64,000 nucleotides of DNA, from positions 26,603 to 90,602 of the forward strand of contig JAQVHS010000007.1 in assembly GCA_028696075.1 (NCBI GenBank), written 5' to 3'. Positions within the stretch are counted from its first letter, which is position 1, and each line of letters begins with the position of its first letter. The position numbers and the translations under genes are program-made. Shown one piece after another: positions 1 to 64,000 of the stretch. The notes under the pieces were generated by a model that was not told the origin of the DNA, did no database searches, and saw only the letters and a list, made by a program, of their open reading frames with translations. Origin of the DNA: Candidatus Gastranaerophilales bacterium (GTDB taxonomy: Bacteria; Cyanobacteriota; Vampirovibrionia; Gastranaerophilales; JAILCC01).

Positions 1-1
1 T

Positions 2-85
2 TATTGGCAAATGATAAAGCTTGCGTTACCTTACACTGTTATTTTGACGATTACCGGAGCAGTTTCTATTTACTTATTTATGTAA
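2..85 (+). CDS. 3' end of a membrane-protein gene truncated by the window edge
   Basis: Frame 2 is open from the window edge to TAA at 83-85. It reads YWQMIKLALPYTVILTITGAVSIYLFM*, a hydrophobic helix. The family cannot be assigned from 27 aa. Confidence 0.3.
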   Translation, partial: YWQMIKLALPYTVILTITGAVSIYLFM

Positions 86-107
86 AAAAGTACACAAGGA
101 GCAAGAC

Positions 108-722
108 ATGAATGATTTTCCCGATACAACCAAACTTTTAGCGGTCGCCGTAAACGAGGACTATGGCGATTATGTCCTTGATGTAATGAGGAAAGCGGGA
201 GTATCAGGCTGCACAAGGCTGCTGGGGGAAGTTCATGACGAAAAAGGAGAAAGCGTCTATTATGATTCGCAATGTATTTTATTGAGCATAATAAACTCTG
301 ACCCATGTAAAATTATTAATGCAATATCAAATACTGCATTGCAAGACCGTAGTCTTAAAATTACCGTATTGTTATTTAAGGTATTTACTTCAGACAGGAG
401 CACAAAAATGGAACCGGAAATGAAATTAATCGTAACCATAGTTAACCGCATTCATACCGAAGAATTAATGTCAGTGGCACGCCAGGCAGGTGCGCAGGGA
501 GGTACGATTATCGGAGCAAGAGGTACGGGAACAGAAGAGGATGCAATATTCTTTGGCGTCAGATTAGCGCCGGAAAAAGAAATGCTTCTTATATTAACGC
601 CCGTTGAAGATGCACCTCAAATTATTGAAGCTATAAAAAGCCAGTCTGTTTTTAACGAACGTGGAAACGGAATTGTCTTTACATTAAATATTGAGCAGTC
701 TTTTTCCTTCAACGATAAATAA
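108..722 (+). CDS. Tandem P-II-like (GlnB-fold) domain protein
   Basis: The 204-aa ORF has an AAGGAG SD upstream. The C-terminal half (MKLIVTIVNR...AQGGTIIGARGTGTEE...EMLLILT) matches the P-II fold layout and its T-loop-like G-x-R-G-x-G motif. The N-terminal half (LLAVAVNEDYGDYVLDVMRKAGVSGCTRL) looks like a degenerate second copy. Confidence 0.6.
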   Translation: MNDFPDTTKLLAVAVNEDYGDYVLDVMRKAGVSGCTRLLGEVHDEKGESVYYDSQCILLSIINSDPCKIINAISNTALQDRSLKITVLLFKVFTSDRSTKMEPEMKLIVTIVNRIHTEELMSVARQAGAQGGTIIGARGTGTEEDAIFFGVRLAPEKEMLLILTPVEDAPQIIEAIKSQSVFNERGNGIVFTLNIEQSFSFNDK

Positions 723-739
723 TAGTTAAGATAATTTTG

Positions 740-767
740 TTGACAAAATTTTAATATTAGTTATATT
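740..767 (+). promoter_or_regulatory. Candidate sigma70-type promoter for the PPIase gene
   Basis: TTGACA lies at 740-745, followed by a 16-nt spacer and TATATT at 762-767, about 50 nt upstream of the ATG at 819. AT-rich DNA produces such matches by chance. Confidence 0.25.
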
Positions 768-818
768 CAATAAAAAGGCAAACATTATTTATCTGTTTAC
801 AAGAAGGGGGTAACTATT

Positions 819-1211
819 ATGAAAAAAGTTTTAAACTTATTTTTAATTATTATGTTTACATTATTTTTAGGAGTTTTTATGGATAACAACGAAACACAGT
901 CAAAGGCACTTTACCAAAAGCAACCTGAAGCAACCTCAGTCAGAGCTGCACATATACTCGTACCGTCATACGATGAAGCAATAAATGTCAAGCAGCAAAT
1001 AGAAAGCGGCAAGATTACTTTTGCACAAGCAGCGGAAAAATACTCAAAATGCCCTTCGGGTAAAAACGGCGGTGATTTGGGATATTTCACAAGAGGTCAG
1101 ATGGTGCCTGAATTTGACAAAGCATCATTTACATTGCCTGTAAATACAGTATCAGACCCTGTGAAGACACAATTTGGCTATCACCTTATAGAAGTTTTAG
1201 ACAGAAAATAA
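819..1211 (+). CDS. Parvulin-type peptidyl-prolyl cis-trans isomerase with an N-terminal signal or anchor
   Basis: A GGGGG SD lies upstream and the N-terminus is hydrophobic. Parvulin core motifs are present: AAHILV, CPSGKNGGDLGYF, MVPEFD and FGYHLIEV. Confidence 0.9.
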   Translation: MKKVLNLFLIIMFTLFLGVFMDNNETQSKALYQKQPEATSVRAAHILVPSYDEAINVKQQIESGKITFAQAAEKYSKCPSGKNGGDLGYFTRGQMVPEFDKASFTLPVNTVSDPVKTQFGYHLIEVLDRK

Positions 1212-1222
1212 TTCAACTAGCC

Positions 1223-2278
1223 TTAAGCGTAGAGAGCATTGCCATTTATATTACCGGGCATATACGGATTATTGTAATAGTTGTTATCTCGTGCCATTTT
1301 TGCGGCAAGAACCGGATCTATTTGCGCTAAAGCAGCATAGATATTATTTGTATTCAAGTTATTTGCCCCATTTGCTGATGCTTGTTTTTTAACTTCTTTT
1401 TCCTGTTTTTCAGCCAACTCAGCTTTTTGGGTCGCTATGCTTTTACCCAAAATACAGCTCATGATTTTATCTCCGATCATGCAACCGCCAATACCTATGA
1501 GGAATGCAAACGGTAGTGCTACAGGTCCAAGTACTGCTGTAGCCAAAGCTATGGATAAGGAGAAGAATGCCACACTTGCAATACCTTTTATGCCTTCCTT
1601 AAGCGCTTCTACTACTCCGCCTTCTTTGTAGCCCTGATACATGCTAAATAATGTCACGCCTGCAATTAAGATTGGCCCGAGTTTTTTGCCTATAGTGCCA
1701 AATAATTTCGAGAAAAAGCCTGTTTTGGCAGCAGCTTGGCCCGTTTTTGCAACGGCTTGACCTGTTTTTGCAGCAGCCTGACCTGTTTTTGCAGCAGCCT
1801 GGGCTGTTTTTGCAGCAGCTTGAGCTGTTTTTGCAGCAGCTTTTCCTGCCACTCTGGCTGCCCGCATTGCTTGCTGTTTTGCTGCTTCCCTTGTAGTACC
1901 TTCGGCTACATTTTGCATAGCTTCTTTATACGCTGTTTTCATCGCAGATTTGGCAGCTGCCCTGACTTCGACTTGAGTTCCTGTAATTATTTTTGTCCCT
2001 CCAAGTCCGCTTTTTTTACCAACAAGCTTCTTCAAGCCACCTTTTATGGTTGCGAAGAACCCTGGATGTTGTACAGCCATTTTTTCTGCCGTTATGTTTT
2101 TATATGTATCTATCCAGTGAAAATCCTTTAGAGCTCCGGCTTTACGCGCATTATACAGTTCAAGCCCATAAGCTTTTGCCCAAGTTCCGTCAAGGAATGT
2201 AAAAACTTTGCCGCCGACATTAGTTAATGTACCGACTTGACTTGATATTGGTGGTGCTACTGCTGATACTGCTGACAT
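1223..2278 (-). CDS. Hypothetical membrane protein with AAKT(A/G)QA heptad repeats
   Basis: The 351-aa ORF has a soluble N-terminal part and six in-frame heptads AAKTAQA/AAKTGQA. These are followed by hydrophobic helices (LGPILIAGVTLFSMY; IASVAFFSLSIALATAVLGPVALPFAFLIGIGGCMIG) and an N/Y-rich tail. I recognise no family. Confidence 0.7.
   Translation of the reverse strand: MSAVSAVAPPISSQVGTLTNVGGKVFTFLDGTWAKAYGLELYNARKAGALKDFHWIDTYKNITAEKMAVQHPGFFATIKGGLKKLVGKKSGLGGTKIITGTQVEVRAAAKSAMKTAYKEAMQNVAEGTTREAAKQQAMRAARVAGKAAAKTAQAAAKTAQAAAKTGQAAAKTGQAVAKTGQAAAKTGFFSKLFGTIGKKLGPILIAGVTLFSMYQGYKEGGVVEALKEGIKGIASVAFFSLSIALATAVLGPVALPFAFLIGIGGCMIGDKIMSCILGKSIATQKAELAEKQEKEVKKQASANGANNLNTNNIYAALAQIDPVLAAKMARDNNYYNNPYMPGNINGNALYA
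1719..1844 (-). repeat. Six tandem copies of a 21-bp in-frame repeat
   Basis: On the plus strand the units are cctgttttggcagcagcttgg, cccgtttttgcaacggcttga, cctgtttttgcagcagcctga, cctgtttttgcagcagcctgg, gctgtttttgcagcagcttga and gctgtttttgcagcagctttt. They encode the AAKTxQA heptads of the minus-strand gene. Confidence 0.9.
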
Positions 2279-2386
2279 GCCTACCCTTATACCTTATTTT
2301 TCCTTACCTAAATAAATAAAGTAAATCTCTCAGAAAAAATTGCTTCTTAAGTAAATAAATTTGCATTTAGCTGTAAAATAAGTAAC

Positions 2387-3136
2387 ATGTATAGTATGAA
2401 GAAATTAGTAATTACATTGGTTTTAATACTTATTTTGCAGCTGTCGTCATTCGCCGAAAATTTACCGCATGATTTTTTTGGAATAGATGAGCCTCCTGTT
2501 GAAAATCAGGACAATGAAAATACAGAAAATAACAAAATACCTACAGAAGAGCAAATTAACGAAGATATCCAAAACCCTGAAGTCACTTTAAAACATAAGA
2601 AAACAAAAACTAAGAAGCCTTCAAAAGAAGAAGAAATTGAAGAGTATAAAGTAAAGAATACTCAGCCTAAAGCTGACTATCACTACGAAGAAATATTCAA
2701 GAACCTTCAAAATGCCCAGGTTAAATTTATAGACCAGATTGACCCGGATGAATATTACGATGCACAAAAACTACACTTTTCGCCCTATCCGCTGTTGAGA
2801 GTTACAGAGAAAATGTATGTTGCAAATCAGACTATAGAGCAGGGATATTATCTTTTGACCCCTCGTGAATATGATAAAAAGAAAGTTGTTTTGTTTAAAG
2901 AAAGCGGAAAAGTCAAGAATGTAGTGCCTATTTTTGAGCATGAAATTATAAATAAAAAACTGGCTTATCAAAAACCTCCTAAAAAATGGTATCAGATTCG
3001 CGACAGATATGAGTTTCAAACCCAGTATTATGAAACAAAAGTATTAGCTTATGACCTCTACGGGGATTTTTTTGAGATAGACTTATATTATAGAGAAGGG
3101 CTTTATAAAATGATTTTTAAGAAACACCCTTACTAA
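2387..3136 (+). CDS. Hypothetical secreted protein
   Basis: The 249-aa ORF has a signal-peptide-like N-terminus (MKKLVITLVLILILQLSSFA), an acidic/lysine-rich linker and a Y-rich C-terminal domain. The start could be 2387 or 2396. I recognise no family. Confidence 0.65.
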   Translation: MYSMKKLVITLVLILILQLSSFAENLPHDFFGIDEPPVENQDNENTENNKIPTEEQINEDIQNPEVTLKHKKTKTKKPSKEEEIEEYKVKNTQPKADYHYEEIFKNLQNAQVKFIDQIDPDEYYDAQKLHFSPYPLLRVTEKMYVANQTIEQGYYLLTPREYDKKKVVLFKESGKVKNVVPIFEHEIINKKLAYQKPPKKWYQIRDRYEFQTQYYETKVLAYDLYGDFFEIDLYYREGLYKMIFKKHPY

Positions 3137-3148
3137 AAAGAGGATGCA

Positions 3149-3928
3149 ATGAGTACATTTATAGATACCCATGCTCATTTGGATTTTGATGAATTCAAAG
3201 ACAGCATGCCTGATTTGATAGAAGAGCTGAAAAAAAACGGCATTAAAAAAGTTATTCTCCCCGGAGTTAATAAAGACAATTCCCGAAGGATTATAGAGCT
3301 GACAGAAAAATACGATATGTTTTACGGAGCATTGGGAGTACATCCTTCAGAAGCTAAAACATGGGATGGTACGAGCTATGAGTATTTTAAAAATCTTGCC
3401 CAACATGAAAAAATTGTTGCCGTAGGTGAAATCGGGCTTGATTACTACTGGGACAAAACATTTAATGATGTGCAGAAACATGTTTTCAGAGAACAAATAA
3501 GGCTTGCTAAAGAGCTTAAAAAACCTGTAATTGTCCACGACAGAGAAGCACATCTTGATACATTTAATATCTTAAAAGAAACCAATGCGGCTCAGGTCGG
3601 GGTTGTAATGCATTGCTTTTCGGGCAGCAGCGAATTTGCGCTGCAATGTGTAAAGGAAGGCTTTTATATTGCAATAGGAGGGCCGGTAACCTTCAAAAAT
3701 GCGCTAAAACCTAAAGAGGTAGCGAAAAATATTGATATAAACTACTTATTGTTAGAAACCGACTCACCTTATTTAGCGCCGCATCCATACCGTGGAAGCG
3801 TTAATTCACCGATGTATATCCCTATTATTGCCTCTGTAATAGCTGAACTAAGAGGAATAAGCCTTGATGAGGTTGCAGAAACAACCACCCGAAACGCTAA
3901 TAAACTATTTAACCTCGATAAAAAGTAG
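3149..3928 (+). CDS. TatD-family metal-dependent hydrolase/DNase
   Basis: TatD motifs are present: IDTHAHLDF, GEIGLDY, VIVHDREA, HCFSG and LLLETDSPYLAP. Confidence 0.9.
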   Translation: MSTFIDTHAHLDFDEFKDSMPDLIEELKKNGIKKVILPGVNKDNSRRIIELTEKYDMFYGALGVHPSEAKTWDGTSYEYFKNLAQHEKIVAVGEIGLDYYWDKTFNDVQKHVFREQIRLAKELKKPVIVHDREAHLDTFNILKETNAAQVGVVMHCFSGSSEFALQCVKEGFYIAIGGPVTFKNALKPKEVAKNIDINYLLLETDSPYLAPHPYRGSVNSPMYIPIIASVIAELRGISLDEVAETTTRNANKLFNLDKK

Positions 3929-3978
3929 TTGACTATGTTTTATGCTTTTGATAATTTAATAACTGTGAAGGCAAATAT

Positions 3979-4051
3979 GCCCCCATCGTCTAGAGGCCTA
4001 GGACATCACCCTTTCACGGTGGAGACGGGGATTCGAATTCCCCTGGGGGTA
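3979..4051 (+). tRNA. tRNA-Glu (anticodon UUC)
   Basis: The sequence is GCCCCCATCGTCTAGAGGCCTAGGACATCACCCTTTCACGGTGGAGACGGGGATTCGAATTCCCCTGGGGGTA. The acceptor stem is GCCCCCA/TGGGGGT, the anticodon loop is CTTTCAC, and the T-arm is GGGGATTCGAATTCCCC. No CCA is encoded. Confidence 0.9.
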
Positions 4052-4115
4052 AATATTTTTTCCGACCGTAGTGGAAATTTTTCTAACTGTGTATTGTCGG
4101 GGTACCATTGAAAAA

Positions 4116-4139
4116 AGGAGCTGTTAAGGCTCTTTTTTT
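4116..4139 (+). terminator. Candidate intrinsic terminator after tRNA-Glu
   Basis: A GGAGC-tgttaag-GCTCT hairpin (5 bp including one G.U) is followed by a T7 run and preceded by an A-run. Confidence 0.45.
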
Positions 4140-4271
4140 GTATAGGCGTCACAGAATATTTTGTTGGGTTAAAACCCAACCGACCTTCTACTTTTTTGTA
4201 TTTTAAGTAGCTTGCTTCACCCCAATATGACATAAGACTTATAATTCTATTTTATATTATTTTCTACCGGT

Positions 4272-4538
4272 TTAATCCTGTTTTTCTCTGCAGCATTTAC
4301 AATGTTCATTCATATGAATTGCTATGGCAGGGATTAAGAATAAAAATACAGCGATAATTTTGATTATTCCGTATAAGAAAAAGACCATTTCTGCCGCTTG
4401 TTCGGGTTTTATAAAATAATATTTTTCAAACATAGCAAAGAAGAAATCAGAATTAAAAGAGTAAAGTAAATTGGAAATAATAAGCAACAATATTGCCAGT
4501 AAAAATGATTTAAAAAGAATATTTCTTACCTGAAGCAT
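4272..4538 (-). CDS. Small hypothetical membrane protein
   Basis: The 88-aa ORF has two hydrophobic helices and a Cys-rich tail (HCKCCREKQD). I recognise no family. Confidence 0.5.
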   Translation of the reverse strand: MLQVRNILFKSFLLAILLLIISNLLYSFNSDFFFAMFEKYYFIKPEQAAEMVFFLYGIIKIIAVFLFLIPAIAIHMNEHCKCCREKQD

Positions 4539-4594
4539 AACAAAACCTCCATAAATTAACCGTCTAATTATAGCATACGAAGTTCATTTATGGT

Positions 4595-4792
4595 TTAGCC
4601 TCTTTCGATAAATGTGGTTAATAATTCGCCGTAGCTATCAAATGTGCCGTCTGTTTTTTCAATAAGATAAGTTAGATCAAGGTTCTCTTGTTTAGCTTTT
4701 TTAGCTTGCTCCCGAGCCTCTTCAAGGTCGGAAAATTCACCCAATAAATCAGGAGCAAAAGCACCTTTTGTTTCGACATATACTTGATACAT
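4595..4792 (-). CDS. Small acidic hypothetical protein
   Basis: The 65-aa ORF lies between the kinase gene and the small membrane-protein gene on the same strand. I recognise no family. Confidence 0.45.
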   Translation of the reverse strand: MYQVYVETKGAFAPDLLGEFSDLEEAREQAKKAKQENLDLTYLIEKTDGTFDSYGELLTTFIERG

Positions 4793-4834
4793 ATTAAATT
4801 ACCCGCTTGTGTTAGTTACTAATCAATCATAATT

Positions 4835-6481
4835 TTATTCTGAAATATTTTCAAGTACCAATTCGTTTTTGTTAATACTTTTATCAATAATAAAACCAAA
4901 TGTATTACAACCGTCAAGGGTACTTTCTGCAAATATGTGTCCGTTATGGGATTGAATAATTTTACGTGTAAGATATAAACCCAATCCGGAGCTTATTTTA
5001 TTAAATACTGAGGTTTTTGATACATACTTATCAAAAATAGTGTTTAATTGTTCTTGAGGTATATGCTCTCCTTGGTTTACTATTTTAAGCGCTATTTCCT
5101 TGTTTTTATTTTCCAGAAGAATTTTAATTTTGGTTTCCTCTTTGCCATGGTTAATAGTGTTTGATAATAAGTTTGAGATAACTCTTTTTAACTGTAATTT
5201 ATCCGCCCAAATATTTGCTTCTTCGGGCTGTTTAATCATTATACCCTGTTTCCTTTCGTTAGCAAGACACGTAAGCTCGTTGTATACTTCCTCTACCAGT
5301 TCCGCTAAATTAAATTCTTCAATATTAAGCACTATGTTACCGTCTTCGTACCTGTATGAATCTAAAATAGTCATAATCATACTGAGCATGTATTTGCATG
5401 AATTGAGCAATTGTTGAATGATTTCTGTTTGTTTAGGGGTAACATTCCCAAAGCTTCCTTTGCTAAATAACTCTAAAGCTCTTATTTGGGCGAGGGTAGG
5501 ATTTTTCAAATCATGAGTTAATGTTGCAACAAAAGTATTCTTTTGTTCTTCTATTTTTTTCTCATCGTCTATATTTTTTAGGAATACCGCAATTTTATCA
5601 ACGTCTCCGTCTTGATTAAAAATCGGTATTTTAACAATCTGATACCATACTTTTATATCTTTTGAAATTGGCAGCTGCTTTGTAAGTATTAATCCTTTTT
5701 TAGTTTCTATAACTTCTCTGTCTTCCCTCAATATTGCATCCATATCCTGCAGTGAATAAAACGCTGCAGGGAAATTATCCGGATCAATAACATTGCAGCC
5801 CATTGTTTCCTTAAAGTTCTGATTAACGCATATATAATTACCTTGCAAATCTTTGAGAATAGCAATAATAGGCAGGTTATCCAGAATACTTTCTAACTCT
5901 TTTTGTTTTGTTTCAAGCTCCAGACGAAAAGTTTCCTGCCGTGAAATATTTCTGATTACACTGATAATTCCGGTAACTTTTTTATTTTTTATAATGGGAG
6001 CTGACACTACATCATGTGTAACACCTAAGTCTGATTTGAATTTATACCTTACTGTTTCTGATTTTTTTATTACCCTTTTGTCATATTTACGTATAAGAAG
6101 CGCAAGATTTTTAGAAAAAAGCTCAAAATCATTTTTACCGACTAATTTTTTGTTTTCTTCTTCCGTAAAACCAAGTAAATTAAGAAAAGTAGAGTTATAA
6201 AATATAATATTAAAATTTTTATCCTTATAAAGAAATATATCTGTACTGTACTTGGTAATATTATCAATAACCTGTTTTTGGTTTTCCGTCTTTATTGACA
6301 GCTTCATTAAGAGATAATCTTTTTGGATTAAAGTCAAAGTAAGGTAACCTGCCAATAATATGATAAAAACACCCTCATATATCGGCGAAAATTGTACGGA
6401 AATAAAAACAGATAAAATCACCGCTAATAATATAAGATATAGCAATATTCTTTTATATATTACTCGTTTTCTTACTTTCAT
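4835..6481 (-). CDS. Membrane-anchored PAS-domain sensor histidine kinase
   Basis: Two N-terminal TM helices are followed by two PAS-like regions. The H-box is FVATLTHDLKNPT, the N-box is LLSNTINHG, and the G2 region is SSGLGLYLTRKIIQSHNGHIFAES. Confidence 0.85.
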   Translation of the reverse strand: MKVRKRVIYKRILLYLILLAVILSVFISVQFSPIYEGVFIILLAGYLTLTLIQKDYLLMKLSIKTENQKQVIDNITKYSTDIFLYKDKNFNIIFYNSTFLNLLGFTEEENKKLVGKNDFELFSKNLALLIRKYDKRVIKKSETVRYKFKSDLGVTHDVVSAPIIKNKKVTGIISVIRNISRQETFRLELETKQKELESILDNLPIIAILKDLQGNYICVNQNFKETMGCNVIDPDNFPAAFYSLQDMDAILREDREVIETKKGLILTKQLPISKDIKVWYQIVKIPIFNQDGDVDKIAVFLKNIDDEKKIEEQKNTFVATLTHDLKNPTLAQIRALELFSKGSFGNVTPKQTEIIQQLLNSCKYMLSMIMTILDSYRYEDGNIVLNIEEFNLAELVEEVYNELTCLANERKQGIMIKQPEEANIWADKLQLKRVISNLLSNTINHGKEETKIKILLENKNKEIALKIVNQGEHIPQEQLNTIFDKYVSKTSVFNKISSGLGLYLTRKIIQSHNGHIFAESTLDGCNTFGFIIDKSINKNELVLENISE

Positions 6482-6578
6482 ATTTTGTATTTTCAGCTAG
6501 TATTAAAATTTATTATACATTATCTTATAAAAAAAGATATAGAGAAATCGAATGCTGAGACTATGGAAAAGCGACAAA

Positions 6579-7964
6579 TTATTTTATTTCAAAAACCGTA
6601 GCGCCATCTTTATTATCTTTAAGGGTTATACCGATAGCATTAAGTTCATCACGTATTTTATCAGATATTATCCAATTTTTTTCTTCCCTTGCAAGTTTTC
6701 TGATACCAATAATAAGGTTCATTAATTTTTCTGTTAAATCATTATCGATAGACTTAACTTCAGTAAGATTAAAGCCTAAAACATCAGATAAATAAACCAG
6801 AGTTGAAATATATTCAAACGCTTTTTCTTTATCGGTTTCTTTTTCTTTTTGAGCTAAATTAGCAAGCTCAAAAAATACGGAAAGCGCCTTTGATGTATTA
6901 AAATCACTATCCATTGCTTCTATAAACTGTTGTATATGTTTATTATCAGCTGACGGCGGTGAAAATTCCTTTATATTAAGCGCTGTTTTCAAGTCATTAA
7001 CTGCATTTTTCAATCTTTGAATGCCGGCCTTTGCCGATTCTAAAGATTCCTGAGAAAATTCAACGGGCTGTCTGTAGTGATTTGTTAATATGAATAACTT
7101 AATTGTGTTAGCGTCGTAAGATTCAAGAAGTTTATTTATCGATGTAAAATTCCCCAATGATTTTGACATCTTTTCATTATTTATAGTTACAAAACCGTTG
7201 TGCAGCCAGTATCTTGCGAAAGGCTTTCCACAAGCACATTCAGACTGTGCGATTTCATTTTCGTGATGGGGGAACAATAAATCAGCCCCGCCCGCATGGA
7301 TATCGATAGTATTCCCAAGATATCCCTTTGCCATAGCTGAACACTCTATATGCCAACCCGGACGACCTTTACCGTATGGGCTGTCCCAAGAAATTTCATC
7401 TTCATCCTTTGCTTTTTTCCACATTGCAAAATCAAGTGCGTTCTCCTTAATGCCTGATGCTTCTACTCTTGCGCCTGCCTCTAAATCTTTAATATTTTGC
7501 CCGGAAAGATTACCGTATTTAGGGAATTTATCTACTTTAAAGTAAACATCGCCTTCTTTTTCATAAGCAACCCCTTTTTCTACCAGGATATTAATTATCT
7601 CAAGCATTGCGTCTATGTTTTCCGTAGCTTTAGGTTCTATGGTAGGTTCAAGAAGGTTCAGCGCCTTCATGCTTTTATGAAATTCTTTTGTAAATTCTTC
7701 TGCAATTGCTTTAGGCGTGGTATTTTGGGATTTTGCCTTGTTAATTATTTTGTCATCAACGTCTGTAATATTTCTTGCGTATGTAACATCATAGCCCCTG
7801 AACTTCAAGTATCTGAACACAACATCCCATGTAATGTAACATCTGGCATGCCCGAGGTGCGGCAAATCGTACACGGTAGGACCGCAAACGTACATTGTAA
7901 TTTTATTTTCCTCTAAGGGGATTAAATCTTCTAACTGCCGGGAATACGAGTTAAATACTTTCAT
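6579..7964 (-). CDS. cysS: Cysteine--tRNA ligase
   Basis: The HIGH motif (PHLGHARCY), the KMSKS motif (KMSKSLGN) and the zinc-site context (WHIECSAM) are present. Length is 461 aa. Confidence 0.95.
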   Translation of the reverse strand: MKVFNSYSRQLEDLIPLEENKITMYVCGPTVYDLPHLGHARCYITWDVVFRYLKFRGYDVTYARNITDVDDKIINKAKSQNTTPKAIAEEFTKEFHKSMKALNLLEPTIEPKATENIDAMLEIINILVEKGVAYEKEGDVYFKVDKFPKYGNLSGQNIKDLEAGARVEASGIKENALDFAMWKKAKDEDEISWDSPYGKGRPGWHIECSAMAKGYLGNTIDIHAGGADLLFPHHENEIAQSECACGKPFARYWLHNGFVTINNEKMSKSLGNFTSINKLLESYDANTIKLFILTNHYRQPVEFSQESLESAKAGIQRLKNAVNDLKTALNIKEFSPPSADNKHIQQFIEAMDSDFNTSKALSVFFELANLAQKEKETDKEKAFEYISTLVYLSDVLGFNLTEVKSIDNDLTEKLMNLIIGIRKLAREEKNWIISDKIRDELNAIGITLKDNKDGATVFEIK

Positions 7965-8005
7965 TTTTTACCTTAATTAATCTGACTGCTTTTTCAATTT
8001 TAACA

Positions 8006-8032
8006 TAAAAAATCCGGGGATAATGCCCGGAT
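8006..8032 (-). terminator. Intrinsic terminator of the 190-aa orphan gene
   Basis: On the minus strand ATCCGGG-cattatc-CCCGGAT (7-bp stem) is followed by TTTTTT. It lies 34 nt downstream of the stop at 8066. Confidence 0.6.
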
Positions 8033-8065
8033 GGTTAAGTTGGATAGAATGCTTTTTAAATTCTT

Positions 8066-8638
8066 TTATGCGAAGAAGTTTACAGACTTAGTTTCTGTTT
8101 CTTCATCTTCGTTATCAAGTTTTATTATTTTTGTATAAGCAAAAGGATTTCCGCCTTTTCTGTCTTTTTCAAGAGAGAAGGCATTTTGAGTGGTAGTTGG
8201 TGATTTAAGAGCAAAAGCTGTTTCCACATCTGATTTTTTAACTACATTATCTGCAGGTATAAAAATCTTGCCGTCTACAATTTTATGAGTTTGCATAAAT
8301 TGAGTGATTGCCAAAGATTTCAATGCTTCAATATTTTGAAGCGCCTGAGGGGATAGTTGAACATTAAAATCAGCTTTTGCCTGAGCAACTTTTTGAGTTA
8401 CATCAATTTGAGCGCCTTTTTCATAAACATTAATTTGGGTTTGTTGCTCAAGAGGAGTAATTTGGGTGTTTACCTGAGGGGCAACAGTTGTTTGCTGCGT
8501 AGTTTGCACCTGAGGATTTACTTGAATTTTTGATTCTCCGAAGATTTCTCTTGATACACTTTCAAGCTCAGCCCCTGTGACGATACCTGTGTAGGTAGTT
8601 CCTATATTGGTGTTAATGTTTGAAAAATTAACTGACAT
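8066..8638 (-). CDS. Hypothetical Q/T-rich protein
   Basis: The 190-aa ORF has a GGGG SD-like sequence upstream. It has a Q/T/V-rich low-complexity centre and an acidic C-terminus, with no signal peptide or TM helix. I recognise no family. Confidence 0.6.
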   Translation of the reverse strand: MSVNFSNINTNIGTTYTGIVTGAELESVSREIFGESKIQVNPQVQTTQQTTVAPQVNTQITPLEQQTQINVYEKGAQIDVTQKVAQAKADFNVQLSPQALQNIEALKSLAITQFMQTHKIVDGKIFIPADNVVKKSDVETAFALKSPTTTQNAFSLEKDRKGGNPFAYTKIIKLDNEDEETETKSVNFFA

Positions 8639-8690
8639 TTCAACCCCTGATTTTTCGACCGTAATATTGTATTCGGCTATTTTGGGGAAA

Positions 8691-8729
8691 ACTTTAGCTT
8701 TTTTAAAAGAATATTTACAATAGTTTACA
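8691..8729 (-). promoter_or_regulatory. Candidate promoter with a TGTAAA-N4-TGTAAA direct repeat
   Basis: The minus strand reads TGTAAActatTGTAAA (8729-8714), then a 17-nt spacer, then TAAAGT (8696-8691). This lies about 55 nt upstream of the ATG at 8638. Confidence 0.3.
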
Positions 8730-8891
8730 ATACGGCAAAAATCATTCGTTCATTTTAAATTACCCGAAGAAATTGTTTTGAAGGTTTTTAAAAAAATTAT
8801 TCTTATAATATAAATATAATGCCATCAGGTAATGAGATATTTTATATTTAATCATATATTTGTAACATATTAAGACTTGGAGAAATTAACT

Positions 8892-9224
8892 ATGGAATTG
8901 CTATTAAAATGGGTTTTGTATGCCTTAGCTTTGTTACTTATTGCCTGGATTGTTCCGGGAATTAGTATTGCGGGTTTTAGCACGGCGCTTTTAGCTGCAG
9001 TGGTTATAGGCCTTATAAATGCTGTTATAAAACCTTTGTTGATTTTGTTAACTTTACCTATCAATATTTTAACGTTGGGACTGTTTACACTTGTAGTTAA
9101 CGCTCTTATGATGCTTTTAGCAGCCAAATTAGTTCCGGGGTTTCAAATTGTGGGATTTTGGTCGGCGTTTCTCGGCGCATTAGTTTTCTCTGTTCTAAGC
9201 GTTATAATAAGCGGAGTGGATTAA
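8892..9224 (+). CDS. Phage-holin-4_2/DUF360-family small membrane protein
   Basis: The protein has four hydrophobic helices. The duplicated (A)WIVPGISIAGFSTALLAAVVIGLINAVIKPLL / AAKLVPGFQIVGFWSAFLGALVFSVL pattern is typical of this family. I start it at ATG 8892 (GGAG SD at 8879-8882) rather than the TTG at 8877. Confidence 0.7.
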   Translation: MELLLKWVLYALALLLIAWIVPGISIAGFSTALLAAVVIGLINAVIKPLLILLTLPINILTLGLFTLVVNALMMLLAAKLVPGFQIVGFWSAFLGALVFSVLSVIISGVD

Positions 9225-9254
9225 TTTTCAGCCCCTGAGCCGTTAACTTCAAAT

Positions 9255-9944
9255 TTATCCTCTTATAACAACGTTTTTGACGTATTGCTTCATATTATTT
9301 TTAATGGTTATAAATTCGGCATCACTGTAAGTTGTTTCGTTTATAAAAGAAGGGTCTAGTGTAATATCAGGCAGGAATTTTTGCAAGTAATAGTTCGAAG
9401 CACCTTCTATCATTTCACCTATTTTCTCAAAATCATCAAATCCCAGTCGGGATTTTACAACGGTTGTTCTGAATTCTCCGTTGTCAGCCAGCTGCTTCAC
9501 AAGTCCTATACTTCTTAAAATATTAACTTCATTAACTTTGGTATTGGTAATCAAGCTGTATTTTTCAATAGGAGCCTTGATGTCCATTGCTATATAGTCT
9601 ATAAATTGCTGCTCAAGAAGTTTTTCCGCCATATTGGGGTTTGTACCGTTTGTATCAAGTTTTACGGCAAAGCCCATTTCTTTTACCTTCTTTACAAAAG
9701 CCGGCAAATCCTTCTGCAAAGTCGGTTCACCGCCTGAAATTACAACTCCGTCTATTTTGTTTACCCTTGATTTCAAAAACTCTAATATTTCTTTTTCGTT
9801 TTTCAGCTCAAGTTTATTTGGCTGTACAAGCGCAGGGTTATGACAGTAGCCGCATCTAAAATTGCAGCCTTGTGTAAACACTACAGCTGCGATTTTAGAC
9901 GGATAATCTATCAGAGATGATTTTTGAAGACCATTTATTTGCAT
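9255..9944 (-). CDS. nrdG: Anaerobic ribonucleoside-triphosphate reductase activating protein (radical SAM)
   Basis: The CNFRCGYCHN (CxxxCxxC) cluster and GGEPTL are present. The start overlaps the nrdD stop by 10 nt. Confidence 0.9.
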   Translation of the reverse strand: MQINGLQKSSLIDYPSKIAAVVFTQGCNFRCGYCHNPALVQPNKLELKNEKEILEFLKSRVNKIDGVVISGGEPTLQKDLPAFVKKVKEMGFAVKLDTNGTNPNMAEKLLEQQFIDYIAMDIKAPIEKYSLITNTKVNEVNILRSIGLVKQLADNGEFRTTVVKSRLGFDDFEKIGEMIEGASNYYLQKFLPDITLDPSFINETTYSDAEFITIKNNMKQYVKNVVIRG

Positions 9945-11866
9945 TCCACTTTATAAGTCTTTCTCATTTTATATTCGCTCCTTTTACCTTCATTCCACTG
10001 GTTAACAGGTCTTATGTAGCCCACAACTCTTGAGAATACTTCACAATCATTGCCGCATTTAGGGCATTTAAAGTGTTCACCCGCAAGATACCCGTGTTCA
10101 TGGCAGCTGCTGAAAGTCGGTGAGAAGGTAAAATATGGCAGCGCATAATTTTCACAAACTTTTTTAACAAGATTCTTCATTACGTTCAAGTCGTAAATTC
10201 TTTCTCCGCCAAAGATGTGAACTACAGTACCGCCTGTATATTTAGTTTGCAGCTCATCTTGTAAATCAAGTACTTCAAATATGTCATCAGAATAATTGAT
10301 AGGCAGGTGAGTAGAGTTTGTATAGAACGGTTTTGCACTGAAGTTTTCGTATTCAAGGTCGTTTGCACATTGAATTTTAGAGAAGAACTGCTTATCAAGT
10401 TTTGCAAGCCTGTATGAAGTGCCTTCCGCAGGAGTTGCTTCCAAATTATAGTTGTTATGGGTTTCTTTTTGGAATTGTTTAATTTTGTTTCTCATAAAAT
10501 CCATAACTTTAAGAGCGAATTTCCTACCTTCGTTTGTCCCGATATCTTTGTTTAAGAAGTTAGTACAAGCTTCATTCATACCTACAAGCCCGATTGTAGA
10601 GAAGTGGTTTTTCCAAAATACTCCATAGCGTGCTTTTATGTCCTTTAAGTAGAATTTTGTGTATGGATAAAGATCTTTTTCTGTATATTCTTCAAGAATT
10701 TTTCTTTTGATTTCAAGACTTTCTTTTGCTATCTCCATTCTTTCACTTAAGAGTGCAAAGAACTCTCTTTCACTTTTTGCAAGATGCCCGATTCTCGGCA
10801 TATTGATTGTAACAACGCCGATTGAACCTGTCAGAGGGTTGGAACCAAACAATCCGCCGCCCCTGTATTCAAGTTCTCTGTTGTCAATTCTCAATCTGCA
10901 GCACATAGAACGTGCATCTTCCGGGCTCATATCAGAATTAATGAAGTTTGAGAAGTATGGTATGCCGTATTTTGCAGACATTTCCCATAGTCCGTCAAGC
11001 TGCGGATTCTCCCAATCGAAATCTTTTGTAATATTGTAGGTAGGGATGGGAAAAGTAAATACCTGACCTGAATTATCGCCTTTCATCATTATTTCAAAAT
11101 ATGCTTTGTTTATAATATTCATTTCGTTCTGAAATTCGCTGTAAGTTTCTTCTTTAATTTCATCGCCGATAATTACAGCCTGATTTGCATAATAGCTTGG
11201 AACTTTTAAATCCATTGTTATATTCGTAAACGGGGTTTGGAAGCCTGTCCTTGTAGGTACGTTCAAGTTGAAAACAAACTCTTGCATAGCTTGTTTTACC
11301 TGCTCGTAATCCAGTCCGTCGTATTTAATGTACGGAGCCAAAAGCGTATCAAAGTTAGAGAAGGCTTGCGCGCCCGCAGACTCACCCTGCATTGTGTACA
11401 GGAAGTTCACAATTTGACCTAAAGCGGTTCTGAAATGCTTTGGCGGAGCGCATTTAACCTTACCGTCCACTCCGGTGAAACCTTCCGATAACAGGTCTTT
11501 TAAATCCCAGCCCACACAATAAACGCTTATCATGTTTAAATCATGGATATGAAGGTCTCCGTTTTGATGGGAATTCCTGATTGCCGGAGTGTAAATCTTA
11601 TTAAGCCAGTAATTTTTACTTATGTTAGAAGAAATGTAGTTATTCAATCCTTGTATTGAATAGGTCATATTAGAGTTTTCGTTTACCTGCCAGTCAAGCC
11701 TTTGCAGATACTCGTCAACCATTTTTACATTAGCGACGCTTACAATGTTATTCAGGTTATAAACATTGTTTTCGTGCGCAGTTTCTATTTTTGAGTGATA
11801 GGGGTTTGTAAGAGGCAAGCCAGCCTTCACTCTTTCCTGCTCATTTGTTTTTACAGTTCTGTTCAT
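9935..11866 (-). CDS. nrdD: Anaerobic (class III) ribonucleoside-triphosphate reductase
   Basis: The 643-aa ORF carries CCRLRIDNRELEYRGGGLFG, a C-terminal Zn ribbon (CPKCGNDC) and the glycyl-radical motif SRVVGYIRPV. A GGAGA SD lies upstream. Confidence 0.95.
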   Translation of the reverse strand: MNRTVKTNEQERVKAGLPLTNPYHSKIETAHENNVYNLNNIVSVANVKMVDEYLQRLDWQVNENSNMTYSIQGLNNYISSNISKNYWLNKIYTPAIRNSHQNGDLHIHDLNMISVYCVGWDLKDLLSEGFTGVDGKVKCAPPKHFRTALGQIVNFLYTMQGESAGAQAFSNFDTLLAPYIKYDGLDYEQVKQAMQEFVFNLNVPTRTGFQTPFTNITMDLKVPSYYANQAVIIGDEIKEETYSEFQNEMNIINKAYFEIMMKGDNSGQVFTFPIPTYNITKDFDWENPQLDGLWEMSAKYGIPYFSNFINSDMSPEDARSMCCRLRIDNRELEYRGGGLFGSNPLTGSIGVVTINMPRIGHLAKSEREFFALLSERMEIAKESLEIKRKILEEYTEKDLYPYTKFYLKDIKARYGVFWKNHFSTIGLVGMNEACTNFLNKDIGTNEGRKFALKVMDFMRNKIKQFQKETHNNYNLEATPAEGTSYRLAKLDKQFFSKIQCANDLEYENFSAKPFYTNSTHLPINYSDDIFEVLDLQDELQTKYTGGTVVHIFGGERIYDLNVMKNLVKKVCENYALPYFTFSPTFSSCHEHGYLAGEHFKCPKCGNDCEVFSRVVGYIRPVNQWNEGKRSEYKMRKTYKVECK

Positions 11867-11965
11867 AATGAATCTCCTTCTAAAATTCCGTGATTTTACA
11901 TGTGAAAATAATGTTTGACGTTAATCAAACTTGCAGGAAAATCATTTTTGAAAAATTTTATACAC

Positions 11966-11990
11966 AAAAAAACAACACTGACAGGTGTTG
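11966..11990 (-). terminator. Leader terminator/attenuator about 100 nt upstream of nrdD
   Basis: On the minus strand CAACAC-ctgtca-GTGTTG (6-bp stem) is followed by a T7 run. It lies inside the 5' leader rather than after a gene. Confidence 0.5.
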
Positions 11991-12120
11991 ATTTCTTTAT
12001 TGCAGCGATAAACTTCCCATAGCTAATCTCCTGTCTCGAGGTAGTTACGAAATAAGCATTCCGACTATAACGGCTGCGGACCAGTGAGGGGATTGCATGT
12101 CGGGCTTTAACCAAGCCCAC
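11991..12120 (-). promoter_or_regulatory. Candidate riboswitch aptamer in the nrdD leader (weak cobalamin-riboswitch resemblance)
   Basis: The minus strand contains GCAATCCCCTCACTGGTCCGCAGCCGTTATAG. For comparison, the E. coli btuB leader as I recall it reads GCGAATCTGGAGCTGACGCGCAGCGGTAAGG. GGGAAG and a B12-box-like AAATCAACACCTGTC abut the terminator. The canonical AGGGAA element is absent and the element order is imperfect. Confidence 0.3.
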
Positions 12121-12205
12121 GTCGACTTCAATTAAGCCTACGCTAAGCTCCGACTAAGCCTGCGTCAAACTTTAACTAAGTCTGCGCCAAGCTTCGACTA
12201 AGCCC
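12097..12205 (-). repeat. Five tandem ~22-nt mini-hairpin units in the nrdD leader
   Basis: The minus strand reads gggcttagtcgaagcttggcgc / agacttagttaaagtttgacgc / aggcttagtcggagcttagcgt / aggcttaattgaagtcgacgt / gggcttggttaaagcccgacat. Each unit is an RGCTT stem, a pentaloop, an AAGYY stem and a TGRCGY-like linker. Confidence 0.75.
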
Positions 12206-12237
12206 AGCTCACCCTGCTTTCCTTAAATCGTTTTCCA

Positions 12238-12266
12238 ATGCTATCTCAATTTTTTTTATTTGTCAA
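12238..12266 (-). promoter_or_regulatory. Candidate sigma70-type promoter of the nrdDG leader
   Basis: On the minus strand TTGACA lies at 12266-12261, followed by a 17-nt spacer and TAGCAT at 12243-12238. This implies a leader of about 360 nt. Confidence 0.35.
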
Positions 12267-12453
12267 ACTGCTTCATACATGAAATTTAGAAGAGTTACTT
12301 TTAGGGGTTTTCCACCGTATTTTTGTTTACATAAAATTAACAAAATCCATGCCTGAAAATGCTGCCAGATCTAAAATAACGGGGTTTTTAGGCGCAGTAT
12401 AACTTATTAAACACCGAAGGCTTTGAAGTTGGATTGCAGCATGTTATTTATCA

Positions 12454-15400
12454 TCAGCTGCTTGGGATTGGACTGTTGGGCAAAGGCAATTTTTTATCCT
12501 CTTCAACTTCTTCATTTGCATAATACCTGTGGTCTTGCAGACTTTCAAGAGATTTCATAACGCCCAGTCTGCCGGCTTCTTTTTCTAACTTCGCAAAATA
12601 TGATGCGAGCAGATATGACATAAAGGTACAGCATAATCCCCAAGAAATTCCTGCTGCTGCTAACATAGCTTTTAAGGTGGGCGTCATAAAAGAGCTTGCT
12701 AATTTTTCAGGATTTTCTTTCAATAATATATAAGTTTTGACAGGGTCTGCTTGAATCTTATTAAATATTTTTGCGAATTCAGCCTTACCTTCACCTTTAG
12801 GGAAATTATTTATAACTTTTTCAAGCCTTTCAATAATACTTAATGCCGACTTTTTATTAAACTTGCCCAGTTCCAGCTTAGGCAGGTATCTTTGGACTAA
12901 AGCTTGAATTTCTTCAGAATTTAATTTTGCAAATTCTGCATCGCTCATTTTATTCACAGATGATTTGAGTTTGTTGAATATAGCCTGCGAAGAAAGCTCT
13001 ATATCAGGAATTATCTTGTGTGCTTTTCTTACAAATTCTGCCAGCAGTTGTTTAGGTTCGTCTATTTGTTTCAGCTGAATTGTGGAAAGCATTTCATGTA
13101 TAAAATGTTTGGCTGTTGCAGATAAGCTCTGTACATCATTTGATTGAATTTTGCCTATGGCTTCTCTTGCTGTTCTGATATAGCCGGTCACCGCCTCGTC
13201 CTGCCAGCCCGTTTTTGCTAAAAGTGATTCTATAGAGCCCACGAGTTTCAAGGCTTGTTCTTTATTAATATTTTCAAGATTTACCGATGAGAGTGTTTTT
13301 TCGACTTTTGCTTCAATAAGTCCTTTTAATTTATTAAACCCTGCTTCATCAAGGTTATCTACATATTTAACCAAGTCTGCCAGTTTTGATTTTGGATTTA
13401 AACCGTATAATTTGCTGATACTGTTTTTGCCTTGTTCCGCCAATTTTTTAAGCGCACCGACATTGATTTGTATATCGGGAACTTTCTCAAGCGGCAAAGC
13501 GTCTAATTTGTCAAGTATACGGAGCATTTGTTCCTGTGATAATCTGGTGGTGGCAGGGAAAAATCTTTTAATATCAGCGGGAAGCAGTTTTATTATATCA
13601 TCCAGATCCATAAGTCTTTGCAATTTAAAGAACTCATAATGCCCGGAGTCTTCTATAATTTGTTTTAATACGGGTATTTTATTTTTCAAATCGGATGCTG
13701 ATATTTTACCGCTTGTCTGTATTGCTCTAAGATCTAAAGCAGCGGTTATTTTTTGTAATATTTCAGGAACTGTTTGACGCTCTATATTTGCAGTTATATT
13801 ATTTCCGACTTCTCTTAAGTGGCGTTTGAAAAGTTTGCTTTTCATCAGTTTACTTGAAGATGCCATCATATCAAAAGCTTTATCAGCAACTTTGCCGACA
13901 CTCAACTTTCCTTTTGCAACAAGAATTCCGATAACTGCCAGCGGCGATAAAAATGCAGCGTAGCCTCCAATATAAATCAAAGGTTGAATCATCTGATTGG
14001 CTGCTTCCATTGTTTCTGAGTATTTTTGGGAGTTTTCATCAACTTTTTCAAATGTATTAAATACTTTCCTTTGTAAATTTCTTGCATTTTTCAGCTGTTT
14101 TTCGCTTATTTCTTGTTTCATGAGTTCTTTTTTGAGTTCTTTTTCCTCTTTTAGTCCTGTTTTTTTATATTCTTGATATCGGAAATAATGTTTAACGGAA
14201 CGAGGCAAGAAGGAGATATGCTCAATAAAAGAATTAAACGCAGATTGTTTAGGCGCTTTTATATTTTTGACGGATTCAATCTCTTTTTCATCATAACTCA
14301 GATATTCCTGCGGATTATTCTTAAACTCTTCTCTTGCAACGAATCTGCCTGCTCTTGCTGCTGCTTTTTGCAGTTTCAACGCTGTCATAATACCTATAAA
14401 CATGCTTATCACAGTGGTTGGAACGGCTAAAATAGCAAATCTGCCGGCAGGTGTTATGGAAAGTCTGCTCAAGACACTTTTTAACTTTGCCATCTTACTC
14501 CCCGTGCGAAGTTTTTCCCGTATGTTATTATTAAGTTTGCTGCTGAGATTTTTTAAAGCTGCTTTATATGCATCCGGGTCTTGTTTTTGCTTCATTGCAT
14601 AGAATGTTACAAAATCTTTTACAATTTCATCGCTGCCTGTTGAAGATTTTATTAATTTTTTACTAACTGCTTTTGCGATACCCAGTTTACTTACAATAAA
14701 TGATGATATAGCGCCTAAAACAGGACCGCCTAAAAGTGAGCTTGAGAGAATAACTTCTGCTGATGTTTCCATGTTTTCGGAGTATTCTTCCGCTTTATTG
14801 TTTACTTTTTTAACGATTCTGTGAATCACCTGTTGGTCAGACTTTGCTTGTTTTATTTCTTGTTCGGTTAATTCACGAGTTACGATTTTGGCATCGTCCG
14901 TGTCATTCTTCTTCCATTCATTATAACTTTTGCGGTCTTTTATAAGACCTGTCATATTTTTCCAAAAGCCTTTCCTGTCATCATCACCTTTGCGTTTTTG
15001 CCAGAAACTTCTTTTTTCAGAAGGGCGATTTTTGACGGCTTCTTTTGCTTTTGTTCTCTGCTCGGGGGTATAGTTCACGGAGTATTTAGGGTCTTCAATT
15101 TCTTTTCGTGCCTGATAACGAGCTATTCTTGAAGCATCGATTTGCAGCTTGGTTCCATATAATGTTGAACCTACAAACGCAGCTATAGGAACGGTTACAG
15201 CAAGGGTAACGGCTATAGGTCTCCATATTTTTAAAGGTTTAGAGATTTTTGCCCATTCTTTAGTATGTTTTTGCAGTGCAGCGGCATATTCTGGAGGAAT
15301 ATTAATATTCATTTTTTTTAATCTTTTAGGATTGAGGAGATCTCCTCTAGATAAATATTTTTTAGGGTTTGCTGCTTCAATGTTGCGGTATATATCAGAA

Positions 15401-15585
15401 GTATAATCTATTGAATTTGCCTTCAAAAACTCTTGCAGCTTTTTATTCAGCCTTCTTTCATTTTTATAGGTTATAAATCCTGCGCCGCCCAAGCCGACCG
15501 CTAAACCCGCAACATTAGCCAAAGCTTGTGCAGGCTGAGTAGCGGCTTCCATATCTTCTGATATATCTTCTGAGTGCTGATCCAT
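12454..15585 (-). CDS. Large hypothetical six-TM membrane protein with an internally repeated module
   Basis: The 1043-aa ORF has about six hydrophobic helices. A post-TM motif occurs three times (TKLQIDASRIARYQARKE; LKLQKAAARAGRFVAREE; AKLEKEAGRLGVMKSLES). A pre-TM motif occurs twice (AEEYSENMETSAEVI; SQKYSETMEAANQMI). A helical soluble insert of about 400 aa is present. I recognise no family. Confidence 0.75.
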   Translation of the reverse strand: MDQHSEDISEDMEAATQPAQALANVAGLAVGLGGAGFITYKNERRLNKKLQEFLKANSIDYTSDIYRNIEAANPKKYLSRGDLLNPKRLKKMNINIPPEYAAALQKHTKEWAKISKPLKIWRPIAVTLAVTVPIAAFVGSTLYGTKLQIDASRIARYQARKEIEDPKYSVNYTPEQRTKAKEAVKNRPSEKRSFWQKRKGDDDRKGFWKNMTGLIKDRKSYNEWKKNDTDDAKIVTRELTEQEIKQAKSDQQVIHRIVKKVNNKAEEYSENMETSAEVILSSSLLGGPVLGAISSFIVSKLGIAKAVSKKLIKSSTGSDEIVKDFVTFYAMKQKQDPDAYKAALKNLSSKLNNNIREKLRTGSKMAKLKSVLSRLSITPAGRFAILAVPTTVISMFIGIMTALKLQKAAARAGRFVAREEFKNNPQEYLSYDEKEIESVKNIKAPKQSAFNSFIEHISFLPRSVKHYFRYQEYKKTGLKEEKELKKELMKQEISEKQLKNARNLQRKVFNTFEKVDENSQKYSETMEAANQMIQPLIYIGGYAAFLSPLAVIGILVAKGKLSVGKVADKAFDMMASSSKLMKSKLFKRHLREVGNNITANIERQTVPEILQKITAALDLRAIQTSGKISASDLKNKIPVLKQIIEDSGHYEFFKLQRLMDLDDIIKLLPADIKRFFPATTRLSQEQMLRILDKLDALPLEKVPDIQINVGALKKLAEQGKNSISKLYGLNPKSKLADLVKYVDNLDEAGFNKLKGLIEAKVEKTLSSVNLENINKEQALKLVGSIESLLAKTGWQDEAVTGYIRTAREAIGKIQSNDVQSLSATAKHFIHEMLSTIQLKQIDEPKQLLAEFVRKAHKIIPDIELSSQAIFNKLKSSVNKMSDAEFAKLNSEEIQALVQRYLPKLELGKFNKKSALSIIERLEKVINNFPKGEGKAEFAKIFNKIQADPVKTYILLKENPEKLASSFMTPTLKAMLAAAGISWGLCCTFMSYLLASYFAKLEKEAGRLGVMKSLESLQDHRYYANEEVEEDKKLPLPNSPIPSS

Positions 15586-15621
15586 TAATGTAACTACATC
15601 AATGACCCTGTTGCCTAAATC

Positions 15622-15768
15622 TTATGCCGTTTGCATTTTTTCGACAGAAGGTTTATGTGCGTCATATAAAGCTTGTCTGCGCAAATCGTCGTTGTGTCCA
15701 GTTTCTTCCCATTTTTTAAACTGCCCGCGATTACGTTTTATTTCCCCTAATACGTTGAAAAATTCCAT
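15622..15768 (-). CDS. Candidate small ORF (48 aa) upstream of the 1043-aa gene
   Basis: This ORF is below the 60-aa track cutoff. It reads MEFFNVLGEIKRNRGQFKKWEETGHNDDLRRQALYDAHKPSVEKMQTA* and ends 36 nt before the ATG of the large gene. It has no strong SD. The plus-strand ORF at 15602-15808 looks less protein-like. Confidence 0.3.
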   Translation of the reverse strand: MEFFNVLGEIKRNRGQFKKWEETGHNDDLRRQALYDAHKPSVEKMQTA

Positions 15769-15878
15769 GCCCTACCACTGTTTTGCCAACTGTTATATGT
15801 ATAAATAAAAGTAAAAAATAAATAAAATTTGCTTATTTACGTATCTTTCCATGATATTCTGTAGAAAAGGGATATGTT

Positions 15879-18740
15879 ATGGGTGAAAAAACTTTAGTTT
15901 TAATAGACGGACATGCACTTGCTTATCGTATGTATTTTGCACTTGAGCGCACAGGGATGAAGACTTCGGAGAAGTTCCCCACGTGGGCGATTTTTGGGTT
16001 TGTAAAGTCAATCGTCGACCTTTTAAAAAAGATTAAACCCGATGCTATAGCGATATCTTTTGATGTAGGCAGAGAAACCTTTAGAACAGAGGAATATTCA
16101 GAGTATAAAGCAAACAGAGAAGCCATGCCGGATTCTCTACGCACTCAAATGCAGGCAATAGTAGACAGTGCCGAAGCTTTTAATATCCCGGTTTATACGC
16201 TGGAAGGTTTTGAAGCGGACGATTTAATCGGCACTATTGTTACAAAAGCAAAACAGCTTGGGCATCATTCAATAATCCTGACGGGAGATCAGGATTCGTT
16301 CCAACTTATTGATGAAGAAGGTTTTATAAAAGTTCTAATCCCTTCAAAAGGAGAGCTTGTCGAATATGATACACAAAAGGTGTATGACAAATTAAACGTT
16401 TACCCTGAACAAATAGTTGATTATAAGGCCTTAAGGGGCGATACCTCTGATAATATCCCGGGGGTTAAGGGAATAGGCGAAAAAACAGCCGCAAAGCTTC
16501 TTGACGAGTTTAAAACGCTTGATAATATCTATGCAAACCTTGATAAAATCTCTTCAAACTCTGTGCGCACAAAGCTGGAAGAACAAAAAGACATGGCTTA
16601 TAAGAGTCAATTTTTGGCAAGAATTTGCAAGGATGTTGACATTGACTTTAATTTTGAATCAGCCCATTTGGATATCCCTGACCCTTTAAAATTGCATGAT
16701 TTTCTCGCCAAATATGAGTTTAACAGTATGTTAAAGAACATAAATGATATTTTGAAGCTCTTTAATTTTGAAGAAAAACCACCAAAAATGCAGGAACTTA
16801 ACGAACAACCCCATGAAGGTCAGTTAAGCCTGTTTTCTATTCAGCCTCAATCTTGCCAGGCTTTTAGCGCACCTTTTAAAAAAGATGAGATAAAAAGAAT
16901 TACGGTAGATACTAAGGAAAAATTTTACACTTTGCTTGAAGATTTGAACCGCTCGGAAGTGTTTGCTTTTGACACGGAAACAAACGGGCTGAACATTCTT
17001 ACATCAAAAATTGTGGGTGTTTCTTTTGCTTTAAATAAAGCTGTTAAAGTGCAAAATTCAGAGCTAATCTGCGAAGATGATACGGCAGAAACCGTTTCTT
17101 ATTATATACCCATAAACCATAATGAGGCTAGGTATTTTGACCCTGATAAAGTAATTGAGCTTTTAAAACCTGTATTTGAAAGCAAAACCATTGCCAAAAT
17201 AGCCCAAAATGCAAAGTTTGAATACCATATTTTGAAAAACCATAATATTGAGCTTGAAAATGTAATTTTTGATACTATGATAGCCAGCTATGTCAATGAT
17301 TCAGCGGCAAAACACGGATTGAAGCAGCAGGCTCTTAAGTATTTGAAGTTCGAAATGCAGGAAATAACAGAGCTTATAGGTAAAGGTAAAAACGAAATTA
17401 CCATGGATATGGTTTGTATAGAACAAGCCGCTCATTACGCCTGTGACGATGCTTATGCAACCATGGAGCTTGCTAAGTATCATATTGAAAAATTCGACGA
17501 AGATGACAAAAACCTTTTCTACAAGATTGAAATGCCGCTTGTGAAAGTTCTTTATAACATGGAAAGAGCAGGGGTCAGCCTTGATGTGAAATATCTTAAT
17601 ACGCTTTCTTTGGAGCTTGAAGGTAAAATTATTGAATTGGAAAAACAAATTCTTGCTATAGCAGGTGTGAATTTTAACCTTAACTCACCCAGACAGATAG
17701 GTGAAATTCTGTTCGAAAGACTGCAGATACAGCCTAAGGGTAAAAATAAGACCAAAACCGGTTACAGCACAAGCGCGGATATTTTAGAAAGTCTGGCGAA
17801 AGATTATGAAATAGCTGATTTAATCCTTAAGCACAGGCATTTATCAAAAATTAAATCCACTTTTGTAGACAGTTTGCCGCTGCTTATAAGCAAAAAGGAT
17901 AACAGGCTTCATACAAGCTACAACCAAACAGTTACAACAACAGGACGCTTAAGCAGCTCTAACCCCAATTTACAGAATATTCCGATTAAAACAAATATAG
18001 GTATTAAAATAAGAGGGGCTTTTGTTCCTCAAGACCCTTCAAATTATTACATCTTAACGGCAGATTATTCCCAAATTGAACTTCGGCTGCTTGCTCATTA
18101 TTCGCAAGATAAAACTCTTACGGAAGCTTTCAGAAACAATGAGGATATCCACTCTCTTACCGCAAGCAAAGTGTTTGGGGTAAGTATGGATAAAGTTACC
18201 AAAGATATGCGCCGAAAAGCAAAAGCCGTGAATTTCGGTATAGTATACGGGCAGACAAAATACGGTTTAGCCGATACTCTCGGGATTTCTCAACAAGAGG
18301 CGCAGGAGTTTATAGATAAATACTTTGAAACCTATCCTGATATTAAACGGTATATGGAAGAAACTTTAAGCTTTGGGGTTCAGAACGGTTACGTAACAAC
18401 GCTTTATGGACGAAAAAGATATTTTAACGAAGAGCTTAGAAGTTCAAATCGCAACATTCGCGAATTTGCCCAAAGAGCCGCCATAAACTCGCCTTTGCAA
18501 GGTACAGCTTCTGATTTAATAAAAATGGCTATGATAAAATTGGAAAATAAGATAAAATCTAAACAGCTGGATGCTACACTGATTATACAGGTTCATGACG
18601 AACTTATTTTAGAGGCAAGCAAGGCGCAGATTGACGAAATTGCTAATATAACAAAAGAATGTATGGAACTTTCGCAGCCTTTGTATGTGCCTCTGGTGGC
18701 AGACATTGAATACGGCGGCAATTGGATGGAAACAAAATAA
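15879..18740 (+). CDS. polA: DNA polymerase I
   Basis: The 953-aa ORF has a 5'-nuclease N-terminus, a 3'-5' exonuclease motif (AFDTETNGL), polymerase motif A (DYSQIELRLLAH), motif B (RRKAKAVNFGIVYG) and motif C (QVHDELI). Confidence 0.95.
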   Translation: MGEKTLVLIDGHALAYRMYFALERTGMKTSEKFPTWAIFGFVKSIVDLLKKIKPDAIAISFDVGRETFRTEEYSEYKANREAMPDSLRTQMQAIVDSAEAFNIPVYTLEGFEADDLIGTIVTKAKQLGHHSIILTGDQDSFQLIDEEGFIKVLIPSKGELVEYDTQKVYDKLNVYPEQIVDYKALRGDTSDNIPGVKGIGEKTAAKLLDEFKTLDNIYANLDKISSNSVRTKLEEQKDMAYKSQFLARICKDVDIDFNFESAHLDIPDPLKLHDFLAKYEFNSMLKNINDILKLFNFEEKPPKMQELNEQPHEGQLSLFSIQPQSCQAFSAPFKKDEIKRITVDTKEKFYTLLEDLNRSEVFAFDTETNGLNILTSKIVGVSFALNKAVKVQNSELICEDDTAETVSYYIPINHNEARYFDPDKVIELLKPVFESKTIAKIAQNAKFEYHILKNHNIELENVIFDTMIASYVNDSAAKHGLKQQALKYLKFEMQEITELIGKGKNEITMDMVCIEQAAHYACDDAYATMELAKYHIEKFDEDDKNLFYKIEMPLVKVLYNMERAGVSLDVKYLNTLSLELEGKIIELEKQILAIAGVNFNLNSPRQIGEILFERLQIQPKGKNKTKTGYSTSADILESLAKDYEIADLILKHRHLSKIKSTFVDSLPLLISKKDNRLHTSYNQTVTTTGRLSSSNPNLQNIPIKTNIGIKIRGAFVPQDPSNYYILTADYSQIELRLLAHYSQDKTLTEAFRNNEDIHSLTASKVFGVSMDKVTKDMRRKAKAVNFGIVYGQTKYGLADTLGISQQEAQEFIDKYFETYPDIKRYMEETLSFGVQNGYVTTLYGRKRYFNEELRSSNRNIREFAQRAAINSPLQGTASDLIKMAMIKLENKIKSKQLDATLIIQVHDELILEASKAQIDEIANITKECMELSQPLYVPLVADIEYGGNWMETK

Positions 18741-18759
18741 CAATATAAGGATAGTGTAT

Positions 18760-19371
18760 ATGAGATTAGGTGTATTTTTATCGTTGATGGTTTTACTGCT
18801 TTTTATGAACGCAGGCTTTGCAGATGTTGTGTACAAATCAAAATCAACCGTAACTAATGCTAATAATATGCAACTGGAGGATATACAGCTTAATATTATA
18901 CCGGTAATAGAAACAGGGAGAGGAACACAGCCAAAGACGATTAATTCGGACAAGGTTTATGTAGCGCCTGTTATTATGCCGGCTAATGCGCAAAAACCTT
19001 CGTTGAATGTTAATGTGGAAAATCTGAAAAATATAAAAAAGGCGCCGCTACTGCCTAATGACAATATAAACTCTTCTTTAACCCAATATATAAACTATTA
19101 TCAGGGCGGATATGATAATGTCTTTATGGCTGTTGTCAGCACTATTGAAAAATCCGATATAAATTTAGTATCATTTGACAGTCAAAGCGGTCGAATTTTT
19201 TGCAATTACAAAGGACAAAAACCGATGTTCGTATCAGTAAGCGAGTATAATGATAAGACGGTTATGGTAAAAGTTACCCCCGCAGACGGGATTTATAATA
19301 TACCCTCAGCAGAAATAAATAAAATATTCGGCGGAATAAATACAACCCTGGCAAAACAAAGAACAAATTGA
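18760..19371 (+). CDS. Hypothetical secreted protein
   Basis: I start it at ATG 18760 (AAGGA SD, signal-like MRLGVFLSLMVLLLFMNAGFA). The track start at 18685 overlaps the polA 3' end. I recognise no family. Confidence 0.6.
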   Translation: MRLGVFLSLMVLLLFMNAGFADVVYKSKSTVTNANNMQLEDIQLNIIPVIETGRGTQPKTINSDKVYVAPVIMPANAQKPSLNVNVENLKNIKKAPLLPNDNINSSLTQYINYYQGGYDNVFMAVVSTIEKSDINLVSFDSQSGRIFCNYKGQKPMFVSVSEYNDKTVMVKVTPADGIYNIPSAEINKIFGGINTTLAKQRTN

Positions 19372-21776
19372 GGCAGAACGTGCAAAAAAAATGGGATATT
19401 CAGGAAAATAAAAGCTTCGATAAAAAGATTGTTGATATTGCAGGGGATGAAATTATTGCCCGAATTTTGGCAAACAGAGGGGTGGATACCCTTAAAAAAC
19501 TTGATAAATTTATGCACCCTTTAGAATTTGAATTTTCATCGCCGTACCTTTTTAAGGACATGAAAAAAGCTGTTGAACGTATCAAAATAGCCATAGAACA
19601 ATCACAAAACATTGTAATTTACGGTGATTTTGACTGTGATGGCGTAACAAGTACGGCTCTTTTATATAAAACACTGGTTAAAATCGGTGCAAAGGCAGGC
19701 TGTTATATCCCTGACAGGTCAAGCGAGAACCATGGGCTTAATTCCAAAGCTGTTTGCGAAATTATCTCCAAGCAGCGTGCAAAACTTATAATAACGGTAG
19801 ATAACGGTATCAGCAACAATGCAGAGATTAAACTTGCGCAAAGCTTCGGGTGTGATGTTATTTTGACAGACCACCATGAGCCATCAGGCAGCGTACCTGA
19901 GGCTTATTGTATTTTAAATCCTAAATATTCCGAATGTCTTATTGATGATATAGAGTTTGAACAAGTGGAAGATTTAAGAAACCTTGCAGGCGTAGGAGTA
20001 GCGTATAAACTTGCTTGTGCGGTTTTGGATGAATTTAAACTTCAACAGTTTGCGAAAGAGCTGCTGTATATCGTAACTATAGGAACTATTGCGGATGTAA
20101 TGCCTATTTTAGGCGAAAACAGGGCTATTGTTGCACAGGGTTTGGAATGTATAAAAACATATAAACCGAAATCAATTCTGCAACTTTTATCCTCAATGAC
20201 CAAAGATATAGAAAAAACAGACAGTGAAACCATCGCTTATTTTATAGCTCCGAGGATAAATGCGGCGGGAAGGCTGGCACATGCAAACACTGCTTTGGAG
20301 CTTTTGGTGAGCGAAGACAAAGAAAAAATAGAATTTGCCGTGATGGAGGTTAACCGCCTTAATAACTTAAGACAGCAAATGTGTGATACTGCGCTTAATG
20401 AAGCTTTAATTAAACTTGATAAATCTAATATGCTCAAAAAAAATAAGGCTGTAATTCTGGCTGATAAAATCTGGCATGTAGGTATTATAGGACTTTTAGC
20501 TTCCAAGCTTGCGGAAATGTTTAACAGACCCGTATTTATAATGAGCATTGATGAAAATGAAAATCTCGCAAAATGCTCTATAAGGGGAGTAAAAGGATTT
20601 AATGTATATGAAACTCTTCAGCAGCTTGACGGCATTTTTGAAAGCTACGGCGGACATGCGCTTGCAGGCGGTTTTGTAGCGGATTTGAGCAAAATAACAG
20701 TTAAAGATTTGTCTCAAAAAATCCTTGATGCAGCCAACAAGTCTGCATCTGATGAATTTTTATCTCCAAAAATATCAATCGATGCCATTGTTAAACCGGA
20801 AAATCTAACGGTTGATTTTATAAACAAACTTGCTATCCTAGAACCTTACGGACAAAACAACAACCAATGTGTGTTCGGGATGGAAGATTTAGTCCTTAAA
20901 AAATTTGATACAATAGGCGCTAATGCTCATTTGAAGATGTTTTTCTCTTCTAAAAACGGAGAAATCTTCGAAGGACTTATTTGGAACAAAAATGAACATC
21001 CTGTTAACCTTCTTGATAAGGTAGATTTAACTTTTGTCCCTAAAATTAATACTTTTAACGATAAAACCTCGGTTCAGCTGAATATTAAAAATATTTACAT
21101 AAAAAATCGTGAAGTCCCCTCAAACTTTGAAGAACCCAACCAAACAGAAGAATCTATTCTGATTGACCACCGTAAAAAAACAGATTACCTTAAGACTCTA
21201 AACAGCTATTTAGCTGCAAAAGATGCCTGTGTTTTTGTTGAAAATCCTAAAATCCTGCAGCAGCTTACTAATTATGATAAGGTTAAAGAAAAGAGTGTTA
21301 ACAGGTTTTCAACCCAAAAGTGCGAGGAGCTGATTATTCTTGATACACCTTGTGAGGCTGAGGTTTTAAACGATATTATATCAAATTCCAAACCTCAAAA
21401 AATCCATGTCTTTAATTTTAATTCCAATAATTTGGAACCTGTAGATTATATCAAAACATTATCAGGCATGCTTAAGTATTCTTATAACAATAATTCAGGT
21501 AAGCTTGATATCAAAAAAAGCCTGGTATTTCTTTCAACATCATTTAATTGCTTGGAAACCTGCCTGAACCTTTTGGCGGATACGGGTGTTATAACCTTAA
21601 TTTCGATAGATGGCAATCTGTGCGAATTTGAATTTTTGAAAGCCAAGCCTGTGAATGAAATTTTATTGTCTGACCTGTACAGTGATTTTGAAGTAGAATT
21701 CCGGTCTATAGCTGACTTTAGGGTGGATTTTAGCACCCTTGAGATAACTGCCGTAAAAGATTTAATATTGAAATAA
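19368..21776 (+). CDS. recJ: Single-stranded-DNA-specific exonuclease RecJ with a long C-terminal extension
   Basis: DHH-family motifs are present: DFDCDGVTS, TVDNG, LTDHHEP and the DHHA1 motif GGHALAGGF. The start (TTG 19368 or GTG 19380) is uncertain. Confidence 0.9.
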   Translation: MRQNVQKKWDIQENKSFDKKIVDIAGDEIIARILANRGVDTLKKLDKFMHPLEFEFSSPYLFKDMKKAVERIKIAIEQSQNIVIYGDFDCDGVTSTALLYKTLVKIGAKAGCYIPDRSSENHGLNSKAVCEIISKQRAKLIITVDNGISNNAEIKLAQSFGCDVILTDHHEPSGSVPEAYCILNPKYSECLIDDIEFEQVEDLRNLAGVGVAYKLACAVLDEFKLQQFAKELLYIVTIGTIADVMPILGENRAIVAQGLECIKTYKPKSILQLLSSMTKDIEKTDSETIAYFIAPRINAAGRLAHANTALELLVSEDKEKIEFAVMEVNRLNNLRQQMCDTALNEALIKLDKSNMLKKNKAVILADKIWHVGIIGLLASKLAEMFNRPVFIMSIDENENLAKCSIRGVKGFNVYETLQQLDGIFESYGGHALAGGFVADLSKITVKDLSQKILDAANKSASDEFLSPKISIDAIVKPENLTVDFINKLAILEPYGQNNNQCVFGMEDLVLKKFDTIGANAHLKMFFSSKNGEIFEGLIWNKNEHPVNLLDKVDLTFVPKINTFNDKTSVQLNIKNIYIKNREVPSNFEEPNQTEESILIDHRKKTDYLKTLNSYLAAKDACVFVENPKILQQLTNYDKVKEKSVNRFSTQKCEELIILDTPCEAEVLNDIISNSKPQKIHVFNFNSNNLEPVDYIKTLSGMLKYSYNNNSGKLDIKKSLVFLSTSFNCLETCLNLLADTGVITLISIDGNLCEFEFLKAKPVNEILLSDLYSDFEVEFRSIADFRVDFSTLEITAVKDLILK

Positions 21777-21859
21777 TAAATTTTTCATTAAATTACTAAA
21801 TATCAAAGACAACATGGTATATAATGTAAATATGGGTAAAATCTACCGGGAGGTATGGT

Positions 21860-22210
21860 ATGAATACCGAATATTATGTAAAAATGATTTTTAGTAAAAT
21901 GGCATGTTCTCAATGCGGTACAAATTTTGATGACGATTGTATTGATATAATAAGGATAGAGGATAACTGCGCTATCGTAAGAATTTTTTGTACAACCTGC
22001 AGTAAAAACTATGGCATAGCTATAATAGGTATAGAGCGTATTGGCGAGCTTGAAATGCCTGAACATATTGAAGATGGTTCAGAGCCTGTTTCTTATGATG
22101 ATGTTATAGATGCCCATAAGTTTATATCTGAAATGGGACCGGACTGGATGAAATATATTCCGCAGGAAAAACTTATAGCCGTTAATAGTATGTATTCTGA
22201 CGAAGAGTAG
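21860..22210 (+). CDS. Hypothetical protein with a putative CxxC...CxxC zinc ribbon
   Basis: The 116-aa ORF has a GGGAGG SD upstream. It carries CSQCGTNF...CTTCSKNY and an acidic C-terminus. I recognise no family. Confidence 0.5.
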   Translation: MNTEYYVKMIFSKMACSQCGTNFDDDCIDIIRIEDNCAIVRIFCTTCSKNYGIAIIGIERIGELEMPEHIEDGSEPVSYDDVIDAHKFISEMGPDWMKYIPQEKLIAVNSMYSDEE

Positions 22211-22267
22211 AAGGCAAGGACAAGCGCTAAGCCATTTAATTTCTAAGCTTCCAAAACCACCCCCTAT

Positions 22268-22293
22268 AAAAAAACCACCCTTTGACAGGTGGT
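22268..22293 (-). terminator. Strong minus-strand intrinsic terminator about 190 nt downstream of the HExxH gene
   Basis: On the minus strand ACCACC-tgtcaaag-GGTGG is followed by a T7 run. Confidence 0.55.
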
Positions 22294-22485
22294 GTGTTTC
22301 TGCATCCTAATGGTCTCTTCTTCCATTAATACTTAATAATTAGTGTTTCATTTACACTTATAACTTAGCACATGCTCTTATACTTTGTCAAGCTTTTTTT
22401 GATAAAACTTATTAAGGTTAGTAATAAATCTTAATAATAAAATTTAAAGGCTTAAAATACAGGTTAATTAAGCTTTTAAAGAGTT

Positions 22486-23223
22486 TTATTTTTCGTTTGC
22501 AAGTTGTTTAATCATATGCGCAATAAGATTTGCTTTGTGATTAGGGCTTTCAATGGGTAAATCACCGTATTTTTCGCTTATACGCTTGATAAGCCTTGCG
22601 GAATCCGGGCTGAAAAACAGCTTTGCATACAGTTCAACTCCGTCTTTTATTATAGGTGCGACAGAGTTTTTAAAGGCATTTGGGTATTTTTTATTATAAG
22701 CATTAAAAACCAATGAATTCATAGCCAGACAATCAACCTCTTCCTGAATGGAGGAGTAATAGTCTTTGTCTTTGGCATGGGATAATTCATGCATTATGGA
22801 GGCTGAGATTGCAAGCATTATATCAAAGCCTTTTTCATTTTTATATTTTTGGTTAATCACAATCGTATTGCGTTCTTTTGACCATTGGGCATGTATGTCA
22901 GGATGGTCTACTTCATCAAAAATAATGGATATTTTATTTCCGGCGGCAAAATCTATTGCTTCTTTGCCGTTATTAAAACATATTTTTGCGCCGAGTTTTT
23001 TGATATGTTGCACATCTTCCGGATTAAATTCTATGCTTTCCAGGCTTTTGAATGCCGTATCGAGTATATTAGAGTGTAGGTTAAATTGGTCTTCCTGTAT
23101 TAGAACGGGTTTGTATGTGAAATTCCCTGTAAAAAAATCATTGTACAGGTTTTTAACCTTGCTCTCATCATATAAAGCAGTTCCAAATGAGTTATTAATA
23201 TTATTTATTATGTTGATTTGCAC
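22486..23223 (-). CDS. Hypothetical protein with an HExxH (zincin-like) motif
   Basis: The 245-aa ORF carries SIMHELSHAKD followed by EEVD about 15 aa later. It has no signal peptide. I recognise no family beyond the motif. Confidence 0.55.
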   Translation of the reverse strand: MQINIINNINNSFGTALYDESKVKNLYNDFFTGNFTYKPVLIQEDQFNLHSNILDTAFKSLESIEFNPEDVQHIKKLGAKICFNNGKEAIDFAAGNKISIIFDEVDHPDIHAQWSKERNTIVINQKYKNEKGFDIMLAISASIMHELSHAKDKDYYSSIQEEVDCLAMNSLVFNAYNKKYPNAFKNSVAPIIKDGVELYAKLFFSPDSARLIKRISEKYGDLPIESPNHKANLIAHMIKQLANEK

Positions 23224-23272
23224 GTAAATATTCCCTGTTATTCAGGTTAAACCATGGCAAAAAAATTTTTTG

Positions 23273-23626
23273 CTAGTGCGGCCTGGTTTGGTTAAGTTTG
23301 TTTCTTAAAGCTCTGAAGCGTTCTATATCTTCATTAGAACGGGAATTTTCTTTAAATAACACTTGTGAAGACGGGTGAACAAGTAAAATAGAGTCGATAT
23401 GTACTTCTAAAAAATTATATTTTCTGGGAGGCTGATTGGCATTTTTGCTCATTATTTCAGCATCAGTTACCGCCAAAAATCTTCTTTCCGAATCATTTAA
23501 TAAATCTGTCAGTTCCCTGTTGGAATTCGTATATTTAGACACATGGACAGTGCCTTTTATATCATAATCAGGGGTTAAAATATAAACCTCAATAGGTATA
23601 GTGTCAACTTTTTTTCCCATGTTCAT
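23273..23626 (-). CDS. Hypothetical protein
   Basis: The 117-aa ORF is on the same strand as, and closely spaced with, its two flanking orphan genes. I recognise no family. Confidence 0.5.
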   Translation of the reverse strand: MNMGKKVDTIPIEVYILTPDYDIKGTVHVSKYTNSNRELTDLLNDSERRFLAVTDAEIMSKNANQPPRKYNFLEVHIDSILLVHPSSQVLFKENSRSNEDIERFRALRNKLNQTRPH

Positions 23627-23685
23627 TGCCCAAAAATATCAACAAAATTAAGTATAATATAAAAAATCAGATAAGACTAGTATTT

Positions 23686-24012
23686 TTACTCTTCTTCAAT
23701 AGGTTGAACTATTTTTTCTTTTGAATTTTTACTCGTATTCTCTTTTTTCCCATTATTTTTATACTTGTCTTTAGTCTTAATTATATTTACTTTGTTTAAA
23801 CTTGCCAAAGAGTTAAGGGTCGCACGAAGTTGGGCGCTTCTGTCAACAAAATTAGAGTTGTTAAAATCTCTGTTTTCATCCTGCTGTCCTCTGTTTCTGC
23901 GGTCAAAATACTCTTCGCTTGAGTTTTTGTCGTTAGGATTATTGGCAACTTCAGCGTTGTTCATATTGATTATGGGGCGGTTAAGATTGTTTAAGCCTGT
24001 GCCTTCAGCCAT
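23686..24012 (-). CDS. Hypothetical N/K-rich low-complexity protein
   Basis: This 108-aa ORF is the first gene of the three-gene minus-strand cluster. Compositional bias makes its coding status less certain. Confidence 0.4.
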   Translation of the reverse strand: MAEGTGLNNLNRPIINMNNAEVANNPNDKNSSEEYFDRRNRGQQDENRDFNNSNFVDRSAQLRATLNSLASLNKVNIIKTKDKYKNNGKKENTSKNSKEKIVQPIEEE

Positions 24013-24227
24013 AAATCGTTTCCTTTTTCTCTCCGTTAGTAATTAATTGTACCAGTTTTTCCAAAAAAAACTATAGGTCAAATTAATGAGTCCTCCAGTA
24101 TCTTTTAAAGAGCGTTAATAAAATAATTTGTTACTAAATATTTTAAAGCTTAATGAAAGTTTACAATGTGTTAATTTTTTTTGTGTTTAGCTTTAAAAGA
24201 ATTATTAGAGCTTATAGGAGTATTTTT

Positions 24228-24524
24228 ATGCAAGTAAGTTTTCGAGGTTTAAGATTAGTTGACTTAAAAACGGCAGATAAATTAACCCTTGACAATAGCC
24301 AAGTAAGGGGCATTGAAAACGCACCTGATGGTGATTCTTATTTATTGAGATACAGGAGCGGCGGAGAAACTAAAACAGCAAAAATCGCTCCAAATGCCAT
24401 AATGTCAAGCCAAAATAGGGAAAATGAGCTTTTCAGGCTGGAAACAGCTCTTCTTAAGGGTATGTCAGATAGCACGGCTTTAGTATCCATTATTGCCGAC
24501 ATAAATTTTGATGTGAAAGCTTAA
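24228..24524 (+). CDS. Hypothetical protein
   Basis: I start it at ATG 24228, with a TAGGAG SD at 24215-24220 seven nt upstream. The track start at 24153 lacks an SD. Length is 98 aa. I recognise no family. Confidence 0.5.
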   Translation: MQVSFRGLRLVDLKTADKLTLDNSQVRGIENAPDGDSYLLRYRSGGETKTAKIAPNAIMSSQNRENELFRLETALLKGMSDSTALVSIIADINFDVKA

Positions 24525-24650
24525 ACATAATAGCCTTTTTATAATGCTTTTAAATCCTTTTCCTATACTAATTTTTAGTGTTTGCCATGTCGGATTTTCA
24601 TGGTAGTATTAATTAATGATTAAAGTAGTTGGAAGAGTAAAGGAATATCA

Positions 24651-27600
24651 ATGAAAAAGAATATTATTTCCGCTTTGGTCTTAGCAGGAATTTTGGCCTG
24701 CTCACTTAATCAGAATGCGGCACAAGCCGGTAATGTTACTATTACAAGTTATTCTGAACTGCCGGGCGCCGGATTAATCTCGGGGGATACATTAACATTA
24801 GATGCTGATATTACAGTTACTGATGATAATATGCAGAGTTATTACCCTAGCGGTACATTTACAATTTTCGGGCAAGGGAATTCTCTTGATGGTTCAAGCC
24901 TTTATGAAGGTTTCACCATAATAACCCCTTCTATTTATACTTTAAATAATGTTACCGTTAAAAATTTCCTGAGAAGTGCAGGCGATGGCGGCGGTATTCA
25001 TAACAGTGCATCGCTTAATTTAGCAGGCACCAGTGTTATCGGTGATTCAAACAATGCTGCAAACGGCAGCGGCGGTTTTCTTTACAACACATCTTCGACA
25101 GTATCTTCCGCTGATAACCTTATACTTACTTCCAACACTGCACAAATAGGTGGGGCTGTTTATAATGCTACAGGCGCTACTTTCACGGCAACAAGTGATA
25201 TTTCAGCCTCAGGCAACAGCGCTGTCAACGGTCAAGGCGGCGCGATTTTTAATATGGGTACGATAGGTATCGCTACGGGAACTTTTACTTCTAACTCTTC
25301 CACACTGGACGGTGGCGCTATTTATAATTCAAACAATTTCACAGCGTCGGGAAATCTTATTTTTGGTGATTATACGGGTTCTGTAGCTTCACAAGGCAAC
25401 AGCGTTTCCGACGGGCATGGCGGGGCTATTTATAATTCGGGTACTATGGATTTGCAAGGCGGAGCAGAATTCTATGATAATAGTGCGGCTTCTTCTTTAA
25501 CAGCACATGGCGGCGCAATTTATAATACAGGCACCCTGAATATCGGGGGCACCGCTTTAACGGCTATAGATAATGCTACAAGTAATGGCGATGGCGGTTT
25601 CTTATATAACAGCAGTGCTAATACCGTGAATATAACTTCAAATAACGTTACGCTTAGCGGCAACTCTGCTTTATCAGGCGGTGCTGTTTACAACATGGGA
25701 ACCGTAGATTTTACCGGAACTTTGAATGCTTCAAACAACACAGCAACAGCAGGTGATGGCGGATTTTTATACGCGGGAGCCGGTTCATCTACATCTATTG
25801 ATAATGCAACAGTATCAAATAATACAGCTTCAAGCAGAGGCGGAGCTATCTATATGGAAGGTGCCCCGGGTAATGCTGCTGTAGTAGATATAAGCGCTTC
25901 CCTCTCTGACACAACCTTTACCGGTAATACTGCAGGCGGCAACTCCAATGCTATATATATGAATTCAAATTCAACAGTTAATATTGATTCTGCCGTGACT
26001 ACCCAGGTGGTCTTTAACGACAATATTATTGCTAATGCGCTTAATAACAATATAAATATTACATCGGGTAATGTGAATTTTAACGCGGATATTCAGGTTA
26101 ATGCCGCTTCATCTTTAGTATTAACAAATGCAGGCAATACCCAGCTGACAACTGCTGCGATAACTTCAGGCACATCAGGCAATCCCAACACCTTTACGGT
26201 TAATTCTAATGCGGGCAGCGTAACTTCAACAGGAGCTGTCAGTGTAAACGATTATAATGTATTGGACTTAAATACAACTTCCACAGGTACTGTTTCTTTA
26301 AATACGGTTTCAATGGGAACGTCATCAGACGTTAATTTGAATGCGGGTACGGCTGATTCCGTAGAGATTACCAATTTGAACATTAATGGTACCGGTAATA
26401 CACTTGATTCTACAGGGGCAAATGCCAATATAGGAACGGTTACATTTAGCTCTACATCCGATTTAACTTTAAATACCCAAAATCTGAGCATAACAACAGG
26501 AATTGTTTCTAACGGAGCAGGTACATTAAATAAAGCAGCTACAGGAACTTTGGATTTAGGTTCGTTAACTGTTACTGCCGATAATTCCCTCACAATTAAT
26601 TCTAATGCTGGTGATACAACATTTACCACCGCAAGCCTCGCCAATGCTGCATCAGGCAACACAACTCTTACGTTGAATGCAAATGCGGGTAATATTGCTT
26701 CTACGGGAGCTGTCAGCGTAAATGATGACAACATCTTGAATTTATCAAATAATGCGTCAGGAAGCACACTTGCACTTAACGGCGTAACAATGGGAGCAGA
26801 TTCACAGATTAACATTGCCGCCAATAATGCAACACCGGGTTCAATGGATTTAGGTGCCGTTACTGTTAATTCAACCGGCAATACCATTACAAATACAGTT
26901 CCTGCCAATGCTGCAACATTAGGCGTAATTACCTTTAATAACACATCTGATTTAACATTAAATTCCGCGGGTCTTGATATTACAGGTGTTACCTCAAGCG
27001 GAACCGGCACTTTAAATAAAACTGCCACAGGCACTCAGGATTTGGGAACAGTGGCTGTCAGTGCCGATAATGTTTTAAATATTATTTCTACGGCGGGTGA
27101 TACAACGTTTACTACTGCAAATTTAACCAATGCTACAACAGGTAATACAACTACTTTGAGCTTAACTTCAAACGGTTCGGATATTTCTTCCACCGGAGCT
27201 GTCAGCGTAAATGATAATAATACTTTAAATCTTACTACAGATTCTACGGGAGTCTTAAGCTTAAACGAAGTTGTACTTGGTGCAGACTCGCAGGTTAGGG
27301 CATTTTCGGGTAATTCCACTGCCGATTCTTTAGATTTAGGCAAGTTAACCGTTAATTCTACAGGTAATACTGTTTATAATAACCTTACATCAAGTAATGC
27401 TGTTTTAGGTGATATAACTTTGAATAATACGTCTTCTTTGACTTTAGGGTCGGGAAATCTTCAAATTGACAGCATTATTTCAAACGGAACAGGTACTGTT
27501 AATAAAATTGTAGCCGGAAGCCAGGATATTGGAACGTTGACGGTTAATTCCGATAATGCATTGTCCATTAATTCTTTAGCCGGTACTACAACATTTACAA

Positions 27601-30600
27601 CCGCAAGCCTTGCCAATGCTACATCAGGAAATACTGTATTAAATCTTAAATCAGATGCCGGCACTCTTACTTCATCGGGTCTTATCAGTATAAATGACGG
27701 TAATATTTTAAGTTTAACAAATGCCGTATCATTGGGTTCGATTTCACTCAATAGCGTATCAATGGGGGCAAATTCACAGATTGATATTAATGCAAACCGT
27801 ACTATCGCCGGCGCTATCAGCTTGGGATCTCTTACAGTGAATTCAACAGGTAATACCGTTACAAATACGGTTCCTGCCAATACTGCAACATTAGGCGTAA
27901 TTACCTTTAATAATACGTCAGATTTAACACTAAATTCAGGCGGTTTAAGTATTTCCGGGGTTACTTCAGACGGTGCGGGAACATTAAACAAAATTGCCGC
28001 AGGTACTCAGGATTTAGGAACATTAACCGTTAATGCCGATGATTCTTTGGTCATTAATTCAACAGCAGGAGATACAACGTTTACGAATGCCGGTCTTACA
28101 TCTGCGACAACCGGAAATAATTCAATACTTACACTAAATGCAAACGGGGGAAATATTGCTTCCACAGGAACAGTTACGCTCAACAACGGCGGTATATTAA
28201 ATGTAAATATGGCTGATACGACAAGTACCATTACTTTTAATGTGCTTAATATGACGGATAATACTCTGCTTGATTTATCCAACGGTAAAACCGAAACATT
28301 AGACATAGCTACTTTTAATGTTTTAAGCCCTGCTGACGTTGCAAAAGTAAGACTTGATATAGACTTAGGCGCTCAAACCACCGATTATTTAAATGTTTCC
28401 AATGCAATGACAAATGCCGTAACACTTGATTTTAATGCTGCGAATATTTTGAACAATCCGGGCGGCAGAAATGTATATTATTTTGAAGTTGCCAACGATA
28501 ATGTAAATATTAACGATTACAATAATCCACGTGTTGCTGTATTTTCTGCAACTAACGGATATTATATTTCTTACTTAAATATGCCTCCTAACTTACATCC
28601 GGGAGATGAATACACTTATCCTAAAAATACTATAAGAGTGACAACCGAAGACGTTAACGATGGATTAAGAGATGCGGTAACGGAACAAGGTTTAAGATTC
28701 TTTGACATTACTACATTGGATGAAATTCACTATGTAGGCAATAGCGCCGTTAATTCAGGTGAAGGGTTGCTTAATATGGATGTTACCACCGATGGTTCTT
28801 ATCCGGGCGGTACTTTAACAGTTAGAGGCAACGGATTTAACGGTACTATTTCAGGCGCGGCTACTCTTCCCGGCTTGACACCAGTTTCGTTATTTAAGGT
28901 AGATTCTTCTGCCGATGATGTATCGAGAACATTAAATATTGAAGGCGGTATAACTATTGCCGATGCAGTAGGTACAAACGGGGCTGCGGTTTATCTTAAA
29001 GACGGCGCTACAGCAGGCACTGCGAATTTGAATTTAGATGATGTTGCATTTACTTCTAATCAAAGCAGCGCACAAGGCGGTGCCATTTATAACGAAGGTA
29101 CTGTAGCTTCAACAGGAACAGTAATATTCGGCAGCTCAACAGACAATACAAAGGGTAATACAGCGGGAACTAACGGTGGTGCGATTTATAATCCTTCTAC
29201 AGCAACATTTAATGCGGATACGGGTTTTTACAATAACTCGGCAACTGCAGGAAGCGGCGGCGCTGTCTATAATACGGGAACATTATCGCTAGGAAGCGGA
29301 ACCGGTTCAAATATTGCAGCAGTAGAAAACCTTGCCTCATCAGGTGATGGCGGATTTTTATATAACGATACCGCTGCAACAACTACAATAAATGCGGATA
29401 ATATCGGCATATTATCCAACCAGGCACAGGAAGGCGGAGCCATTTATAATGCAGGAACTATAGTTTCAACAGGAACGATATTATTCGGCGATTCAACAGA
29501 TAATACAAAAGGTAATATAGCAGCTGTTAATGGCGGTGCAATTTATAATACTTCTACAGCAACATTTAATGCAAGTGCGGGTTTTTATAATAACTCCGCA
29601 ACAACAGGAAATGGCGGCGCTGTTTATAATGAAGGCTCATTATCCTTAGGAAGCGGAACAGGCTCACAGCTTGTAGCAGTAGAAAACCTTGCCTCATCAG
29701 GTAATGGCGGGTTTTTATATAACGATGCTGCGGGAACAGCTACGATAGGTGCAGATAATAGCAGTATACTATCCAATCAGGCGCAATCAGGCGGTGCCAT
29801 TTATAATGCAGGTAGTGTGATTTCAAACGGCACAGTAATATTCGGCGATTCAACAGATAATACAAAAGGTAATATAGCAGCTATTAATGGCGGTGCAATT
29901 TATAATACTTCTACAGCAACATTTAATGCGGATACGGGTTTTTATAATAACTCGGCAACTGCCGGAAGCGGCGGCGCCGTTTATAACGAGGGAATATTAA
30001 CGTTAGGAGGCGGAGTCGGTTCAACTGTTGAAGCAGCAGAGAACAAGGCGGATAATGCTCAAGGTGGATTTTTATATAACACCACTACCGGAACAACTAC
30101 GATAAATGCAGATAATATCAGTATATCATCCAATCAGGCACAATCAGGCGGCGCAGTTGCAAATACAGCCGGTGCAACATTTAATGTAACGGCTTCTAAT
30201 ATTTTGTTCAGCGGCAATACTGCTCTTTCTTCCACTACAGGAGGCGGCGCTATTTATAACGATGCAACGGGTGTTGCTAATCTGCAAGGTAATACTGTGT
30301 TTACTAATAATACTTCAGCAAGTCAGGGCGGTGCGATTTTTAATAATCTTGGCTCTGTAACATTAGGGGTTGATAAGACCAGTATTCACAATTTTACGAC
30401 TAATAATGCTCAAGATGGTGCGGCAATTGCCAATATCGGAGGGTCTGTTTCTGTAGAAGGCAATGCTGTATTTAATGGCAATACGGCTTCTGCAAAGGGT
30501 GGCGCTATTTACAACGAACTCGGTTCTGTAATAATAGGTACTGCCTCTGATAATGTTCACAGTTTTGTCGCTAATACTGCACAAGATGGCGGTGCTGTTT

Positions 30601-32960
30601 ATTCTTTAAATAATAATCTTGTATTTATCGGACAGACAACTTTCACAGGCAATAGCGCAACAGGAGATGGCGGTGCTGTTAATACCAATTTCAGTGATAT
30701 TAACTTTAGTCCTAATACCGTCTTCAATTCTAATAGCGCAAATAAAGGCGGTGCATTATTTGTAAACGGAAGTATCGTTAATATTGAAGAAGGTACTCAA
30801 TTTGTTAATAATACAGCTGTTTTGGATGGCGCTGCTATTTATATGACAGGAACAACAACCGACAATGCCGTTGTCAATATTAATTCTGATAATCCTTCAG
30901 CTCCTGTAGTATTTGCAAATAATACTTCAGGAAACGGGAATGCAATTTATTTGGAACAAAATTCTGTTTTGAATTTGAACGCCTCAAATAATGCAGGATT
31001 GGTATTACCTGAAAATATTGCAGGAACCGATAATAACAATATGATTAATGTTTACGCAGATTCTGATGCTCCCGTTACATTTAAAGGCAATAACAGCAGT
31101 TACGCCGGTGATTTCCATCTATACACAGGAGATGTTTATTTTACAAACGGTTCGACTTTCTTCAAAGGCGGAAATTACACGCTTGATGCCGGTACAGAAT
31201 TACATTTGATGAATAACCAAATTGATATTGTTACAGCTAAATCATTAAACTTACCTTCGGCAGATACTCCATATATGACAATGGATGGGGATTTGCAAAC
31301 CGGATTGAACGACAGGTTCTTTACTAATTCACCTGCGTTAGGAAACTTGACTATTTCAGACCTTAATTTAATGAATGAAAACAATGCTGCTGATACATAC
31401 TTCCAGATTGCAGACGGCGCTAACGTTAAACCTTTATATGAAGGAATGCAGACTAAGGGCAAATATTACAAATACGGAATATATTCGGCTCCTTCAGGAC
31501 TTAGGGTAGAAAAACAAGGCTTGATAGACACTTCTTATCAAGGCGGTCAGGTAGCTCAACTGGGGGCTTTAGCTAACCAATATATTATTTATAACCAGCT
31601 TGCCAAGAGAGCCGAAAATCTTTCTATCCAAAAATTCTATGAAAGAAAAGCCAAAGCTCAACAAAAAAGTGCTGAAAATACATCAGAAATTGCTGTAAAT
31701 AATGAACAGGAAAAAGTAAGCGAAATTTATATTCCGGCGACAGAAATTGTTCAAGCTCAGGAAGAATTAGCAAAAGAAGAAACTACGCTTGAAAACGCCA
31801 AATCTCAACCTGAAATAGCTGCAGCGGATGAATCCGGAGTAAAAGGCGAAACTCCTTTCCAACGTTTATTTACCAAGAAAAATAAAAAGGAAAATCCTAA
31901 AGTGCAGAATGAATTCTTGAAACAAAATCAGGAATTAATTACAGAATCAGCTGATATAAAAGAAGTATCAGATAAAGTACAAGTGGCTGCAGCACCTGCT
32001 GTGCTGAAACAAGAAAATACCGTTGAAAAAACAGCGGCCAGCGTATCATCCGATATACACTTAAATCTTGATGCTGATGTACTCCCTAAATCCGTTGATA
32101 ATTCGGTTATTTTAATCGATGAAAATAAACTTCCCACTTTAAGGTCTGATTATAATCAAATGATTAGCGCGCAGCCTGCTTATGACTTGAATTCAGGCGG
32201 GGTTTGGGTAGAACCATTTACTACAATTGAAACAATCAGCCCGGGCGGGTTATCAGGGTTTAAAAACTTCAATTACGGGGTATTGCTTGGCTATGATTTG
32301 CCTGTTAAAACTCTGGATAACGGATTGGAACTTCAAAGCTCCATATTTGGCGGTTATCAAGGTTCAAATCAAGATTATGATAATGTCAGAAACTGGCAAA
32401 ATGGCGGTTTTGGCGGCTATATGCTGAATTTATACAAAGGTAACGCATTCTCAACAGTAAGCTTACTTGCCGGCGGTATTGGTATTGATGTTCAGGATAA
32501 TCAGGGTAAAAACAACCAAAACTACGGTATGTTTACTTTGGGTGTGTCTTCCAAGACCGGGTATAATATCGGATTACCTGCTAATTTAATTCTTCAACCT
32601 AATTTAACGTTGGCGTATTCTTTCCTGACAGGACATGAGGGACAAAATGCCATCGGAGAAACAATAAAGGTTAATGCACTGAATAACCTTCTTGTAACTC
32701 CGGGAGTTAAACTGATTGGTGATTACAAAGGTTGGCAGCCATATTTAACCGCCGGTTTTGCGTTCCCGTTGTTTGGCAAAACTTTAGCTAACGTAAATAA
32801 CATTAATATGCCTGACGTGACCTTGCGTCCTTATATTGAATACGGCGGCGGAGTGAGAAAAAGCTTTGGTGAAAGGTTTGCAGGATTTTTTGAAGCCGTT
32901 TATAGAAATGGCGGAAGAACCGGTATTACCTTCCAGGGCGGGTTTACAATCAAATTCTAG
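24651..32960 (+). CDS. Giant autotransporter (type Va) with Pmp-type (GGA[I/V/L], FxxN) passenger repeats
   Basis: The ORF is 2769 aa. The signal peptide is MKKNIISALVLAGILACSLNQNAAQA. By my count there are about 30 GGAIYN/GGAVYN/GGFLYN motifs interleaved with F-x-x-N. A charged linker spans about 31560-32190. A C-terminal beta-barrel-like domain (about 32195-32957) has alternating aromatic/Gly strands and ends in ...GGFTIKF. Confidence 0.9.
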   Translation: MKKNIISALVLAGILACSLNQNAAQAGNVTITSYSELPGAGLISGDTLTLDADITVTDDNMQSYYPSGTFTIFGQGNSLDGSSLYEGFTIITPSIYTLNNVTVKNFLRSAGDGGGIHNSASLNLAGTSVIGDSNNAANGSGGFLYNTSSTVSSADNLILTSNTAQIGGAVYNATGATFTATSDISASGNSAVNGQGGAIFNMGTIGIATGTFTSNSSTLDGGAIYNSNNFTASGNLIFGDYTGSVASQGNSVSDGHGGAIYNSGTMDLQGGAEFYDNSAASSLTAHGGAIYNTGTLNIGGTALTAIDNATSNGDGGFLYNSSANTVNITSNNVTLSGNSALSGGAVYNMGTVDFTGTLNASNNTATAGDGGFLYAGAGSSTSIDNATVSNNTASSRGGAIYMEGAPGNAAVVDISASLSDTTFTGNTAGGNSNAIYMNSNSTVNIDSAVTTQVVFNDNIIANALNNNINITSGNVNFNADIQVNAASSLVLTNAGNTQLTTAAITSGTSGNPNTFTVNSNAGSVTSTGAVSVNDYNVLDLNTTSTGTVSLNTVSMGTSSDVNLNAGTADSVEITNLNINGTGNTLDSTGANANIGTVTFSSTSDLTLNTQNLSITTGIVSNGAGTLNKAATGTLDLGSLTVTADNSLTINSNAGDTTFTTASLANAASGNTTLTLNANAGNIASTGAVSVNDDNILNLSNNASGSTLALNGVTMGADSQINIAANNATPGSMDLGAVTVNSTGNTITNTVPANAATLGVITFNNTSDLTLNSAGLDITGVTSSGTGTLNKTATGTQDLGTVAVSADNVLNIISTAGDTTFTTANLTNATTGNTTTLSLTSNGSDISSTGAVSVNDNNTLNLTTDSTGVLSLNEVVLGADSQVRAFSGNSTADSLDLGKLTVNSTGNTVYNNLTSSNAVLGDITLNNTSSLTLGSGNLQIDSIISNGTGTVNKIVAGSQDIGTLTVNSDNALSINSLAGTTTFTTASLANATSGNTVLNLKSDAGTLTSSGLISINDGNILSLTNAVSLGSISLNSVSMGANSQIDINANRTIAGAISLGSLTVNSTGNTVTNTVPANTATLGVITFNNTSDLTLNSGGLSISGVTSDGAGTLNKIAAGTQDLGTLTVNADDSLVINSTAGDTTFTNAGLTSATTGNNSILTLNANGGNIASTGTVTLNNGGILNVNMADTTSTITFNVLNMTDNTLLDLSNGKTETLDIATFNVLSPADVAKVRLDIDLGAQTTDYLNVSNAMTNAVTLDFNAANILNNPGGRNVYYFEVANDNVNINDYNNPRVAVFSATNGYYISYLNMPPNLHPGDEYTYPKNTIRVTTEDVNDGLRDAVTEQGLRFFDITTLDEIHYVGNSAVNSGEGLLNMDVTTDGSYPGGTLTVRGNGFNGTISGAATLPGLTPVSLFKVDSSADDVSRTLNIEGGITIADAVGTNGAAVYLKDGATAGTANLNLDDVAFTSNQSSAQGGAIYNEGTVASTGTVIFGSSTDNTKGNTAGTNGGAIYNPSTATFNADTGFYNNSATAGSGGAVYNTGTLSLGSGTGSNIAAVENLASSGDGGFLYNDTAATTTINADNIGILSNQAQEGGAIYNAGTIVSTGTILFGDSTDNTKGNIAAVNGGAIYNTSTATFNASAGFYNNSATTGNGGAVYNEGSLSLGSGTGSQLVAVENLASSGNGGFLYNDAAGTATIGADNSSILSNQAQSGGAIYNAGSVISNGTVIFGDSTDNTKGNIAAINGGAIYNTSTATFNADTGFYNNSATAGSGGAVYNEGILTLGGGVGSTVEAAENKADNAQGGFLYNTTTGTTTINADNISISSNQAQSGGAVANTAGATFNVTASNILFSGNTALSSTTGGGAIYNDATGVANLQGNTVFTNNTSASQGGAIFNNLGSVTLGVDKTSIHNFTTNNAQDGAAIANIGGSVSVEGNAVFNGNTASAKGGAIYNELGSVIIGTASDNVHSFVANTAQDGGAVYSLNNNLVFIGQTTFTGNSATGDGGAVNTNFSDINFSPNTVFNSNSANKGGALFVNGSIVNIEEGTQFVNNTAVLDGAAIYMTGTTTDNAVVNINSDNPSAPVVFANNTSGNGNAIYLEQNSVLNLNASNNAGLVLPENIAGTDNNNMINVYADSDAPVTFKGNNSSYAGDFHLYTGDVYFTNGSTFFKGGNYTLDAGTELHLMNNQIDIVTAKSLNLPSADTPYMTMDGDLQTGLNDRFFTNSPALGNLTISDLNLMNENNAADTYFQIADGANVKPLYEGMQTKGKYYKYGIYSAPSGLRVEKQGLIDTSYQGGQVAQLGALANQYIIYNQLAKRAENLSIQKFYERKAKAQQKSAENTSEIAVNNEQEKVSEIYIPATEIVQAQEELAKEETTLENAKSQPEIAAADESGVKGETPFQRLFTKKNKKENPKVQNEFLKQNQELITESADIKEVSDKVQVAAAPAVLKQENTVEKTAASVSSDIHLNLDADVLPKSVDNSVILIDENKLPTLRSDYNQMISAQPAYDLNSGGVWVEPFTTIETISPGGLSGFKNFNYGVLLGYDLPVKTLDNGLELQSSIFGGYQGSNQDYDNVRNWQNGGFGGYMLNLYKGNAFSTVSLLAGGIGIDVQDNQGKNNQNYGMFTLGVSSKTGYNIGLPANLILQPNLTLAYSFLTGHEGQNAIGETIKVNALNNLLVTPGVKLIGDYKGWQPYLTAGFAFPLFGKTLANVNNINMPDVTLRPYIEYGGGVRKSFGERFAGFFEAVYRNGGRTGITFQGGFTIKF
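26095..28260 (+). repeat. About 4.5 tandem copies of a ~474-489-bp (~160-aa) coding repeat inside the autotransporter
   Basis: The anchor S(T/S)G(A/L/T)(V/I)(S/T)... (STGAVSVND, SSGLISIND, STGTVTLNN) recurs at 26229, 26703, 27192, 27675 and 28164. Each unit contains GTLNK..GTQDLGTLTV..D..L.INS.AGDTTFT. The outer boundaries are approximate. Confidence 0.85.
29076..30146 (+). repeat. Three tandem copies of an exact-length 357-bp (119-aa) coding repeat inside the autotransporter
   Basis: The anchor ggcgg(t/a)gccatttataa occurs at 29076, 29433 and 29790, with the next unit starting at 30147. An 89-nt stretch starting at 29484 and at 29841 differs at a single position. Confidence 0.9.
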
Positions 32961-32975
32961 TTAATGAGGATATAA

Positions 32976-34160
32976 ATGAAATTCAGATTTTTATGCTCGG
33001 GCGAATCCCATGGGAAATCTTTAAATGCAATCATTGAAGGTCTTCCGGCTAATTGCCCTGTTAATGAAGATGAAATCAATGAAGCGTTAACAAAACGCCA
33101 ATCAGGCTACGGGCGCGGCGAAAGAATGCAGATAGAGTCTGATACGGTAGAGATAAAATCAGGTATACGTTTCGGGCTTACGACAGGTGCGCCTGTTTGC
33201 CTTGAGATTAAAAATAAAGACTATGAAAATTGGGCAGCTGCTATGGATGTGCGGACGCCCGATTTATCTGACAGTAAGCTTGCAGAGATTATTGCTTCTA
33301 AAAAAATAACTAAAGTCCGCCCGGGTCATGCGGATTTAGCAGGGGCATTAAAGTATAACCAAACCGATATCAGAAATATACTGGAGCGCTCCAGTGCCAG
33401 AGAAACCGCTGTAAAAACAGCAGTAGGAGCCATAGCTAAACAAATACTTAAGAATTTTAATATTGAGATTTTTTCAAATGTAGTTTCAATAGGCGGTGTT
33501 GAAACAGTTGATAAAAATTTATCTTATGGTGAGAAAAAAGGGCTTTGCTCCAGCAATGACCTGAGATGTGCAGATAAAGCCGTTTATGAAAAAATGAAGG
33601 CACGAATAGATGAAGCCAAGTCCAAAGGTGTAACCTTAGGCGGCAAAGTTGAGGTTGTTATAATGAATTTGCCGGTTGGATTGGGGTCTTTTGTTCATCA
33701 TGACAGAAAGCTTGACGGATTATTGGCACAGGCTGTAATGAGCATTCAGGCTGTTAAAAGCGTTGAAATCGGATTAGGCGTCAAATCGGCTGAAATTGAC
33801 GGTGCTAAAATGCATGATGAAATATATTATGACGGCAAAGTTGAGCGCTCTTCTAACAATGCAGGCGGAATAGAAGGCGGCATGTCTAACGGCGAGCCTG
33901 TTGTTTTAACTTTTGCGATGAAGCCTATTCCTACGATGCAAACTCCTTTAAATTCAATAGATTTGGATGATAAATCCGCTCATCAGGCTCACTTTGAACG
34001 TTCCGATACCTGTGCGGTTCCTGCTTGCGGTATAGTAGCAGAGGCTATGTGTGCTTGCGTGCTATTAAACGCTTTTTTGGAAAAATTTGGCGGCGATTCA
34101 CTGGAGGAGTTAACAGCTAATTATAACTCTTACATTGAAATGATTGCAAAGAGGTTATAA
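32976..34160 (+). CDS. aroC: Chorismate synthase
   Basis: Motifs SGESHGK, RQSGYGRGERMQIE, RPGHAD, SSARETA and GGIEGGMSNG are present. The gene starts 15 nt after the autotransporter stop. Confidence 0.95.
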   Translation: MKFRFLCSGESHGKSLNAIIEGLPANCPVNEDEINEALTKRQSGYGRGERMQIESDTVEIKSGIRFGLTTGAPVCLEIKNKDYENWAAAMDVRTPDLSDSKLAEIIASKKITKVRPGHADLAGALKYNQTDIRNILERSSARETAVKTAVGAIAKQILKNFNIEIFSNVVSIGGVETVDKNLSYGEKKGLCSSNDLRCADKAVYEKMKARIDEAKSKGVTLGGKVEVVIMNLPVGLGSFVHHDRKLDGLLAQAVMSIQAVKSVEIGLGVKSAEIDGAKMHDEIYYDGKVERSSNNAGGIEGGMSNGEPVVLTFAMKPIPTMQTPLNSIDLDDKSAHQAHFERSDTCAVPACGIVAEAMCACVLLNAFLEKFGGDSLEELTANYNSYIEMIAKRL

Positions 34161-34670
34161 ATGCCTAAAAATATTGTTTTAACAGGGATGATGGGTGCAG
34201 GCAAGACAACAGTCGGCAGGTTGTTAAAAATGTCGTTGCGTAAAGATTTTGTGGATATAGATACAGAGATTGAAAAAGAAGCGGGTAAAACTATTGTAGA
34301 GATTTTTGAGTGCTATGGAGAGGAGCTTTTCAGAAAGCTTGAGCATAAAATTATATTAAATTTTTCCCGGGAATCTGATATTATAATTTCAATAGGCGGC
34401 GGTGCGCTTGAAAATGAAGAAAATTACATAAATTTGTCTTCAAACGGTGTACTGTTTTATCTGCAAGCCTCGGCAGAAGAACTTTACGAAAGAGTAAAAC
34501 ATGATAAAAACAGACCACTTTTAAAGACGCTTAAGCCCAAAGATACACTTGAAAAATTATTAAAAAAAAGGGAAGAGCGTTATTTGCTTTCTGATGAAGT
34601 AATAGAAACCTCGGGTAAAAGTGCGGCAAATATTGTTGAAGAAATAAAGGTTCGCTATGAAAAATATTAA
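34161..34670 (+). CDS. aroK: Shikimate kinase
   Basis: The Walker A motif is GMMGAGKTTVGRLL and ISIGGGA is present. Length is 169 aa and the gene abuts aroC. Confidence 0.9.
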   Translation: MPKNIVLTGMMGAGKTTVGRLLKMSLRKDFVDIDTEIEKEAGKTIVEIFECYGEELFRKLEHKIILNFSRESDIIISIGGGALENEENYINLSSNGVLFYLQASAEELYERVKHDKNRPLLKTLKPKDTLEKLLKKREERYLLSDEVIETSGKSAANIVEEIKVRYEKY

Positions 34671-35775
34671 ACTTAATATTGATATATTAAATACAGAAAA
34701 TACATCTTATCCTATTATAATAGGTGACGGAATTTTTTCTCAGACAGTTCAGTATCTGAAAGAACATCTGAGCGCCTCAAAAATCCTTATAGTTACAAAT
34801 ACCGTTGTTTTTAAGCTTTATGGCGAAAGGTTTACGGCTATACTTTCTCAGGCTGATTTTAGTTTTGATTTTTGTATTTTGGACGACGGTGAAAAGTATA
34901 AAAATGCTGCTGCGTTAGAAAAAATATTAAATAAGGCTTTTGAGAATAAGCTTGCCCGCTCGGATGCTTTTGTTGCTTTTGGCGGAGGGGTTACAGGTGA
35001 TATTACTGGATTTGCCGCTTCTATTTATTTACGCGGGATTGACTTTGTACAAATTCCCACAACGCTTCTGGCGCAGGTGGATAGCTCTGTCGGCGGCAAG
35101 ACCGGCATAAATAGTTCTTTCGGCAAAAACCTTATAGGTGCTTTTTATCAGCCTAAATTGGTACTTGCGGATGTAAAATTCTTAAACACTTTGCCTTTGA
35201 GCGAGTTTAAAACAGGGCTGGCAGAAGTTGTGAAATACGGCTTTATAGAAAAAAAGTGCGGTGAAGCTTTTGGTGATTTTTTGTCCTTCCTTGATAAAAA
35301 TAAATCAGCCGTTTTTGACCTTGATAGTGAAATAATGCCCAAAATTGTTTCTGAATGCTGTAAATTGAAGGCGGATGTGGTCAATAAAGATGAAAAAGAA
35401 AACGGATTAAGAGCTGTGTTGAACTTTGGACATACCATCGCTCATTCTATTGAAAAATGTACAAATTATAATATTTTTAACCATGGAGAAGCTGTGGCTA
35501 TAGGAATAAGAGGTGCTTTTGCTATTTCTAAAAAGTTAAACAAAATTGATGATGAATACTACAATTTTGCGATGAACTTGTTAGATTCTTACGGACTGAA
35601 ATATACTATTCCAAAAAACATTGCTGCAAATAAGCTTATTGATGCGCTTTCTTATGATAAAAAAATTCAAAACGGTAAAGTTCGCTTTGTCCTGCCTGTT
35701 GCTTACGGTGATGTAGAGATTTTTGATGATATAGAACGGATATTAATAGAAGAAATCTTAAATGAGTTGAAGTAA
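34657..35775 (+). CDS. aroB: 3-dehydroquinate synthase
   Basis: Motifs GGGVTGDITGFAAS, VDSSVGGKTGIN and NFGHTIAH are present. The gene overlaps aroK by 14 nt. Confidence 0.95.
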   Translation: MKNIKLNIDILNTENTSYPIIIGDGIFSQTVQYLKEHLSASKILIVTNTVVFKLYGERFTAILSQADFSFDFCILDDGEKYKNAAALEKILNKAFENKLARSDAFVAFGGGVTGDITGFAASIYLRGIDFVQIPTTLLAQVDSSVGGKTGINSSFGKNLIGAFYQPKLVLADVKFLNTLPLSEFKTGLAEVVKYGFIEKKCGEAFGDFLSFLDKNKSAVFDLDSEIMPKIVSECCKLKADVVNKDEKENGLRAVLNFGHTIAHSIEKCTNYNIFNHGEAVAIGIRGAFAISKKLNKIDDEYYNFAMNLLDSYGLKYTIPKNIAANKLIDALSYDKKIQNGKVRFVLPVAYGDVEIFDDIERILIEEILNELK

Positions 35776-36611
35776 TGGCTAAAATAAATAAAAATTTTTT
35801 CAAAATCATTGCTTACATTATTTTATTATCGGGTTGCACCATGATGATTTTCCCGTTTTTCTGGATGCTGGCTACCTCCTTAATGACCGAGGGTCAGATA
35901 TATTCATTCCCTCCTGAATTAATCCCTAATCCTCTTGTCAAATCAAATTATATTGAAGTTTATAAATCAATCCCCGTCGTTAAGTACTTTTTTAACAGCT
36001 TATTTGTAGCTTCGGTAACCACATTGGGTCAAATCATTATAGCGTCAATGAGCGGTTATGCCTTTGCCAGAATGGATTTTAAGTTCAAGGAACCTTTGTT
36101 TTTGCTTGTGCTTATGACAATGATGATACCGCCTCAGGTGAATATAATTCCTCTGTTTTTTGTAATGAAGGAATTACATTGGATAGACACAATGCAGGCA
36201 CTTATAGTGCCGGGGTTTTTTGGCGGTTTTGGTGTATTTTTAATGCGACAGTGGTTTAAAAGCCTGCCAAAGGGTTTGGAAGAATCTGCAAAAATAGACG
36301 GATGCAACCCTTTTCAAATATTTTTCAAAATAGCGTTACCTTTAGCATTGCCTGCTGTAGCAACTCTGAGCATTTTTACTTTTATTACGACATGGAATAG
36401 TTTTATGTGGCCTTTGATTGTTACAAATTCTGATAATATAAGAACTTTGCCTGTAGCGTTGGCGTCTTTTAGCGGGAGCTTCAGGGAAACAACGCAGTGG
36501 GGTCAGCTTATGGCTTGCGCCTTTATAACTACATTGCCTGCCGTTGTTATTTTTTTATTAGGGCAAAAGTACTTTATCAACGGGATTTTAGAGGGTGGAA
36601 TGAAAGAATAA
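35775..36611 (+). CDS. Carbohydrate-type ABC transporter permease (MalG/BPD_transp_1 family)
   Basis: The protein has six TM helices and the EAA loop EESAKIDGCNPFQIFFKIALPL. Its ATG overlaps the aroB TAA (TAATG). Confidence 0.85.
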   Translation: MAKINKNFFKIIAYIILLSGCTMMIFPFFWMLATSLMTEGQIYSFPPELIPNPLVKSNYIEVYKSIPVVKYFFNSLFVASVTTLGQIIIASMSGYAFARMDFKFKEPLFLLVLMTMMIPPQVNIIPLFFVMKELHWIDTMQALIVPGFFGGFGVFLMRQWFKSLPKGLEESAKIDGCNPFQIFFKIALPLALPAVATLSIFTFITTWNSFMWPLIVTNSDNIRTLPVALASFSGSFRETTQWGQLMACAFITTLPAVVIFLLGQKYFINGILEGGMKE

Positions 36612-36725
36612 TTTATATAGCCGTGCTGGTTTTTAAATATTCCCCAATTGTCTAATTGCATATTAGCTTACCCATAGTTATTATAGGATGAGGCTGGAGA
36701 TTAACGGGAGTCTTATGAGAGTTAT

Positions 36726-38180
36726 ATGAGTAATATTTTAGCACTGAATGAGTTTGAAAAAATTGATAGTAATATGGGTAAAAACGTTCTTATAGTTGAG
36801 GATAGCGATATGAATCTTCAATTGTTAGCCGAGATTATCGAAAATTTAGGTTGTAATCCTACGGCTTGCTACAGCTGTGTTGAAGCTTTGGAACATTTGA
36901 ATAAAGAAGCATTTGATCTTATTCTTCTTGATATTATGATGCCGAATATGAACGGGTATAAATTGCTTGAAGAGCTGAAAAAGATACCCTTGAATTCCGA
37001 AACACCTGTGTTCATTATTAGCGCACTTTCTGAAACAAAAGATGTGGTAAGAGGTTTAAAATCAGGCTCCTGGGGTTATGTAACAAAGCCGTTCAAGGTG
37101 CATGAGCTGAGTGCAAGAATTGAATCGTTGTTTAAAATTATTGATTTACAAAACGAGCTGAAAAGGGATAAGGAAATCTTGCACAATATTAATGAATTCA
37201 GCAACGATGCTATTGTTATGCTGGATAGAAATAATGTCATTATATCAAGCAGCAAGAAGTTTAATTCCTGGTTCCCCAAGAAAAAAATACTGGGGTGTGA
37301 TTTTTTACGAATAATGCAAACAATTACTCTGTTGCCCGATGATTTTCTGCAAGAAAAGAATTATTTTTTGAAATTAGAGCTTGATAATTCCGAGAGAATT
37401 TTAGATGTCTATACGTCGGAAATTTTTAATGAGCAAAATGGAAACGATGGACACATACTTATTATGAGAGATGTTACAGATGAAAAAATGCTAGAGGTTC
37501 AGAAGGATAACTTCATCGCTACCCTCACGCATGATTTGAAAACACCAATCAGGGCGGAGATTTTGTCTTTAGAACTTCTGCTTAAGGGCCGTTTTGGCGA
37601 ATTAACAAACGAACAGAGTGAAATTCTCGGTGAAATGCTTAATTCCAGCCGGTTTATGTTTTCCATGCTGGATACATTGCTTGCTAAATATAAATACGAA
37701 ACTGACAGCGTTTCACTTAATTTTTCAAAATTTGATATTAATTTGCTCATACGAAGCTGCATAAAAGAGCTGAAATATTTATTCCAGGAAAAACATTTGG
37801 AAGTTGTTTTAAATTTGAGGAAAGAGCCTGTAAATATTAAAGCCGATTATGTTGAGATAAAAAGGGCAATTACTAATTTATTATCGAATGCCATTAAATT
37901 TAATGTGGAAAAAGGCAGGGTATTAATATCTTCTTCCGTTAAGGATGATAAATTGATTTTAAAAATATCAGATACAGGGAAGGGCATTCCCAAGGAAAAA
38001 TCAGCATACATTTTTGACAGATATTTCAGCTATGCAAAAAAATTCAGACAATTTGGCACCGGTTTAGGGCTTTACGTTACAAAGAAAATCATTGATTCAC
38101 ATAACGGAACAATAACCGTAAATTCTAAAGAAGGCGTAGGAACAGAGTTTACTATAGATTTGCCTTTAGAGTCGGCTTAA
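36726..38180 (+). CDS. Hybrid response-regulator receiver / PAS / histidine kinase
   Basis: The REC domain reads VLIVEDSDMN...DLILLDIMMPNMNGY...PVFIISA. After a PAS-like region the H-box is FIATLTHDLKTPI, the N-box is LLSNAIKFN, and the G boxes are DTGKGI and GTGLGLYV. There is no TM helix. Confidence 0.85.
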   Translation: MSNILALNEFEKIDSNMGKNVLIVEDSDMNLQLLAEIIENLGCNPTACYSCVEALEHLNKEAFDLILLDIMMPNMNGYKLLEELKKIPLNSETPVFIISALSETKDVVRGLKSGSWGYVTKPFKVHELSARIESLFKIIDLQNELKRDKEILHNINEFSNDAIVMLDRNNVIISSSKKFNSWFPKKKILGCDFLRIMQTITLLPDDFLQEKNYFLKLELDNSERILDVYTSEIFNEQNGNDGHILIMRDVTDEKMLEVQKDNFIATLTHDLKTPIRAEILSLELLLKGRFGELTNEQSEILGEMLNSSRFMFSMLDTLLAKYKYETDSVSLNFSKFDINLLIRSCIKELKYLFQEKHLEVVLNLRKEPVNIKADYVEIKRAITNLLSNAIKFNVEKGRVLISSSVKDDKLILKISDTGKGIPKEKSAYIFDRYFSYAKKFRQFGTGLGLYVTKKIIDSHNGTITVNSKEGVGTEFTIDLPLESA

Positions 38181-38182
38181 TA

Positions 38183-39877
38183 TTATTCTTCCTCTTCTTC
38201 GTTGTCAACATCTACGTTAATAGCGTTATTAGCGGCGGACATATTTTTATTGGAATATTTTGCAAGCTCTTCATTTTTTAGCTGTGCTGAGAACGTGCTG
38301 AATTGAGATTGATTTGCTGTTTGCTGTTTATCTTGATTTGATGTTTTTTGTGTGTTATTTGATTGTGATTGGGTAGTTTTGCTTGTTTTGTTGCTGAAAT
38401 TTGTTGTGAAGCCTGTGTTATCAACTTGTTTTTGTGATTCTGATTTAACATCTTGGGCTTTTTCAAGAACTTGTTGCAGTGAATTCATTTGGGCATTCAA
38501 CGAACTAACATGTTCAGTGCAGTTTTCTTTGTTCTTTTCAAGCTTCTTTTTATTAACTTCAAGTTGATCTTTATTATCTTCAAGCTTGGATAATTTCTTT
38601 TCAAGTTTTGCTATTTTAGCATCATTGCTGCCGTCGTCGTTATCATCTTCAAGCTCTTCTATCTCATCTTTTGTATCAGTGATAGCTGTTTTTGTGTCAT
38701 CTAAATTCCTTGTGGTTTTGTATAAGTTATTTTCTGTTTGCTGGGCTTGTTTTTCTGTTTTGCCTATACCTGTTGTAACGTTATTCATTTCATTCTTGAC
38801 GTCTTTTTCTGCAACTTTTGATTCATCCAGTGAGTTTTGTGAAACTTCTTTTCTTTCGGATTTAGAAAGATTAGATGTATCTTTTGTTTCTATATCTTGG
38901 TATTTTTGAGCAACATCATTTGTTGATTTATTGATAAAGTTCAACGACATTACATTACCGGGGTTTTTATTCTCAATGCCGGACTTGCCTCCTTTTGAAG
39001 CAGAAGCGCTTGTTTTTGCCCGGTTAATGGCATCATTCATATATTGGGTGGATGATTGGTTTTCTTTGCCGGAAGAGGCGGTTTTTGCTTCTTCTGATTT
39101 TTTATTATCAGCTTGAAGTTTTTGTCCGAATGACATATTTTCTTCAACATTTTGAGAATCTTTCAGTAAGGATTGACCGAATGATAAATTTTCGGTTTCT
39201 GTTTCTTGCTGTGGTGTTTTTTGAGTTTCTTCCGCTTGTTGTTCCGGGTTTACATTTTGGGAATTATTTAATTTTTCTGCAAAGTTTTGCTCTGATGCTT
39301 TGTTATTAACGTTTGTATTTTTAAGGAAAGGATTTGATTGTGTTGAAGACTGAATTCCTTGTGATGCCTGATTATTGTTGTCGACATTAGGACTGCCTTG
39401 TGCTGCCGTATTCTGAGTTTGTTTGGATGCTCCTAATTCAAGTCCTAAACCTTGGGCATAGTCTTCTGTTTTGATACCTGATTGAGGAATTATATTGTTT
39501 ATATTCTGTTTAAGAAAATCGCCTATTTGCGAAAAATTAAATCCCTGTGATTTTTGTGATTGCTGATTAGCAAAGATACTTTCATTAGGATTATTGGAAA
39601 CAGCCTGATTTTCGCCTGAGAATATATCAATATTTTGATTGGGGTTCTGAGCCGCTGCTGTTTTGTCATTACCGTTGACTTTTGGGGTATTGGGATTAGT
39701 TACGGCAGGATTCTCTCCAAAAAGGCTTGCGTTTGCACTGCCGGCTGAAGCTTGATTTTCACCTGAGAAAATATCAACCATTTTATCTGAGGAATCTTGT
39801 CCTTGTTGTAGAGGGTTAACTCCGCCTTGTTGTTTTAATTTTAAAAATAAATCGTTTTGAACATTATTGGAAGCCAT
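38183..39877 (-). CDS. Hypothetical Q/N/S-rich, probably disordered protein with a central coiled coil
   Basis: The ORF is 564 aa. Short repeats occur twice each (DIFSGENQA; LSFGQSLL/MSFGQKLQ). A heptad-like K/E/L stretch reads KIAKLEKKLSKLEDNKDQLEVNKKKLEKNKE. The tail DVDNEEEEE is acidic. I recognise no family. Confidence 0.6.
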   Translation of the reverse strand: MASNNVQNDLFLKLKQQGGVNPLQQGQDSSDKMVDIFSGENQASAGSANASLFGENPAVTNPNTPKVNGNDKTAAAQNPNQNIDIFSGENQAVSNNPNESIFANQQSQKSQGFNFSQIGDFLKQNINNIIPQSGIKTEDYAQGLGLELGASKQTQNTAAQGSPNVDNNNQASQGIQSSTQSNPFLKNTNVNNKASEQNFAEKLNNSQNVNPEQQAEETQKTPQQETETENLSFGQSLLKDSQNVEENMSFGQKLQADNKKSEEAKTASSGKENQSSTQYMNDAINRAKTSASASKGGKSGIENKNPGNVMSLNFINKSTNDVAQKYQDIETKDTSNLSKSERKEVSQNSLDESKVAEKDVKNEMNNVTTGIGKTEKQAQQTENNLYKTTRNLDDTKTAITDTKDEIEELEDDNDDGSNDAKIAKLEKKLSKLEDNKDQLEVNKKKLEKNKENCTEHVSSLNAQMNSLQQVLEKAQDVKSESQKQVDNTGFTTNFSNKTSKTTQSQSNNTQKTSNQDKQQTANQSQFSTFSAQLKNEELAKYSNKNMSAANNAINVDVDNEEEEE

Positions 39878-39917
39878 GTCTAATCTCTCTTATTTTGTAA
39901 TCTTATATATATAAAAT

Positions 39918-39954
39918 AAATCACGAGTATATAATTGCTATATACTCGTGATTT
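39918..39954. promoter_or_regulatory. Perfect 16-bp inverted repeat between divergent genes
   Basis: AAATCACGAGTATATA (39918-39933), a 5-nt spacer attgc, then TATATACTCGTGATTT (39939-39954). The flanks are AT-rich (ataaaat on the left; tt then attaag on the right, which with the arm's terminal ttt gives a T5 run). It lies 41 nt upstream of the ATG at 39877. Confidence 0.7.
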
Positions 39955-40058
39955 TTATTAAGATATGTTAACTTTATAATCTAATATTCTTAAATGATGA
40001 CTTCCTGATGAAAATAATTATAATATTATAGTGTTGGAAAGTGAAAGGTTAGATAGCT

Positions 40059-40574
40059 ATGTATGATAAAACAAAAACATCACAGGTTTTTTTAAATGCC
40101 CAAAGCGGGGTGCAAAATGCGCTTCAATATCTGTATAAAAACAATACGGAAGTTACGCAGCAGACGGTAACTTCAAATATATACAACAATACAACGGGAG
40201 TGAATTCTCAATTTTTCCAAATGATAAACGGACAATTTTCTAATTTAGATACTGATAACGATGGTAACTTATCGCAAGAAGAAGCAAATGAGATGCTTAC
40301 AAACCTGTCAAGCGGATTAACGCGTGATCAGGTACTGCAAATGCAGACAGTAGGAAGTATAGATTCTGAGCTTGCCGAGAAAATCCTTTCTAACTTCGCA
40401 AAAATGGATACAAACGGCGACGGAAAAGTTTCAGAATCTGAAATAAATGCCTTTTGCGCTACCGAAGAACTGGAAAACAAAAAAGCTGAGCAAAAAGATT
40501 TAATGATTAAAAACATGTCGATGTATTATGGAAGTTCAAGTTCTTCATCGGTTAGTGAAACTCAAGAAGTATAA
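40059..40574 (+). CDS. EF-hand calcium-binding protein
   Basis: Two canonical 12-residue EF loops are present: DTDNDGNLSQEE and DTNGDGKVSESE. Length is 171 aa, with a Ser-rich tail. Confidence 0.7.
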   Translation: MYDKTKTSQVFLNAQSGVQNALQYLYKNNTEVTQQTVTSNIYNNTTGVNSQFFQMINGQFSNLDTDNDGNLSQEEANEMLTNLSSGLTRDQVLQMQTVGSIDSELAEKILSNFAKMDTNGDGKVSESEINAFCATEELENKKAEQKDLMIKNMSMYYGSSSSSSVSETQEV

Positions 40575-40580
40575 TTCATA

Positions 40581-40607
40581 AAAAGAGGAGGTTTGACCTC
40601 CTCTTTT
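40581..40607. terminator. Bidirectional intrinsic terminator between the convergent EF-hand gene and era
   Basis: aaaaGAGGAGG-tttga-CCTCCTCtttt gives a 7-bp GC-rich core extendable to 11 bp, with an A-run and a T-run flanking it. It overlaps the era stop codon. Confidence 0.65.
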
Positions 40608-41505
40608 AGTTTTCTAATGCATAACCGAATGCCTTGAGAGAGTTGGTTTTTTTTCTCCACTTATCGGTTACTTTTACAAAAAGTTCCAAAAACACTTTAT
40701 TTTCTACTAAAGCTTCTATTTCTTCTCTGGCTTTTGTGCCGATTTTTTTTAACATAGCGCCGTTTTTGCCTATGATTATTCCTTTTTGAGAATCATGTTC
40801 AACATGTATAGAGGCCTGGATTTTCGTAATTTTGGGTGTTTCCTCAAACTTTTCTATCACAACGGCGCAGCTGTGAGGAACTTCGTCCTGAGTAAGAAGC
40901 AATATTTTTTCACGTATTATTTCCTGTGCTATAAGGCGGATATTTTGGTCTGTAACCATATCATCATCGTAGTATTTCGGACCTTTTGGCAGTTGGCGTA
41001 TTATATTTTTAATAAGATTGTCCACATTCTTTCCTGTTTTGGCGGAAATATTAACCGCAACAGGGTCAAACCCAGCAAGCAATACTTTGTAGGCTGCTAT
41101 ATTTTCTTTCTTTTTTTGTTCATCTTTTATTAAGTCCAGCTTATTTATAACTAATATTATTTTGGTGTTTTTATTAAGCAGGTTATCTATAATCCACCTA
41201 TCGCCCGAACCCGGCGGCACAGAGCCGTCTGTCAGAAGCACTGTTACATCGCATTCTGCTGCAGCGTTCTTTATTTCGTCCGCTAAATATTCACCCAGCT
41301 TATACTTTGGCTTATGTACTCCCGGGGTATCAATGAAAACAATTTGTCCGTTTTCGTCGGTATAGACGCCTTTTAGACGTTGTCTGGTGGTTTGGGGTTT
41401 GTCGCTTGTTATTACAATTTTTTGCCCGATTATTTTATTCAACAGGGTTGATTTACCCACGTTTGTTCTGCCTAATATTGTTACAAAGCCTGATTTGAAT
41501 GCCAT
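40606..41505 (-). CDS. era: GTPase Era
   Basis: G1 is GRTNVGKST, G3 is DTPG and G4 is NKLD. The C-terminal KH domain reads IIGKNGAMLKKIG. Length is 299 aa. Confidence 0.95.
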   Translation of the reverse strand: MAFKSGFVTILGRTNVGKSTLLNKIIGQKIVITSDKPQTTRQRLKGVYTDENGQIVFIDTPGVHKPKYKLGEYLADEIKNAAAECDVTVLLTDGSVPPGSGDRWIIDNLLNKNTKIILVINKLDLIKDEQKKKENIAAYKVLLAGFDPVAVNISAKTGKNVDNLIKNIIRQLPKGPKYYDDDMVTDQNIRLIAQEIIREKILLLTQDEVPHSCAVVIEKFEETPKITKIQASIHVEHDSQKGIIIGKNGAMLKKIGTKAREEIEALVENKVFLELFVKVTDKWRKKTNSLKAFGYALEN

Positions 41506-41506
41506 T

Positions 41507-42238
41507 TTAATCCCTTTTCTTTGATAGATGAATTACAATCTTATACCACACTGCGAAAATAAAAAATACAATAGCAAAAGCAACAATTTCCGCAGGGGAT
41601 ATTATAAAAAATGCAATGATACCAAGCGCTATTAATGCTTGTTTTTTATATTTCACTAAGGTTGCATAGTTAAAGAATACTTCTTTTTTTACCAATTGTT
41701 TTACTACAGGCAGCAACAACAGCAGCATTACCAAATATATATTAAAGCAAATTGTTGAAATAAAAGACGATATATTTACGGAAAATTCCGCTATATTCAA
41801 GTTAAGCCCGTAAAGCAAAAACAACTGAAGAGGGATTAAAATTTTGTAAGACAGAAAAACCGAAAGAAGTGCTGAAACCACCAAAATAAGTGATAAAAGA
41901 AACAAATTTGATTTATCTTGAAGATTATTTATGTTGACTTTCATTTTACCGAATTGATATACAAAAAACGGGAAGTTTACAAATACCGAAAATAAAAAAC
42001 CGAACTTCAAATAGTTAAAAAGCATCTCATACGGGTAAAGCTGCAAGAAATTAATTTTAAAGGGAATATTGCTCTCAAAGAATTTAATGATGAAGGCGGC
42101 AAAAAAGAAACCGACAAACCACATCAAAAAAAATATAAGCACAATACTGAAAACTCTTATTTTATACTTGTAAAACGGCTGCAGCCATTCATCTATTTTA
42201 TCTATTATATCTTTGTCTTGAGTATTCATAAAGTACAA
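41507..42238 (-). CDS. Divergent TatC-like polytopic membrane protein
   Basis: The protein is 243 aa with about six TM helices. QLYPYEMLFNYLKFGFLFSVFVNFPFFVYQF aligns by eye with E. coli TatC [33 protein letters not shown] aligns with LTPPD. The loop after YQ lacks the usual P-x-L-x-x-x-E. Confidence 0.45.
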   Translation of the reverse strand: MYFMNTQDKDIIDKIDEWLQPFYKYKIRVFSIVLIFFLMWFVGFFFAAFIIKFFESNIPFKINFLQLYPYEMLFNYLKFGFLFSVFVNFPFFVYQFGKMKVNINNLQDKSNLFLLSLILVVSALLSVFLSYKILIPLQLFLLYGLNLNIAEFSVNISSFISTICFNIYLVMLLLLLPVVKQLVKKEVFFNYATLVKYKKQALIALGIIAFFIISPAEIVAFAIVFFIFAVWYKIVIHLSKKRD

Positions 42239-42977
42239 CTCCTGTTGAGATACTAAGGTTTAGAGATTCCACGGCCTTTTCCATTGGTATTGTTACATAA
42301 ATATCCGCAAATTGCAGCAGCTTATCGGATAGTCCTTCGGCTTCAGACCCAAACATAAAGGCTACGGGTGTTCTTAAATCGACATTTTCGAGTACTTGCG
42401 GGTTCAGGGTTTTGTCGAGCGATGTAGCCAAAAATTTATGAAGAGCAAAGTATTTTTTTATTTCGTCAATAGACTTTGCTTTATAAAAAGGGAGGGAAAA
42501 CAAATACCCTACAGATGAGCGGACAACTTTGGGTGAATATATATCAACACTTTCACCGCAAAGAACAATGCCGTCCATACCGAAAGCACAGGCGGTTCTT
42601 ATTATGGTGCCTAAATTCCCGGCATCTTTTATATTTTCAAGTATTAATATCGCACTGTTTTTTTGCGGAATTTTATTTATATTATTTTCAAGCTGTCCTG
42701 CCACGGCAATAATGGGCGGAGCGCTTTTTGTATCAGAGAGTTTGTGCAGGATTTTTTCATCAACAATGTGAATATCAGCATTTTTGTACTGCTCTGCCAA
42801 AGCCGTATTATTTTTATTTATAAAAACATGTTTAAGCGCTATACCTTTGCTTAAAGCTTCTTCGCAGGCTTTTTGTCCCTCAATTAAAAACAATCCCGTT
42901 TCATCTCTGTATTTTTTTTGCAAAAGTTTTGCCGTTGTTTTTACCAATTCATTGTTTAAACTTGTTATTTCATCCAT
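42198..42977 (-). CDS. TrmH/SpoU-family RNA 2'-O-methyltransferase
   Basis: SpoU motifs are present: LENIKDAGNLGTIIRTA, FGSEAEGLS and IPM...ESLNLSISTGVVLYE. The protein has an N-terminal substrate-binding-type domain. Confidence 0.85.
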   Translation of the reverse strand: MDEITSLNNELVKTTAKLLQKKYRDETGLFLIEGQKACEEALSKGIALKHVFINKNNTALAEQYKNADIHIVDEKILHKLSDTKSAPPIIAVAGQLENNINKIPQKNSAILILENIKDAGNLGTIIRTACAFGMDGIVLCGESVDIYSPKVVRSSVGYLFSLPFYKAKSIDEIKKYFALHKFLATSLDKTLNPQVLENVDLRTPVAFMFGSEAEGLSDKLLQFADIYVTIPMEKAVESLNLSISTGVVLYEYSRQRYNR

Positions 42978-44607
42978 TTAGCGCCTCGCTTTGTATTTCT
43001 TTAAGCCACAATCTTTCTTGCTCTGTCAAATCTTCAAATATTATAAGCCTTTCATCAAAAGGCAGACGGTTAAGAGAAGTTATTTTTATTTTGCCGTCTT
43101 TAGCTTCCGTATAAACTGTGTTTTCAAGCCTTACTCCGCCTGTATTTTCTGCATATAACCCGGGTTCTATGGTAAACACTTGGTCAGGCAGGACTTTTTG
43201 TTTGGAAAGCTCTGACGGTGCAAGAATGGGCGGATGCTCATGGACATTTATACCAACCCCATGACCTGTTGAGTGATTGAAGCTGAAATCCTCAAGGTTT
43301 ACGCTGTTAATTATACTGCGGGCTTTTGCATCAAGGTCAAAATATGTGGTTTCATCCGTTATATCATGGTTTAAGGTATTCAAAAAAGCCCTCAAAACAG
43401 TTGTATAAGCTTTTTTTATTACAGGGTTAAAGTTTATTCCTTCACCTGCAATAAAAGTCCTTGTCATATCAGTGGCATATCCGCCTGCAAAATATACCCC
43501 AAAGTCCAAAAGCACTAAATCTCCGTTTTTAATTACTTGTTGATTATCAAATTCAGTACAGTGAATAACCGCGCTTTGTTCATTAATTGCCAAAATCGGC
43601 TTAAAACTCAAGGCGGTAATTCCTTCTTTTTTGCATAATGTTATTAAAATATTTAAAAATTCGCCGAGGGTAACGGTTTGATTATTGACGAGCGACTGAC
43701 AAAGCTCTTTTTGCGCTGATATTATAGCTTTGTCGGTTTTTTGATAACAGTCTTTTATATAGCTTAATTCGTCGGGATTTTTAAAAGATTTCATAACGGC
43801 TACAGGTGATTGTTTGATTGGAACTAATTCTGCCCCGATTTTTTCCAGCATATTAAAAATAGCTCTTGACGTAGCTTTAGGGTTATAAAGTATTGTTTTT
43901 ATTTCATCTTTTAAATCAGCAATATTTTCTTCAAAGTCTTTTAAGCTGTAAGTCAAATGCAGTTTGTTATTAACTATAATTCCGTAAGCATCAAAACTCG
44001 ATGAAAACTCATTCTGAAAAGAACGTTTGTTTGAAATATAAGCTATATCATCCAAACAACTGCAAAGCAAAGCTTTGCCCTCATCAAGTTTAAGCTTTTT
44101 GATTTTTGCTTCGCTGTTCAGTCCGCATATTTCAACGGGTATGTCTTTGGTATCAAGTATCTGTATTTCCGTACGGGTAGAAGGTAGTTCCGTAAATTGA
44201 GGATTTATCTCGTCAAGATTTTCTTTAAGTTTATCAAAGTATTCACAGCTTATTTTAGCGCTGTCAAAAGCAATTTTAGGTGATTTAATATTTTTTGACT
44301 TTATTATGTCTATAATTTTTAAGTCCTGATATTCGCCTATAGATAGTTTGACAACGGTGATTTTTGATAAATCCGCCTGTTTATCGGCTTGAATATAATA
44401 CCTGCCGTCTACGAATAAAAACGCTTCATCCCCGGTTATGAGCATATTGCCTGATGTACCGCTAAAACCTGATAGTAAATACCTTGCATTAATATTCAGG
44501 TTGGAGGTTTCTCTCAAAAATTCATCACATGAAAAAACCAGACAAAAATCGATAGCGTTTGTTTTCAGGTTGTTTTGCAGTTTTTTTAAATTGTCGTTGA
44601 AATTCAT
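42970..44607 (-). CDS. M24-family Xaa-Pro aminopeptidase
   Basis: A creatinase-like N-terminal domain precedes the M24 metal-ligand motifs DFGVYFAGGYATDMTRT, HSTGHGVGINVHEHP and FTIEPGLY. Confidence 0.9.
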   Translation of the reverse strand: MNFNDNLKKLQNNLKTNAIDFCLVFSCDEFLRETSNLNINARYLLSGFSGTSGNMLITGDEAFLFVDGRYYIQADKQADLSKITVVKLSIGEYQDLKIIDIIKSKNIKSPKIAFDSAKISCEYFDKLKENLDEINPQFTELPSTRTEIQILDTKDIPVEICGLNSEAKIKKLKLDEGKALLCSCLDDIAYISNKRSFQNEFSSSFDAYGIIVNNKLHLTYSLKDFEENIADLKDEIKTILYNPKATSRAIFNMLEKIGAELVPIKQSPVAVMKSFKNPDELSYIKDCYQKTDKAIISAQKELCQSLVNNQTVTLGEFLNILITLCKKEGITALSFKPILAINEQSAVIHCTEFDNQQVIKNGDLVLLDFGVYFAGGYATDMTRTFIAGEGINFNPVIKKAYTTVLRAFLNTLNHDITDETTYFDLDAKARSIINSVNLEDFSFNHSTGHGVGINVHEHPPILAPSELSKQKVLPDQVFTIEPGLYAENTGGVRLENTVYTEAKDGKIKITSLNRLPFDERLIIFEDLTEQERLWLKEIQSEALNG

Positions 44608-44633
44608 TCTTAAATTTTAGCATACAATAATAA

Positions 44634-44681
44634 AGCATAAAAGCCCGTGAGAAAGCTTTGATTTTCAGCTTTGCACGGGCT
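44634..44681 (-). terminator. Intrinsic terminator after rpsA
   Basis: On the minus strand the outer stem is AGCCCGTG/CACGGGCT and the inner stem is AAAGCT/AGCTTT. The hairpin is followed by TTTATGCTTT. Confidence 0.55.
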
Positions 44682-44702
44682 CTCCTCTGATTTTATCTTG
44701 AA

Positions 44703-45836
44703 CTAATTTTCTTCAAAAGTTGCGCGGGCTTCAGATTCGGGAATATACTTTCCCGCTTTAGCCTTTTCAACATCTTTAAAGCTTAATCCGATTCTGTGTT
44801 CTTGCGGAGTGAAACGTTTGATTAGCACTTCAATTTCATCTCCGACATTTAAGACGTTGTAAGGGTTAATTTGTCCTTCGCCCATTTCAGCGGCGGGAAG
44901 CAATGCTTCCACTCCGGGGAAAATATTGATAAACGCACCGAAAGAGGTGATTTTATTAACTTGCCCGGGAACAACCTGACCTTCCTTAAATTGACCTTCG
45001 ATTTTTGTCCAGGGATTTTCGCCCATTCTTTTTAAAGAAAGGCTTATTCTGTTTAATTCATTATCAATTTTTAGGATGATAACTTTAATAGATTGACCCA
45101 ATTGAAGGACATCCGAAGGATGTTTAATTCTCTGCCATGAAATTTCAGAGATGGGAAGTAATCCGTCAACACCATTGATGTCAATAAAAGCACCGAAGTC
45201 TGCTATTCTGACAACTTGTCCTTCAACTTCCTGCTCAACTTCAAGCTGGTTGATAACATCTTCGACGATTTGTTCTCTTTGTTCAGCCAGCGCCAGTCTT
45301 TGGCTTAATATAAGTTTGTTCTTCTTGGGATCAGCTTCAATTACTTTAACATCGATAGTTTTACCGATAAGACCTTCAAACGGTGTACCTGTTCTTAACT
45401 GGCTTGAGGGAACAAACCCTCTTAAGTCCATAACATCTACTACAACACCGCCTTTAACCAATGAAGAAATCTCAGCCGTGATAGTTTCGTTGCTTTGTCT
45501 GATTTCATCAAGACGCGTCCAGTTTTGAGCCAATGAAACTCTTTTTAATGAAAGGGTTATAATCCCTTCTTCATTTTCCTCTTTTAGGATTAAAAAATCT
45601 CTTTCATCTCCCACTTGAAGTTTATTTTCACCTTCAAAGTCGTTTTTTGAAACTTCTCTAAACGGTAAAAGCGCTTCTGATTTAGCGCCGATATCGACTA
45701 AAATTTCCGCTTTATCAAATTTAACTATTGTTCCTTTAACAACATCGGCTACTTTAAATGAATAGCTTGGTGAGTTCAAAAATAATTTTTCAAATTCGCT
45801 CATTTGCGCCTCATTTTTTTCCAGCATTTTTGTCAT
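44703..45836 (-). CDS. rpsA: 30S ribosomal protein S1 (four S1 domains)
   Basis: S1 OB-fold signatures repeat: GTIVKFDKAEILVDIG, VKGGVVVDV, GQVVRIADFGAFIDI and GQVNKITSFGAFINI. Confidence 0.9.
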   Translation of the reverse strand: MTKMLEKNEAQMSEFEKLFLNSPSYSFKVADVVKGTIVKFDKAEILVDIGAKSEALLPFREVSKNDFEGENKLQVGDERDFLILKEENEEGIITLSLKRVSLAQNWTRLDEIRQSNETITAEISSLVKGGVVVDVMDLRGFVPSSQLRTGTPFEGLIGKTIDVKVIEADPKKNKLILSQRLALAEQREQIVEDVINQLEVEQEVEGQVVRIADFGAFIDINGVDGLLPISEISWQRIKHPSDVLQLGQSIKVIILKIDNELNRISLSLKRMGENPWTKIEGQFKEGQVVPGQVNKITSFGAFINIFPGVEALLPAAEMGEGQINPYNVLNVGDEIEVLIKRFTPQEHRIGLSFKDVEKAKAGKYIPESEARATFEEN

Positions 45837-45837
45837 T

Positions 45838-46821
45838 TTATTCTCCTTTCAATTGTATAAAATTTATGACTTTGTTAATGATATCTTCGGGGGTGGATGC
45901 CCCTGCTGTTATTCCGATTTTATCAGCATTTTTTATCATATCGGAATATTGTTCAAGCTCTTGCTCGTTTTCTACAAGAATAGTGTTTGTAATTTCACAT
46001 AATATTTCGCTCAAGTGGGAAGTATTTGCACTGGATTTGCTCCCTACTACAACCATTAAATCTACTTCCTGCGCCATGTTTTTGGCCTCGGTTTGTCTGT
46101 TTGAAGTGGTTTTGCAAATAGTATTAAATACCCTTAATTCTTTTGCATGTTCCGCTACTATGGGAAGGATTTTTTGCAGGTTTTCTGTTTTTTGGGTTGT
46201 TTGAATTACTATCCCTATTTTTTTTGCGGATTTGATTTTGTCTATATTCTCCAGGGCTTCTTGTTCAGTAGCCAATACTAACGCTTCTTCCTTCGTATTT
46301 TCTTCCGCGTGGGCTTTTATCCCTACAACTTCAGGGTGGTCGGATTTACCTATTATTATCAGTTTGTACCCTTCCTGAATGAGGGATTTGGCTTTTTCCT
46401 GTACTTTTTTAACATCAAGACACGTAGTATCAAGGATTTCACAGCCTTTTTCCTTTATCCGTTTAATATCCTGAGGAGTAGCACCATGTGTACGAATTAT
46501 GCAGATGGAATTTTGACCGTCCTGAATTTCATCTATGTTAGTTATGGTGATAATTCCCAGGTTTGTCAGTTGATTAATAACCTGATTATTATGAATAAGT
46601 TCGCCAAATATATAAACTTTTGTTTCGGGATTTTTATCTTTGATATCAAGAGTTAAGTCTACTGCCCTTTTTACTCCGTAACAAAATCCTGCCAAATTTG
46701 CTTTTTTAATAGTTTTTTTTATAGCGTCCAGAAAAATCGCCTCTGTTTCATTGGATTTAAGCCTGAAAGGCTCATAAATAAAGTATTGCATAAAATAATT
46801 AAAAAGCAATATTCTCACCAA
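45838..46821 (-). CDS. ispH: 4-hydroxy-3-methylbut-2-enyl diphosphate reductase
   Basis: Motifs GFCYGVKRAV, HNNQV, IRTHG, TCLDVKKV, NTICKTTSNRQ and VVVGSKSSANTSHL are present. The start is uncertain (GTG 46821 or ATG 46792). The gene is directly upstream of rpsA. Confidence 0.9.
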   Translation of the reverse strand: MVRILLFNYFMQYFIYEPFRLKSNETEAIFLDAIKKTIKKANLAGFCYGVKRAVDLTLDIKDKNPETKVYIFGELIHNNQVINQLTNLGIITITNIDEIQDGQNSICIIRTHGATPQDIKRIKEKGCEILDTTCLDVKKVQEKAKSLIQEGYKLIIIGKSDHPEVVGIKAHAEENTKEEALVLATEQEALENIDKIKSAKKIGIVIQTTQKTENLQKILPIVAEHAKELRVFNTICKTTSNRQTEAKNMAQEVDLMVVVGSKSSANTSHLSEILCEITNTILVENEQELEQYSDMIKNADKIGITAGASTPEDIINKVINFIQLKGE

Positions 46822-46908
46822 CCCTCAATTGAAATGTATATTTATTGTTATTATCATTAAAATTTATAATACTATCTGATATAATATTGCTGTTAGGATA
46901 ATGTAATA

Positions 46909-48357
46909 ATGATAAAAAATAATAGAATACTCGATACAGTAATAATTGCGCTCTGCTTTATATTTATATCAACTGCCGTTAAGGCTATTGATGGTGAAAT
47001 TATCACTTATTCAATTGACGATTGTATAGAAATAGCAATTAAAAATGACCCTAACCTAAAGATTACAACAAACAAACATCAGGCAGCTAAAAGTCAGGTA
47101 GGTCAGGCAAAGTCTGATTATTTTCCTGCGCTTACGGGTACAAGCGGTTACACTTTTGAAAATTCCGCAAATTCAGCCAACAATAATAATTTTTCAAATT
47201 TGTCATCAAACGGGAATTCCTACTATACGGTTAATTTAGGGGTAAATCAGCTGGTTTGGAACTTCGGAAAAACAATTGCAAAAATCAACATGAAAAAATA
47301 TAACTATGAAGCTACCGGGTATGATGTTGATTATGCGCTTTTAACCACTATTTATAAAGTTAAAATAGCCTACTATAAGGTTTTGGCGGCAAAAGCAAAT
47401 TATGATGTCTTTTATCGTTCGGTAAATATTAACAGACTGCAGTACGAGCGGGCGAGTACGCTATTTGAAGAGGGGTTAAAATCAAAAATAGACGTCGTTA
47501 ATTCGGAAGTTTACCTGACGGATGCCGAAATAAAACTCATAAGTGCCGAAAATACTTATAAAACAGCTTTAATTGAGCTGAACAATGCAATGTACTACAC
47601 AAATGCTCCTACTTACGGGATTAAAAATACAGAGAGCTTTAATTTTCATAAAGCTCAGCCTGTTACTAACGAAATAAATATCGCTTTTAAAGACAAAAAA
47701 GACGACATTGCCCAAGCTGCCGTTCTGACTTCCCATATAGAAAAGAATAATATTCTGCAAAATTTTGAATTCAGCCCTTTTGAAATTTCTATGGACGATG
47801 CGATTAAGAAGGCGGAAGAAAACAGGCCTGATTTGCATTCTCTCCTTCTTGTTGAAAAAGCGCAGGAAGAGGCTTTGAAAGCTTTAAAACTTGCCTATAT
47901 GCCTGATATTAAGCTTAGTGCGGGCTATAATTTCAGGCATTTAAACAGCGCAAATAATAATGCTTTCAATGCAGCATTGGGGTTAAACTTCCCTACCGTT
48001 AATATTATGGATATAAAGTGCAAAATCGAAGAAGGCGAATCATACCTTGATATGGCGGTTAATAACATCGATTTGGCTAAGAAAAATATATATTTTGAGG
48101 TTCAAAATAACTATGTAAATATGGTTCAAACCCAAAAGAGAATACCGCTTCTTGCTCAAAAAGTCGCTCAAACCCTTGAGAATTTTGAGCTTGCAGACGG
48201 CAGATACACAGTGGGCTTGGGGAATTTTATAGAGCTTCAGGACGCGCAAACAAACTACAACAACGCACAGCTTGCTTATGTACAGGCTGTTTTTGACTAT
48301 AATGTATCAAAAGTTCAGCTTGAAAAATCAATGGGGGTCAAATGGATAAAAAATTAA
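46909..48357 (+). CDS. TolC-family outer-membrane efflux protein
   Basis: The protein has a signal peptide and the two-fold repeated OEP architecture (coiled-coil/beta segments, with LTD.E..L and L..A..NY motifs). It is the first gene of the efflux operon. Confidence 0.85.
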   Translation: MIKNNRILDTVIIALCFIFISTAVKAIDGEIITYSIDDCIEIAIKNDPNLKITTNKHQAAKSQVGQAKSDYFPALTGTSGYTFENSANSANNNNFSNLSSNGNSYYTVNLGVNQLVWNFGKTIAKINMKKYNYEATGYDVDYALLTTIYKVKIAYYKVLAAKANYDVFYRSVNINRLQYERASTLFEEGLKSKIDVVNSEVYLTDAEIKLISAENTYKTALIELNNAMYYTNAPTYGIKNTESFNFHKAQPVTNEINIAFKDKKDDIAQAAVLTSHIEKNNILQNFEFSPFEISMDDAIKKAEENRPDLHSLLLVEKAQEEALKALKLAYMPDIKLSAGYNFRHLNSANNNAFNAALGLNFPTVNIMDIKCKIEEGESYLDMAVNNIDLAKKNIYFEVQNNYVNMVQTQKRIPLLAQKVAQTLENFELADGRYTVGLGNFIELQDAQTNYNNAQLAYVQAVFDYNVSKVQLEKSMGVKWIKN

Positions 48358-49505
48358 AAATAATCATCATACTTATTGCTGTTATTTTAACAGCCGCAGG
48401 CTTGTTTTTTGCACTAAAGGCTAAAAACACCGTAATTTATGAAACAGAGCCGATAAAAAGATGTACAATAACTGAAACTGTAGAAGCATCCGGCACAATT
48501 AATCCCGTTAATACCGTTGATATAGGCGCGGGGACCTCGGGGCTTATTACCGATATTTATGTTGATTATAATTCCAAAGTTAAAAAAAACCAGGTGCTTG
48601 CACAAATTGACCCCTCTATTCCCCAAGCCCAGGTAGACAAAGCCCAAAATGACCTTAATTCGGCAAGGGCAAATTACCAAAAAACAAAAAGTCTGCTGAA
48701 TTTTGAAAAGAAGAATTATGACCGTTATAAAAAGCTTTATGCCAAAAATTACGTTTCAAAAAGCGACCTTGACTTAGCGGAAGCCAACTATTTTGCCAAA
48801 CTGGCAGAGTTAAATTCAATGCAGGCAATAATTCAACAGAATGCGGCTTCTTTGCAGACAGGGCTTACCAATTTGAGGTACACGAAAATAATTTCGCCTG
48901 TAGACGGTACAGTAGTATCAAGAAGCGTAGATGTAGGACAAATGGTTGTATCCAGCTTTCAAACGCCTACCTTGTTTCTGGTAGCACAGGATTTGACGGA
49001 AATGCAAATAGAAGTTAATGTTTCAGAAGCTGATATAGGCAAGGTTCATGTCGGTCAAGAGGTTGAATATACTCTTGACGGTTATCCCGACTTGATTTTA
49101 AAAGGTGAAGTTTCACAGGTCAGAATTTCGCCTACAACGGTTTCTAATGTTGTAACCTACAACGTTATTGTGCTGGTAGACAACGAATCCCAGCAGATAA
49201 AACCCGGCATGAGCGCTAATGTTTCCATCATAACGGCAAAAAGCGAGAATGTTCTTTGCGCTCCTCTTGCAGCGCTGCGGTTTTCTCCCACTGAAATTAC
49301 AGGCGGTCAAAAATTTGAACAGCAGGGATTATGGCTGCTAAAGGATAAAAAACCCGAGCGTGTGGGTATTAAAACAGGCGCTAAAAACAGCAGTGAAACC
49401 GAAATTATTTCTAAAGATATTAAAGAAAACGATGAAGTTATAACGAGCAGGAAGGGTGATAAAGGGAAAAATTCAATGCCCAAACCACCTATGAGGATGT
49501 TCTAA
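48342..49505 (+). CDS. Efflux periplasmic adaptor (HlyD/MacA-type MFP)
   Basis: An N-terminal anchor is followed by lipoyl/barrel motifs (GLITDIYVDYNSKVKKNQVLAQID; ISPVDGTVVSRSVDVGQMV) and a coiled-coil hairpin. The gene overlaps the tolC-like gene by 16 nt. Confidence 0.85.
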   Translation: MDKKLKIIIILIAVILTAAGLFFALKAKNTVIYETEPIKRCTITETVEASGTINPVNTVDIGAGTSGLITDIYVDYNSKVKKNQVLAQIDPSIPQAQVDKAQNDLNSARANYQKTKSLLNFEKKNYDRYKKLYAKNYVSKSDLDLAEANYFAKLAELNSMQAIIQQNAASLQTGLTNLRYTKIISPVDGTVVSRSVDVGQMVVSSFQTPTLFLVAQDLTEMQIEVNVSEADIGKVHVGQEVEYTLDGYPDLILKGEVSQVRISPTTVSNVVTYNVIVLVDNESQQIKPGMSANVSIITAKSENVLCAPLAALRFSPTEITGGQKFEQQGLWLLKDKKPERVGIKTGAKNSSETEIISKDIKENDEVITSRKGDKGKNSMPKPPMRMF

Positions 49506-49506
49506 A

Positions 49507-50199
49507 GTGAATTTAATAACCATAAAAAACCTTGTAAAGACTTATTTTTCCGGTGATACTTCGTTTAATGCTTTGGATGATGTGACTTTGTCCATTGATA
49601 ACGGTGAATTTGTAGCTATTATGGGTCCGTCGGGTTCAGGCAAATCAACTTTTATGAATATGCTTGGCTGCCTTGATAAACCAACCTCCGGGACTTATCT
49701 GCTGGACGGTATTGATGTCAAAACCCTAAACAGCGATGAACTTTCCGAGATTAGAAATTTAAAGCTCGGGTTTGTTTTCCAGGGGTTTAACCTTATATCA
49801 AGGACAACTGCACTCGAAAATGTGGAAATGCCAATGATTTACAAAGGTGTAGCGCATTTAGAGCGGTTAAAAAGAGCAAAAGAAGCGCTCAAAACCGTAG
49901 GGCTTGAAAACAGGGCAAACCATATGCCTAACCAAATGTCCGGCGGGCAGCAGCAAAGAGTCGCCATAGCGCGGGCGATTGTTAACGATGCGCCTGTGAT
50001 TTTAGCGGATGAACCTACAGGAAATTTGGATACAAAAACAAGCGAAGAGGTTATGGAGTTTTTTGTTAAATTAAACGAAGAAGCAGGCAGAACAATTATT
50101 CTTGTTACCCATGAAAATGATATTGCACAATATGCCAAAAGGATAGTAAGGTTCAAAGACGGTAAAATTGTAGCAGATGAGGTGAAAGCAAGATGCTAG
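49507..50199 (+). CDS. MacB/LolD-type ABC transporter ATP-binding protein
   Basis: Walker A is GPSGSGKST, the signature motif is MSGGQQQRVAIARA, and Walker B is ILADEPTGNLD. The start codon is GTG. Confidence 0.9.
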   Translation: MNLITIKNLVKTYFSGDTSFNALDDVTLSIDNGEFVAIMGPSGSGKSTFMNMLGCLDKPTSGTYLLDGIDVKTLNSDELSEIRNLKLGFVFQGFNLISRTTALENVEMPMIYKGVAHLERLKRAKEALKTVGLENRANHMPNQMSGGQQQRVAIARAIVNDAPVILADEPTGNLDTKTSEEVMEFFVKLNEEAGRTIILVTHENDIAQYAKRIVRFKDGKIVADEVKARC

Positions 50200-51422
50200 A
50201 CTTTACTTCAACATTTAAAATCTCGCTCCGTTCGCTAAAAGTTAACAAAATGCGCTCGATTTTGACAAGTTTAGGTATAATCATCGGTGTAAGCGCCGTT
50301 ATTATAATGCTTTCCATCGGAGAAGGAGCAAAACAGCGGATTGCTAAACAGATAGAATCAACAGGCTCTAACCTTCTTATGATAGCCCCGGGTTCGACCA
50401 CTTCAAGCGGGGTTAGAATGGGAAGCGGCTCGCAATCAACTTTGACGGATAAAGACGCGGAAGCAATTTTAAAAAACTGTCCGTCGGTTGCCCACGTTGC
50501 GCCTATTGTAAATGAAGTCAAGCAGCTTGTTTACGGCAGCCAAAACTGGTCCACTGCCGTTTACGGGATTACACCTTCATATATGACGGTAAGACTTTGG
50601 CATATAGAGCAGGGGAAGGGTATTTCAGAAGAAGATGTTAAAAATTCTTCTAAAGTTGTTGTCTTAGGCTCAAGTGTTGCGCTGAACCTGTTTGGGGATT
50701 TAAACCCTATAAATAAAACAATCCGTATAGCCGGTATGCCCTTTAAAGTTACAGGCATTTTGGAAACAAAAGGTCAGTCAGGTATGGGGCATGATCAAGA
50801 TGATTTGGTGATGATTCCTCTCACTACCGCGCAGAAAAAGCTCTTTGGCGTGAGCTTCCCGGGGATGGTAAAATTTATTAATATTCAGGCTGTGGATGCT
50901 GATTCTTTAAACCCGGCTGAAGAAGAAATAAAAATATTACTCAGAGAACGGCATAATTTAGGAAAGAACAAAGAAGACGACTTTAGCATTCGTAATTTTA
51001 CCCAAATGATGGAAATGGCAAAAGCGGCGTCTAATACAATGGCATTACTTTTAGGCGCTATAGCTTCGGTTTCGCTTTTAGTCGGAGGTATCGGCATTAT
51101 GAACATAATGCTTGTATCTGTTACAGAGCGGACAAGAGAAATCGGAATAAGAATGGCAATAGGTGCCAAGGCGCTTGATATAAGATTTCAATTTTTGTTT
51201 GAAGCTCTTATGTTATCTCTTTCGGGCGGATTTTTGGGCGTGCTGCTCGGTGTAGGTATTGCTTATTTGATAGGTTCTTTTAGCGAAATGAGCGTCATAA
51301 TATCAGCATTTTCTATCGTCATTTCTTTTGGTTTTTCCGGGATTATAGGTGTTTTATTCGGATTTTATCCCGCCTATAAGGCTTCTTTGCTAAACCCTAT
51401 AGACGCACTTCGTTATGAATAA
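50193..51422 (+). CDS. MacB/FtsX-type ABC transporter permease
   Basis: The N-terminal TM helix is followed by a large periplasmic MacB_PCD-like domain. The C-terminal FtsX helices include SLLVGGIGIMNIMLVSVTERTREIGIRMAIGA. The gene overlaps the ATPase gene by 7 nt. Confidence 0.9.
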   Translation: MLDFTSTFKISLRSLKVNKMRSILTSLGIIIGVSAVIIMLSIGEGAKQRIAKQIESTGSNLLMIAPGSTTSSGVRMGSGSQSTLTDKDAEAILKNCPSVAHVAPIVNEVKQLVYGSQNWSTAVYGITPSYMTVRLWHIEQGKGISEEDVKNSSKVVVLGSSVALNLFGDLNPINKTIRIAGMPFKVTGILETKGQSGMGHDQDDLVMIPLTTAQKKLFGVSFPGMVKFINIQAVDADSLNPAEEEIKILLRERHNLGKNKEDDFSIRNFTQMMEMAKAASNTMALLLGAIASVSLLVGGIGIMNIMLVSVTERTREIGIRMAIGAKALDIRFQFLFEALMLSLSGGFLGVLLGVGIAYLIGSFSEMSVIISAFSIVISFGFSGIIGVLFGFYPAYKASLLNPIDALRYE

Positions 51423-51428
51423 TACAGC

Positions 51429-51641
51429 TCAATCTAATAAAAGTTTGTATGGTTCTATATCTAAAGTCTTTGCAATCAAAATCAATCTTTTTAAACTTGG
51501 AATACATTTACCCCTCTCAATTTCAGAAAGATAATCACTTGAAATTCCAGCCATTTCACTTAACCTATCCTGCGTTAATCCCTTTTGTAAACGGTATTTC
51601 TTTATATTTTGTTGTATCGTAAAAATCGTGTTATTTGTCAT
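51429..51641 (-). CDS. XRE-family helix-turn-helix transcriptional regulator
   Basis: The 70-aa protein has an HTH_3 pattern: KGLTQDRLSEMAGISSDYLSEIERGK. Confidence 0.8.
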   Translation of the reverse strand: MTNNTIFTIQQNIKKYRLQKGLTQDRLSEMAGISSDYLSEIERGKCIPSLKRLILIAKTLDIEPYKLLLD

Positions 51642-51697
51642 AGTTTTATTCTATTGATAATATATAATGGGTTTAACAGGGTAATAACACGATTATA

Positions 51698-52849
51698 TTA
51701 GCTATAAATAAGTATTTCGGAAAGTTCTACTATATCGTTTTCATTGACTTGCGTTGTTAAAGAAATCCTCAATCTTGAAGAATTTTCTTTAACACTGGGC
51801 GGTCTTACAGGCAATACAAAAAATCCTTTTGTCTGCAAATATTCCGCGGTTTCCAATGCTAACGAGCTTTTGCCCAAAATCACAGGTACAATTTGAGATG
51901 AACCTAATGTATTAAAACCGTTGTTTATTAAATTATCTCTTAACCTATCGGCATTTTGCAGCATAGCAGTCCTTTGCTCCAGCGTATTTGGCAGAATATT
52001 CTTTATTACCCAAAGGCTAAAAGCTATGTTCATAGGCGGCAGAGCGGTAGAAAATATAAAAGAACGTGCAGTATTTATCAAATAATCAATGATTGCGGTA
52101 TCTGACACGATAAACGCACCCATTGAACCTATTGCCTTGCCAAAAGTTGCTATTATAATATCGATTTTATCAATTAAGCCGTCCTGCTCCGCTATTCCAA
52201 GTGCGTTTGGACCGAAAACTCCGAATGCGTGGGCTTCATCTAGTATAATTTTGGCGCTGTATTTTTCCTTTAATTCGCACAATTTTTTTAAATCCGCTAT
52301 ATCACCATCCATACTAAAGACGGACTCTGATACTATATAGATGTTTTTGTATTTGGGAGAATATTTTTTTAAAAGCTCTTCAAGCTGCTCATAATCCAAA
52401 TGGTTATACCTTGCAAAATTTGCCTTATTGAGCTTTAAGCCGTCAAGCATACTGGCATGAACAAGTTTGTCTGCCAAAAACATTGTATCAGAGTTGCTTA
52501 AAGCGCTTATCAGCCCTAAATTAGCTTGATACCCCGTGTTAAACAAGAGAGCTTTTTGCTTGTTATAAAGCCCTGCCACTGTGCGTTCCAGCTCATCATA
52601 AACGGGCAGATTAGCGCTCAACAGTCTTGCCGAAGCGCTGCCAAGTGAATAAAGTTCATCCTGTGATTTTAAAAATTCTTTTAAATTTTTTTGATTATCT
52701 GCCACCCCAAGATAGTTGTTGGAAGAGAGGTTTAAGAGTTTTTTACCGTTTAAAAAGACAAACTTCTCATCTTTTGCAGTGATGTTTTTTATACTGCGAA
52801 AGCAATCATTTTCTTTAATTTTATAAAGCTTTTCTTCAAAATAATCCAT
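51698..52849 (-). CDS. 8-amino-7-oxononanoate synthase-like PLP-dependent acyltransferase (BioF/Kbl/Spt/CqsA superfamily)
   Basis: Motifs GSASARLLS, GYQANLGLISAL, SVFSMDGDIA, DEAHAFG and the PLP lysine in ATFGKAIG are present. No other bio gene is in the window, so the substrate is not assigned. Confidence 0.8.
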   Translation of the reverse strand: MDYFEEKLYKIKENDCFRSIKNITAKDEKFVFLNGKKLLNLSSNNYLGVADNQKNLKEFLKSQDELYSLGSASARLLSANLPVYDELERTVAGLYNKQKALLFNTGYQANLGLISALSNSDTMFLADKLVHASMLDGLKLNKANFARYNHLDYEQLEELLKKYSPKYKNIYIVSESVFSMDGDIADLKKLCELKEKYSAKIILDEAHAFGVFGPNALGIAEQDGLIDKIDIIIATFGKAIGSMGAFIVSDTAIIDYLINTARSFIFSTALPPMNIAFSLWVIKNILPNTLEQRTAMLQNADRLRDNLINNGFNTLGSSQIVPVILGKSSLALETAEYLQTKGFFVLPVRPPSVKENSSRLRISLTTQVNENDIVELSEILIYS

Positions 52850-52862
52850 AAATCAGCCGTTT

Positions 52863-54011
52863 TTACTGTTCAAAACTCATTCTTTCAATAGGCAAAATAA
52901 GGTTAAATGCCGTGGCAAAACCCTCATTTCCTTTTTCACACCAAATCATGCCGCCTAATTTATCGGTTAATTTGCGTGCTATAGAGAGGCCCAATGCACT
53001 GCCCTCGTTTTTGCGGGCACGTGCGAGATTTTTGTATGAGTATTCATCAAACACAGAATTTAAAAGTTCTTCTTCTATTCCGACACCTGTGTCAGAAACT
53101 TTGATGAAAATATATGAACGTTCATTGTACCCCGGAGGAACTTTAATTCCGTTTTTTTCAAGAAATTCAGGCTGGGGAAATGCTGCTTCAACTTTTATTT
53201 TTCCGGAATTTGTGAATTTTACGGCGTTTTCAACAAGTATAGACAGTATCTGAATAAAAGCGTATTCATCACTGAAAACATTTCTTTTATCAATCTCGCC
53301 GTAATGAAAGCTATATTCCAGACTTTTAGCCTGAGCGGCTTTGCTGTAGTTTTCCTGCACAAAATTTAAAACATTTATGATATCAAAATTCTTGAAATTA
53401 AGCTCTCTTTTATTTGCATCAAGTGAAATAATATCAAACGTTTTTTCCATCAGGTAAGCTAGTTTTTTGCTGTTAGCGTTTATTATGGAAATATATTTTT
53501 CCTGCTTTTCATTGATTTCTCCGCAAACTCTTTCAAGCAGACTTTGCGAAAAGCCTGTTATAGCATTTAACGGTGTCATAAAATCAAGCTTCATTTCACT
53601 TAAGAAGCTGTCCCTGTTATTTAACAACTCTTTTGTTTGTTTGTAATCGTCAAGCAGGCTCTCAAGCGCCAGATATTTATCAGCTACCGCTCTTAACGAG
53701 ATTATTATTTTAGCGGAATTATGGGCGTCATAAGCCGTTACATCTACAAAAATAACTTCGCCTGCGGATGTTGTTGCTCTTAAAATAGTACCGTGGCTCA
53801 GTCCTATAATTTTTAAAAATTTATCAAGCTCATCTCCGAATATCATTTTGATATTCTTGTTTTTTAATTCGTTTGCACTGTAACCTAAAAGCAATTCAGC
53901 TCTTTTATTTACAATGGTAATATTTTTTAAAAAGTCTAAAACAATTACCGCATCGGGAAAGCTGTTGTAAACATTTTCATCTTGTTTGACAAAAAGACAT
54001 TTAAAATCCAT
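52863..54011 (-). CDS. Cytoplasmic PAS + HisKA-like + HATPase_c protein lacking the phospho-acceptor histidine
   Basis: The N-terminus is PAS-like. The H-box position reads FLSEMKLDFMTPLNAI, with Leu where SHELRTPLN has His, and there is no His within the DHp region. The ATP-binding motifs are intact: N-box (LVENAVKFT), G1 (DTGVGI) and G2 (GSALGLSIA). Confidence 0.75.
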   Translation of the reverse strand: MDFKCLFVKQDENVYNSFPDAVIVLDFLKNITIVNKRAELLLGYSANELKNKNIKMIFGDELDKFLKIIGLSHGTILRATTSAGEVIFVDVTAYDAHNSAKIIISLRAVADKYLALESLLDDYKQTKELLNNRDSFLSEMKLDFMTPLNAITGFSQSLLERVCGEINEKQEKYISIINANSKKLAYLMEKTFDIISLDANKRELNFKNFDIINVLNFVQENYSKAAQAKSLEYSFHYGEIDKRNVFSDEYAFIQILSILVENAVKFTNSGKIKVEAAFPQPEFLEKNGIKVPPGYNERSYIFIKVSDTGVGIEEELLNSVFDEYSYKNLARARKNEGSALGLSIARKLTDKLGGMIWCEKGNEGFATAFNLILPIERMSFEQ

Positions 54012-54170
54012 AGTCTGCTATTAATTAATCTAACCACAATAAAATTATATCTGAAACAAAATGTTCAAACAAACATTAATATTAAATTTTATTTACAATT
54101 TGAAAGTCTAAAGGATATGCTCTAGAATTATAAGACAAACATATGATTTTTTTAGGGGATTTGAAGATAA

Positions 54171-54383
54171 ATGAACAAAAGGGTAACTTATATACCTACA
54201 TTGGAGGATTATGCAAAATGCAGACGAGCGTCTATGACGCTTGACGCAGAACCCCAATGCTGCTCGGAATGCGATTATCTGAGAGAAAATGTTAATGCCT
54301 GTATTTGGGGCGGAATGGTCAGGGATTTGGACTTGTTAAGAGCTTGTCCTATGAATTGCCGCCGTATTTACCGCGAAGTATAG
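54171..54383 (+). CDS. Small Cys-rich hypothetical protein
   Basis: The 70-aa ORF has seven Cys residues (CRR, QCCSECDY, ACIW, ACPMNC). It has a GGGGA SD-like sequence upstream. I recognise no family. Confidence 0.4.
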   Translation: MNKRVTYIPTLEDYAKCRRASMTLDAEPQCCSECDYLRENVNACIWGGMVRDLDLLRACPMNCRRIYREV

Positions 54384-54451
54384 AATATCGGGTCTTTGGC
54401 ATTGCCAAAGGCAATCAAGACGGATAATTCACAACTTACGATAGCTTCGCT

Positions 54452-54619
54452 CTATAATTTTACAAGCAAAACATAATAAACTGAAAATAAACTGACACAA
54501 GAAAACGCAAACCACCAACGCATAATAGGCGGCTGATTTTTCCATGCCCATAATAAACTCATTGTATCTGTTTGCTCTGAACTGTTTTCTTCAATAAACT
54601 TGCTGATACCTCTTCTCAT
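54452..54619 (-). CDS. Candidate small membrane protein (55 aa)
   Basis: This ORF is below the track cutoff. A GGGGGAG SD lies 8 nt upstream of the ATG at 54619. It reads MRRGISKFIEENSSEQTDTMSLLWAWKNQPPIMRWWFAFSCVSLFSVYYVLLVKL*, with a C-terminal TM helix. Confidence 0.4.
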   Translation of the reverse strand: MRRGISKFIEENSSEQTDTMSLLWAWKNQPPIMRWWFAFSCVSLFSVYYVLLVKL

Positions 54620-54791
54620 CAAGTAATCTCCCCCTTCTTTAAGAATCTCTTAGTATAATTTTGCAATTTTTCGAGCAAAAAAACATCAGCCACAAGGTCT
54701 ATTTGTAGAAAAAAGTTTTTTGCTATAAAATTGCAGTATTAAGGCTAGTAATATATTAGTTTCGTTAGTAATCTTATTTATTGGAGAAGAA

Positions 54792-55985
54792 ATGCACAAG
54801 AAACCAAACATCGTTCCGGCAGAAAAAATTCAAAATTTACCGACTTACATTTTCGCAGAATTGGATGAATGGAAAGAAGCCGCACGAGCGAGAGGTTTTG
54901 CATTCGTCGATTTAGGAATGGGCAATCCTGATGGAGCTACCCCTGACCCTATTGTGCGTGCTGCTGTAGATTCTATTAAAAATCCTGTAAATCACGGTTA
55001 CCCTTCGTTTAAAGGCAGGATAGAATTCCGCCGTGATATTGCAAAATGGATGAAACTGAGATACAACGTTGATATCGACCCTGAAACAGAAATACAGACA
55101 CTTATAGGTGCAAAAGAAGGGTTAGCTCATATAGCGTTGGCTTATACTAATCCGGGTGATATAAACATCGTTCCCGACCCTTATTACCCTGTTTTATCCA
55201 GAGGAACCTGGATTGCAAGCGGGGAAGTATATCATGTGCCGCTTAAGGAAGAGAATAATTATTTGCCTGATTTAAAGTCCATCCCTGAAGATGTTGCTAA
55301 AAAAGCAAAAATGTTTTTCGTTAACTATCCTAATAATCCGACCGCTGCTGTTGCGACAAAGGAATTTTATAAAGAGCTTGTTGATTTTTGCATAGAAAAC
55401 GACATTTTACTTGTTACAGACTTGGCTTATGGTGAGGTTACTTTCGACAACTACAGACCGTTGAGTATATTTGAAATAGAGGGGGCAAAATCCGTTGCGG
55501 TTGAGTTCCATTCTTTCTCAAAAACATTTAATATGGCAGGCTGGAGAGTAGGCTTTGTAGTCGGCGCCAAAGAATTTATTTCAAACATTCATAAGACAAA
55601 AACAAATATAGACTACGGTACATCAGGTTTGGTTCAAGATGCCGCGATGTGTGCCTTAAATATAGATTATTCCTACGTTCAAGAAACAATGGACAAGTAT
55701 TACAGACGAATGAAGCTTATGGTAGACGGTCTCAATAAATTGGGCTGGAATTTAAAATATACCATAGCAACCATGTACCTGTGGCTTAAAGTTCCCGAAG
55801 GTTATGATTCAATGACTTGGTGCCGTAAGGTCTTTGACGAAGCAGGTGTTGTATTTACTCCGGGTATCGCTTTTGGCAAATACAGTGATAACTATTGCAG
55901 GGTTTCGCTTGTAGCTTCTGACGAAAAACTGCTGGAAGCATTGGAACGATTGGAAAAAGCCGGTATACACTTTTGTATGAAATAA
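54792..55985 (+). CDS. Class I/II PLP-dependent aminotransferase
   Basis: Motifs LGMGNPD, NYPNNPT and the PLP lysine in SFSKTFNMAGWRVG are present. A GGAGAA SD lies upstream. A strong extended -10 (TGCTATAAAAT) lies about 55 nt upstream. Substrate specificity is not assignable. Confidence 0.9.
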   Translation: MHKKPNIVPAEKIQNLPTYIFAELDEWKEAARARGFAFVDLGMGNPDGATPDPIVRAAVDSIKNPVNHGYPSFKGRIEFRRDIAKWMKLRYNVDIDPETEIQTLIGAKEGLAHIALAYTNPGDINIVPDPYYPVLSRGTWIASGEVYHVPLKEENNYLPDLKSIPEDVAKKAKMFFVNYPNNPTAAVATKEFYKELVDFCIENDILLVTDLAYGEVTFDNYRPLSIFEIEGAKSVAVEFHSFSKTFNMAGWRVGFVVGAKEFISNIHKTKTNIDYGTSGLVQDAAMCALNIDYSYVQETMDKYYRRMKLMVDGLNKLGWNLKYTIATMYLWLKVPEGYDSMTWCRKVFDEAGVVFTPGIAFGKYSDNYCRVSLVASDEKLLEALERLEKAGIHFCMK

Positions 55986-56248
55986 AAAGGTATTCTGTCA
56001 AAAAAGCATTGTAACCGACGTAAAGCAATAGCACTAAAAAGCCTTACAATGAATATCGGTTTTGATACCTGCAATGTCTCGCAGGTGGGTGCCGCCCCAA
56101 GTAAATCGCCGTTTCCTGCTGCGTGGCAGGTCTACTTTGTTACTTTTAAGATCAAACTCCCTAATAAAAAAGATGTAGGATCAAAACAAAATACCCACTG
56201 TAAGGTAATAGTATTATTGCATATCTTTTGAAATTTTTCCACAATACT

Positions 56249-57661
56249 TTACACTATGAAATCGTCGTTGATTTTTTGGATAATTTCATCTATAAAATAC
56301 TTCACCTTTTTATCGGTTTGATAATCTTCTTTGGTCTTTTCATAAGAGTAAAGAACCGTTGTATGCTTTCTGTTTATGACACTTCCTATTTGAGGGAAGC
56401 TGGATTTTACAAGCTCTCTTGTCAAATAAACAGCTATATGCCTTGCGAGAGCTATGTCTTTGGAGCGCGAAGATGCCTTAATTTCAGAAGGTTCTATATT
56501 AAAGTAATCACCAACGTAATTGATTATACCTTCCGCAGTGAGTTCTTTTTCTCTGGCGGCAAAGTTAATTATCTTTTTAGCGGTTTCAAGCGTTACAGCT
56601 GTATTTTGAATACTTGCAAAAGCGCTCATTCTGTTTAAAGCTCCCTCAAGCTCCCTTACGTTATTCTTGAAGACTGATGCTATAAGCTCTAAAACGGATA
56701 ACGGGATGCTCAGGTTTTCTTCTTTTACTTTTTGTTTAAGAATTTCGACTCTAGTTTCATAAGGCGGGGGAGTAATTTGAGCCAGAAGCCCCCATTCAAA
56801 CCTGCTCCTTAGCCTGTCTGTCAAAGTAGATATATCTTTGGGCGGACGGTCGCTGGTTATTACTATTTGTTTACCGTTTCTGTGCAGGTGGTCAAAAATA
56901 TTGAACAATTCATCCTGGGTTTTTTCTCTGCCTTCCAAAAATTGTACATCGTCTATTAACAATACATCAACGTTTTTGTACTTGTTTTTAAATTCATTTT
57001 TTTTCTTCTCATTGCCTTTATAAGCAACCATAATTTGGACAAACTCGTTAGTAAGTTCTTCGACTGTAACGTATCTGACTTTTTTATCATGATGGTTTAG
57101 AAGAATATAATGTCCTATAGAGTGAAGAAGATGGGTTTTCCCCAATCCTGCGCCCCCGTACAAAAACAGCGGGTTATATAATGTTCCCGGCTTGCGGGCG
57201 ATGCTTTTCGCTGCTCCTAATGCAAATTTATTGGATTCACCTTCTATAAAGTTGTCAAATGAATACTTCAAATTAAGATTGAAAGATGTCATCTTTAATC
57301 TTTCATAAGGGTTTTCATCCAAAGGAAGTTTTTGCTGGACAACTTCTGTAGTATCAAAAGGCACAGGCTTTTGCGGTGTAAATTTCGGCTTGAATTTGCT
57401 ATCTAATATTATATCGAATTCGCTGTAAGGATTTTGTGTAACTTCTCTTAAGGCGTTTAAAATCTCAAGGTTATATCTTTTTCTGACATAATCCTGCTGC
57501 ATGGTTCTGTTTGTAACCAAATAAAGTGTATTATCTTCAAAAGACTTGAATCCTAAGGGTTTTATCCACATTTCAAAAGCAGGTGTGGTCATTCTGTCTT
57601 CAAGGTTTTTTAGAATTTCTTTCCATAATAGTTTAGTATTTTCTACCACTACACATTCCAA
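56249..57661 (-). CDS. dnaA: Chromosomal replication initiator protein DnaA
   Basis: Walker A is GGAGLGKTHLL and Walker B is LLIDDVQFL. The sensor region is ITSDRPP. The C-terminal DNA-binding helix-turn-helix reads ARHIAVYLTRELVKSSFPQIGSVINRKHTTVLYS. Confidence 0.95.
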   Translation of the reverse strand: MECVVVENTKLLWKEILKNLEDRMTTPAFEMWIKPLGFKSFEDNTLYLVTNRTMQQDYVRKRYNLEILNALREVTQNPYSEFDIILDSKFKPKFTPQKPVPFDTTEVVQQKLPLDENPYERLKMTSFNLNLKYSFDNFIEGESNKFALGAAKSIARKPGTLYNPLFLYGGAGLGKTHLLHSIGHYILLNHHDKKVRYVTVEELTNEFVQIMVAYKGNEKKKNEFKNKYKNVDVLLIDDVQFLEGREKTQDELFNIFDHLHRNGKQIVITSDRPPKDISTLTDRLRSRFEWGLLAQITPPPYETRVEILKQKVKEENLSIPLSVLELIASVFKNNVRELEGALNRMSAFASIQNTAVTLETAKKIINFAAREKELTAEGIINYVGDYFNIEPSEIKASSRSKDIALARHIAVYLTRELVKSSFPQIGSVINRKHTTVLYSYEKTKEDYQTDKKVKYFIDEIIQKINDDFIV

Positions 57662-57920
57662 TATTAATATTCTCCAGCCAGATAAAACTTATAAAACCAA
57701 TGTGTAAAATCTTTAAAACAAATTTTTTTCGAATTTTCACAATAGTTTTTATGTGTAATAAATATCTTATAACAAAACATTTAAAAGTGAGCATAATTTT
57801 TGAAAATCTTCACAAAAATTTATTGTCTGTTAAATATTAAAATTTGATGTAAATATTTGTAAAAAAAATATCAAAAAAACCTGGAAAATGTCTTAAAGCT
57901 TTTGTAAATTGGTAAAATAG
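57662..57920. other. Candidate oriC / dnaA promoter region
   Basis: This very AT-rich 259-bp tract is upstream of dnaA. It has DnaA-box-like 9-mers relative to TTATNCACA: TGTGTAAAA at 57701-57709 (1 mismatch), ATTTTCACA at 57733-57741 (2), TGTGTAATA at 57752-57760 (2) and ATCTTCACA at 57806-57814 (2). TTTTCCACA (1 mismatch) lies at 56235-56243, just past the dnaA stop. Confidence 0.35.
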
Positions 57921-57922
57921 TT

Positions 57923-58422
57923 ATGGGGACTGAATTTTCTTTAGTACATGCAGCCGCTAACGATGTTAATGCACCGTTGAATTTTGAAATGTTAGGATAT
58001 GGGCTTAATCCTTATGATAAGAAGCTAAACTTTTCAGGGAAGCAACTTCTCCTGAAACCCCTGACGTTTACTCTATTGCGCATCCGGGGCTAATTTCTTT
58101 ATCTAACGCTGATGACTATGCGAAAAGCCTTAAGGAACATTGCAAGGCAAAACAGTATGATTGGAAGCAGCATTTATTTGAAAGGTTTTTAGAGCAAATA
58201 ACAGGCGACAGCAAAGGTAAATTAATTGGCGCCGAGCTGAATTATCAATCTTACGCTCAACGCTACGACGGGTTTGAAGGTTATGTAAACCATATAAAAA
58301 ACAGAGCCTCATCCTCCAAATTTAACTTAGCTGCCAGCGGCGGTTTAGATTGTCATGGGAATAACCTTTTTACCAAAAGTGACAAAATATCTCCGGAAAT
58401 TTTAGAAGAACTTCTTGGATAG
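57923..58422 (+). pseudogene. Decayed, internally deleted paralog of the downstream PHP-domain gene
   Basis: Frame 1 (57923 to the stop at 58091) reads MGTEFSLVHAAANDVNAPLNFEMLGYGLNPYDKKLN. That matches aa 258-291 of the 613-aa protein (GSEISVSHIDPNDVVRPVEFELMGYALNPFNSKLN). A different frame (58021-58422) reads ...YSIAHPGLISLSN...AELNYQSYAQ...LAASGGLDCHGNNLF...ILEELLG*, matching aa ~478-600. The N-terminal 257 aa and about 185 central aa are missing. Confidence 0.7.
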
Positions 58423-58508
58423 TAAATAAATTTGCATTAAATTGTATATAATTAATTTATACTATATTAATTATTGTAAAATTTTTATTTTAAGAAATGT
58501 AAAAAATG

Positions 58509-58536
58509 TGTAAAAAACCGCATAAATTGGTACAAT
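58509..58536 (+). promoter_or_regulatory. Candidate promoter of the PHP/nucleotidyltransferase operon
   Basis: TGTAAA (58509-58514) sits at the -35 position, followed by a 16-nt spacer and an extended -10 TGG-TACAAT (58528-58536). A second TGTAAA lies 11 bp upstream (58498-58503). Confidence 0.35.
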
Positions 58537-58561
58537 ATTAGTTGGAAATAAGGTAAAGCAT

Positions 58562-60403
58562 GTGCGTATAAATTCTACAAATTCTAATTGTAATTCGTAT
58601 TGCATTTCTAAGGGAAATTTATATTTAAAACAAAATTCCTCTTTTAAGGCTGACCCTTTTGCCCAATTTCAGTATAATCAAAGGGTTGCCACTATTGTCC
58701 CTATTGCCTCTGTTGCTCCTGTTGCGTCATTTCCCGTGAATATGGCAGTTCCCGTTGCCGCGGCAGACAGCGGTTTGGGGTTGGGAACTCTGATAGGAGG
58801 ACTTGCCGCTGCCGGCGGGATATTTGCCCTGATTATAAAATTCATCAGAGGCAGGGGCGGCAACCCGCCTATAGATGCGGGGATTAAGCTTTTAAAAGGG
58901 CAATACCAAAAAATCATCCAAAATTTTCCTTCGGACAAAGTTTATTACGAACAACTGGCGAAAGATACAGGTTTAGCGGCAGGTGAAGAATTTAAACTTA
59001 CGTCTGTGGTTGGTAAAGCTCAACTTTCGGACTTGCTGGGTAAATTCTCACCGCAGGACTTTAAAGTTGGCGAAAATCTTGAAGGCGTCAGGGATTTAAC
59101 ATACCGGGTTAATTTGCATAATCATACGCAGGCTTCTGACGGTAAATTATCAGTATTTGATTTTTTGGAACAGGCAAGAAAATGGGCAGATAAGATTGCC
59201 GGTAAAGTCAAGGATGATAAGCCTCCTTTTACAATAGCAATAACGGACCATGACACTTTAGACGGAGCAAAAGAAGCGGTTAGAATAATCGCTCAAAATC
59301 CTGAAAAATACAAAAATTTAAGGGTGGTTTTAGGTTCTGAAATAAGTGTATCTCATATTGACCCTAACGATGTGGTAAGACCCGTCGAGTTTGAGCTTAT
59401 GGGGTATGCATTGAATCCGTTTAACTCTAAGTTAAACGGATTGCTGAAACAAGTCGGTGAAAACAGGGAAAGCGCTATAGCTCAATTACTTACTAAAATT
59501 AAAGCCCAATTCCCTGAATACAATATAGGGTTTGAAAACAGCAAATCTTTCCATTCTAATTTGAAAAATGTCCGCACAAACGGCGTTTTATATCTGGCGG
59601 GAGATTACGCTAAATTCAAAATAATGTTTAGTAATTATATTGGTTTGATTAATTCAAAAATACTGCCTGACGGACAGCAAAAACTTGATAAAGAAAAACT
59701 GTTTAGCGAACTCTCCGATTCTTATTATTGTTGGATGGATGCTACAGGGAATAAAGATATAGTAACCTTTTTAAAAGATTATGGTATAAAGAAAATTCTT
59801 TCCGACAGAAATCTTCTAACCGCTCAAAATCAATCTGTATACGAAGAGATATTTAAAAAGGATTTTAAACAATACAGTGATTTTATAAGTAATGAGGTGA
59901 AAGAAGCGCTTCCCGCAATAGCAGACACTAAGGGTTATGCACTATTGCCAAAGCAAGTTTTTGAGGCAATCAGACAAAGTGACGGGCAGGGATTTTTTGG
60001 TTTTGCGCATCCTGCGCTTATTAAGTTAAATAGTGATAACGGAAGCAATATTTCACCTGCAAGATTAAAAAGTCTGCAATCCTGGGAAGATAAGAACAAA
60101 AATCTTGTATACAGGGTATTCCAATCATTGAAACAGGAGGGCAAGGATTTATTTGACGCTTCCGAGATTAATTATCAATCTTACGGCAAAGAAATTGGTA
60201 ATGATTGGATAAAATTTATGAAGGAAGACATCGCTGATTGCAATTCTTTAAAGTTGAAATATACAGGCGGAGTCGACTGCCATAAGCCTTCCATATTTTT
60301 AAAACATAAGCTTTTGGCTAAAGACGATATAGAAAGACTAAATTTACGCGAATTGTTGGGAGAAAATTATGAAAGTTACGCCGCTTTATTCAAATTCGTA
60401 TAA
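58562..60403 (+). CDS. Membrane-anchored PHP-family metal-dependent phosphoesterase
   Basis: The 613-aa ORF has a GTG start. A single TM helix spans about aa 70-95 (GLGLGTLIGGLAAAGGIFALIIKFI). PHP motifs occur in canonical order: VNLHNHTQASDG, IAITDHDTLDG, LGSEISV, FAHP and GGVDCH. Confidence 0.8.
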   Translation: MRINSTNSNCNSYCISKGNLYLKQNSSFKADPFAQFQYNQRVATIVPIASVAPVASFPVNMAVPVAAADSGLGLGTLIGGLAAAGGIFALIIKFIRGRGGNPPIDAGIKLLKGQYQKIIQNFPSDKVYYEQLAKDTGLAAGEEFKLTSVVGKAQLSDLLGKFSPQDFKVGENLEGVRDLTYRVNLHNHTQASDGKLSVFDFLEQARKWADKIAGKVKDDKPPFTIAITDHDTLDGAKEAVRIIAQNPEKYKNLRVVLGSEISVSHIDPNDVVRPVEFELMGYALNPFNSKLNGLLKQVGENRESAIAQLLTKIKAQFPEYNIGFENSKSFHSNLKNVRTNGVLYLAGDYAKFKIMFSNYIGLINSKILPDGQQKLDKEKLFSELSDSYYCWMDATGNKDIVTFLKDYGIKKILSDRNLLTAQNQSVYEEIFKKDFKQYSDFISNEVKEALPAIADTKGYALLPKQVFEAIRQSDGQGFFGFAHPALIKLNSDNGSNISPARLKSLQSWEDKNKNLVYRVFQSLKQEGKDLFDASEINYQSYGKEIGNDWIKFMKEDIADCNSLKLKYTGGVDCHKPSIFLKHKLLAKDDIERLNLRELLGENYESYAALFKFV

Positions 60404-63101
60404 AAACAGGCAGCTTTCACCTAACTTTAGAAGCAAAACTGTTTATGAGAGTCATAAAATTATCGAAAAAGATATTTTATCACTGTCAGAAGCAAAATAT
60501 CTTGCTGTTAATCCCGAAACTCCAAAGCAGGAAATTCTTGGCGTTAATTTAAGCAGGGCTGATGAGAAAACAATAGAATTAACATCAAGATACGGGAATA
60601 AAACGGGAACAATAACCTATAATCCGAATGTAAAACAACCGGAGATAAATGTTCAGGCAGGTTCATTCCAGCCCGTTATTGAGCTAAAGGACGAAGAACT
60701 TGGCATAACTCTTCTTATGACAAGAGGTTCAACTTTGCAGGGAAACAATTTAAACGTAAATTACAAACCTGTTGCAAGACCTGATATTTCATTTAGGAGC
60801 GGGCATAATTTAGTTGTAGCAACAGGTTATAAAGCTGAAAAAACAAGTGAGATAGTAAACAATTATAATTTCAATAGGGAATATAGTACCTTTGATGTTT
60901 TTATGCAGGCTTTAAGACGCCAATACACTATATTCGGACTTGGCGCAGGCTATGGTTCAAGGTTAAAGCCGATATCAGATTTAACAGGTGATAATAAGTT
61001 ATCAACAAAATACCCCGGCGGTAAAAACAGCATATTTGAAGTAGCTGTCTTGGATGCTGCAATGAGGCTGGGAAAAATTGGCAACATTCAAGTGGTACGG
61101 GAAAATCCTGATAATTTATCGGGTACGGCGGGCGCTATTATTAAGTGTTTAAAAAACGGCACGGTACCTATGGATAAACCACTGATTTTATTGACAGGGG
61201 ACACATTTAATAATATTGATTTGAGTGAAGCTGCCTATCAGGCGGAACAATTTCATTTATCGGGGATTGCAATGTTGGTTTCTGCTGTTGATGAAAATGA
61301 ATTAATCGGCAAAGCTCCGATAAAATTTGATGAAAATAATGAGATAACAGAACTGTACCCTGTAATCACTCCTGAAAATTATTCTGAAATTGTAAGTAAA
61401 GCAAAGGTTGAGGGGAAAATTTATACGGGAACGAATATAGTTATTATACAACCGGAAATTCTTTCTATTCTTAAAAAATTTGCAGATGCTGACGGCAAGG
61501 CGGATTTTCTTGAATTTTTCGGGTTGATGTTTAATACATTAAATAAAAATACAGAGATATTAGAAAAGAAATACCCAAACGGTTTAACATCAGAAGAGTT
61601 AAAGATAAGTGATTTGGTTGATTATACAGGCAATCCCAATCCTGTTTATAATAAAGACAATAAAGCTTTAAAATTAAAGGCTATAGTCGCAAATAAGGAT
61701 TACCTTTCTGAATATAAATGTTTTTCTTCTGATATGGGAACAATAGAGGAATATTTTAATACCCTTCATAAGATAAAAAAAGAAAAATCTATAGTAAGGA
61801 TGAAACAGGAAACTTTAGATACCATTAAATCTCATATTGATGATAACGGCGTTATTTATATGAATACCGAAGCAAAGTCAAAATTAGTTCAGTTTCAACA
61901 AAAATACGATATAAATTCTGTCAGCGGAAATGTCATTGTACATTCTTTCAAGCCTAAACAGCCGGTGGAAATTACACCCGCCCCGGCAGTTAATAAAAAA
62001 GAAGAGCATACAGGTGGAAGGAACCTGCTTGATTTAACCTATAAACCTGAAGAAAATGATATAACCGTAGGCGCAATGTTTCTTTGCGGGGATGTCAACA
62101 ACTTTGCACAGCAAATGATTCAAAAACACGGACTATTACCTTTTATATCCTGGTATTTGAGTCCTAAGGGCTACTATGGCGCTTATGAAAGATATGTCCA
62201 AAAATTATATAATCGTTCAAACTCGCTGGAAATGTTATTAAAATATGCGCCTAATTGGTCGCCCTGGAAACTGGAAGAAAAATCATGGCTGCTTCAAAAT
62301 CCTTCACTCTCAAATGTTTCGGAAAATATGAGAGAAAGACTGTTTCATGCAGAATTGGATAAAAAAAGAGAAATTCCTTTTACTATAGGCAAATTACCGG
62401 AGATTTTCCCTAATAATGATGCTTTTTTACAGCTGATAAAAACCTTAAAAACAAGAGAAATTCTTGATGCCAGCCTTTACATCGGGGGAGGTAATTACAA
62501 AGTTGAGAGGTTAAAAGGCGGCGAGCTGAATGATAAATTTATTTACTTACTGGAACGTAATAATAAAAAATTTATTTTAAAATTTGACAGAATTAACGTT
62601 GAAGACTCCGACACGGTAGACGGCAGGAAATTATCTCTTATTGAGCAGCGCTCAATAAGAAAAAACAAGTACACAGCCGCTGATTCTATTTATTCCAATG
62701 CTTGTATAAGCGCATATCTTCAATACAACGGTTGTTCCCATATACCTGAAATGTTTTATTATCACCATGGCGCAAATGCCGCAATTTATGAATATATTGA
62801 AGATAAAGACGGAGACTTATTTCAGCATAATCTGCTTAATACGGAATATGACAGTTTGTCAGAAACAAACAAAACGTATAAGATGCTAAACAAATTAGGT
62901 GTATTCTTAAATGATACCGCATATAAAAACACGCTGACCGATAGCAAAGGAATGAAAAAAATTATCGATTTGGGACATGCTTCATTTTTTATGCCGTTTA
63001 AGCCCGGAATTAAACATTATAATATAGAATTTGCTAACACAAACGGGCCTGATATGAGTGCTATTTATGCAGGTTTATTAAATATCCAATATTCTTTATA
63101 A
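60369..63101 (+). CDS. 910-aa multidomain protein: unknown N-terminal region + sugar-nucleotidyltransferase-like domain + C-terminal protein-kinase-like domain
   Basis: A GGGAGA SD lies upstream and the gene overlaps the upstream gene by 35 nt. The NTP-transferase signature is FGLGAGYGSRLKP...LSGTAGAI...LLTGDTF (aa ~186-390). The C-terminus (aa ~710-910) has kinase-like elements: KFILKF, YEYIED, LNDTAYKN (D...KN catalytic-loop-like) and IIDLGHA (DFG-like). Confidence 0.75.
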   Translation: MKVTPLYSNSYKNRQLSPNFRSKTVYESHKIIEKDILSLSEAKYLAVNPETPKQEILGVNLSRADEKTIELTSRYGNKTGTITYNPNVKQPEINVQAGSFQPVIELKDEELGITLLMTRGSTLQGNNLNVNYKPVARPDISFRSGHNLVVATGYKAEKTSEIVNNYNFNREYSTFDVFMQALRRQYTIFGLGAGYGSRLKPISDLTGDNKLSTKYPGGKNSIFEVAVLDAAMRLGKIGNIQVVRENPDNLSGTAGAIIKCLKNGTVPMDKPLILLTGDTFNNIDLSEAAYQAEQFHLSGIAMLVSAVDENELIGKAPIKFDENNEITELYPVITPENYSEIVSKAKVEGKIYTGTNIVIIQPEILSILKKFADADGKADFLEFFGLMFNTLNKNTEILEKKYPNGLTSEELKISDLVDYTGNPNPVYNKDNKALKLKAIVANKDYLSEYKCFSSDMGTIEEYFNTLHKIKKEKSIVRMKQETLDTIKSHIDDNGVIYMNTEAKSKLVQFQQKYDINSVSGNVIVHSFKPKQPVEITPAPAVNKKEEHTGGRNLLDLTYKPEENDITVGAMFLCGDVNNFAQQMIQKHGLLPFISWYLSPKGYYGAYERYVQKLYNRSNSLEMLLKYAPNWSPWKLEEKSWLLQNPSLSNVSENMRERLFHAELDKKREIPFTIGKLPEIFPNNDAFLQLIKTLKTREILDASLYIGGGNYKVERLKGGELNDKFIYLLERNNKKFILKFDRINVEDSDTVDGRKLSLIEQRSIRKNKYTAADSIYSNACISAYLQYNGCSHIPEMFYYHHGANAAIYEYIEDKDGDLFQHNLLNTEYDSLSETNKTYKMLNKLGVFLNDTAYKNTLTDSKGMKKIIDLGHASFFMPFKPGIKHYNIEFANTNGPDMSAIYAGLLNIQYSL

Positions 63102-63198
63102 AGTGTAAATATTTGTAAATAAATCCTGTTTTTTACTAAAGTTTTTCAAATAAATGCCGATAAGTACATTATCGAAGGTAGAGAATAAGGAGTATATT

Positions 63199-63336
63199 AT
63201 GAGCAGCCAGCAATTTTATTGGGCAGGAACTTACAGCTTTAAAAATGAGGTAAGATTTTTCCTTGAACTGCTAAAAAAACAAATAGATTTACTCTTGTCA
63301 AAAATTGAAAAGACAGAAAAGTTTATTGAACGGTGA
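63199..63336 (+). CDS. Small hypothetical protein (45 aa)
   Basis: I start it at ATG 63199, which has a strong AAGGAG SD 6 nt upstream, rather than the track start at 63154. A clean terminator follows. Confidence 0.4.
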   Translation: MSSQQFYWAGTYSFKNEVRFFLELLKKQIDLLLSKIEKTEKFIER

Positions 63337-63362
63337 GATTAGACATTACAAACTTCTTTAAT

Positions 63363-63383
63363 AGAGGCGCAAGCCTCTTTTTT
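63363..63383 (+). terminator. Intrinsic terminator
   Basis: An AGAGGC-gcaa-GCCTCT hairpin is followed by a T5 run. It lies in the 53-nt gap between convergent genes. Confidence 0.6.
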
Positions 63384-63389
63384 CTTATG

Positions 63390-64000
63390 TTATAAAATAT
63401 GCTCCATCTTTTCTTTTTTTGTTCTCATATAAAATTCGTTGTATTTATTCAACTCGCATGGAATTGCGATTCTGTCTGTGATTTCTATATTATAGCCCTT
63501 AAGTGCAACAATTTTTTTGGGGTTATTGGTAATTAAATTAAACCTTGTTAAACCTAAATCAAGTAATATTTGAGCACCTACTCCGTAATCTCTTAAGTCA
63601 GGTTCAAAGCCCAAATCAATGTTAGCTTCTACCGTATCTTTGCCATGGTCTTGCAGGTCATAAGCCTTGATTTTATTGGTTAAACCTATTCCTCTTCCTT
63701 CATGGTCGCGCAGGTAAACCAAAGCCCCGCAGCCGTAATCTTCTATATATTCAAGCGCATTTGCCAATTGGTCGCCGCAATCACACTTTAAGCTGTGAAA
63801 TATATCACCCGTGAGGCATTCGCTATGCATTCTCACAGCGGGGATTTTTCCGCAGTCTAAATCTTTTACAAGCGCTACATGTTCGCAGCCGTCAAGCTCA
63901 TTTATATAACCGTATATTTCAAAAATACCATGCCGGGTCGGCATTTTTGCACACGCAATACGTTTAACAAAACGCTCATGGTTTAGACGGTATTCAATAA
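63390..64000 (-). CDS. ribBA: Bifunctional DHBP synthase / GTP cyclohydrolase II, 5'-truncated by the window edge
   Basis: GTP cyclohydrolase II motifs are present: RMHSECLTGDIFHSLKCDCGDQL and HEGRGIGL. The frame stays open upstream of the listed Met (...IEYRLNHERFVKRIACAKMPTRHG) to the window edge, consistent with a RibB domain lying beyond 64000. Confidence 0.9.
   Translation of the reverse strand, partial: IEYRLNHERFVKRIACAKMPTRHGIFEIYGYINELDGCEHVALVKDLDCGKIPAVRMHSECLTGDIFHSLKCDCGDQLANALEYIEDYGCGALVYLRDHEGRGIGLTNKIKAYDLQDHGKDTVEANIDLGFEPDLRDYGVGAQILLDLGLTRFNLITNNPKKIVALKGYNIEITDRIAIPCELNKYNEFYMRTKKEKMEHIL

Follow-up and report, generated by a model that had tools for sequence, protein, structure and literature searches.

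A tandem-repeat expansion in the predicted L4 T-loop of a class-II cobalamin riboswitch upstream of nrdDG

Class-II cobalamin riboswitches (AdoCbl-II, Rfam RF01689; env8 Cbl-IIa type, PDB 4FRN/4FRG) contain a loop, L4, described as a highly conserved T-loop which makes a docking contact with L6 and guides the global fold (PMC6158498). The third nucleotide of a T-loop is by definition unstacked and free, and the docking of L4 with L6 is made through other positions (PMC6158498; see also PMC7367189). Cobalamin riboswitches upstream of nrdD have been documented (PMC8620254), so the nrdDG leader considered here is not of an undescribed organisation, as a first-pass annotation had proposed. What is new at this locus, as judged from comparison with related leaders, is that tandem repeats have expanded the L4 T-loop of a cobalamin riboswitch; the riboswitch class itself is known.

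The window, by which is meant the whole 64-kb stretch of DNA that was analysed, carries nrdD (11866-9935; Pfam NRDD at 5e-203) and nrdG (9944-9255; Pfam Radical_SAM and Fer4_12) on its minus strand, confirming the annotation of both genes, and the leader features described below are all on this strand. Upstream of nrdD five tandem units occupy 109 nt (12205-12097) and read exactly as first quoted. Units 1, 2, 3 and 5 (12205-12184, 12183-12162, 12161-12140 and 12118-12097) are each 22 nt in length and unit 4 (12139-12119) is 21 nt. Tandem Repeats Finder reported the interval 12126-12204 with a period of 22, 3.6 copies and 71% matches, and a repeat search found three 36-nt copies at 22-nt spacing together with a match between units 1 and 5 that are 87 nt apart. 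A degenerate consensus of the unit, allowing up to three mismatches, matched three times in the 64-kb window, all within the array and none in the rest of the window (0.02 expected; 0/100 shuffles gave three matches). In pairwise comparison the units agree at 12-18 of 22 positions and differ at 4-10 (55-82% identity, 18-45% divergence). The closest pair is units 1 and 3, followed by 2 and 4, an order that may point to an earlier duplication of 44 nt. The loops of units 1 to 5 (AGUCG, AGUUA, AGUCG, AAUUG and GGUUA) are all pentaloops recurring with a period of 22 nt, the stem pairs are kept through G-C, A-U and G-U changes, and unit 5 (GGGCUU-GGUUA-AAGCCC) is the sole perfect hairpin among them. 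Palindromes are present both within the array (AAGCTT, GCGC) and in the linkers between units (RCGY). The tract had been described as richer in GC than its surroundings, and the values agree (0.47-0.50, with the flanks at 0.26-0.36); the enrichment, however, runs through the whole aptamer and is not a property of the array alone.

Searches of the native leader against Rfam gave no relevant match at the gathering score, nor at E<=10 over either 2.5 kb or 271 nt; matches to snoR64, TD-1, FTX and similar families in the window had E>1 and were discarded as noise. Orthologous leaders, on the other hand, match RF01689, and the stretch homologous to that of the window scored 47.5 bits in L014, 41.2 in L028, 38.1 in L005 and 37.6 in L013 (gathering score 36.5 bits). 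When the window leader was compared with the nrdD loci of relatives using nhmmer, only ~90 nt directly 3' of the array were conserved (12097-12007). The flanks of the array match orthologous leaders base for base (AAGGAAAGCAGGGTGA ... AATCCCCTCACTGGTCCGCAGCCGTTATAGTCGGAATGCTTA). In L001 and L078 the sequence reads AAGGAAAGCAGGG-UGAAAUU-CCCUCACUGGUCCGCAG and in the window it reads AAGGAAAGCAGGG-UGA(114 nt)AAUC-CCCUCACUGGUCCGCAG. On this sequence comparison the array sits inside a class-II cobalamin riboswitch and splits its loop L4, and the failure of Rfam on the native sequence arises because the 114-nt insert interrupts that loop.

The 5' part of the aptamer (12231-12209) has the same sequence as in L001, L078 and L002 (AAGGAAAGCAGGGTG) and comprises the P1/P3 5' strand ACGAUUUAAG (12231-12222), J3/4 GAAAGC (12221-12216), the P4 5' strand AGGG (12215-12212) and nucleotides 1-3 of the L4 T-loop, UGA (12211-12209). 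The insertion in L4 follows at 12208-12095 and consists of GCU, the five units (12205-12097) and GC, its boundaries having been set against 83 relatives in which L4 is a plain loop of 7 nt. The 3' part (12094-12047), defined by nhmmer conservation against at least 20 relatives, contains nucleotides 4-7 of L4, AAUC (12094-12091), the P4 3' strand CCCU (12090-12087), the P5/L5 hairpin CUG-GUCCG-CAG (12084-12074), the P6/L6 hairpin CCG-UUAUAGU-CGG (12073-12061), J6/3 AAUG (12060-12057) and the P3/P1 3' strand CUUAUUUCGU (12056-12047). The core of RF01689 is kept, with its GGAAA junction, CUGGNCCGCAG in P5/L5 and CCGU..AGUCGGAAUGC in P6/J6-3.

With the accumulation of 61 distinct normal aptamers from the clade a family alignment could be made, in which the helices P1/P3, P4, P5 and P6 around a four-way junction are paired in 91.3% of cells. 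Covariation was 0.323 against 0.112 in shuffles, 0/500 of which reached the observed value, and slid controls remained below 0.08. Once the insert is removed the window aptamer keeps 33/33 of the invariant and 14/15 of the near-invariant columns, the exception being nucleotide 7 of L4, which is C in the window and usually U. On the family profile, where members score between 61.8 and 82.4 bits with a median of 76.8, the spliced aptamer reached 76.0 bits and the unspliced one split into 51.7 and 8.0 bits, the latter for the 5' fragment. The P1/P3 helix of the window (ACGAUUUAAG/CUUAUUUCGU) is a compensated variant of the family helix. In the window row 17/21 helix pairs are standard; the remaining four are an alignment gap, two U-U pairs at positions commonly unpaired in the family and one terminal pair. 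The clade CM, R1, matched the window at 12044-12130 (39.8 bits, E 5.5e-10), that is, across the 3' two-thirds of the aptamer. It was unable to bridge the 114-nt insert, wrongly placed its own 5' half on unit 5 and reported the true 5' part separately as a weak match (12193-12234, 6.9 bits). A second R1 match elsewhere in the window (44976-45047, 21.5 bits) was taken to be spurious, as it falls within an ORF (44703-45836) and has neither P5 nor P6.

The generality of L4 as a site of insertion was examined by scanning metagenomes with a core motif that leaves L4 unconstrained (CTGGNCCGCAGCCGTNNNAGTCGGAAT), which yielded 63 loci. Addition of the genome loci and the window brought the number of aptamers with this motif to 87, of which 83 have a plain 7-nt L4 and four (4/87) an insert. 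The L4 consensus is UGAAAAU, in which G2 and A5 are invariant and nucleotide 3 (column 29) is variable. In the window the seven nucleotides are split between the third and the fourth by 114 nt (UGA/AAUC), with the invariant G2 and A5 kept. L002 carries 28 nt (GGCGUA...UACGCC) in UGG/GAUU, L134 carries 23 nt in UGG/GAGU and L141 carries 14 nt in UGA/AAGU. Removal of all four inserts leaves exactly seven loop nucleotides in every case, divided 3/4 (U-G-R/R-A-N-N). The inserts of L002, L134 and L141 are single self-complementary hairpins that are unrelated in sequence, and R1 spans all three at 74-84 bits, placing each of them inside L4. The insert of the window is four times longer than any other L4 insert found. 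Because the inserts are unrelated and occur in aptamers of different lineages, with that of L141 preceding a different gene, the insertion events are taken to be independent, and the comparison points to the position between nucleotides 3 and 4 of L4 as a recurrent permissive site. An insert placed after the third nucleotide would sit at the exposed apex of the T-loop.

The distribution of the array is far narrower than that of the aptamer. Gastranaerophilales are non-photosynthetic relatives of cyanobacteria, and the closest homologues of the window NrdD in the genome collection come from this group, at 58-80% identity. Conservation of the hairpins in orthologous nrdD leaders, on which the proposed element had been staked beforehand, was found in none of them: the repeat unit had no matches in 80 orthologous or related nrdD loci (0/80), and two adjacent units had none in metagenome contigs. 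A search of 5.8 billion proteins found no relative of NrdD between 79% and 100% identity, the window NrdD being a singleton. Identical NrdD and NrdG are encoded on one short Logan contig, which ends 84 nt before nrdD and is without the leader. The 1043-aa protein encoded upstream in the window is not on record. An origin of the array by slippage is most likely: a small hairpin would first have been inserted in L4, and duplications of 22 nt, possibly also of 44 nt, would then have produced the array, with unit 5 perhaps resembling the founder hairpin. A derivation of the unit from the 3' segment of the aptamer was also considered, since unit 3 matches UAGUCGGA(AU)GCUUA there, but the similarity, although real, is weak (57/2000 shuffles score as well, p ~0.03) and is not relied on.

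Predictions of folding showed the array to be structured in a strand-specific manner. The sense RNA folds at -49.1 kcal/mol (z -3.2) as against -30.5 kcal/mol (z -1.9) for the antisense, and the best sense folds contain 6-10 G.U pairs, which bears out the earlier suggestion of an RNA-level element sense to nrdD. Each unit had been taken to be a stem with a pentaloop. This holds for units 2-5 folded singly, each of which gives a 5-6-bp stem and a pentaloop, but not for unit 1, for which a different small fold is favoured; the energies of the single units range from -2 to -10.5 kcal/mol. As a structure for the whole, however, five separate hairpins are not predicted. The insert has an MFE of -47.7 kcal/mol (z -4.1 against shuffles), in which units 1-3 join in a single long hairpin with unit 2 at its centre while units 4 and 5 form hairpins, and an alternative rod centred on unit 3 reaches -45.8 kcal/mol. 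Five independent hairpins reach only -26.9 kcal/mol, or -34.7 with extra pairs, which is 13-21 kcal/mol above the MFE and corresponds to an equilibrium probability of ~5e-11. Pairing between units prevails because every 3' arm is complementary to the 5' arms of all the other units and because the linkers hold RCGY palindromes. The register-shifted alternative folds noted at first are real; the ensemble is degenerate, with 1035 structures within 3 kcal/mol. With all of the riboswitch helices enforced the whole aptamer lies just 1.2 kcal/mol above its unconstrained MFE, and therefore the insert can, on these predictions, form an autonomous side domain. Most likely it closes on itself in the way that the three single-hairpin inserts do, with its ends meeting.

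These results bear on the idea that five equivalent mini-hairpins serve as a platform for a multimeric RNA-binding protein or as a cooperative sensor. The regular succession of stem, pentaloop and linker, the maintenance of stem pairs through G-C, A-U and G-U changes and the specific structure of the sense strand would all suit such a role. The unit is, however, absent from the orthologous leaders and from everything else that was searched, the metagenome scan included; an array of equivalent hairpins is not populated at equilibrium, the inter-unit helices being so much more stable; the array occupies a riboswitch loop in which relatives carry unrelated hairpins; and there is no loop GGA, no series of NAG triplets spaced by 5 nt and no hexaloop. 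A platform or sensor of this kind is highly improbable. The same can be said of two proposals that do not involve RNA structure. A period of 22 bp, or two helical turns, and the palindromes AAGCTT and GCGC are typical of repeated DNA operators, here for a factor such as NrdR, and the array lies at +25 to +135 relative to the promoter. But no site resembling an NrdR box was found near nrdD, the sole match in 64 kb to the box (acaCwAtATaTwGtgt, tandem 16-bp; up to three mismatches) being at 6004-6019 and at chance level; moreover the G.U-dependent, strand-specific pairing points to RNA, and the point of insertion is defined by RNA structure. As for an assembly artefact, the units differ at 4-10 of 22 positions, a divergence that collapse or expansion in assembly does not generate. 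Operators and artefact are both highly improbable.

The leader is preceded by a sigma-70-like promoter (12266-12238), noticed at first, which is composed of TTGACA (12266-12261), a 17-nt spacer and TAGCAT (12243-12238) and has 10/12 consensus matches. TTGACx-17-TAnnAT is found at the same distance from the 5' end of the aptamer in L001, L078, L002, L028 and L005, and from the promoter a transcription start may be placed at ~12231-12234, a few nucleotides before P1. Since the promoter spacing is conserved and the aptamer starts a few nucleotides after the promoter, the array should lie within the transcript, the start itself being deduced from the promoter. The original placement of the array between promoter and riboswitch core was correct as to its being in the leader, downstream of a positionally conserved promoter, but it lies inside the aptamer, in L4, and not before the core. 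On the other side of the aptamer the expression platform (12041-12018) consists of a P13-like hairpin, CCU-CGAGAC-AGG, which includes the SD AGGAG (12041-12028), and an ATG (12020-12018) that would be under riboswitch control, ACCTCGAGACAGGAGATT..ATG being conserved in relatives. P13, the SD and the sequence of L5 are intact in the window leader. The P13-like stem co-varies in relatives (CCU/AGG, CCA/UGG and CUU/AAG, read from the sequences), and the complementarity of L5 with L13, seen by eye only, is GUC/GAC. Taken with the literature on env8 Cbl-IIa (PMC6158498) this makes the platform hairpin a candidate for a kissing-loop contact with L5.

In 52/72 distinct platforms the SD and ATG controlled by the riboswitch open a long downstream ORF directly. 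In the window they open a leader ORF of seven codons (12020-11997; MGSLSLQ, ATG GGA AGU UUA UCG CUG CAA UAA), and comparable short ORFs occur in L005 (MGNLSGSIFA), L028 and L116. The stop codon is followed after 6 nt by the 5' arm of a hairpin resembling an intrinsic terminator, CAACAC-CUGUCA-GUGUUG with U7 (11990-11966, hairpin 11990-11973), which confirms the terminator-like hairpin of the first-pass annotation; nrdD lies 100 nt later and has its own SD, AAGGAG (11879-11874). L028 and L116 are of like design, the end of the short ORF overlapping the 5' arm of the terminator. This layout suggests a relay of uORF and terminator. Without B12 the leader ORF would be translated and the ribosome would block formation of the terminator, and with B12 the SD would be sequestered and the terminator would form. 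As proposed here the leader would be a B12 off-switch, by which nrdDG, encoding a B12-independent class III reductase, is repressed when B12 is available; this type of regulatory logic is known. The rationale for an off-switch of this type involves nrdJ. The two SD-ATG segments, AGGAGAUUAGCUAUG and AGGAGAUUCAUUAUG, share 80% identity at a distance of 154 nt, which would fit a displacement of the nrdD start from its ancestral place. An ORF across the leader (11896-12120, 74 aa, GTG) was rejected as spurious, as it has no Pfam match and overlaps both aptamer and terminator.

The reading preferred here, with a probability of roughly 0.7, is that the array is a lineage-specific, tolerated expansion segment, born of slippage, at the apex of the L4 T-loop of a functional riboswitch, and that it is at most a mildly modulating passenger. 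The units would pair with one another to give long, imperfect and register-degenerate helices whose two ends meet, so that the insert stands out from the fold as a side arm and leaves U1, G2, A4 and A5 in the T-loop free to dock with L6. B12 binding would then be retained and the array would have no independent function. Divergence among the units has reached 18-45% and the aptamer core has not decayed, from which it may be argued that the riboswitch has been under selection since the insertion and that the insert is not inactivating. Several points count against this explanation. L4 is a conserved folding module, so an insert of 114 nt could damage it, and nucleotide 7 of L4 is atypical. The array was seen in no second genome, Rfam gives no match to the native leader, the fold ensemble of the insert is highly degenerate, and the P1 5' strand pairs transiently with units of the array in prefix folds.

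Some of these points are the basis of a contrary interpretation, according to which the insertion has disabled the riboswitch: L4-L6 docking would be broken, B12 no longer bound and nrdDG uncoupled from B12, with expression depending on the ligand-free behaviour of platform and terminator. The plain 7-nt L4 of nearly all of the aptamers and the part played by L4 in directing the global fold (PMC6158498) are in keeping with it, as are the exceptional length of the insert, the degeneracy of its ensemble and decoy pairings with the P1 5' strand in prefix folds. At nascent lengths of 84-139 nt these MFE folds have the P1 5' strand (CGAUUUAAG) bound to CUUAGUCG or AAGUCG in units 1 and 4; the genuine P1/P3 is first seen at ~200 nt, and transient pairing of this sort could trap the aptamer. 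A dead aptamer, however, should decay, and every invariant position, P13, the SD and L5 have remained intact while the units diverged; in addition three other lineages tolerate helices at exactly the same site in L4. Loss of function is rather unlikely.

The decoy pairings may also be viewed as useful. In a proposal of kinetic tuning the units, which resemble the P3/P1 3' strand, would bind the P1 5' strand for a time during transcription, whereby closure of the aptamer would be delayed or its folding guided, and a change in repeat number might reset the response. The match of unit 3 to the aptamer segment and the prefix-fold pairings given above would fit, and a second match of the clade CM treats unit 1 as if it were the P3/P1 3' strand. 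The similarity is weak, however, and prefix folds are equilibrium folds and do not describe kinetics. Furthermore the inserts of L002, L134 and L141 are on inspection without such complementarity, and the units, at their present identities, are now too diverged for easy slippage. Kinetic tuning in this form is very unlikely. In a wider formulation the array would be a functional add-on, either a co-transcriptional decoy or timer that mimics the P3/P1 3' strand or an arm for docking of a protein or second RNA, with the L4 apex as a plug-in site for accessory domains; this, too, is unlikely.

If the array is a tolerated expansion segment its significance lies first in annotation. A fully conserved B12 riboswitch escapes Rfam through a loop insertion, and annotation of this genome would show nrdDG without regulation; other riboswitches hidden in the same way by large inserts in their loops probably go under-counted. 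Secondly, L4 appears to accept a helix between the third and fourth nucleotides of its T-loop, one of up to 114 nt, and to have done so in four independent lineages at least. A permissive site of this kind would be useful in engineering, for example for tags or fluorogenic aptamers, and for understanding the tolerance of T-loops. The locus also provides an example of minisatellite-like repeat expansion within a functional RNA aptamer. The understanding of how B12 riboswitches work is unchanged by the array.

Short motifs repeated in a leader or sRNA are familiar from the GGA hairpins of CsrB/RsmZ, the (G/U)AG repeats bound by TRAP and the dual hexaloops of ANTAR, and in this respect the array resembles them. 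It differs in being confined to one genome and embedded in an aptamer loop, and its units have no loop GGA, no (G/U)AG every 5 nt and no paired hexaloops with A1/G4. Lineage-specific helices are likewise tolerated where a conserved fold is exposed to solvent, as in the expansion segments of rRNA and the variable arm of tRNA. Contexts other than hairpins can also give rise to T-loops, which in RNase P and T-box stem I are embedded in internal loops, and we know of no described helix insertion between T-loop positions 3 and 4 of any riboswitch.

The closest likeness is to AdoCbl-II of the env8 Cbl-IIa type, with which the locus shares J3/4 GGAAA, P4 with a U-G-N-R-A T-loop, P5/L5, P6 with AGUCGG, J6/3, a continuous P1/P3 and, downstream of these, a P13-like hairpin that holds the SD. 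It departs from that type in that L4 is broken by 114 nt of tandem repeats and the Rfam model finds no match, and in that the controlled ATG opens a 7-codon ORF with a terminator, and not nrdD. Variation in the length of helices around the conserved four-way-junction core is also seen in the peripheral extensions of cobalamin riboswitches, such as the P6 extension of Cbl-I and the P2 arm, and among the relatives L001, L078, L022 and L027 have inserts of 45-100 nt in L6. Peripheral extensions are known at P2 and P6, whereas that of the window is in the conserved folding module L4 (PMC6158498) and is made of tandem repeats.

Downstream of the aptamer in the window, the SD and ATG controlled by the riboswitch open a leader ORF of only seven codons (MGSLSLQ, minus strand, 12020-11997), and an intrinsic terminator follows on the same strand at 11990-11966, 6 nt past the stop codon. 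nrdD has an SD of its own, located 3' of both the leader ORF and the terminator, which lie in the region 11966-12041. At two related loci bearing the same riboswitch family, L028 (2513-2600) and L116, the end of the short ORF is contained in the 5' arm of the terminator. This layout of short ORF and terminator in the window, L028 and L116 suggests that a translational riboswitch has been turned into a device for transcription attenuation via translation of a leader peptide. Among 72 distinct expression platforms, the riboswitch ATG was found to continue straight into a long ORF in 52.

The two SD-ATG segments of the window form a direct repeat, AGGAGATTAGCTATG (12018-12032) and AGGAGATTCATTATG (11864-11878), with 80% identity and a spacing of 154 nt. 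The ancestral nrdD start has apparently been duplicated, or displaced by a segment bearing the terminator. Unit 2 of the repeat array (UAAAGUUUGACG, 12163-12174) is complementary at 11 of 12 positions to 11909-11920, just upstream of the nrdD SD. The partner segment itself lies within a local hairpin, GUUUGA-UUAA-CGUCAAAC, and by our own estimate ~0.3 such complementary pairs would be expected by chance in the region.

Across the whole window only two matches reached the Rfam gathering score, a 6S RNA (56036-56210, minus strand, 55.4 bits) and a tRNA (3979-4051, plus strand). A weak match to the covariance model of the clade's riboswitch (44976-45047, minus strand, 21.5 bits) is probably spurious, as it falls within an ORF (44703-45836) and has no P5 or P6. 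Directly upstream of the nrdD leader is a 1043-aa ORF (12454-15585, minus strand), for which there was no Pfam match and whose exact sequence is not on record elsewhere. The window NrdD (9935-11866), encoded on a 101-kb contig of an NCBI MAG with the annotation Candidatus Gastranaerophilales, is a singleton in a collection of 5.8 billion proteins with every other match at ≤79% identity, and the lineage is therefore sparsely sampled.

Several relatives have another AdoCbl-II aptamer upstream of the nrdD leader, encoded on the other strand (minus strand of L030, 2693-2770; L019, 1155-1231; and L022, 2424-2502), and its target is presumably a divergent gene. The relatives L001 (2806-2877), L078 (2806-2877), L022 and L027 carry inserts of 45-100 nt in L6, between CCGU and AGUCGG of the same aptamer, and have a normal L4. 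Within the clade both of the docking loops, L4 and L6, are prone to insertion.

What the first reader, a model, noticed from the sequence alone, without database searches (positions are those of the whole stretch)
57848..63119. Membrane PHP esterase translationally coupled to a 910-aa nucleotidyltransferase/kinase-like fusion beside dnaA, bracketed by an exact 16-bp direct repeat
Seen in the sequence:
- The ORF at 58562-60403 has one TM helix followed by a complete set of PHP metal-site motifs.
- It overlaps by 35 nt a 910-aa ORF that has its own SD.
- The 910-aa ORF combines four parts: about 185 aa I cannot assign, a sugar-nucleotidyltransferase signature (GLGAGYGSRLKP ... LLTGDTF), a ~300-aa linker, and a protein-kinase-like/APH-like C-terminus (KFILKF, YEYIED, LNDTAYKN, IIDLGHA).
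- The exact 16-mer TGTAAATATTTGTAAA occurs at 57848-57863 and at 63104-63119. Those two copies enclose the pair plus a decayed paralog.

Established knowledge: a kinase plus a nucleotidyltransferase is the activate-then-transfer logic of LicA/LicC-type head-group pathways. PHP proteins are phosphoesterases (for example CpsB-type phosphatases).

Inference: the three activities together could form a phosphorylate/nucleotidylate/dephosphorylate cycle acting on an envelope or small-molecule substrate. I do not know an architecture with this order, size and partner.
Basis: partly seen in the sequence, partly recalled or inferred. Interest (0 to 1): 0.7.

Follow-up and report, generated by a model that had tools for sequence, protein, structure and literature searches.

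The report
Conserved phosphoesterase–kinase operon in gut Melainabacteria
This is a real two-gene operon, found so far only in relatives of gut Melainabacteria, that pairs a membrane-anchored metal phosphoesterase with a large unannotated protein fusing a nucleotidyltransferase to a new kinase-like family; its substrate is unknown, and the flanking 16-bp repeat and the dnaA neighbour are incidental.

Summary
The ORFs, the 35-nt overlap, the Shine-Dalgarno site, the single TM helix and the motifs are all present. The window comes from a Candidatus Gastranaerophilales MAG.

- **PHP gene (58562-60403).** It encodes a TrpH/YciV-class PHP phosphoesterase with a complete metal-ligand set.
- **910-aa gene (60369-63101).** It has four parts: an unassigned beta domain, a sugar-phosphate nucleotidyltransferase fold, a conserved helical domain, and a minimal protein-kinase-like domain with the catalytic K, D, N and D conserved. 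No Pfam, NCBIfam, PDB, PADLOC or PHROG entry covers the architecture.
- **Linkage.** The two genes abut or overlap in every related locus with upstream DNA. Nothing else is conserved around them, so dnaA is incidental.
- **16-mer.** The repeat is at chance level and is absent from relatives.
- **Upstream remnant.** It derives from a different PHP paralog, not from the adjacent gene.
- **Main new result.** The conserved couple is PHP plus helical/kinase module. It recurs in five gene arrangements, including intact variants without the nucleotidyltransferase and a locus with two kinases and a PHP-PHP fusion. The nucleotidyltransferase half also occurs alone, so it is an accessory fusion.

The obligate three-enzyme cycle is not supported as stated. 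The mechanism remains inferred.

The parts
57848..57863 (+). Upstream copy of the exact 16-mer TGTAAATATTTGTAAA. It is judged a chance match in AT-rich intergenic DNA. Its reverse complement carries two TTTACA hexamers, one of which forms a promoter-like site facing dnaA.
57914..58423 (+). Decayed remnant of a PHP paralog. It covers residues ~242-280 and ~434-549 of a P0107-like protein in two frames, with stops and large deletions.
58562..60403 (+). PHP phosphoesterase gene (613 aa, GTG start; NCBI locus tag PHX18_06065), TrpH/YciV class.
58781..58846 (+). Single predicted transmembrane helix of the PHP protein (residues 74-95), followed by KFIRGRGG.
59102..59416 (+). First half of the PHP core (residues ~181-285). 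It holds H186-x-H188, D193, D229-H230-D231, E260 and E278.
59417..59989 (+). Enlarged insertion domain of the PHP protein (residues ~286-476). It starts with the helix that carries R302, which aligns with RNase AM R107.
59990..60301 (+). Second half of the PHP core (residues ~477-580). It holds A-H483-P and G-G-x-D572-x-H574.
60358..60362 (+). Shine-Dalgarno-like GGGAG for the 910-aa gene, lying inside the PHP coding sequence.
60369..60403 (+). The 35-nt overlap of the two genes. Relatives range from a 41-nt overlap to a 3-nt gap.
60369..63101 (+). The 910-aa multidomain gene (PHX18_06070).
60456..60824 (+). N-terminal all-beta domain (residues ~30-152). It is conserved but unassigned.
60921..61808 (+). 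Sugar-phosphate nucleotidyltransferase fold (residues ~185-480). Conserved motifs are GxGxGxR (194-198), GTAG (252-255), LTGD (D278) and DxGT (D455).
62028..62372 (+). Conserved helical domain (residues ~554-668), with the motifs WY..GYYGAYE and PNWSPWKLEEK.
62373..63098 (+). Minimal protein-kinase-like domain (residues ~669-910). It holds G717-G718, K738, the YEYIED hinge, D849...N854 and D867-L-G-H.
63104..63119 (+). Downstream copy of the 16-mer, 2 nt after the stop codon. It is judged a chance match.
63363..63378 (+). The first intrinsic-terminator-like hairpin found downstream of the pair on the + strand (AGAGGCGCAAGCCTCT followed by a T-run). It is the probable end of the transcription unit.

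Best explanation
SHOWN. The locus is a vertically conserved two-gene operon. All organism labels obtained point to Melainabacteria (Gastranaerophilales).
- Gene 1 encodes a PHP metal phosphoesterase of the TrpH/YciV (RNase AM, pAp-phosphatase) class. It is anchored by one N-terminal TM helix and carries a much enlarged insertion domain.
- Gene 2 encodes a soluble 910-aa fusion of two independent modules. The first is a beta domain plus a sugar-phosphate nucleotidyltransferase. The second is a helical domain plus a minimal protein-kinase-like (PKL) domain with intact catalytic residues.
- The evolutionarily conserved unit is PHP plus the helical/PKL-kinase module.
- The nucleotidyltransferase module is an accessory. 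It is fused in this clade, absent in some intact variants, and free-standing elsewhere.

INFERRED.
- The kinase and the PHP enzyme act on the same phosphorylated, non-protein substrate (sugar- or nucleotide-type) at the cytoplasmic face of the membrane.
- The kinase adds a phosphate with ATP.
- In this clade the fused nucleotidyltransferase couples a phosphorylated intermediate to an NMP, giving an NDP-linked product.
- The membrane-tethered PHP hydrolyses a phosphoester of the product, the by-product or the intermediate.
- This resembles the logic of the HldE/GmhB or PAPS-synthase/pAp-phosphatase pathways, built from different folds.
For: Identity and source
- The window proteins match MAG proteins PHX18_06065 and PHX18_06070 of Candidatus Gastranaerophilales at 100% identity.

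PHP class
- NCBIfam's best partial hits are RNase RNM and 3',5'-nucleoside bisphosphate phosphatase.
- The family profile hits only TrpH-class PDB chains above noise: 9etk 2e-13, 3e0f 1e-8, RNase AM 7ug9 4e-5 and Cv1693 2yb1 1e-3. The only other row is DNA polymerase PolC (3f2b) at E 0.23. No CpsB/YwqE chain appears.
- The metal ligands map onto those of RNase AM, as listed in PMC9410882.

Nucleotidyltransferase
- PF00483 matches 14 of 16 family members, best 8.7e-9. Free-standing halves score up to 55.8 bits against a cut-off of 21.2.
- Foldseek finds ADP-glucose, GDP-mannose and dTDP-glucose pyrophosphorylases at E ~5e-7.

Kinase
- The profile aligns the catalytic loop and the DFG-equivalent motif to BTK (E ~3e-3).
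- Foldseek on the C-terminal model finds RIOK2 at 9e-4, then Rio2, PRPK/Bud32, lanthipeptide-synthetase kinase domains, CK2, PknB and LicA.
- K738, D849, N854 and D867 are invariant or at least 90% conserved in 27 sequences that average 23% identity.

Linkage
- PHP lies immediately upstream of the large gene in 8 distinct related loci (11 fetched loci; L001-L003/L005 and L004/L009 are duplicates). Junctions run from a 41-nt overlap to a 3-nt gap, and no other gene is shared.
- The other arrangements are PHP then NTase-less variant (L012), PHP then kinase half (L016), kinase half then PHP (L018, L022), and large protein, then kinase half with TPR, then a PHP-PHP tandem fusion (L025).
- PHP and kinase divergences correlate across 10 loci, r = 0.88.

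Other points
- The nucleotidyltransferase halves occur alone or in tandem (L017, L026).
- Within the clade all domains are similarly constrained, at 46-56% pairwise identity.
- Membrane tethering comes from the TM helix followed by basic residues.
Against: - No activity, substrate or interaction was tested.
- The window's own 910-aa protein gets no Pfam hit at all.
- It also lacks the E-K motif (FxEKP in other nucleotidyltransferases) that some relatives keep.
- Only one of the three arginines that bind the 5'-phosphate in RNase AM (R107, aligned to R302) is recognisably conserved. R110 and R201 are not. The TrpH-type substrate inference is therefore weak.
- The kinase's nearest folds are protein kinases or ATPases (RIO, Bud32, CK2) with weak scores (TM 0.3-0.45). 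They are not clearly small-molecule kinases.
- A kinase and a phosphoesterase that always travel together could equally be antagonists on a protein.
- Some distant kinase-half loci show no PHP within the DNA available (L019, L020, L024).
- Topology comes only from the positive-inside rule.
Confidence: 0.4

Rival explanations
1. Writer/eraser signalling pair. The PKL domain is a protein kinase and the PHP enzyme is its cognate protein phosphatase, as CpsB/YwqE is for BY-kinases. The fused nucleotidyltransferase is the regulated output or the substrate.
For: - Kinase and PHP modules are coupled one-to-one in five arrangements, including two kinases with a PHP-PHP fusion.
- The best sequence and fold matches of the kinase are protein kinases.
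- From knowledge: PHP phosphatases are known erasers for capsule tyrosine kinases, and such kinases target sugar-nucleotide enzymes.
Against: - The PHP is TrpH-class. No CpsB/YwqE chain appears in the PDB profile search at E<=1.
- The kinase has no activation segment and no substrate-binding C-lobe. Only about 43 residues follow the DLG motif.
- Variants without the nucleotidyltransferase would then lack the proposed output.
Confidence: 0.25
2. The three activities form an obligate LicA/LicC-like pathway: phosphorylate, then nucleotidylate, with PHP as the pathway phosphatase, acting on one envelope head-group or small molecule.
For: - The nucleotidyltransferase and kinase are fused, and both are conserved with intact motifs.
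- From knowledge: fusions or operons of this logic exist, such as LicC/LicA, AmgK/MurU, FKP and HldE with GmhB.
- The PHP is membrane-anchored.
Against: - Intact variants without the nucleotidyltransferase keep the PHP partner (L012, L016; P0134 is a further NTase-less protein of unknown context).
- The nucleotidyltransferase half occurs without kinase or PHP.
- No APH or choline-kinase Pfam hit was found. LicA ranks only 39th, at E 4e-2.
- The phosphate-binding E-K motif is absent from the window's protein.
Confidence: 0.15
3. The pair belongs to a repertoire of exported or specially targeted effector-like enzymes. These share an N-terminal leader (MKIxP..., a low-complexity stretch, then [IV]SF[KR]G), and some carry a hydrophobic segment for insertion into a target membrane.
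For: - A leader-like motif occurs in the first 100 residues of 34/148 relatives of the large protein and 51/118 members of an unrelated partner family. It occurs in 0/37 other ORFs of the window and about 0 in internal control windows.
- Unrelated neighbouring unknown proteins in L022 and L024 carry it too.
- From knowledge: kinases, nucleotidyltransferases and phosphoesterases are typical effector chemistries.
Against: - The window's own two proteins have only degenerate versions (NFRS, SFKA).
- No secretion system or chaperone is linked in any locus.
- The motif is short, and no cleavage or export has been shown.
- Gastranaerophilales are not known to inject effectors (from knowledge).
Confidence: 0.12
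4. A toxin-antitoxin or anti-phage defence module. A kinase or nucleotidyltransferase toxin is neutralised enzymatically by the PHP partner.
For: - It is a two-gene overlapping operon with variable genomic context, several paralogous pairs per genome and a decayed copy next door.
- One distant locus lies near an integrase.
Against: - No PADLOC or PHROG match was found.
- The proteins are very large.
- Divergence tracks between the partners as for vertically inherited genes.
- Neighbours are housekeeping genes and no mobile-element hallmarks are present in the window.
Confidence: 0.05

Closest known systems
TrpH/YciV-class PHP enzymes (COG0613): RNase AM, Cv1693 3',5'-nucleotide bisphosphate phosphatase, Bifidobacterium 3e0f
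   Same: - The PHP barrel has the same ligand pattern: HxH, D, (D)H(D), E, H/E, H, DxH.
- A helical insertion begins at the same place.
- One arginine of the 5'-phosphate pocket aligns.
- These are the only PDB sequence relatives above noise.
   Different: - It has an N-terminal TM anchor and an extra conserved ~80-residue domain before the core.
- The insertion is about twice as long.
- R110 and R201 of RNase AM are not conserved.
- Scores are far below the NCBIfam equivalog cut-offs (35.7 bits against 375).
- It is always paired with a kinase-like protein.
CpsB/YwqE PHP phosphotyrosine phosphatases paired with BY-kinases
   Same: A PHP-fold phosphoesterase is encoded next to a kinase, and the system has a membrane-associated component (from knowledge).
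   Different: - There is no detectable sequence relationship to the CpsB class.
- The kinase here has a PKL fold, not a P-loop BY-kinase fold.
- The PHP here is about 2.5 times larger and carries an insertion domain.
Kinase + NDP-sugar/head-group pyrophosphorylase pairs and fusions (LicA/LicC, AmgK/MurU, Bacteroides FKP, HldE with GmhB)
   Same: - The same fold class of nucleotidyltransferase (PF00483-like) is combined with an ATP-dependent kinase in one protein.
- In the heptose pathway a phosphatase completes the trio (from knowledge).
   Different: - The kinase is not an APH/choline-kinase, GHMP or PfkB type.
- The domain order and the extra beta and helical domains are unmatched.
- The nucleotidyltransferase is dispensable in natural variants.
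- The phosphatase is PHP rather than HAD.
Minimal protein-kinase-like enzymes (RIO kinases, Bud32/PRPK, lanthipeptide-synthetase kinase domains; from knowledge also Kdo/WaaP sugar kinases)
   Same: - It is a short PKL domain with the β3 Lys, a DxxxxN catalytic loop and a metal-binding Asp, but no activation segment or large C-lobe.
- These are the best Foldseek matches.
   Different: - The matches are weak (E 9e-4 at best, TM 0.30-0.45).
- No Pfam family covers it.
- The catalytic loop reads [LY]NDxxxxN, and the DFG equivalent is D-x-G-H.
- An obligatory N-terminal helical domain carries WY..GY..AY and PNWxPW motifs.

Membership tests
PHP superfamily (PF02811) | Conserved His/Asp/Glu metal ligands in the HxH, DH, E, H and DxH motifs | tested here: met
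   H186, H188, D193, H230, E260, H483, D572 and H574 are invariant in 18 homologs. E278 is replaced by His in distant members. The Pfam hit is sub-threshold for the window protein (18.5 against 26.4 bits), but PF02811 is precomputed for several homologs.
TrpH/YciV (RNase AM / pAp phosphatase) class | PHP core interrupted by a helical insertion domain, with sequence similarity to solved members | tested here: met
   The profile hits 9etk (2e-13), 3e0f (1e-8), 7ug9 (4e-5) and 2yb1 (1e-3). The alignment runs into the first insertion helix.
TrpH/YciV (RNase AM / pAp phosphatase) class | Arginine cluster binding the substrate 5'-phosphate (RNase AM R107, R110, R141), plus R201 at the active site | tested here: inconclusive
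   R302 aligns with R107 and is at least 90% conserved. The R110 and R201 positions are Ala and Leu. R141 could not be aligned.
TrpH/YciV (RNase AM / pAp phosphatase) class | NCBIfam equivalog score for RNase RNM or nucleoside bisphosphate phosphatase | tested here: not met
   It scores 35.7 bits against a cut-off of 375, and 26.8 against 400. Only the N-terminal ~110 profile positions are covered.
CpsB/YwqE PHP tyrosine phosphatases | Sequence similarity to the CpsB-type PHP core (~250 aa, no insertion) | tested here: not met
   No CpsB/YwqE chain appears among PDB hits at E<=1. No NCBIfam hit of that type was found.
NTP_transferase (PF00483) sugar-phosphate nucleotidyltransferases | Fold and signature motifs: G-x-G-x-R loop, GTAG, (L)xGD Mg site, DxGT | tested here: met
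   PF00483 matches 14/16 family members (best 8.7e-9), though not the window protein itself. Free-standing halves score up to 55.8 bits. Foldseek E ~5e-7 to AGPase, GMPP and RmlA. The motifs are invariant.
NTP_transferase (PF00483) sugar-phosphate nucleotidyltransferases | E-K (FxEKP) motif whose Lys binds the substrate phosphate | tested here: not met
   The window protein reads LYPVI at this position. The motif is kept in only part of the family (FHEKI in P0010, P0012-P0015).
Protein-kinase-like superfamily | β3 Lys, catalytic-loop Asp and Asn, metal-binding Asp, bilobal fold | tested here: met
   K738, D849, N854 and D867 are conserved across 27 diverse sequences. The profile aligns to the BTK catalytic loop and DFG motif. 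All Foldseek hits are kinases.
Eukaryotic-type protein kinases (PF00069) | Pfam gathering score; activation segment (APE) and helical substrate-binding C-lobe | tested here: not met
   Only 2/16 members hit Pkinase, at E ~1e-3. Only about 43 residues follow the DLG motif, and the model shows no αF-αI equivalent.
LicA / APH / choline-kinase-type small-molecule kinases | Pfam APH or Choline_kinase match, or a close fold match | tested here: not met
   No APH or choline-kinase family appears among the member scans. LicA 4r7b ranks 39th, at E 4e-2.
Known anti-phage defence systems / phage protein families | Match to a PADLOC or PHROG model | tested here: not met
   No PADLOC hit at E<=1. PHROG hits are only at E>=0.01, to families of unknown function.
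Kinase-phosphoesterase operon (translational coupling) | Co-transcription and coupled translation of the two genes | not testable with these tools
   The evidence is only positional: overlaps or abutting junctions in all loci, a Shine-Dalgarno site inside the upstream gene, and no + strand terminator hit in the 60369-60403 junction or between the 910-aa stop (63101) and 63363. Two weak terminator-like hits lie inside the 910-aa gene (61098-61110, 62011-62027), and the total of five hits does not exceed shuffles (mean 3.8).

The most novel reading that the evidence does not exclude
The operon is one member of a Melainabacteria-specific repertoire of otherwise unrelated enzymes. These include a new PKL-kinase family, TrpH-like PHP esterases, nucleotidyltransferases and a Pol-beta-like candidate family. 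All carry a shared N-terminal leader (MKIxP..., then [IV]SF[KR]G) and come in enzyme/counter-enzyme pairs. In this reading the leader is a previously unrecognised targeting or export signal, and the pairs are effector-like or compartment-targeted modification systems.
Probability: 0.15. Interest if true: 0.8.

Novelty: new variant of a known kind. Interest (0 to 1): 0.5.

Why it matters
Gut Melainabacteria remain largely uncultured (from knowledge), and much of their lineage-specific gene content is unannotated.

- **A unit to test.** This locus defines a strictly linked phosphoesterase-kinase unit built on a kinase-like family that no curated library covers. It also shows how a nucleotidyltransferase module was fused onto that unit. 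This gives biochemists a concrete pair to test together rather than three orphan domains.
- **If the couple acts on an envelope or nucleotide-type metabolite.** It would add a new fold combination to the known kinase/nucleotidyltransferase/phosphatase activation pathways.
- **If it is a writer/eraser pair.** It would extend PHP-based dephosphorylation beyond the CpsB class.
- **Shared leader.** The N-terminal leader seen across several orphan families could point to an unrecognised targeting system in this lineage.

Tried and rejected
- **16-mer as a mobile-element or recombination boundary: rejected.** Exact 16-mers recur by chance in this AT-rich window. The 16-mer is absent from the related loci L001-L004. 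The flanks are housekeeping genes.
- **dnaA/oriC connection: rejected.** dnaA is a neighbour only in this genome. There is no DnaA-box cluster in the intergenic region, and box counts are at the shuffle level.
- **Remnant as a duplicate of the adjacent gene: rejected.** It derives from the P0107 paralog lineage.
- **Small ORF 63154-63336 (likely start at 63200, with an AAGGAG site upstream) as a third module gene.** It is not conserved in any locus.
- **Neighbours of paralogous PHP genes as divergent kinase halves: no.** hhalign gives probability below 1%. They form a separate family with a Pol-beta-like GSD[IL]D motif. That family has no PDB or Pfam support, so the motif is only a lead.
- **Defence or phage origin.** No PADLOC or PHROG support was found.
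- **Tools unavailable or unproductive.**
  - The first metagenome scan with a too-diverse alignment failed. The second gave only 4 loci.
  - The cluster look-up returned no organism names for distant members.
  - Literature searches found no description of this architecture.
- **The N-terminal beta domain and the helical domain could not be assigned to any known fold.** Foldseek hits were dominated by the nucleotidyltransferase and kinase parts.

Full report
**1. The observation**

ORFs 58562-60403 (GTG start, 613 aa) and 60369-63101 (ATG, 910 aa) are present on the + strand. They overlap by 35 nt. GGGAG sits 6 nt before the second start, inside the first gene. Both starts are supported by homolog N-termini.

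The window proteins match PHX18_06065 and PHX18_06070 of a Candidatus Gastranaerophilales MAG at 100% identity. The flanking genes are housekeeping: dnaA (56249-57661, -), an aminotransferase, a PAS histidine kinase and GTP cyclohydrolase II.

The first protein has one hydrophobic helix, residues 74-95 (KD 2.17), followed by KFIRGRGG. The second has none.

**2. The 16-mer and the remnant**

The exact 16-mer is at both stated positions, but this is not remarkable.
- The window contains about ten other isolated exact 16-18-mer pairs.
- First- and third-order Markov simulations of the window give on average 3 and 5 repeated 16-mers.
- The 16-mer is absent from related loci L001-L004.
- Its reverse complement is two TTTACA hexamers. 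The upstream copy is part of a promoter-like site facing dnaA.

I treat it as a chance match in AT-rich intergenic DNA.

The region 57914-58423 is a decayed PHP fragment in two frames. Its best match is P0107, the second PHP paralog of the same MAG (residues 242-280 and 434-549; E 5e-35). The adjacent gene scores only 3e-10.

**3. The PHP protein**
- Pfam PHP is sub-threshold.
- NCBIfam's best partial hits are RNase RNM and 3',5'-nucleoside bisphosphate phosphatase.
- In an alignment of 18 homologs down to 24% identity, H186, H188, D193, H230, E260, H483, D572 and H574 are invariant.
- A profile of that alignment finds TrpH-class chains in the PDB: 9etk 2e-13, 3e0f 1e-8, RNase AM 7ug9 4e-5 and Cv1693 2yb1 1e-3. 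The only other row is DNA polymerase PolC (3f2b) at E 0.23.
- The invariant residues correspond to the RNase AM ligands H13, H15, D20, H45, E72, H198, D255 and H257 (PMC9410882).
- H83 corresponds to E278, which is His in distant family members.
- R302 aligns with R107 of the 5'-phosphate pocket. R110 and R201 are not conserved.

It is therefore a TrpH-like scaffold. It has an N-terminal anchor, an extra conserved ~80-residue domain and a roughly doubled insertion. It is not an equivalog of any characterised enzyme.

**4. The 910-aa protein**

It has no Pfam, NCBIfam or PDB sequence hit by itself. Only 16 clusters of full-length homologs exist, at 42-50% identity and all with the same architecture.

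The AlphaFold model (pLDDT 71.7) gives four folded parts:
- a beta domain, residues 30-152;
- an alpha/beta domain, residues 185-530;
- a helical domain, residues 555-665;
- a kinase-like domain, residues 670-910.

*Nucleotidyltransferase.*
- PF00483 matches 14 of 16 members.
- Profile hits include a cyanobacterial UDP-glucose pyrophosphorylase and RmlA.
- Foldseek E is ~5e-7 to ADP-glucose, GDP-mannose and dTDP-glucose pyrophosphorylases and to viral sugar-nucleotide enzymes.
- G194, G196, R198, the GTAG motif, D278 and D455 are invariant.
- The FxEKP lysine motif is missing in this protein, although some relatives keep it.

*Kinase-like domain.*
- The profile aligns LNDTAxKN and IIDLGH to HRDLAARN and DFG of BTK.
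- A separate model of residues 540-910 (pLDDT 74.5, pTM 0.77) matches RIOK2 (9e-4). It also matches Rio2, PRPK/Bud32, lanthipeptide-synthetase kinase domains, CK2, PknB and, weakly, LicA.
- It is a minimal kinase: only about 43 residues follow the metal-binding Asp.

All domains are similarly constrained within the clade, at 46-56% pairwise identity.

**5. Linkage**
- A PHP homolog lies immediately upstream on the same strand in every related locus that has upstream DNA. These are 11 fetched loci, which collapse to 8 distinct related loci (L001-L003 and L005 are one place; L004 and L009 are near-identical).
- Junctions range from a 41-nt overlap to a 3-nt gap.
- No other gene is conserved.
- dnaA is a neighbour only here.

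**6. The core is kinase plus PHP**

An exhaustive profile search found 208 representatives at E<=1e-3. Many of them are separate halves:
- proteins of ~400-460 aa matching only the helical plus kinase part;
- proteins of ~450-620 aa matching only the beta plus nucleotidyltransferase part. Pfam scores for the latter reach 55.8 bits.

Context look-ups gave these arrangements:

| Arrangement | Locus |
|---|---|
| PHP, then kinase half | L016 (hhalign E 3e-97 to the PHP family) |
| Kinase half, then PHP | L018, L022 |
| PHP, then an intact 537-aa variant lacking residues ~140-490 | L012 |
| 1008-aa full-length relative, then a kinase half with TPR repeats, then a 1006-aa tandem PHP-PHP fusion | L025 |
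| Nucleotidyltransferase halves alone or in tandem, with no kinase or PHP | L017, L026 |

- Two further variants lack the nucleotidyltransferase: the protein P0134 and the gene in L019. L019 shows no PHP in the ~3.8 kb held upstream.
- Across 27 diverse kinase-half sequences (mean identity 23%), the β3 Lys, catalytic Asp and Asn and metal-binding Asp are invariant or at least 90% conserved. So are the WY..GY and PNW motifs of the helical domain.
- PHP and kinase divergences correlate across 10 loci, r = 0.88. The pairs are not independent, so this is descriptive only.
- Some distant kinase-half loci show no PHP in the DNA held (L019, L020, L024). These contigs are short or truncated.

**7. Mechanism (inferred)**
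- ATP- and NTP-dependent domains must be cytoplasmic. The positive-inside rule also puts the PHP catalytic domain in the cytoplasm, tethered to the membrane.
- The strict pairing suggests that both enzymes handle one phosphorylated substrate.
- I favour a non-protein substrate (0.4) for three reasons. The PHP is of the nucleotide/sugar-phosphate-processing TrpH class. The kinase lacks protein-substrate-binding elements. The fused partner in this clade is a sugar-phosphate nucleotidyltransferase.
- A protein writer/eraser pair (0.25) is the main rival.
- A targeted or exported effector repertoire (0.12) and a TA or defence role (0.05) are less likely.

**8. Comparison and novelty**
- The parts belong to known superfamilies.
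- No curated family or solved structure shares the architecture.
- The helical/kinase family and the PHP subfamily are unannotated.
- The TrpH-like PHP plus PKL-kinase couple is not a described system in the libraries and papers I could search.
- I rate it a new variant of a known kind, of moderate interest.

**9. Side observations**
- Paralogous PHP genes (P0107, P0117) pair with a different, equally unannotated family of at least 171 proteins (the hits with E<=1e-3). Its labelled members are named Gastranaerophilales or 'Cyanobacteria bacterium'.
- That family carries a Pol-beta-like CSxGxxKAxPGSD[IL]D motif. This is a motif-level lead only.
- Many of these proteins, from unrelated families, share an N-terminal pattern: MKIxP..., a low-complexity stretch, then [IV]SF[KR]G. 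Counts are 34/148 and 51/118, against 0/37 for other ORFs in the window.
- The window's own two proteins have only degenerate forms of this pattern.

Noticed in passing
Relatives P0132-P0279 and P0284-P0403; neighbours in L022 (2193-3509 -, 3522-5723 -) and L024 (209-2326, 2347-3624); window 58562-58660 and 60369-60440 (degenerate forms): Unrelated enzyme families share an N-terminal pattern: M[KR][IV]xP..., 10-60 low-complexity residues, then [IV][SN]F[KRQ]G, often preceded by ALKA-like residues. The families are kinase halves, nucleotidyltransferase halves, PHP, a Pol-beta-like family and other unknowns. Counts in the first 100 residues are 34/148 and 51/118, against 0/37 for other window ORFs and about 0 in internal control windows. 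In some proteins a TM helix follows. It may be a lineage-specific targeting signal.
   Followed up: partly
L014 1832-3253 (+); L015 2669-3895 (+): The PHP paralogs P0107 (same MAG as the window) and P0117 pair, in either order, with a family of ~400-500-aa proteins. These have no Pfam or PDB sequence match. They carry a conserved CSxGxxKAxPGSD[IL]DKxYVIIKG motif that resembles Pol-beta-type nucleotidyltransferases. At least 171 homologs were found, and the labelled ones are Gastranaerophilales or 'Cyanobacteria bacterium'.
   Followed up: partly
L025 11088-14108 (+): A 1006-aa protein consists of two tandem PHP modules of this family. It is encoded directly after two kinase-like proteins of 1008 aa and 671 aa (the latter with TPR repeats). 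The locus therefore has two kinase modules and two PHP modules.
   Followed up: partly
L012 6001-7614 (+); L019 3783-5233 (+); protein P0134: These are intact in-frame variants of the large protein that lack the whole nucleotidyltransferase domain (residues ~140-490). They keep the beta, helical and kinase parts. In L012 the PHP gene is still upstream.
   Followed up: yes
window 24651-32960 (+): A 2769-aa ORF with a signal-peptide-like N-terminus (MKKNIISALVLAGILACS...). It has long internal direct repeats with a period of 357 nt, for example at 29194/29551/29908, and other repeats between 26.7 and 29.9 kb. It is probably a giant repetitive surface protein.
   Followed up: no
window 1758-1841 (within ORF 1223-2278, - strand): There are four tandem copies of a 21-nt unit: CTGTTTTTGCAGCAGC recurs at 1762, 1783, 1804 and 1825. 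This is an in-frame 7-residue repeat inside a 351-aa ORF.
   Followed up: no
window 63154-63336 (+), likely start at 63200: A small ORF (about 45 aa from the ATG preceded by AAGGAG) lies between the 910-aa gene and the hairpin terminator at 63363-63378. It is not conserved in any related locus.
   Followed up: yes
window 57834-57863 (- strand): The reverse complement of the upstream 16-mer supplies a TTTACA hexamer. With TAATAT 18 nt away it forms a sigma-70-like site oriented toward dnaA, whose start is at 57661.
   Followed up: no
window 22486-23223 (-) and 8066-8638 (-): Two further unannotated ORFs begin in the same style as the leader-bearing families: MQINIINNINNSFGTALY... and MSVNFSNINTNIG.... 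They may belong to the same lineage-specific class.
   Followed up: no
L007 (ONYB01000017.1) and L013 (CAZHCP010000003.1): Contigs carrying the full PHP plus large-protein pair are titled 'uncultured Brachyspira sp. RUG745' and 'uncultured Muribaculaceae bacterium'. All other labelled copies are Gastranaerophilales. These labels are probably binning or taxonomy errors.
   Followed up: no
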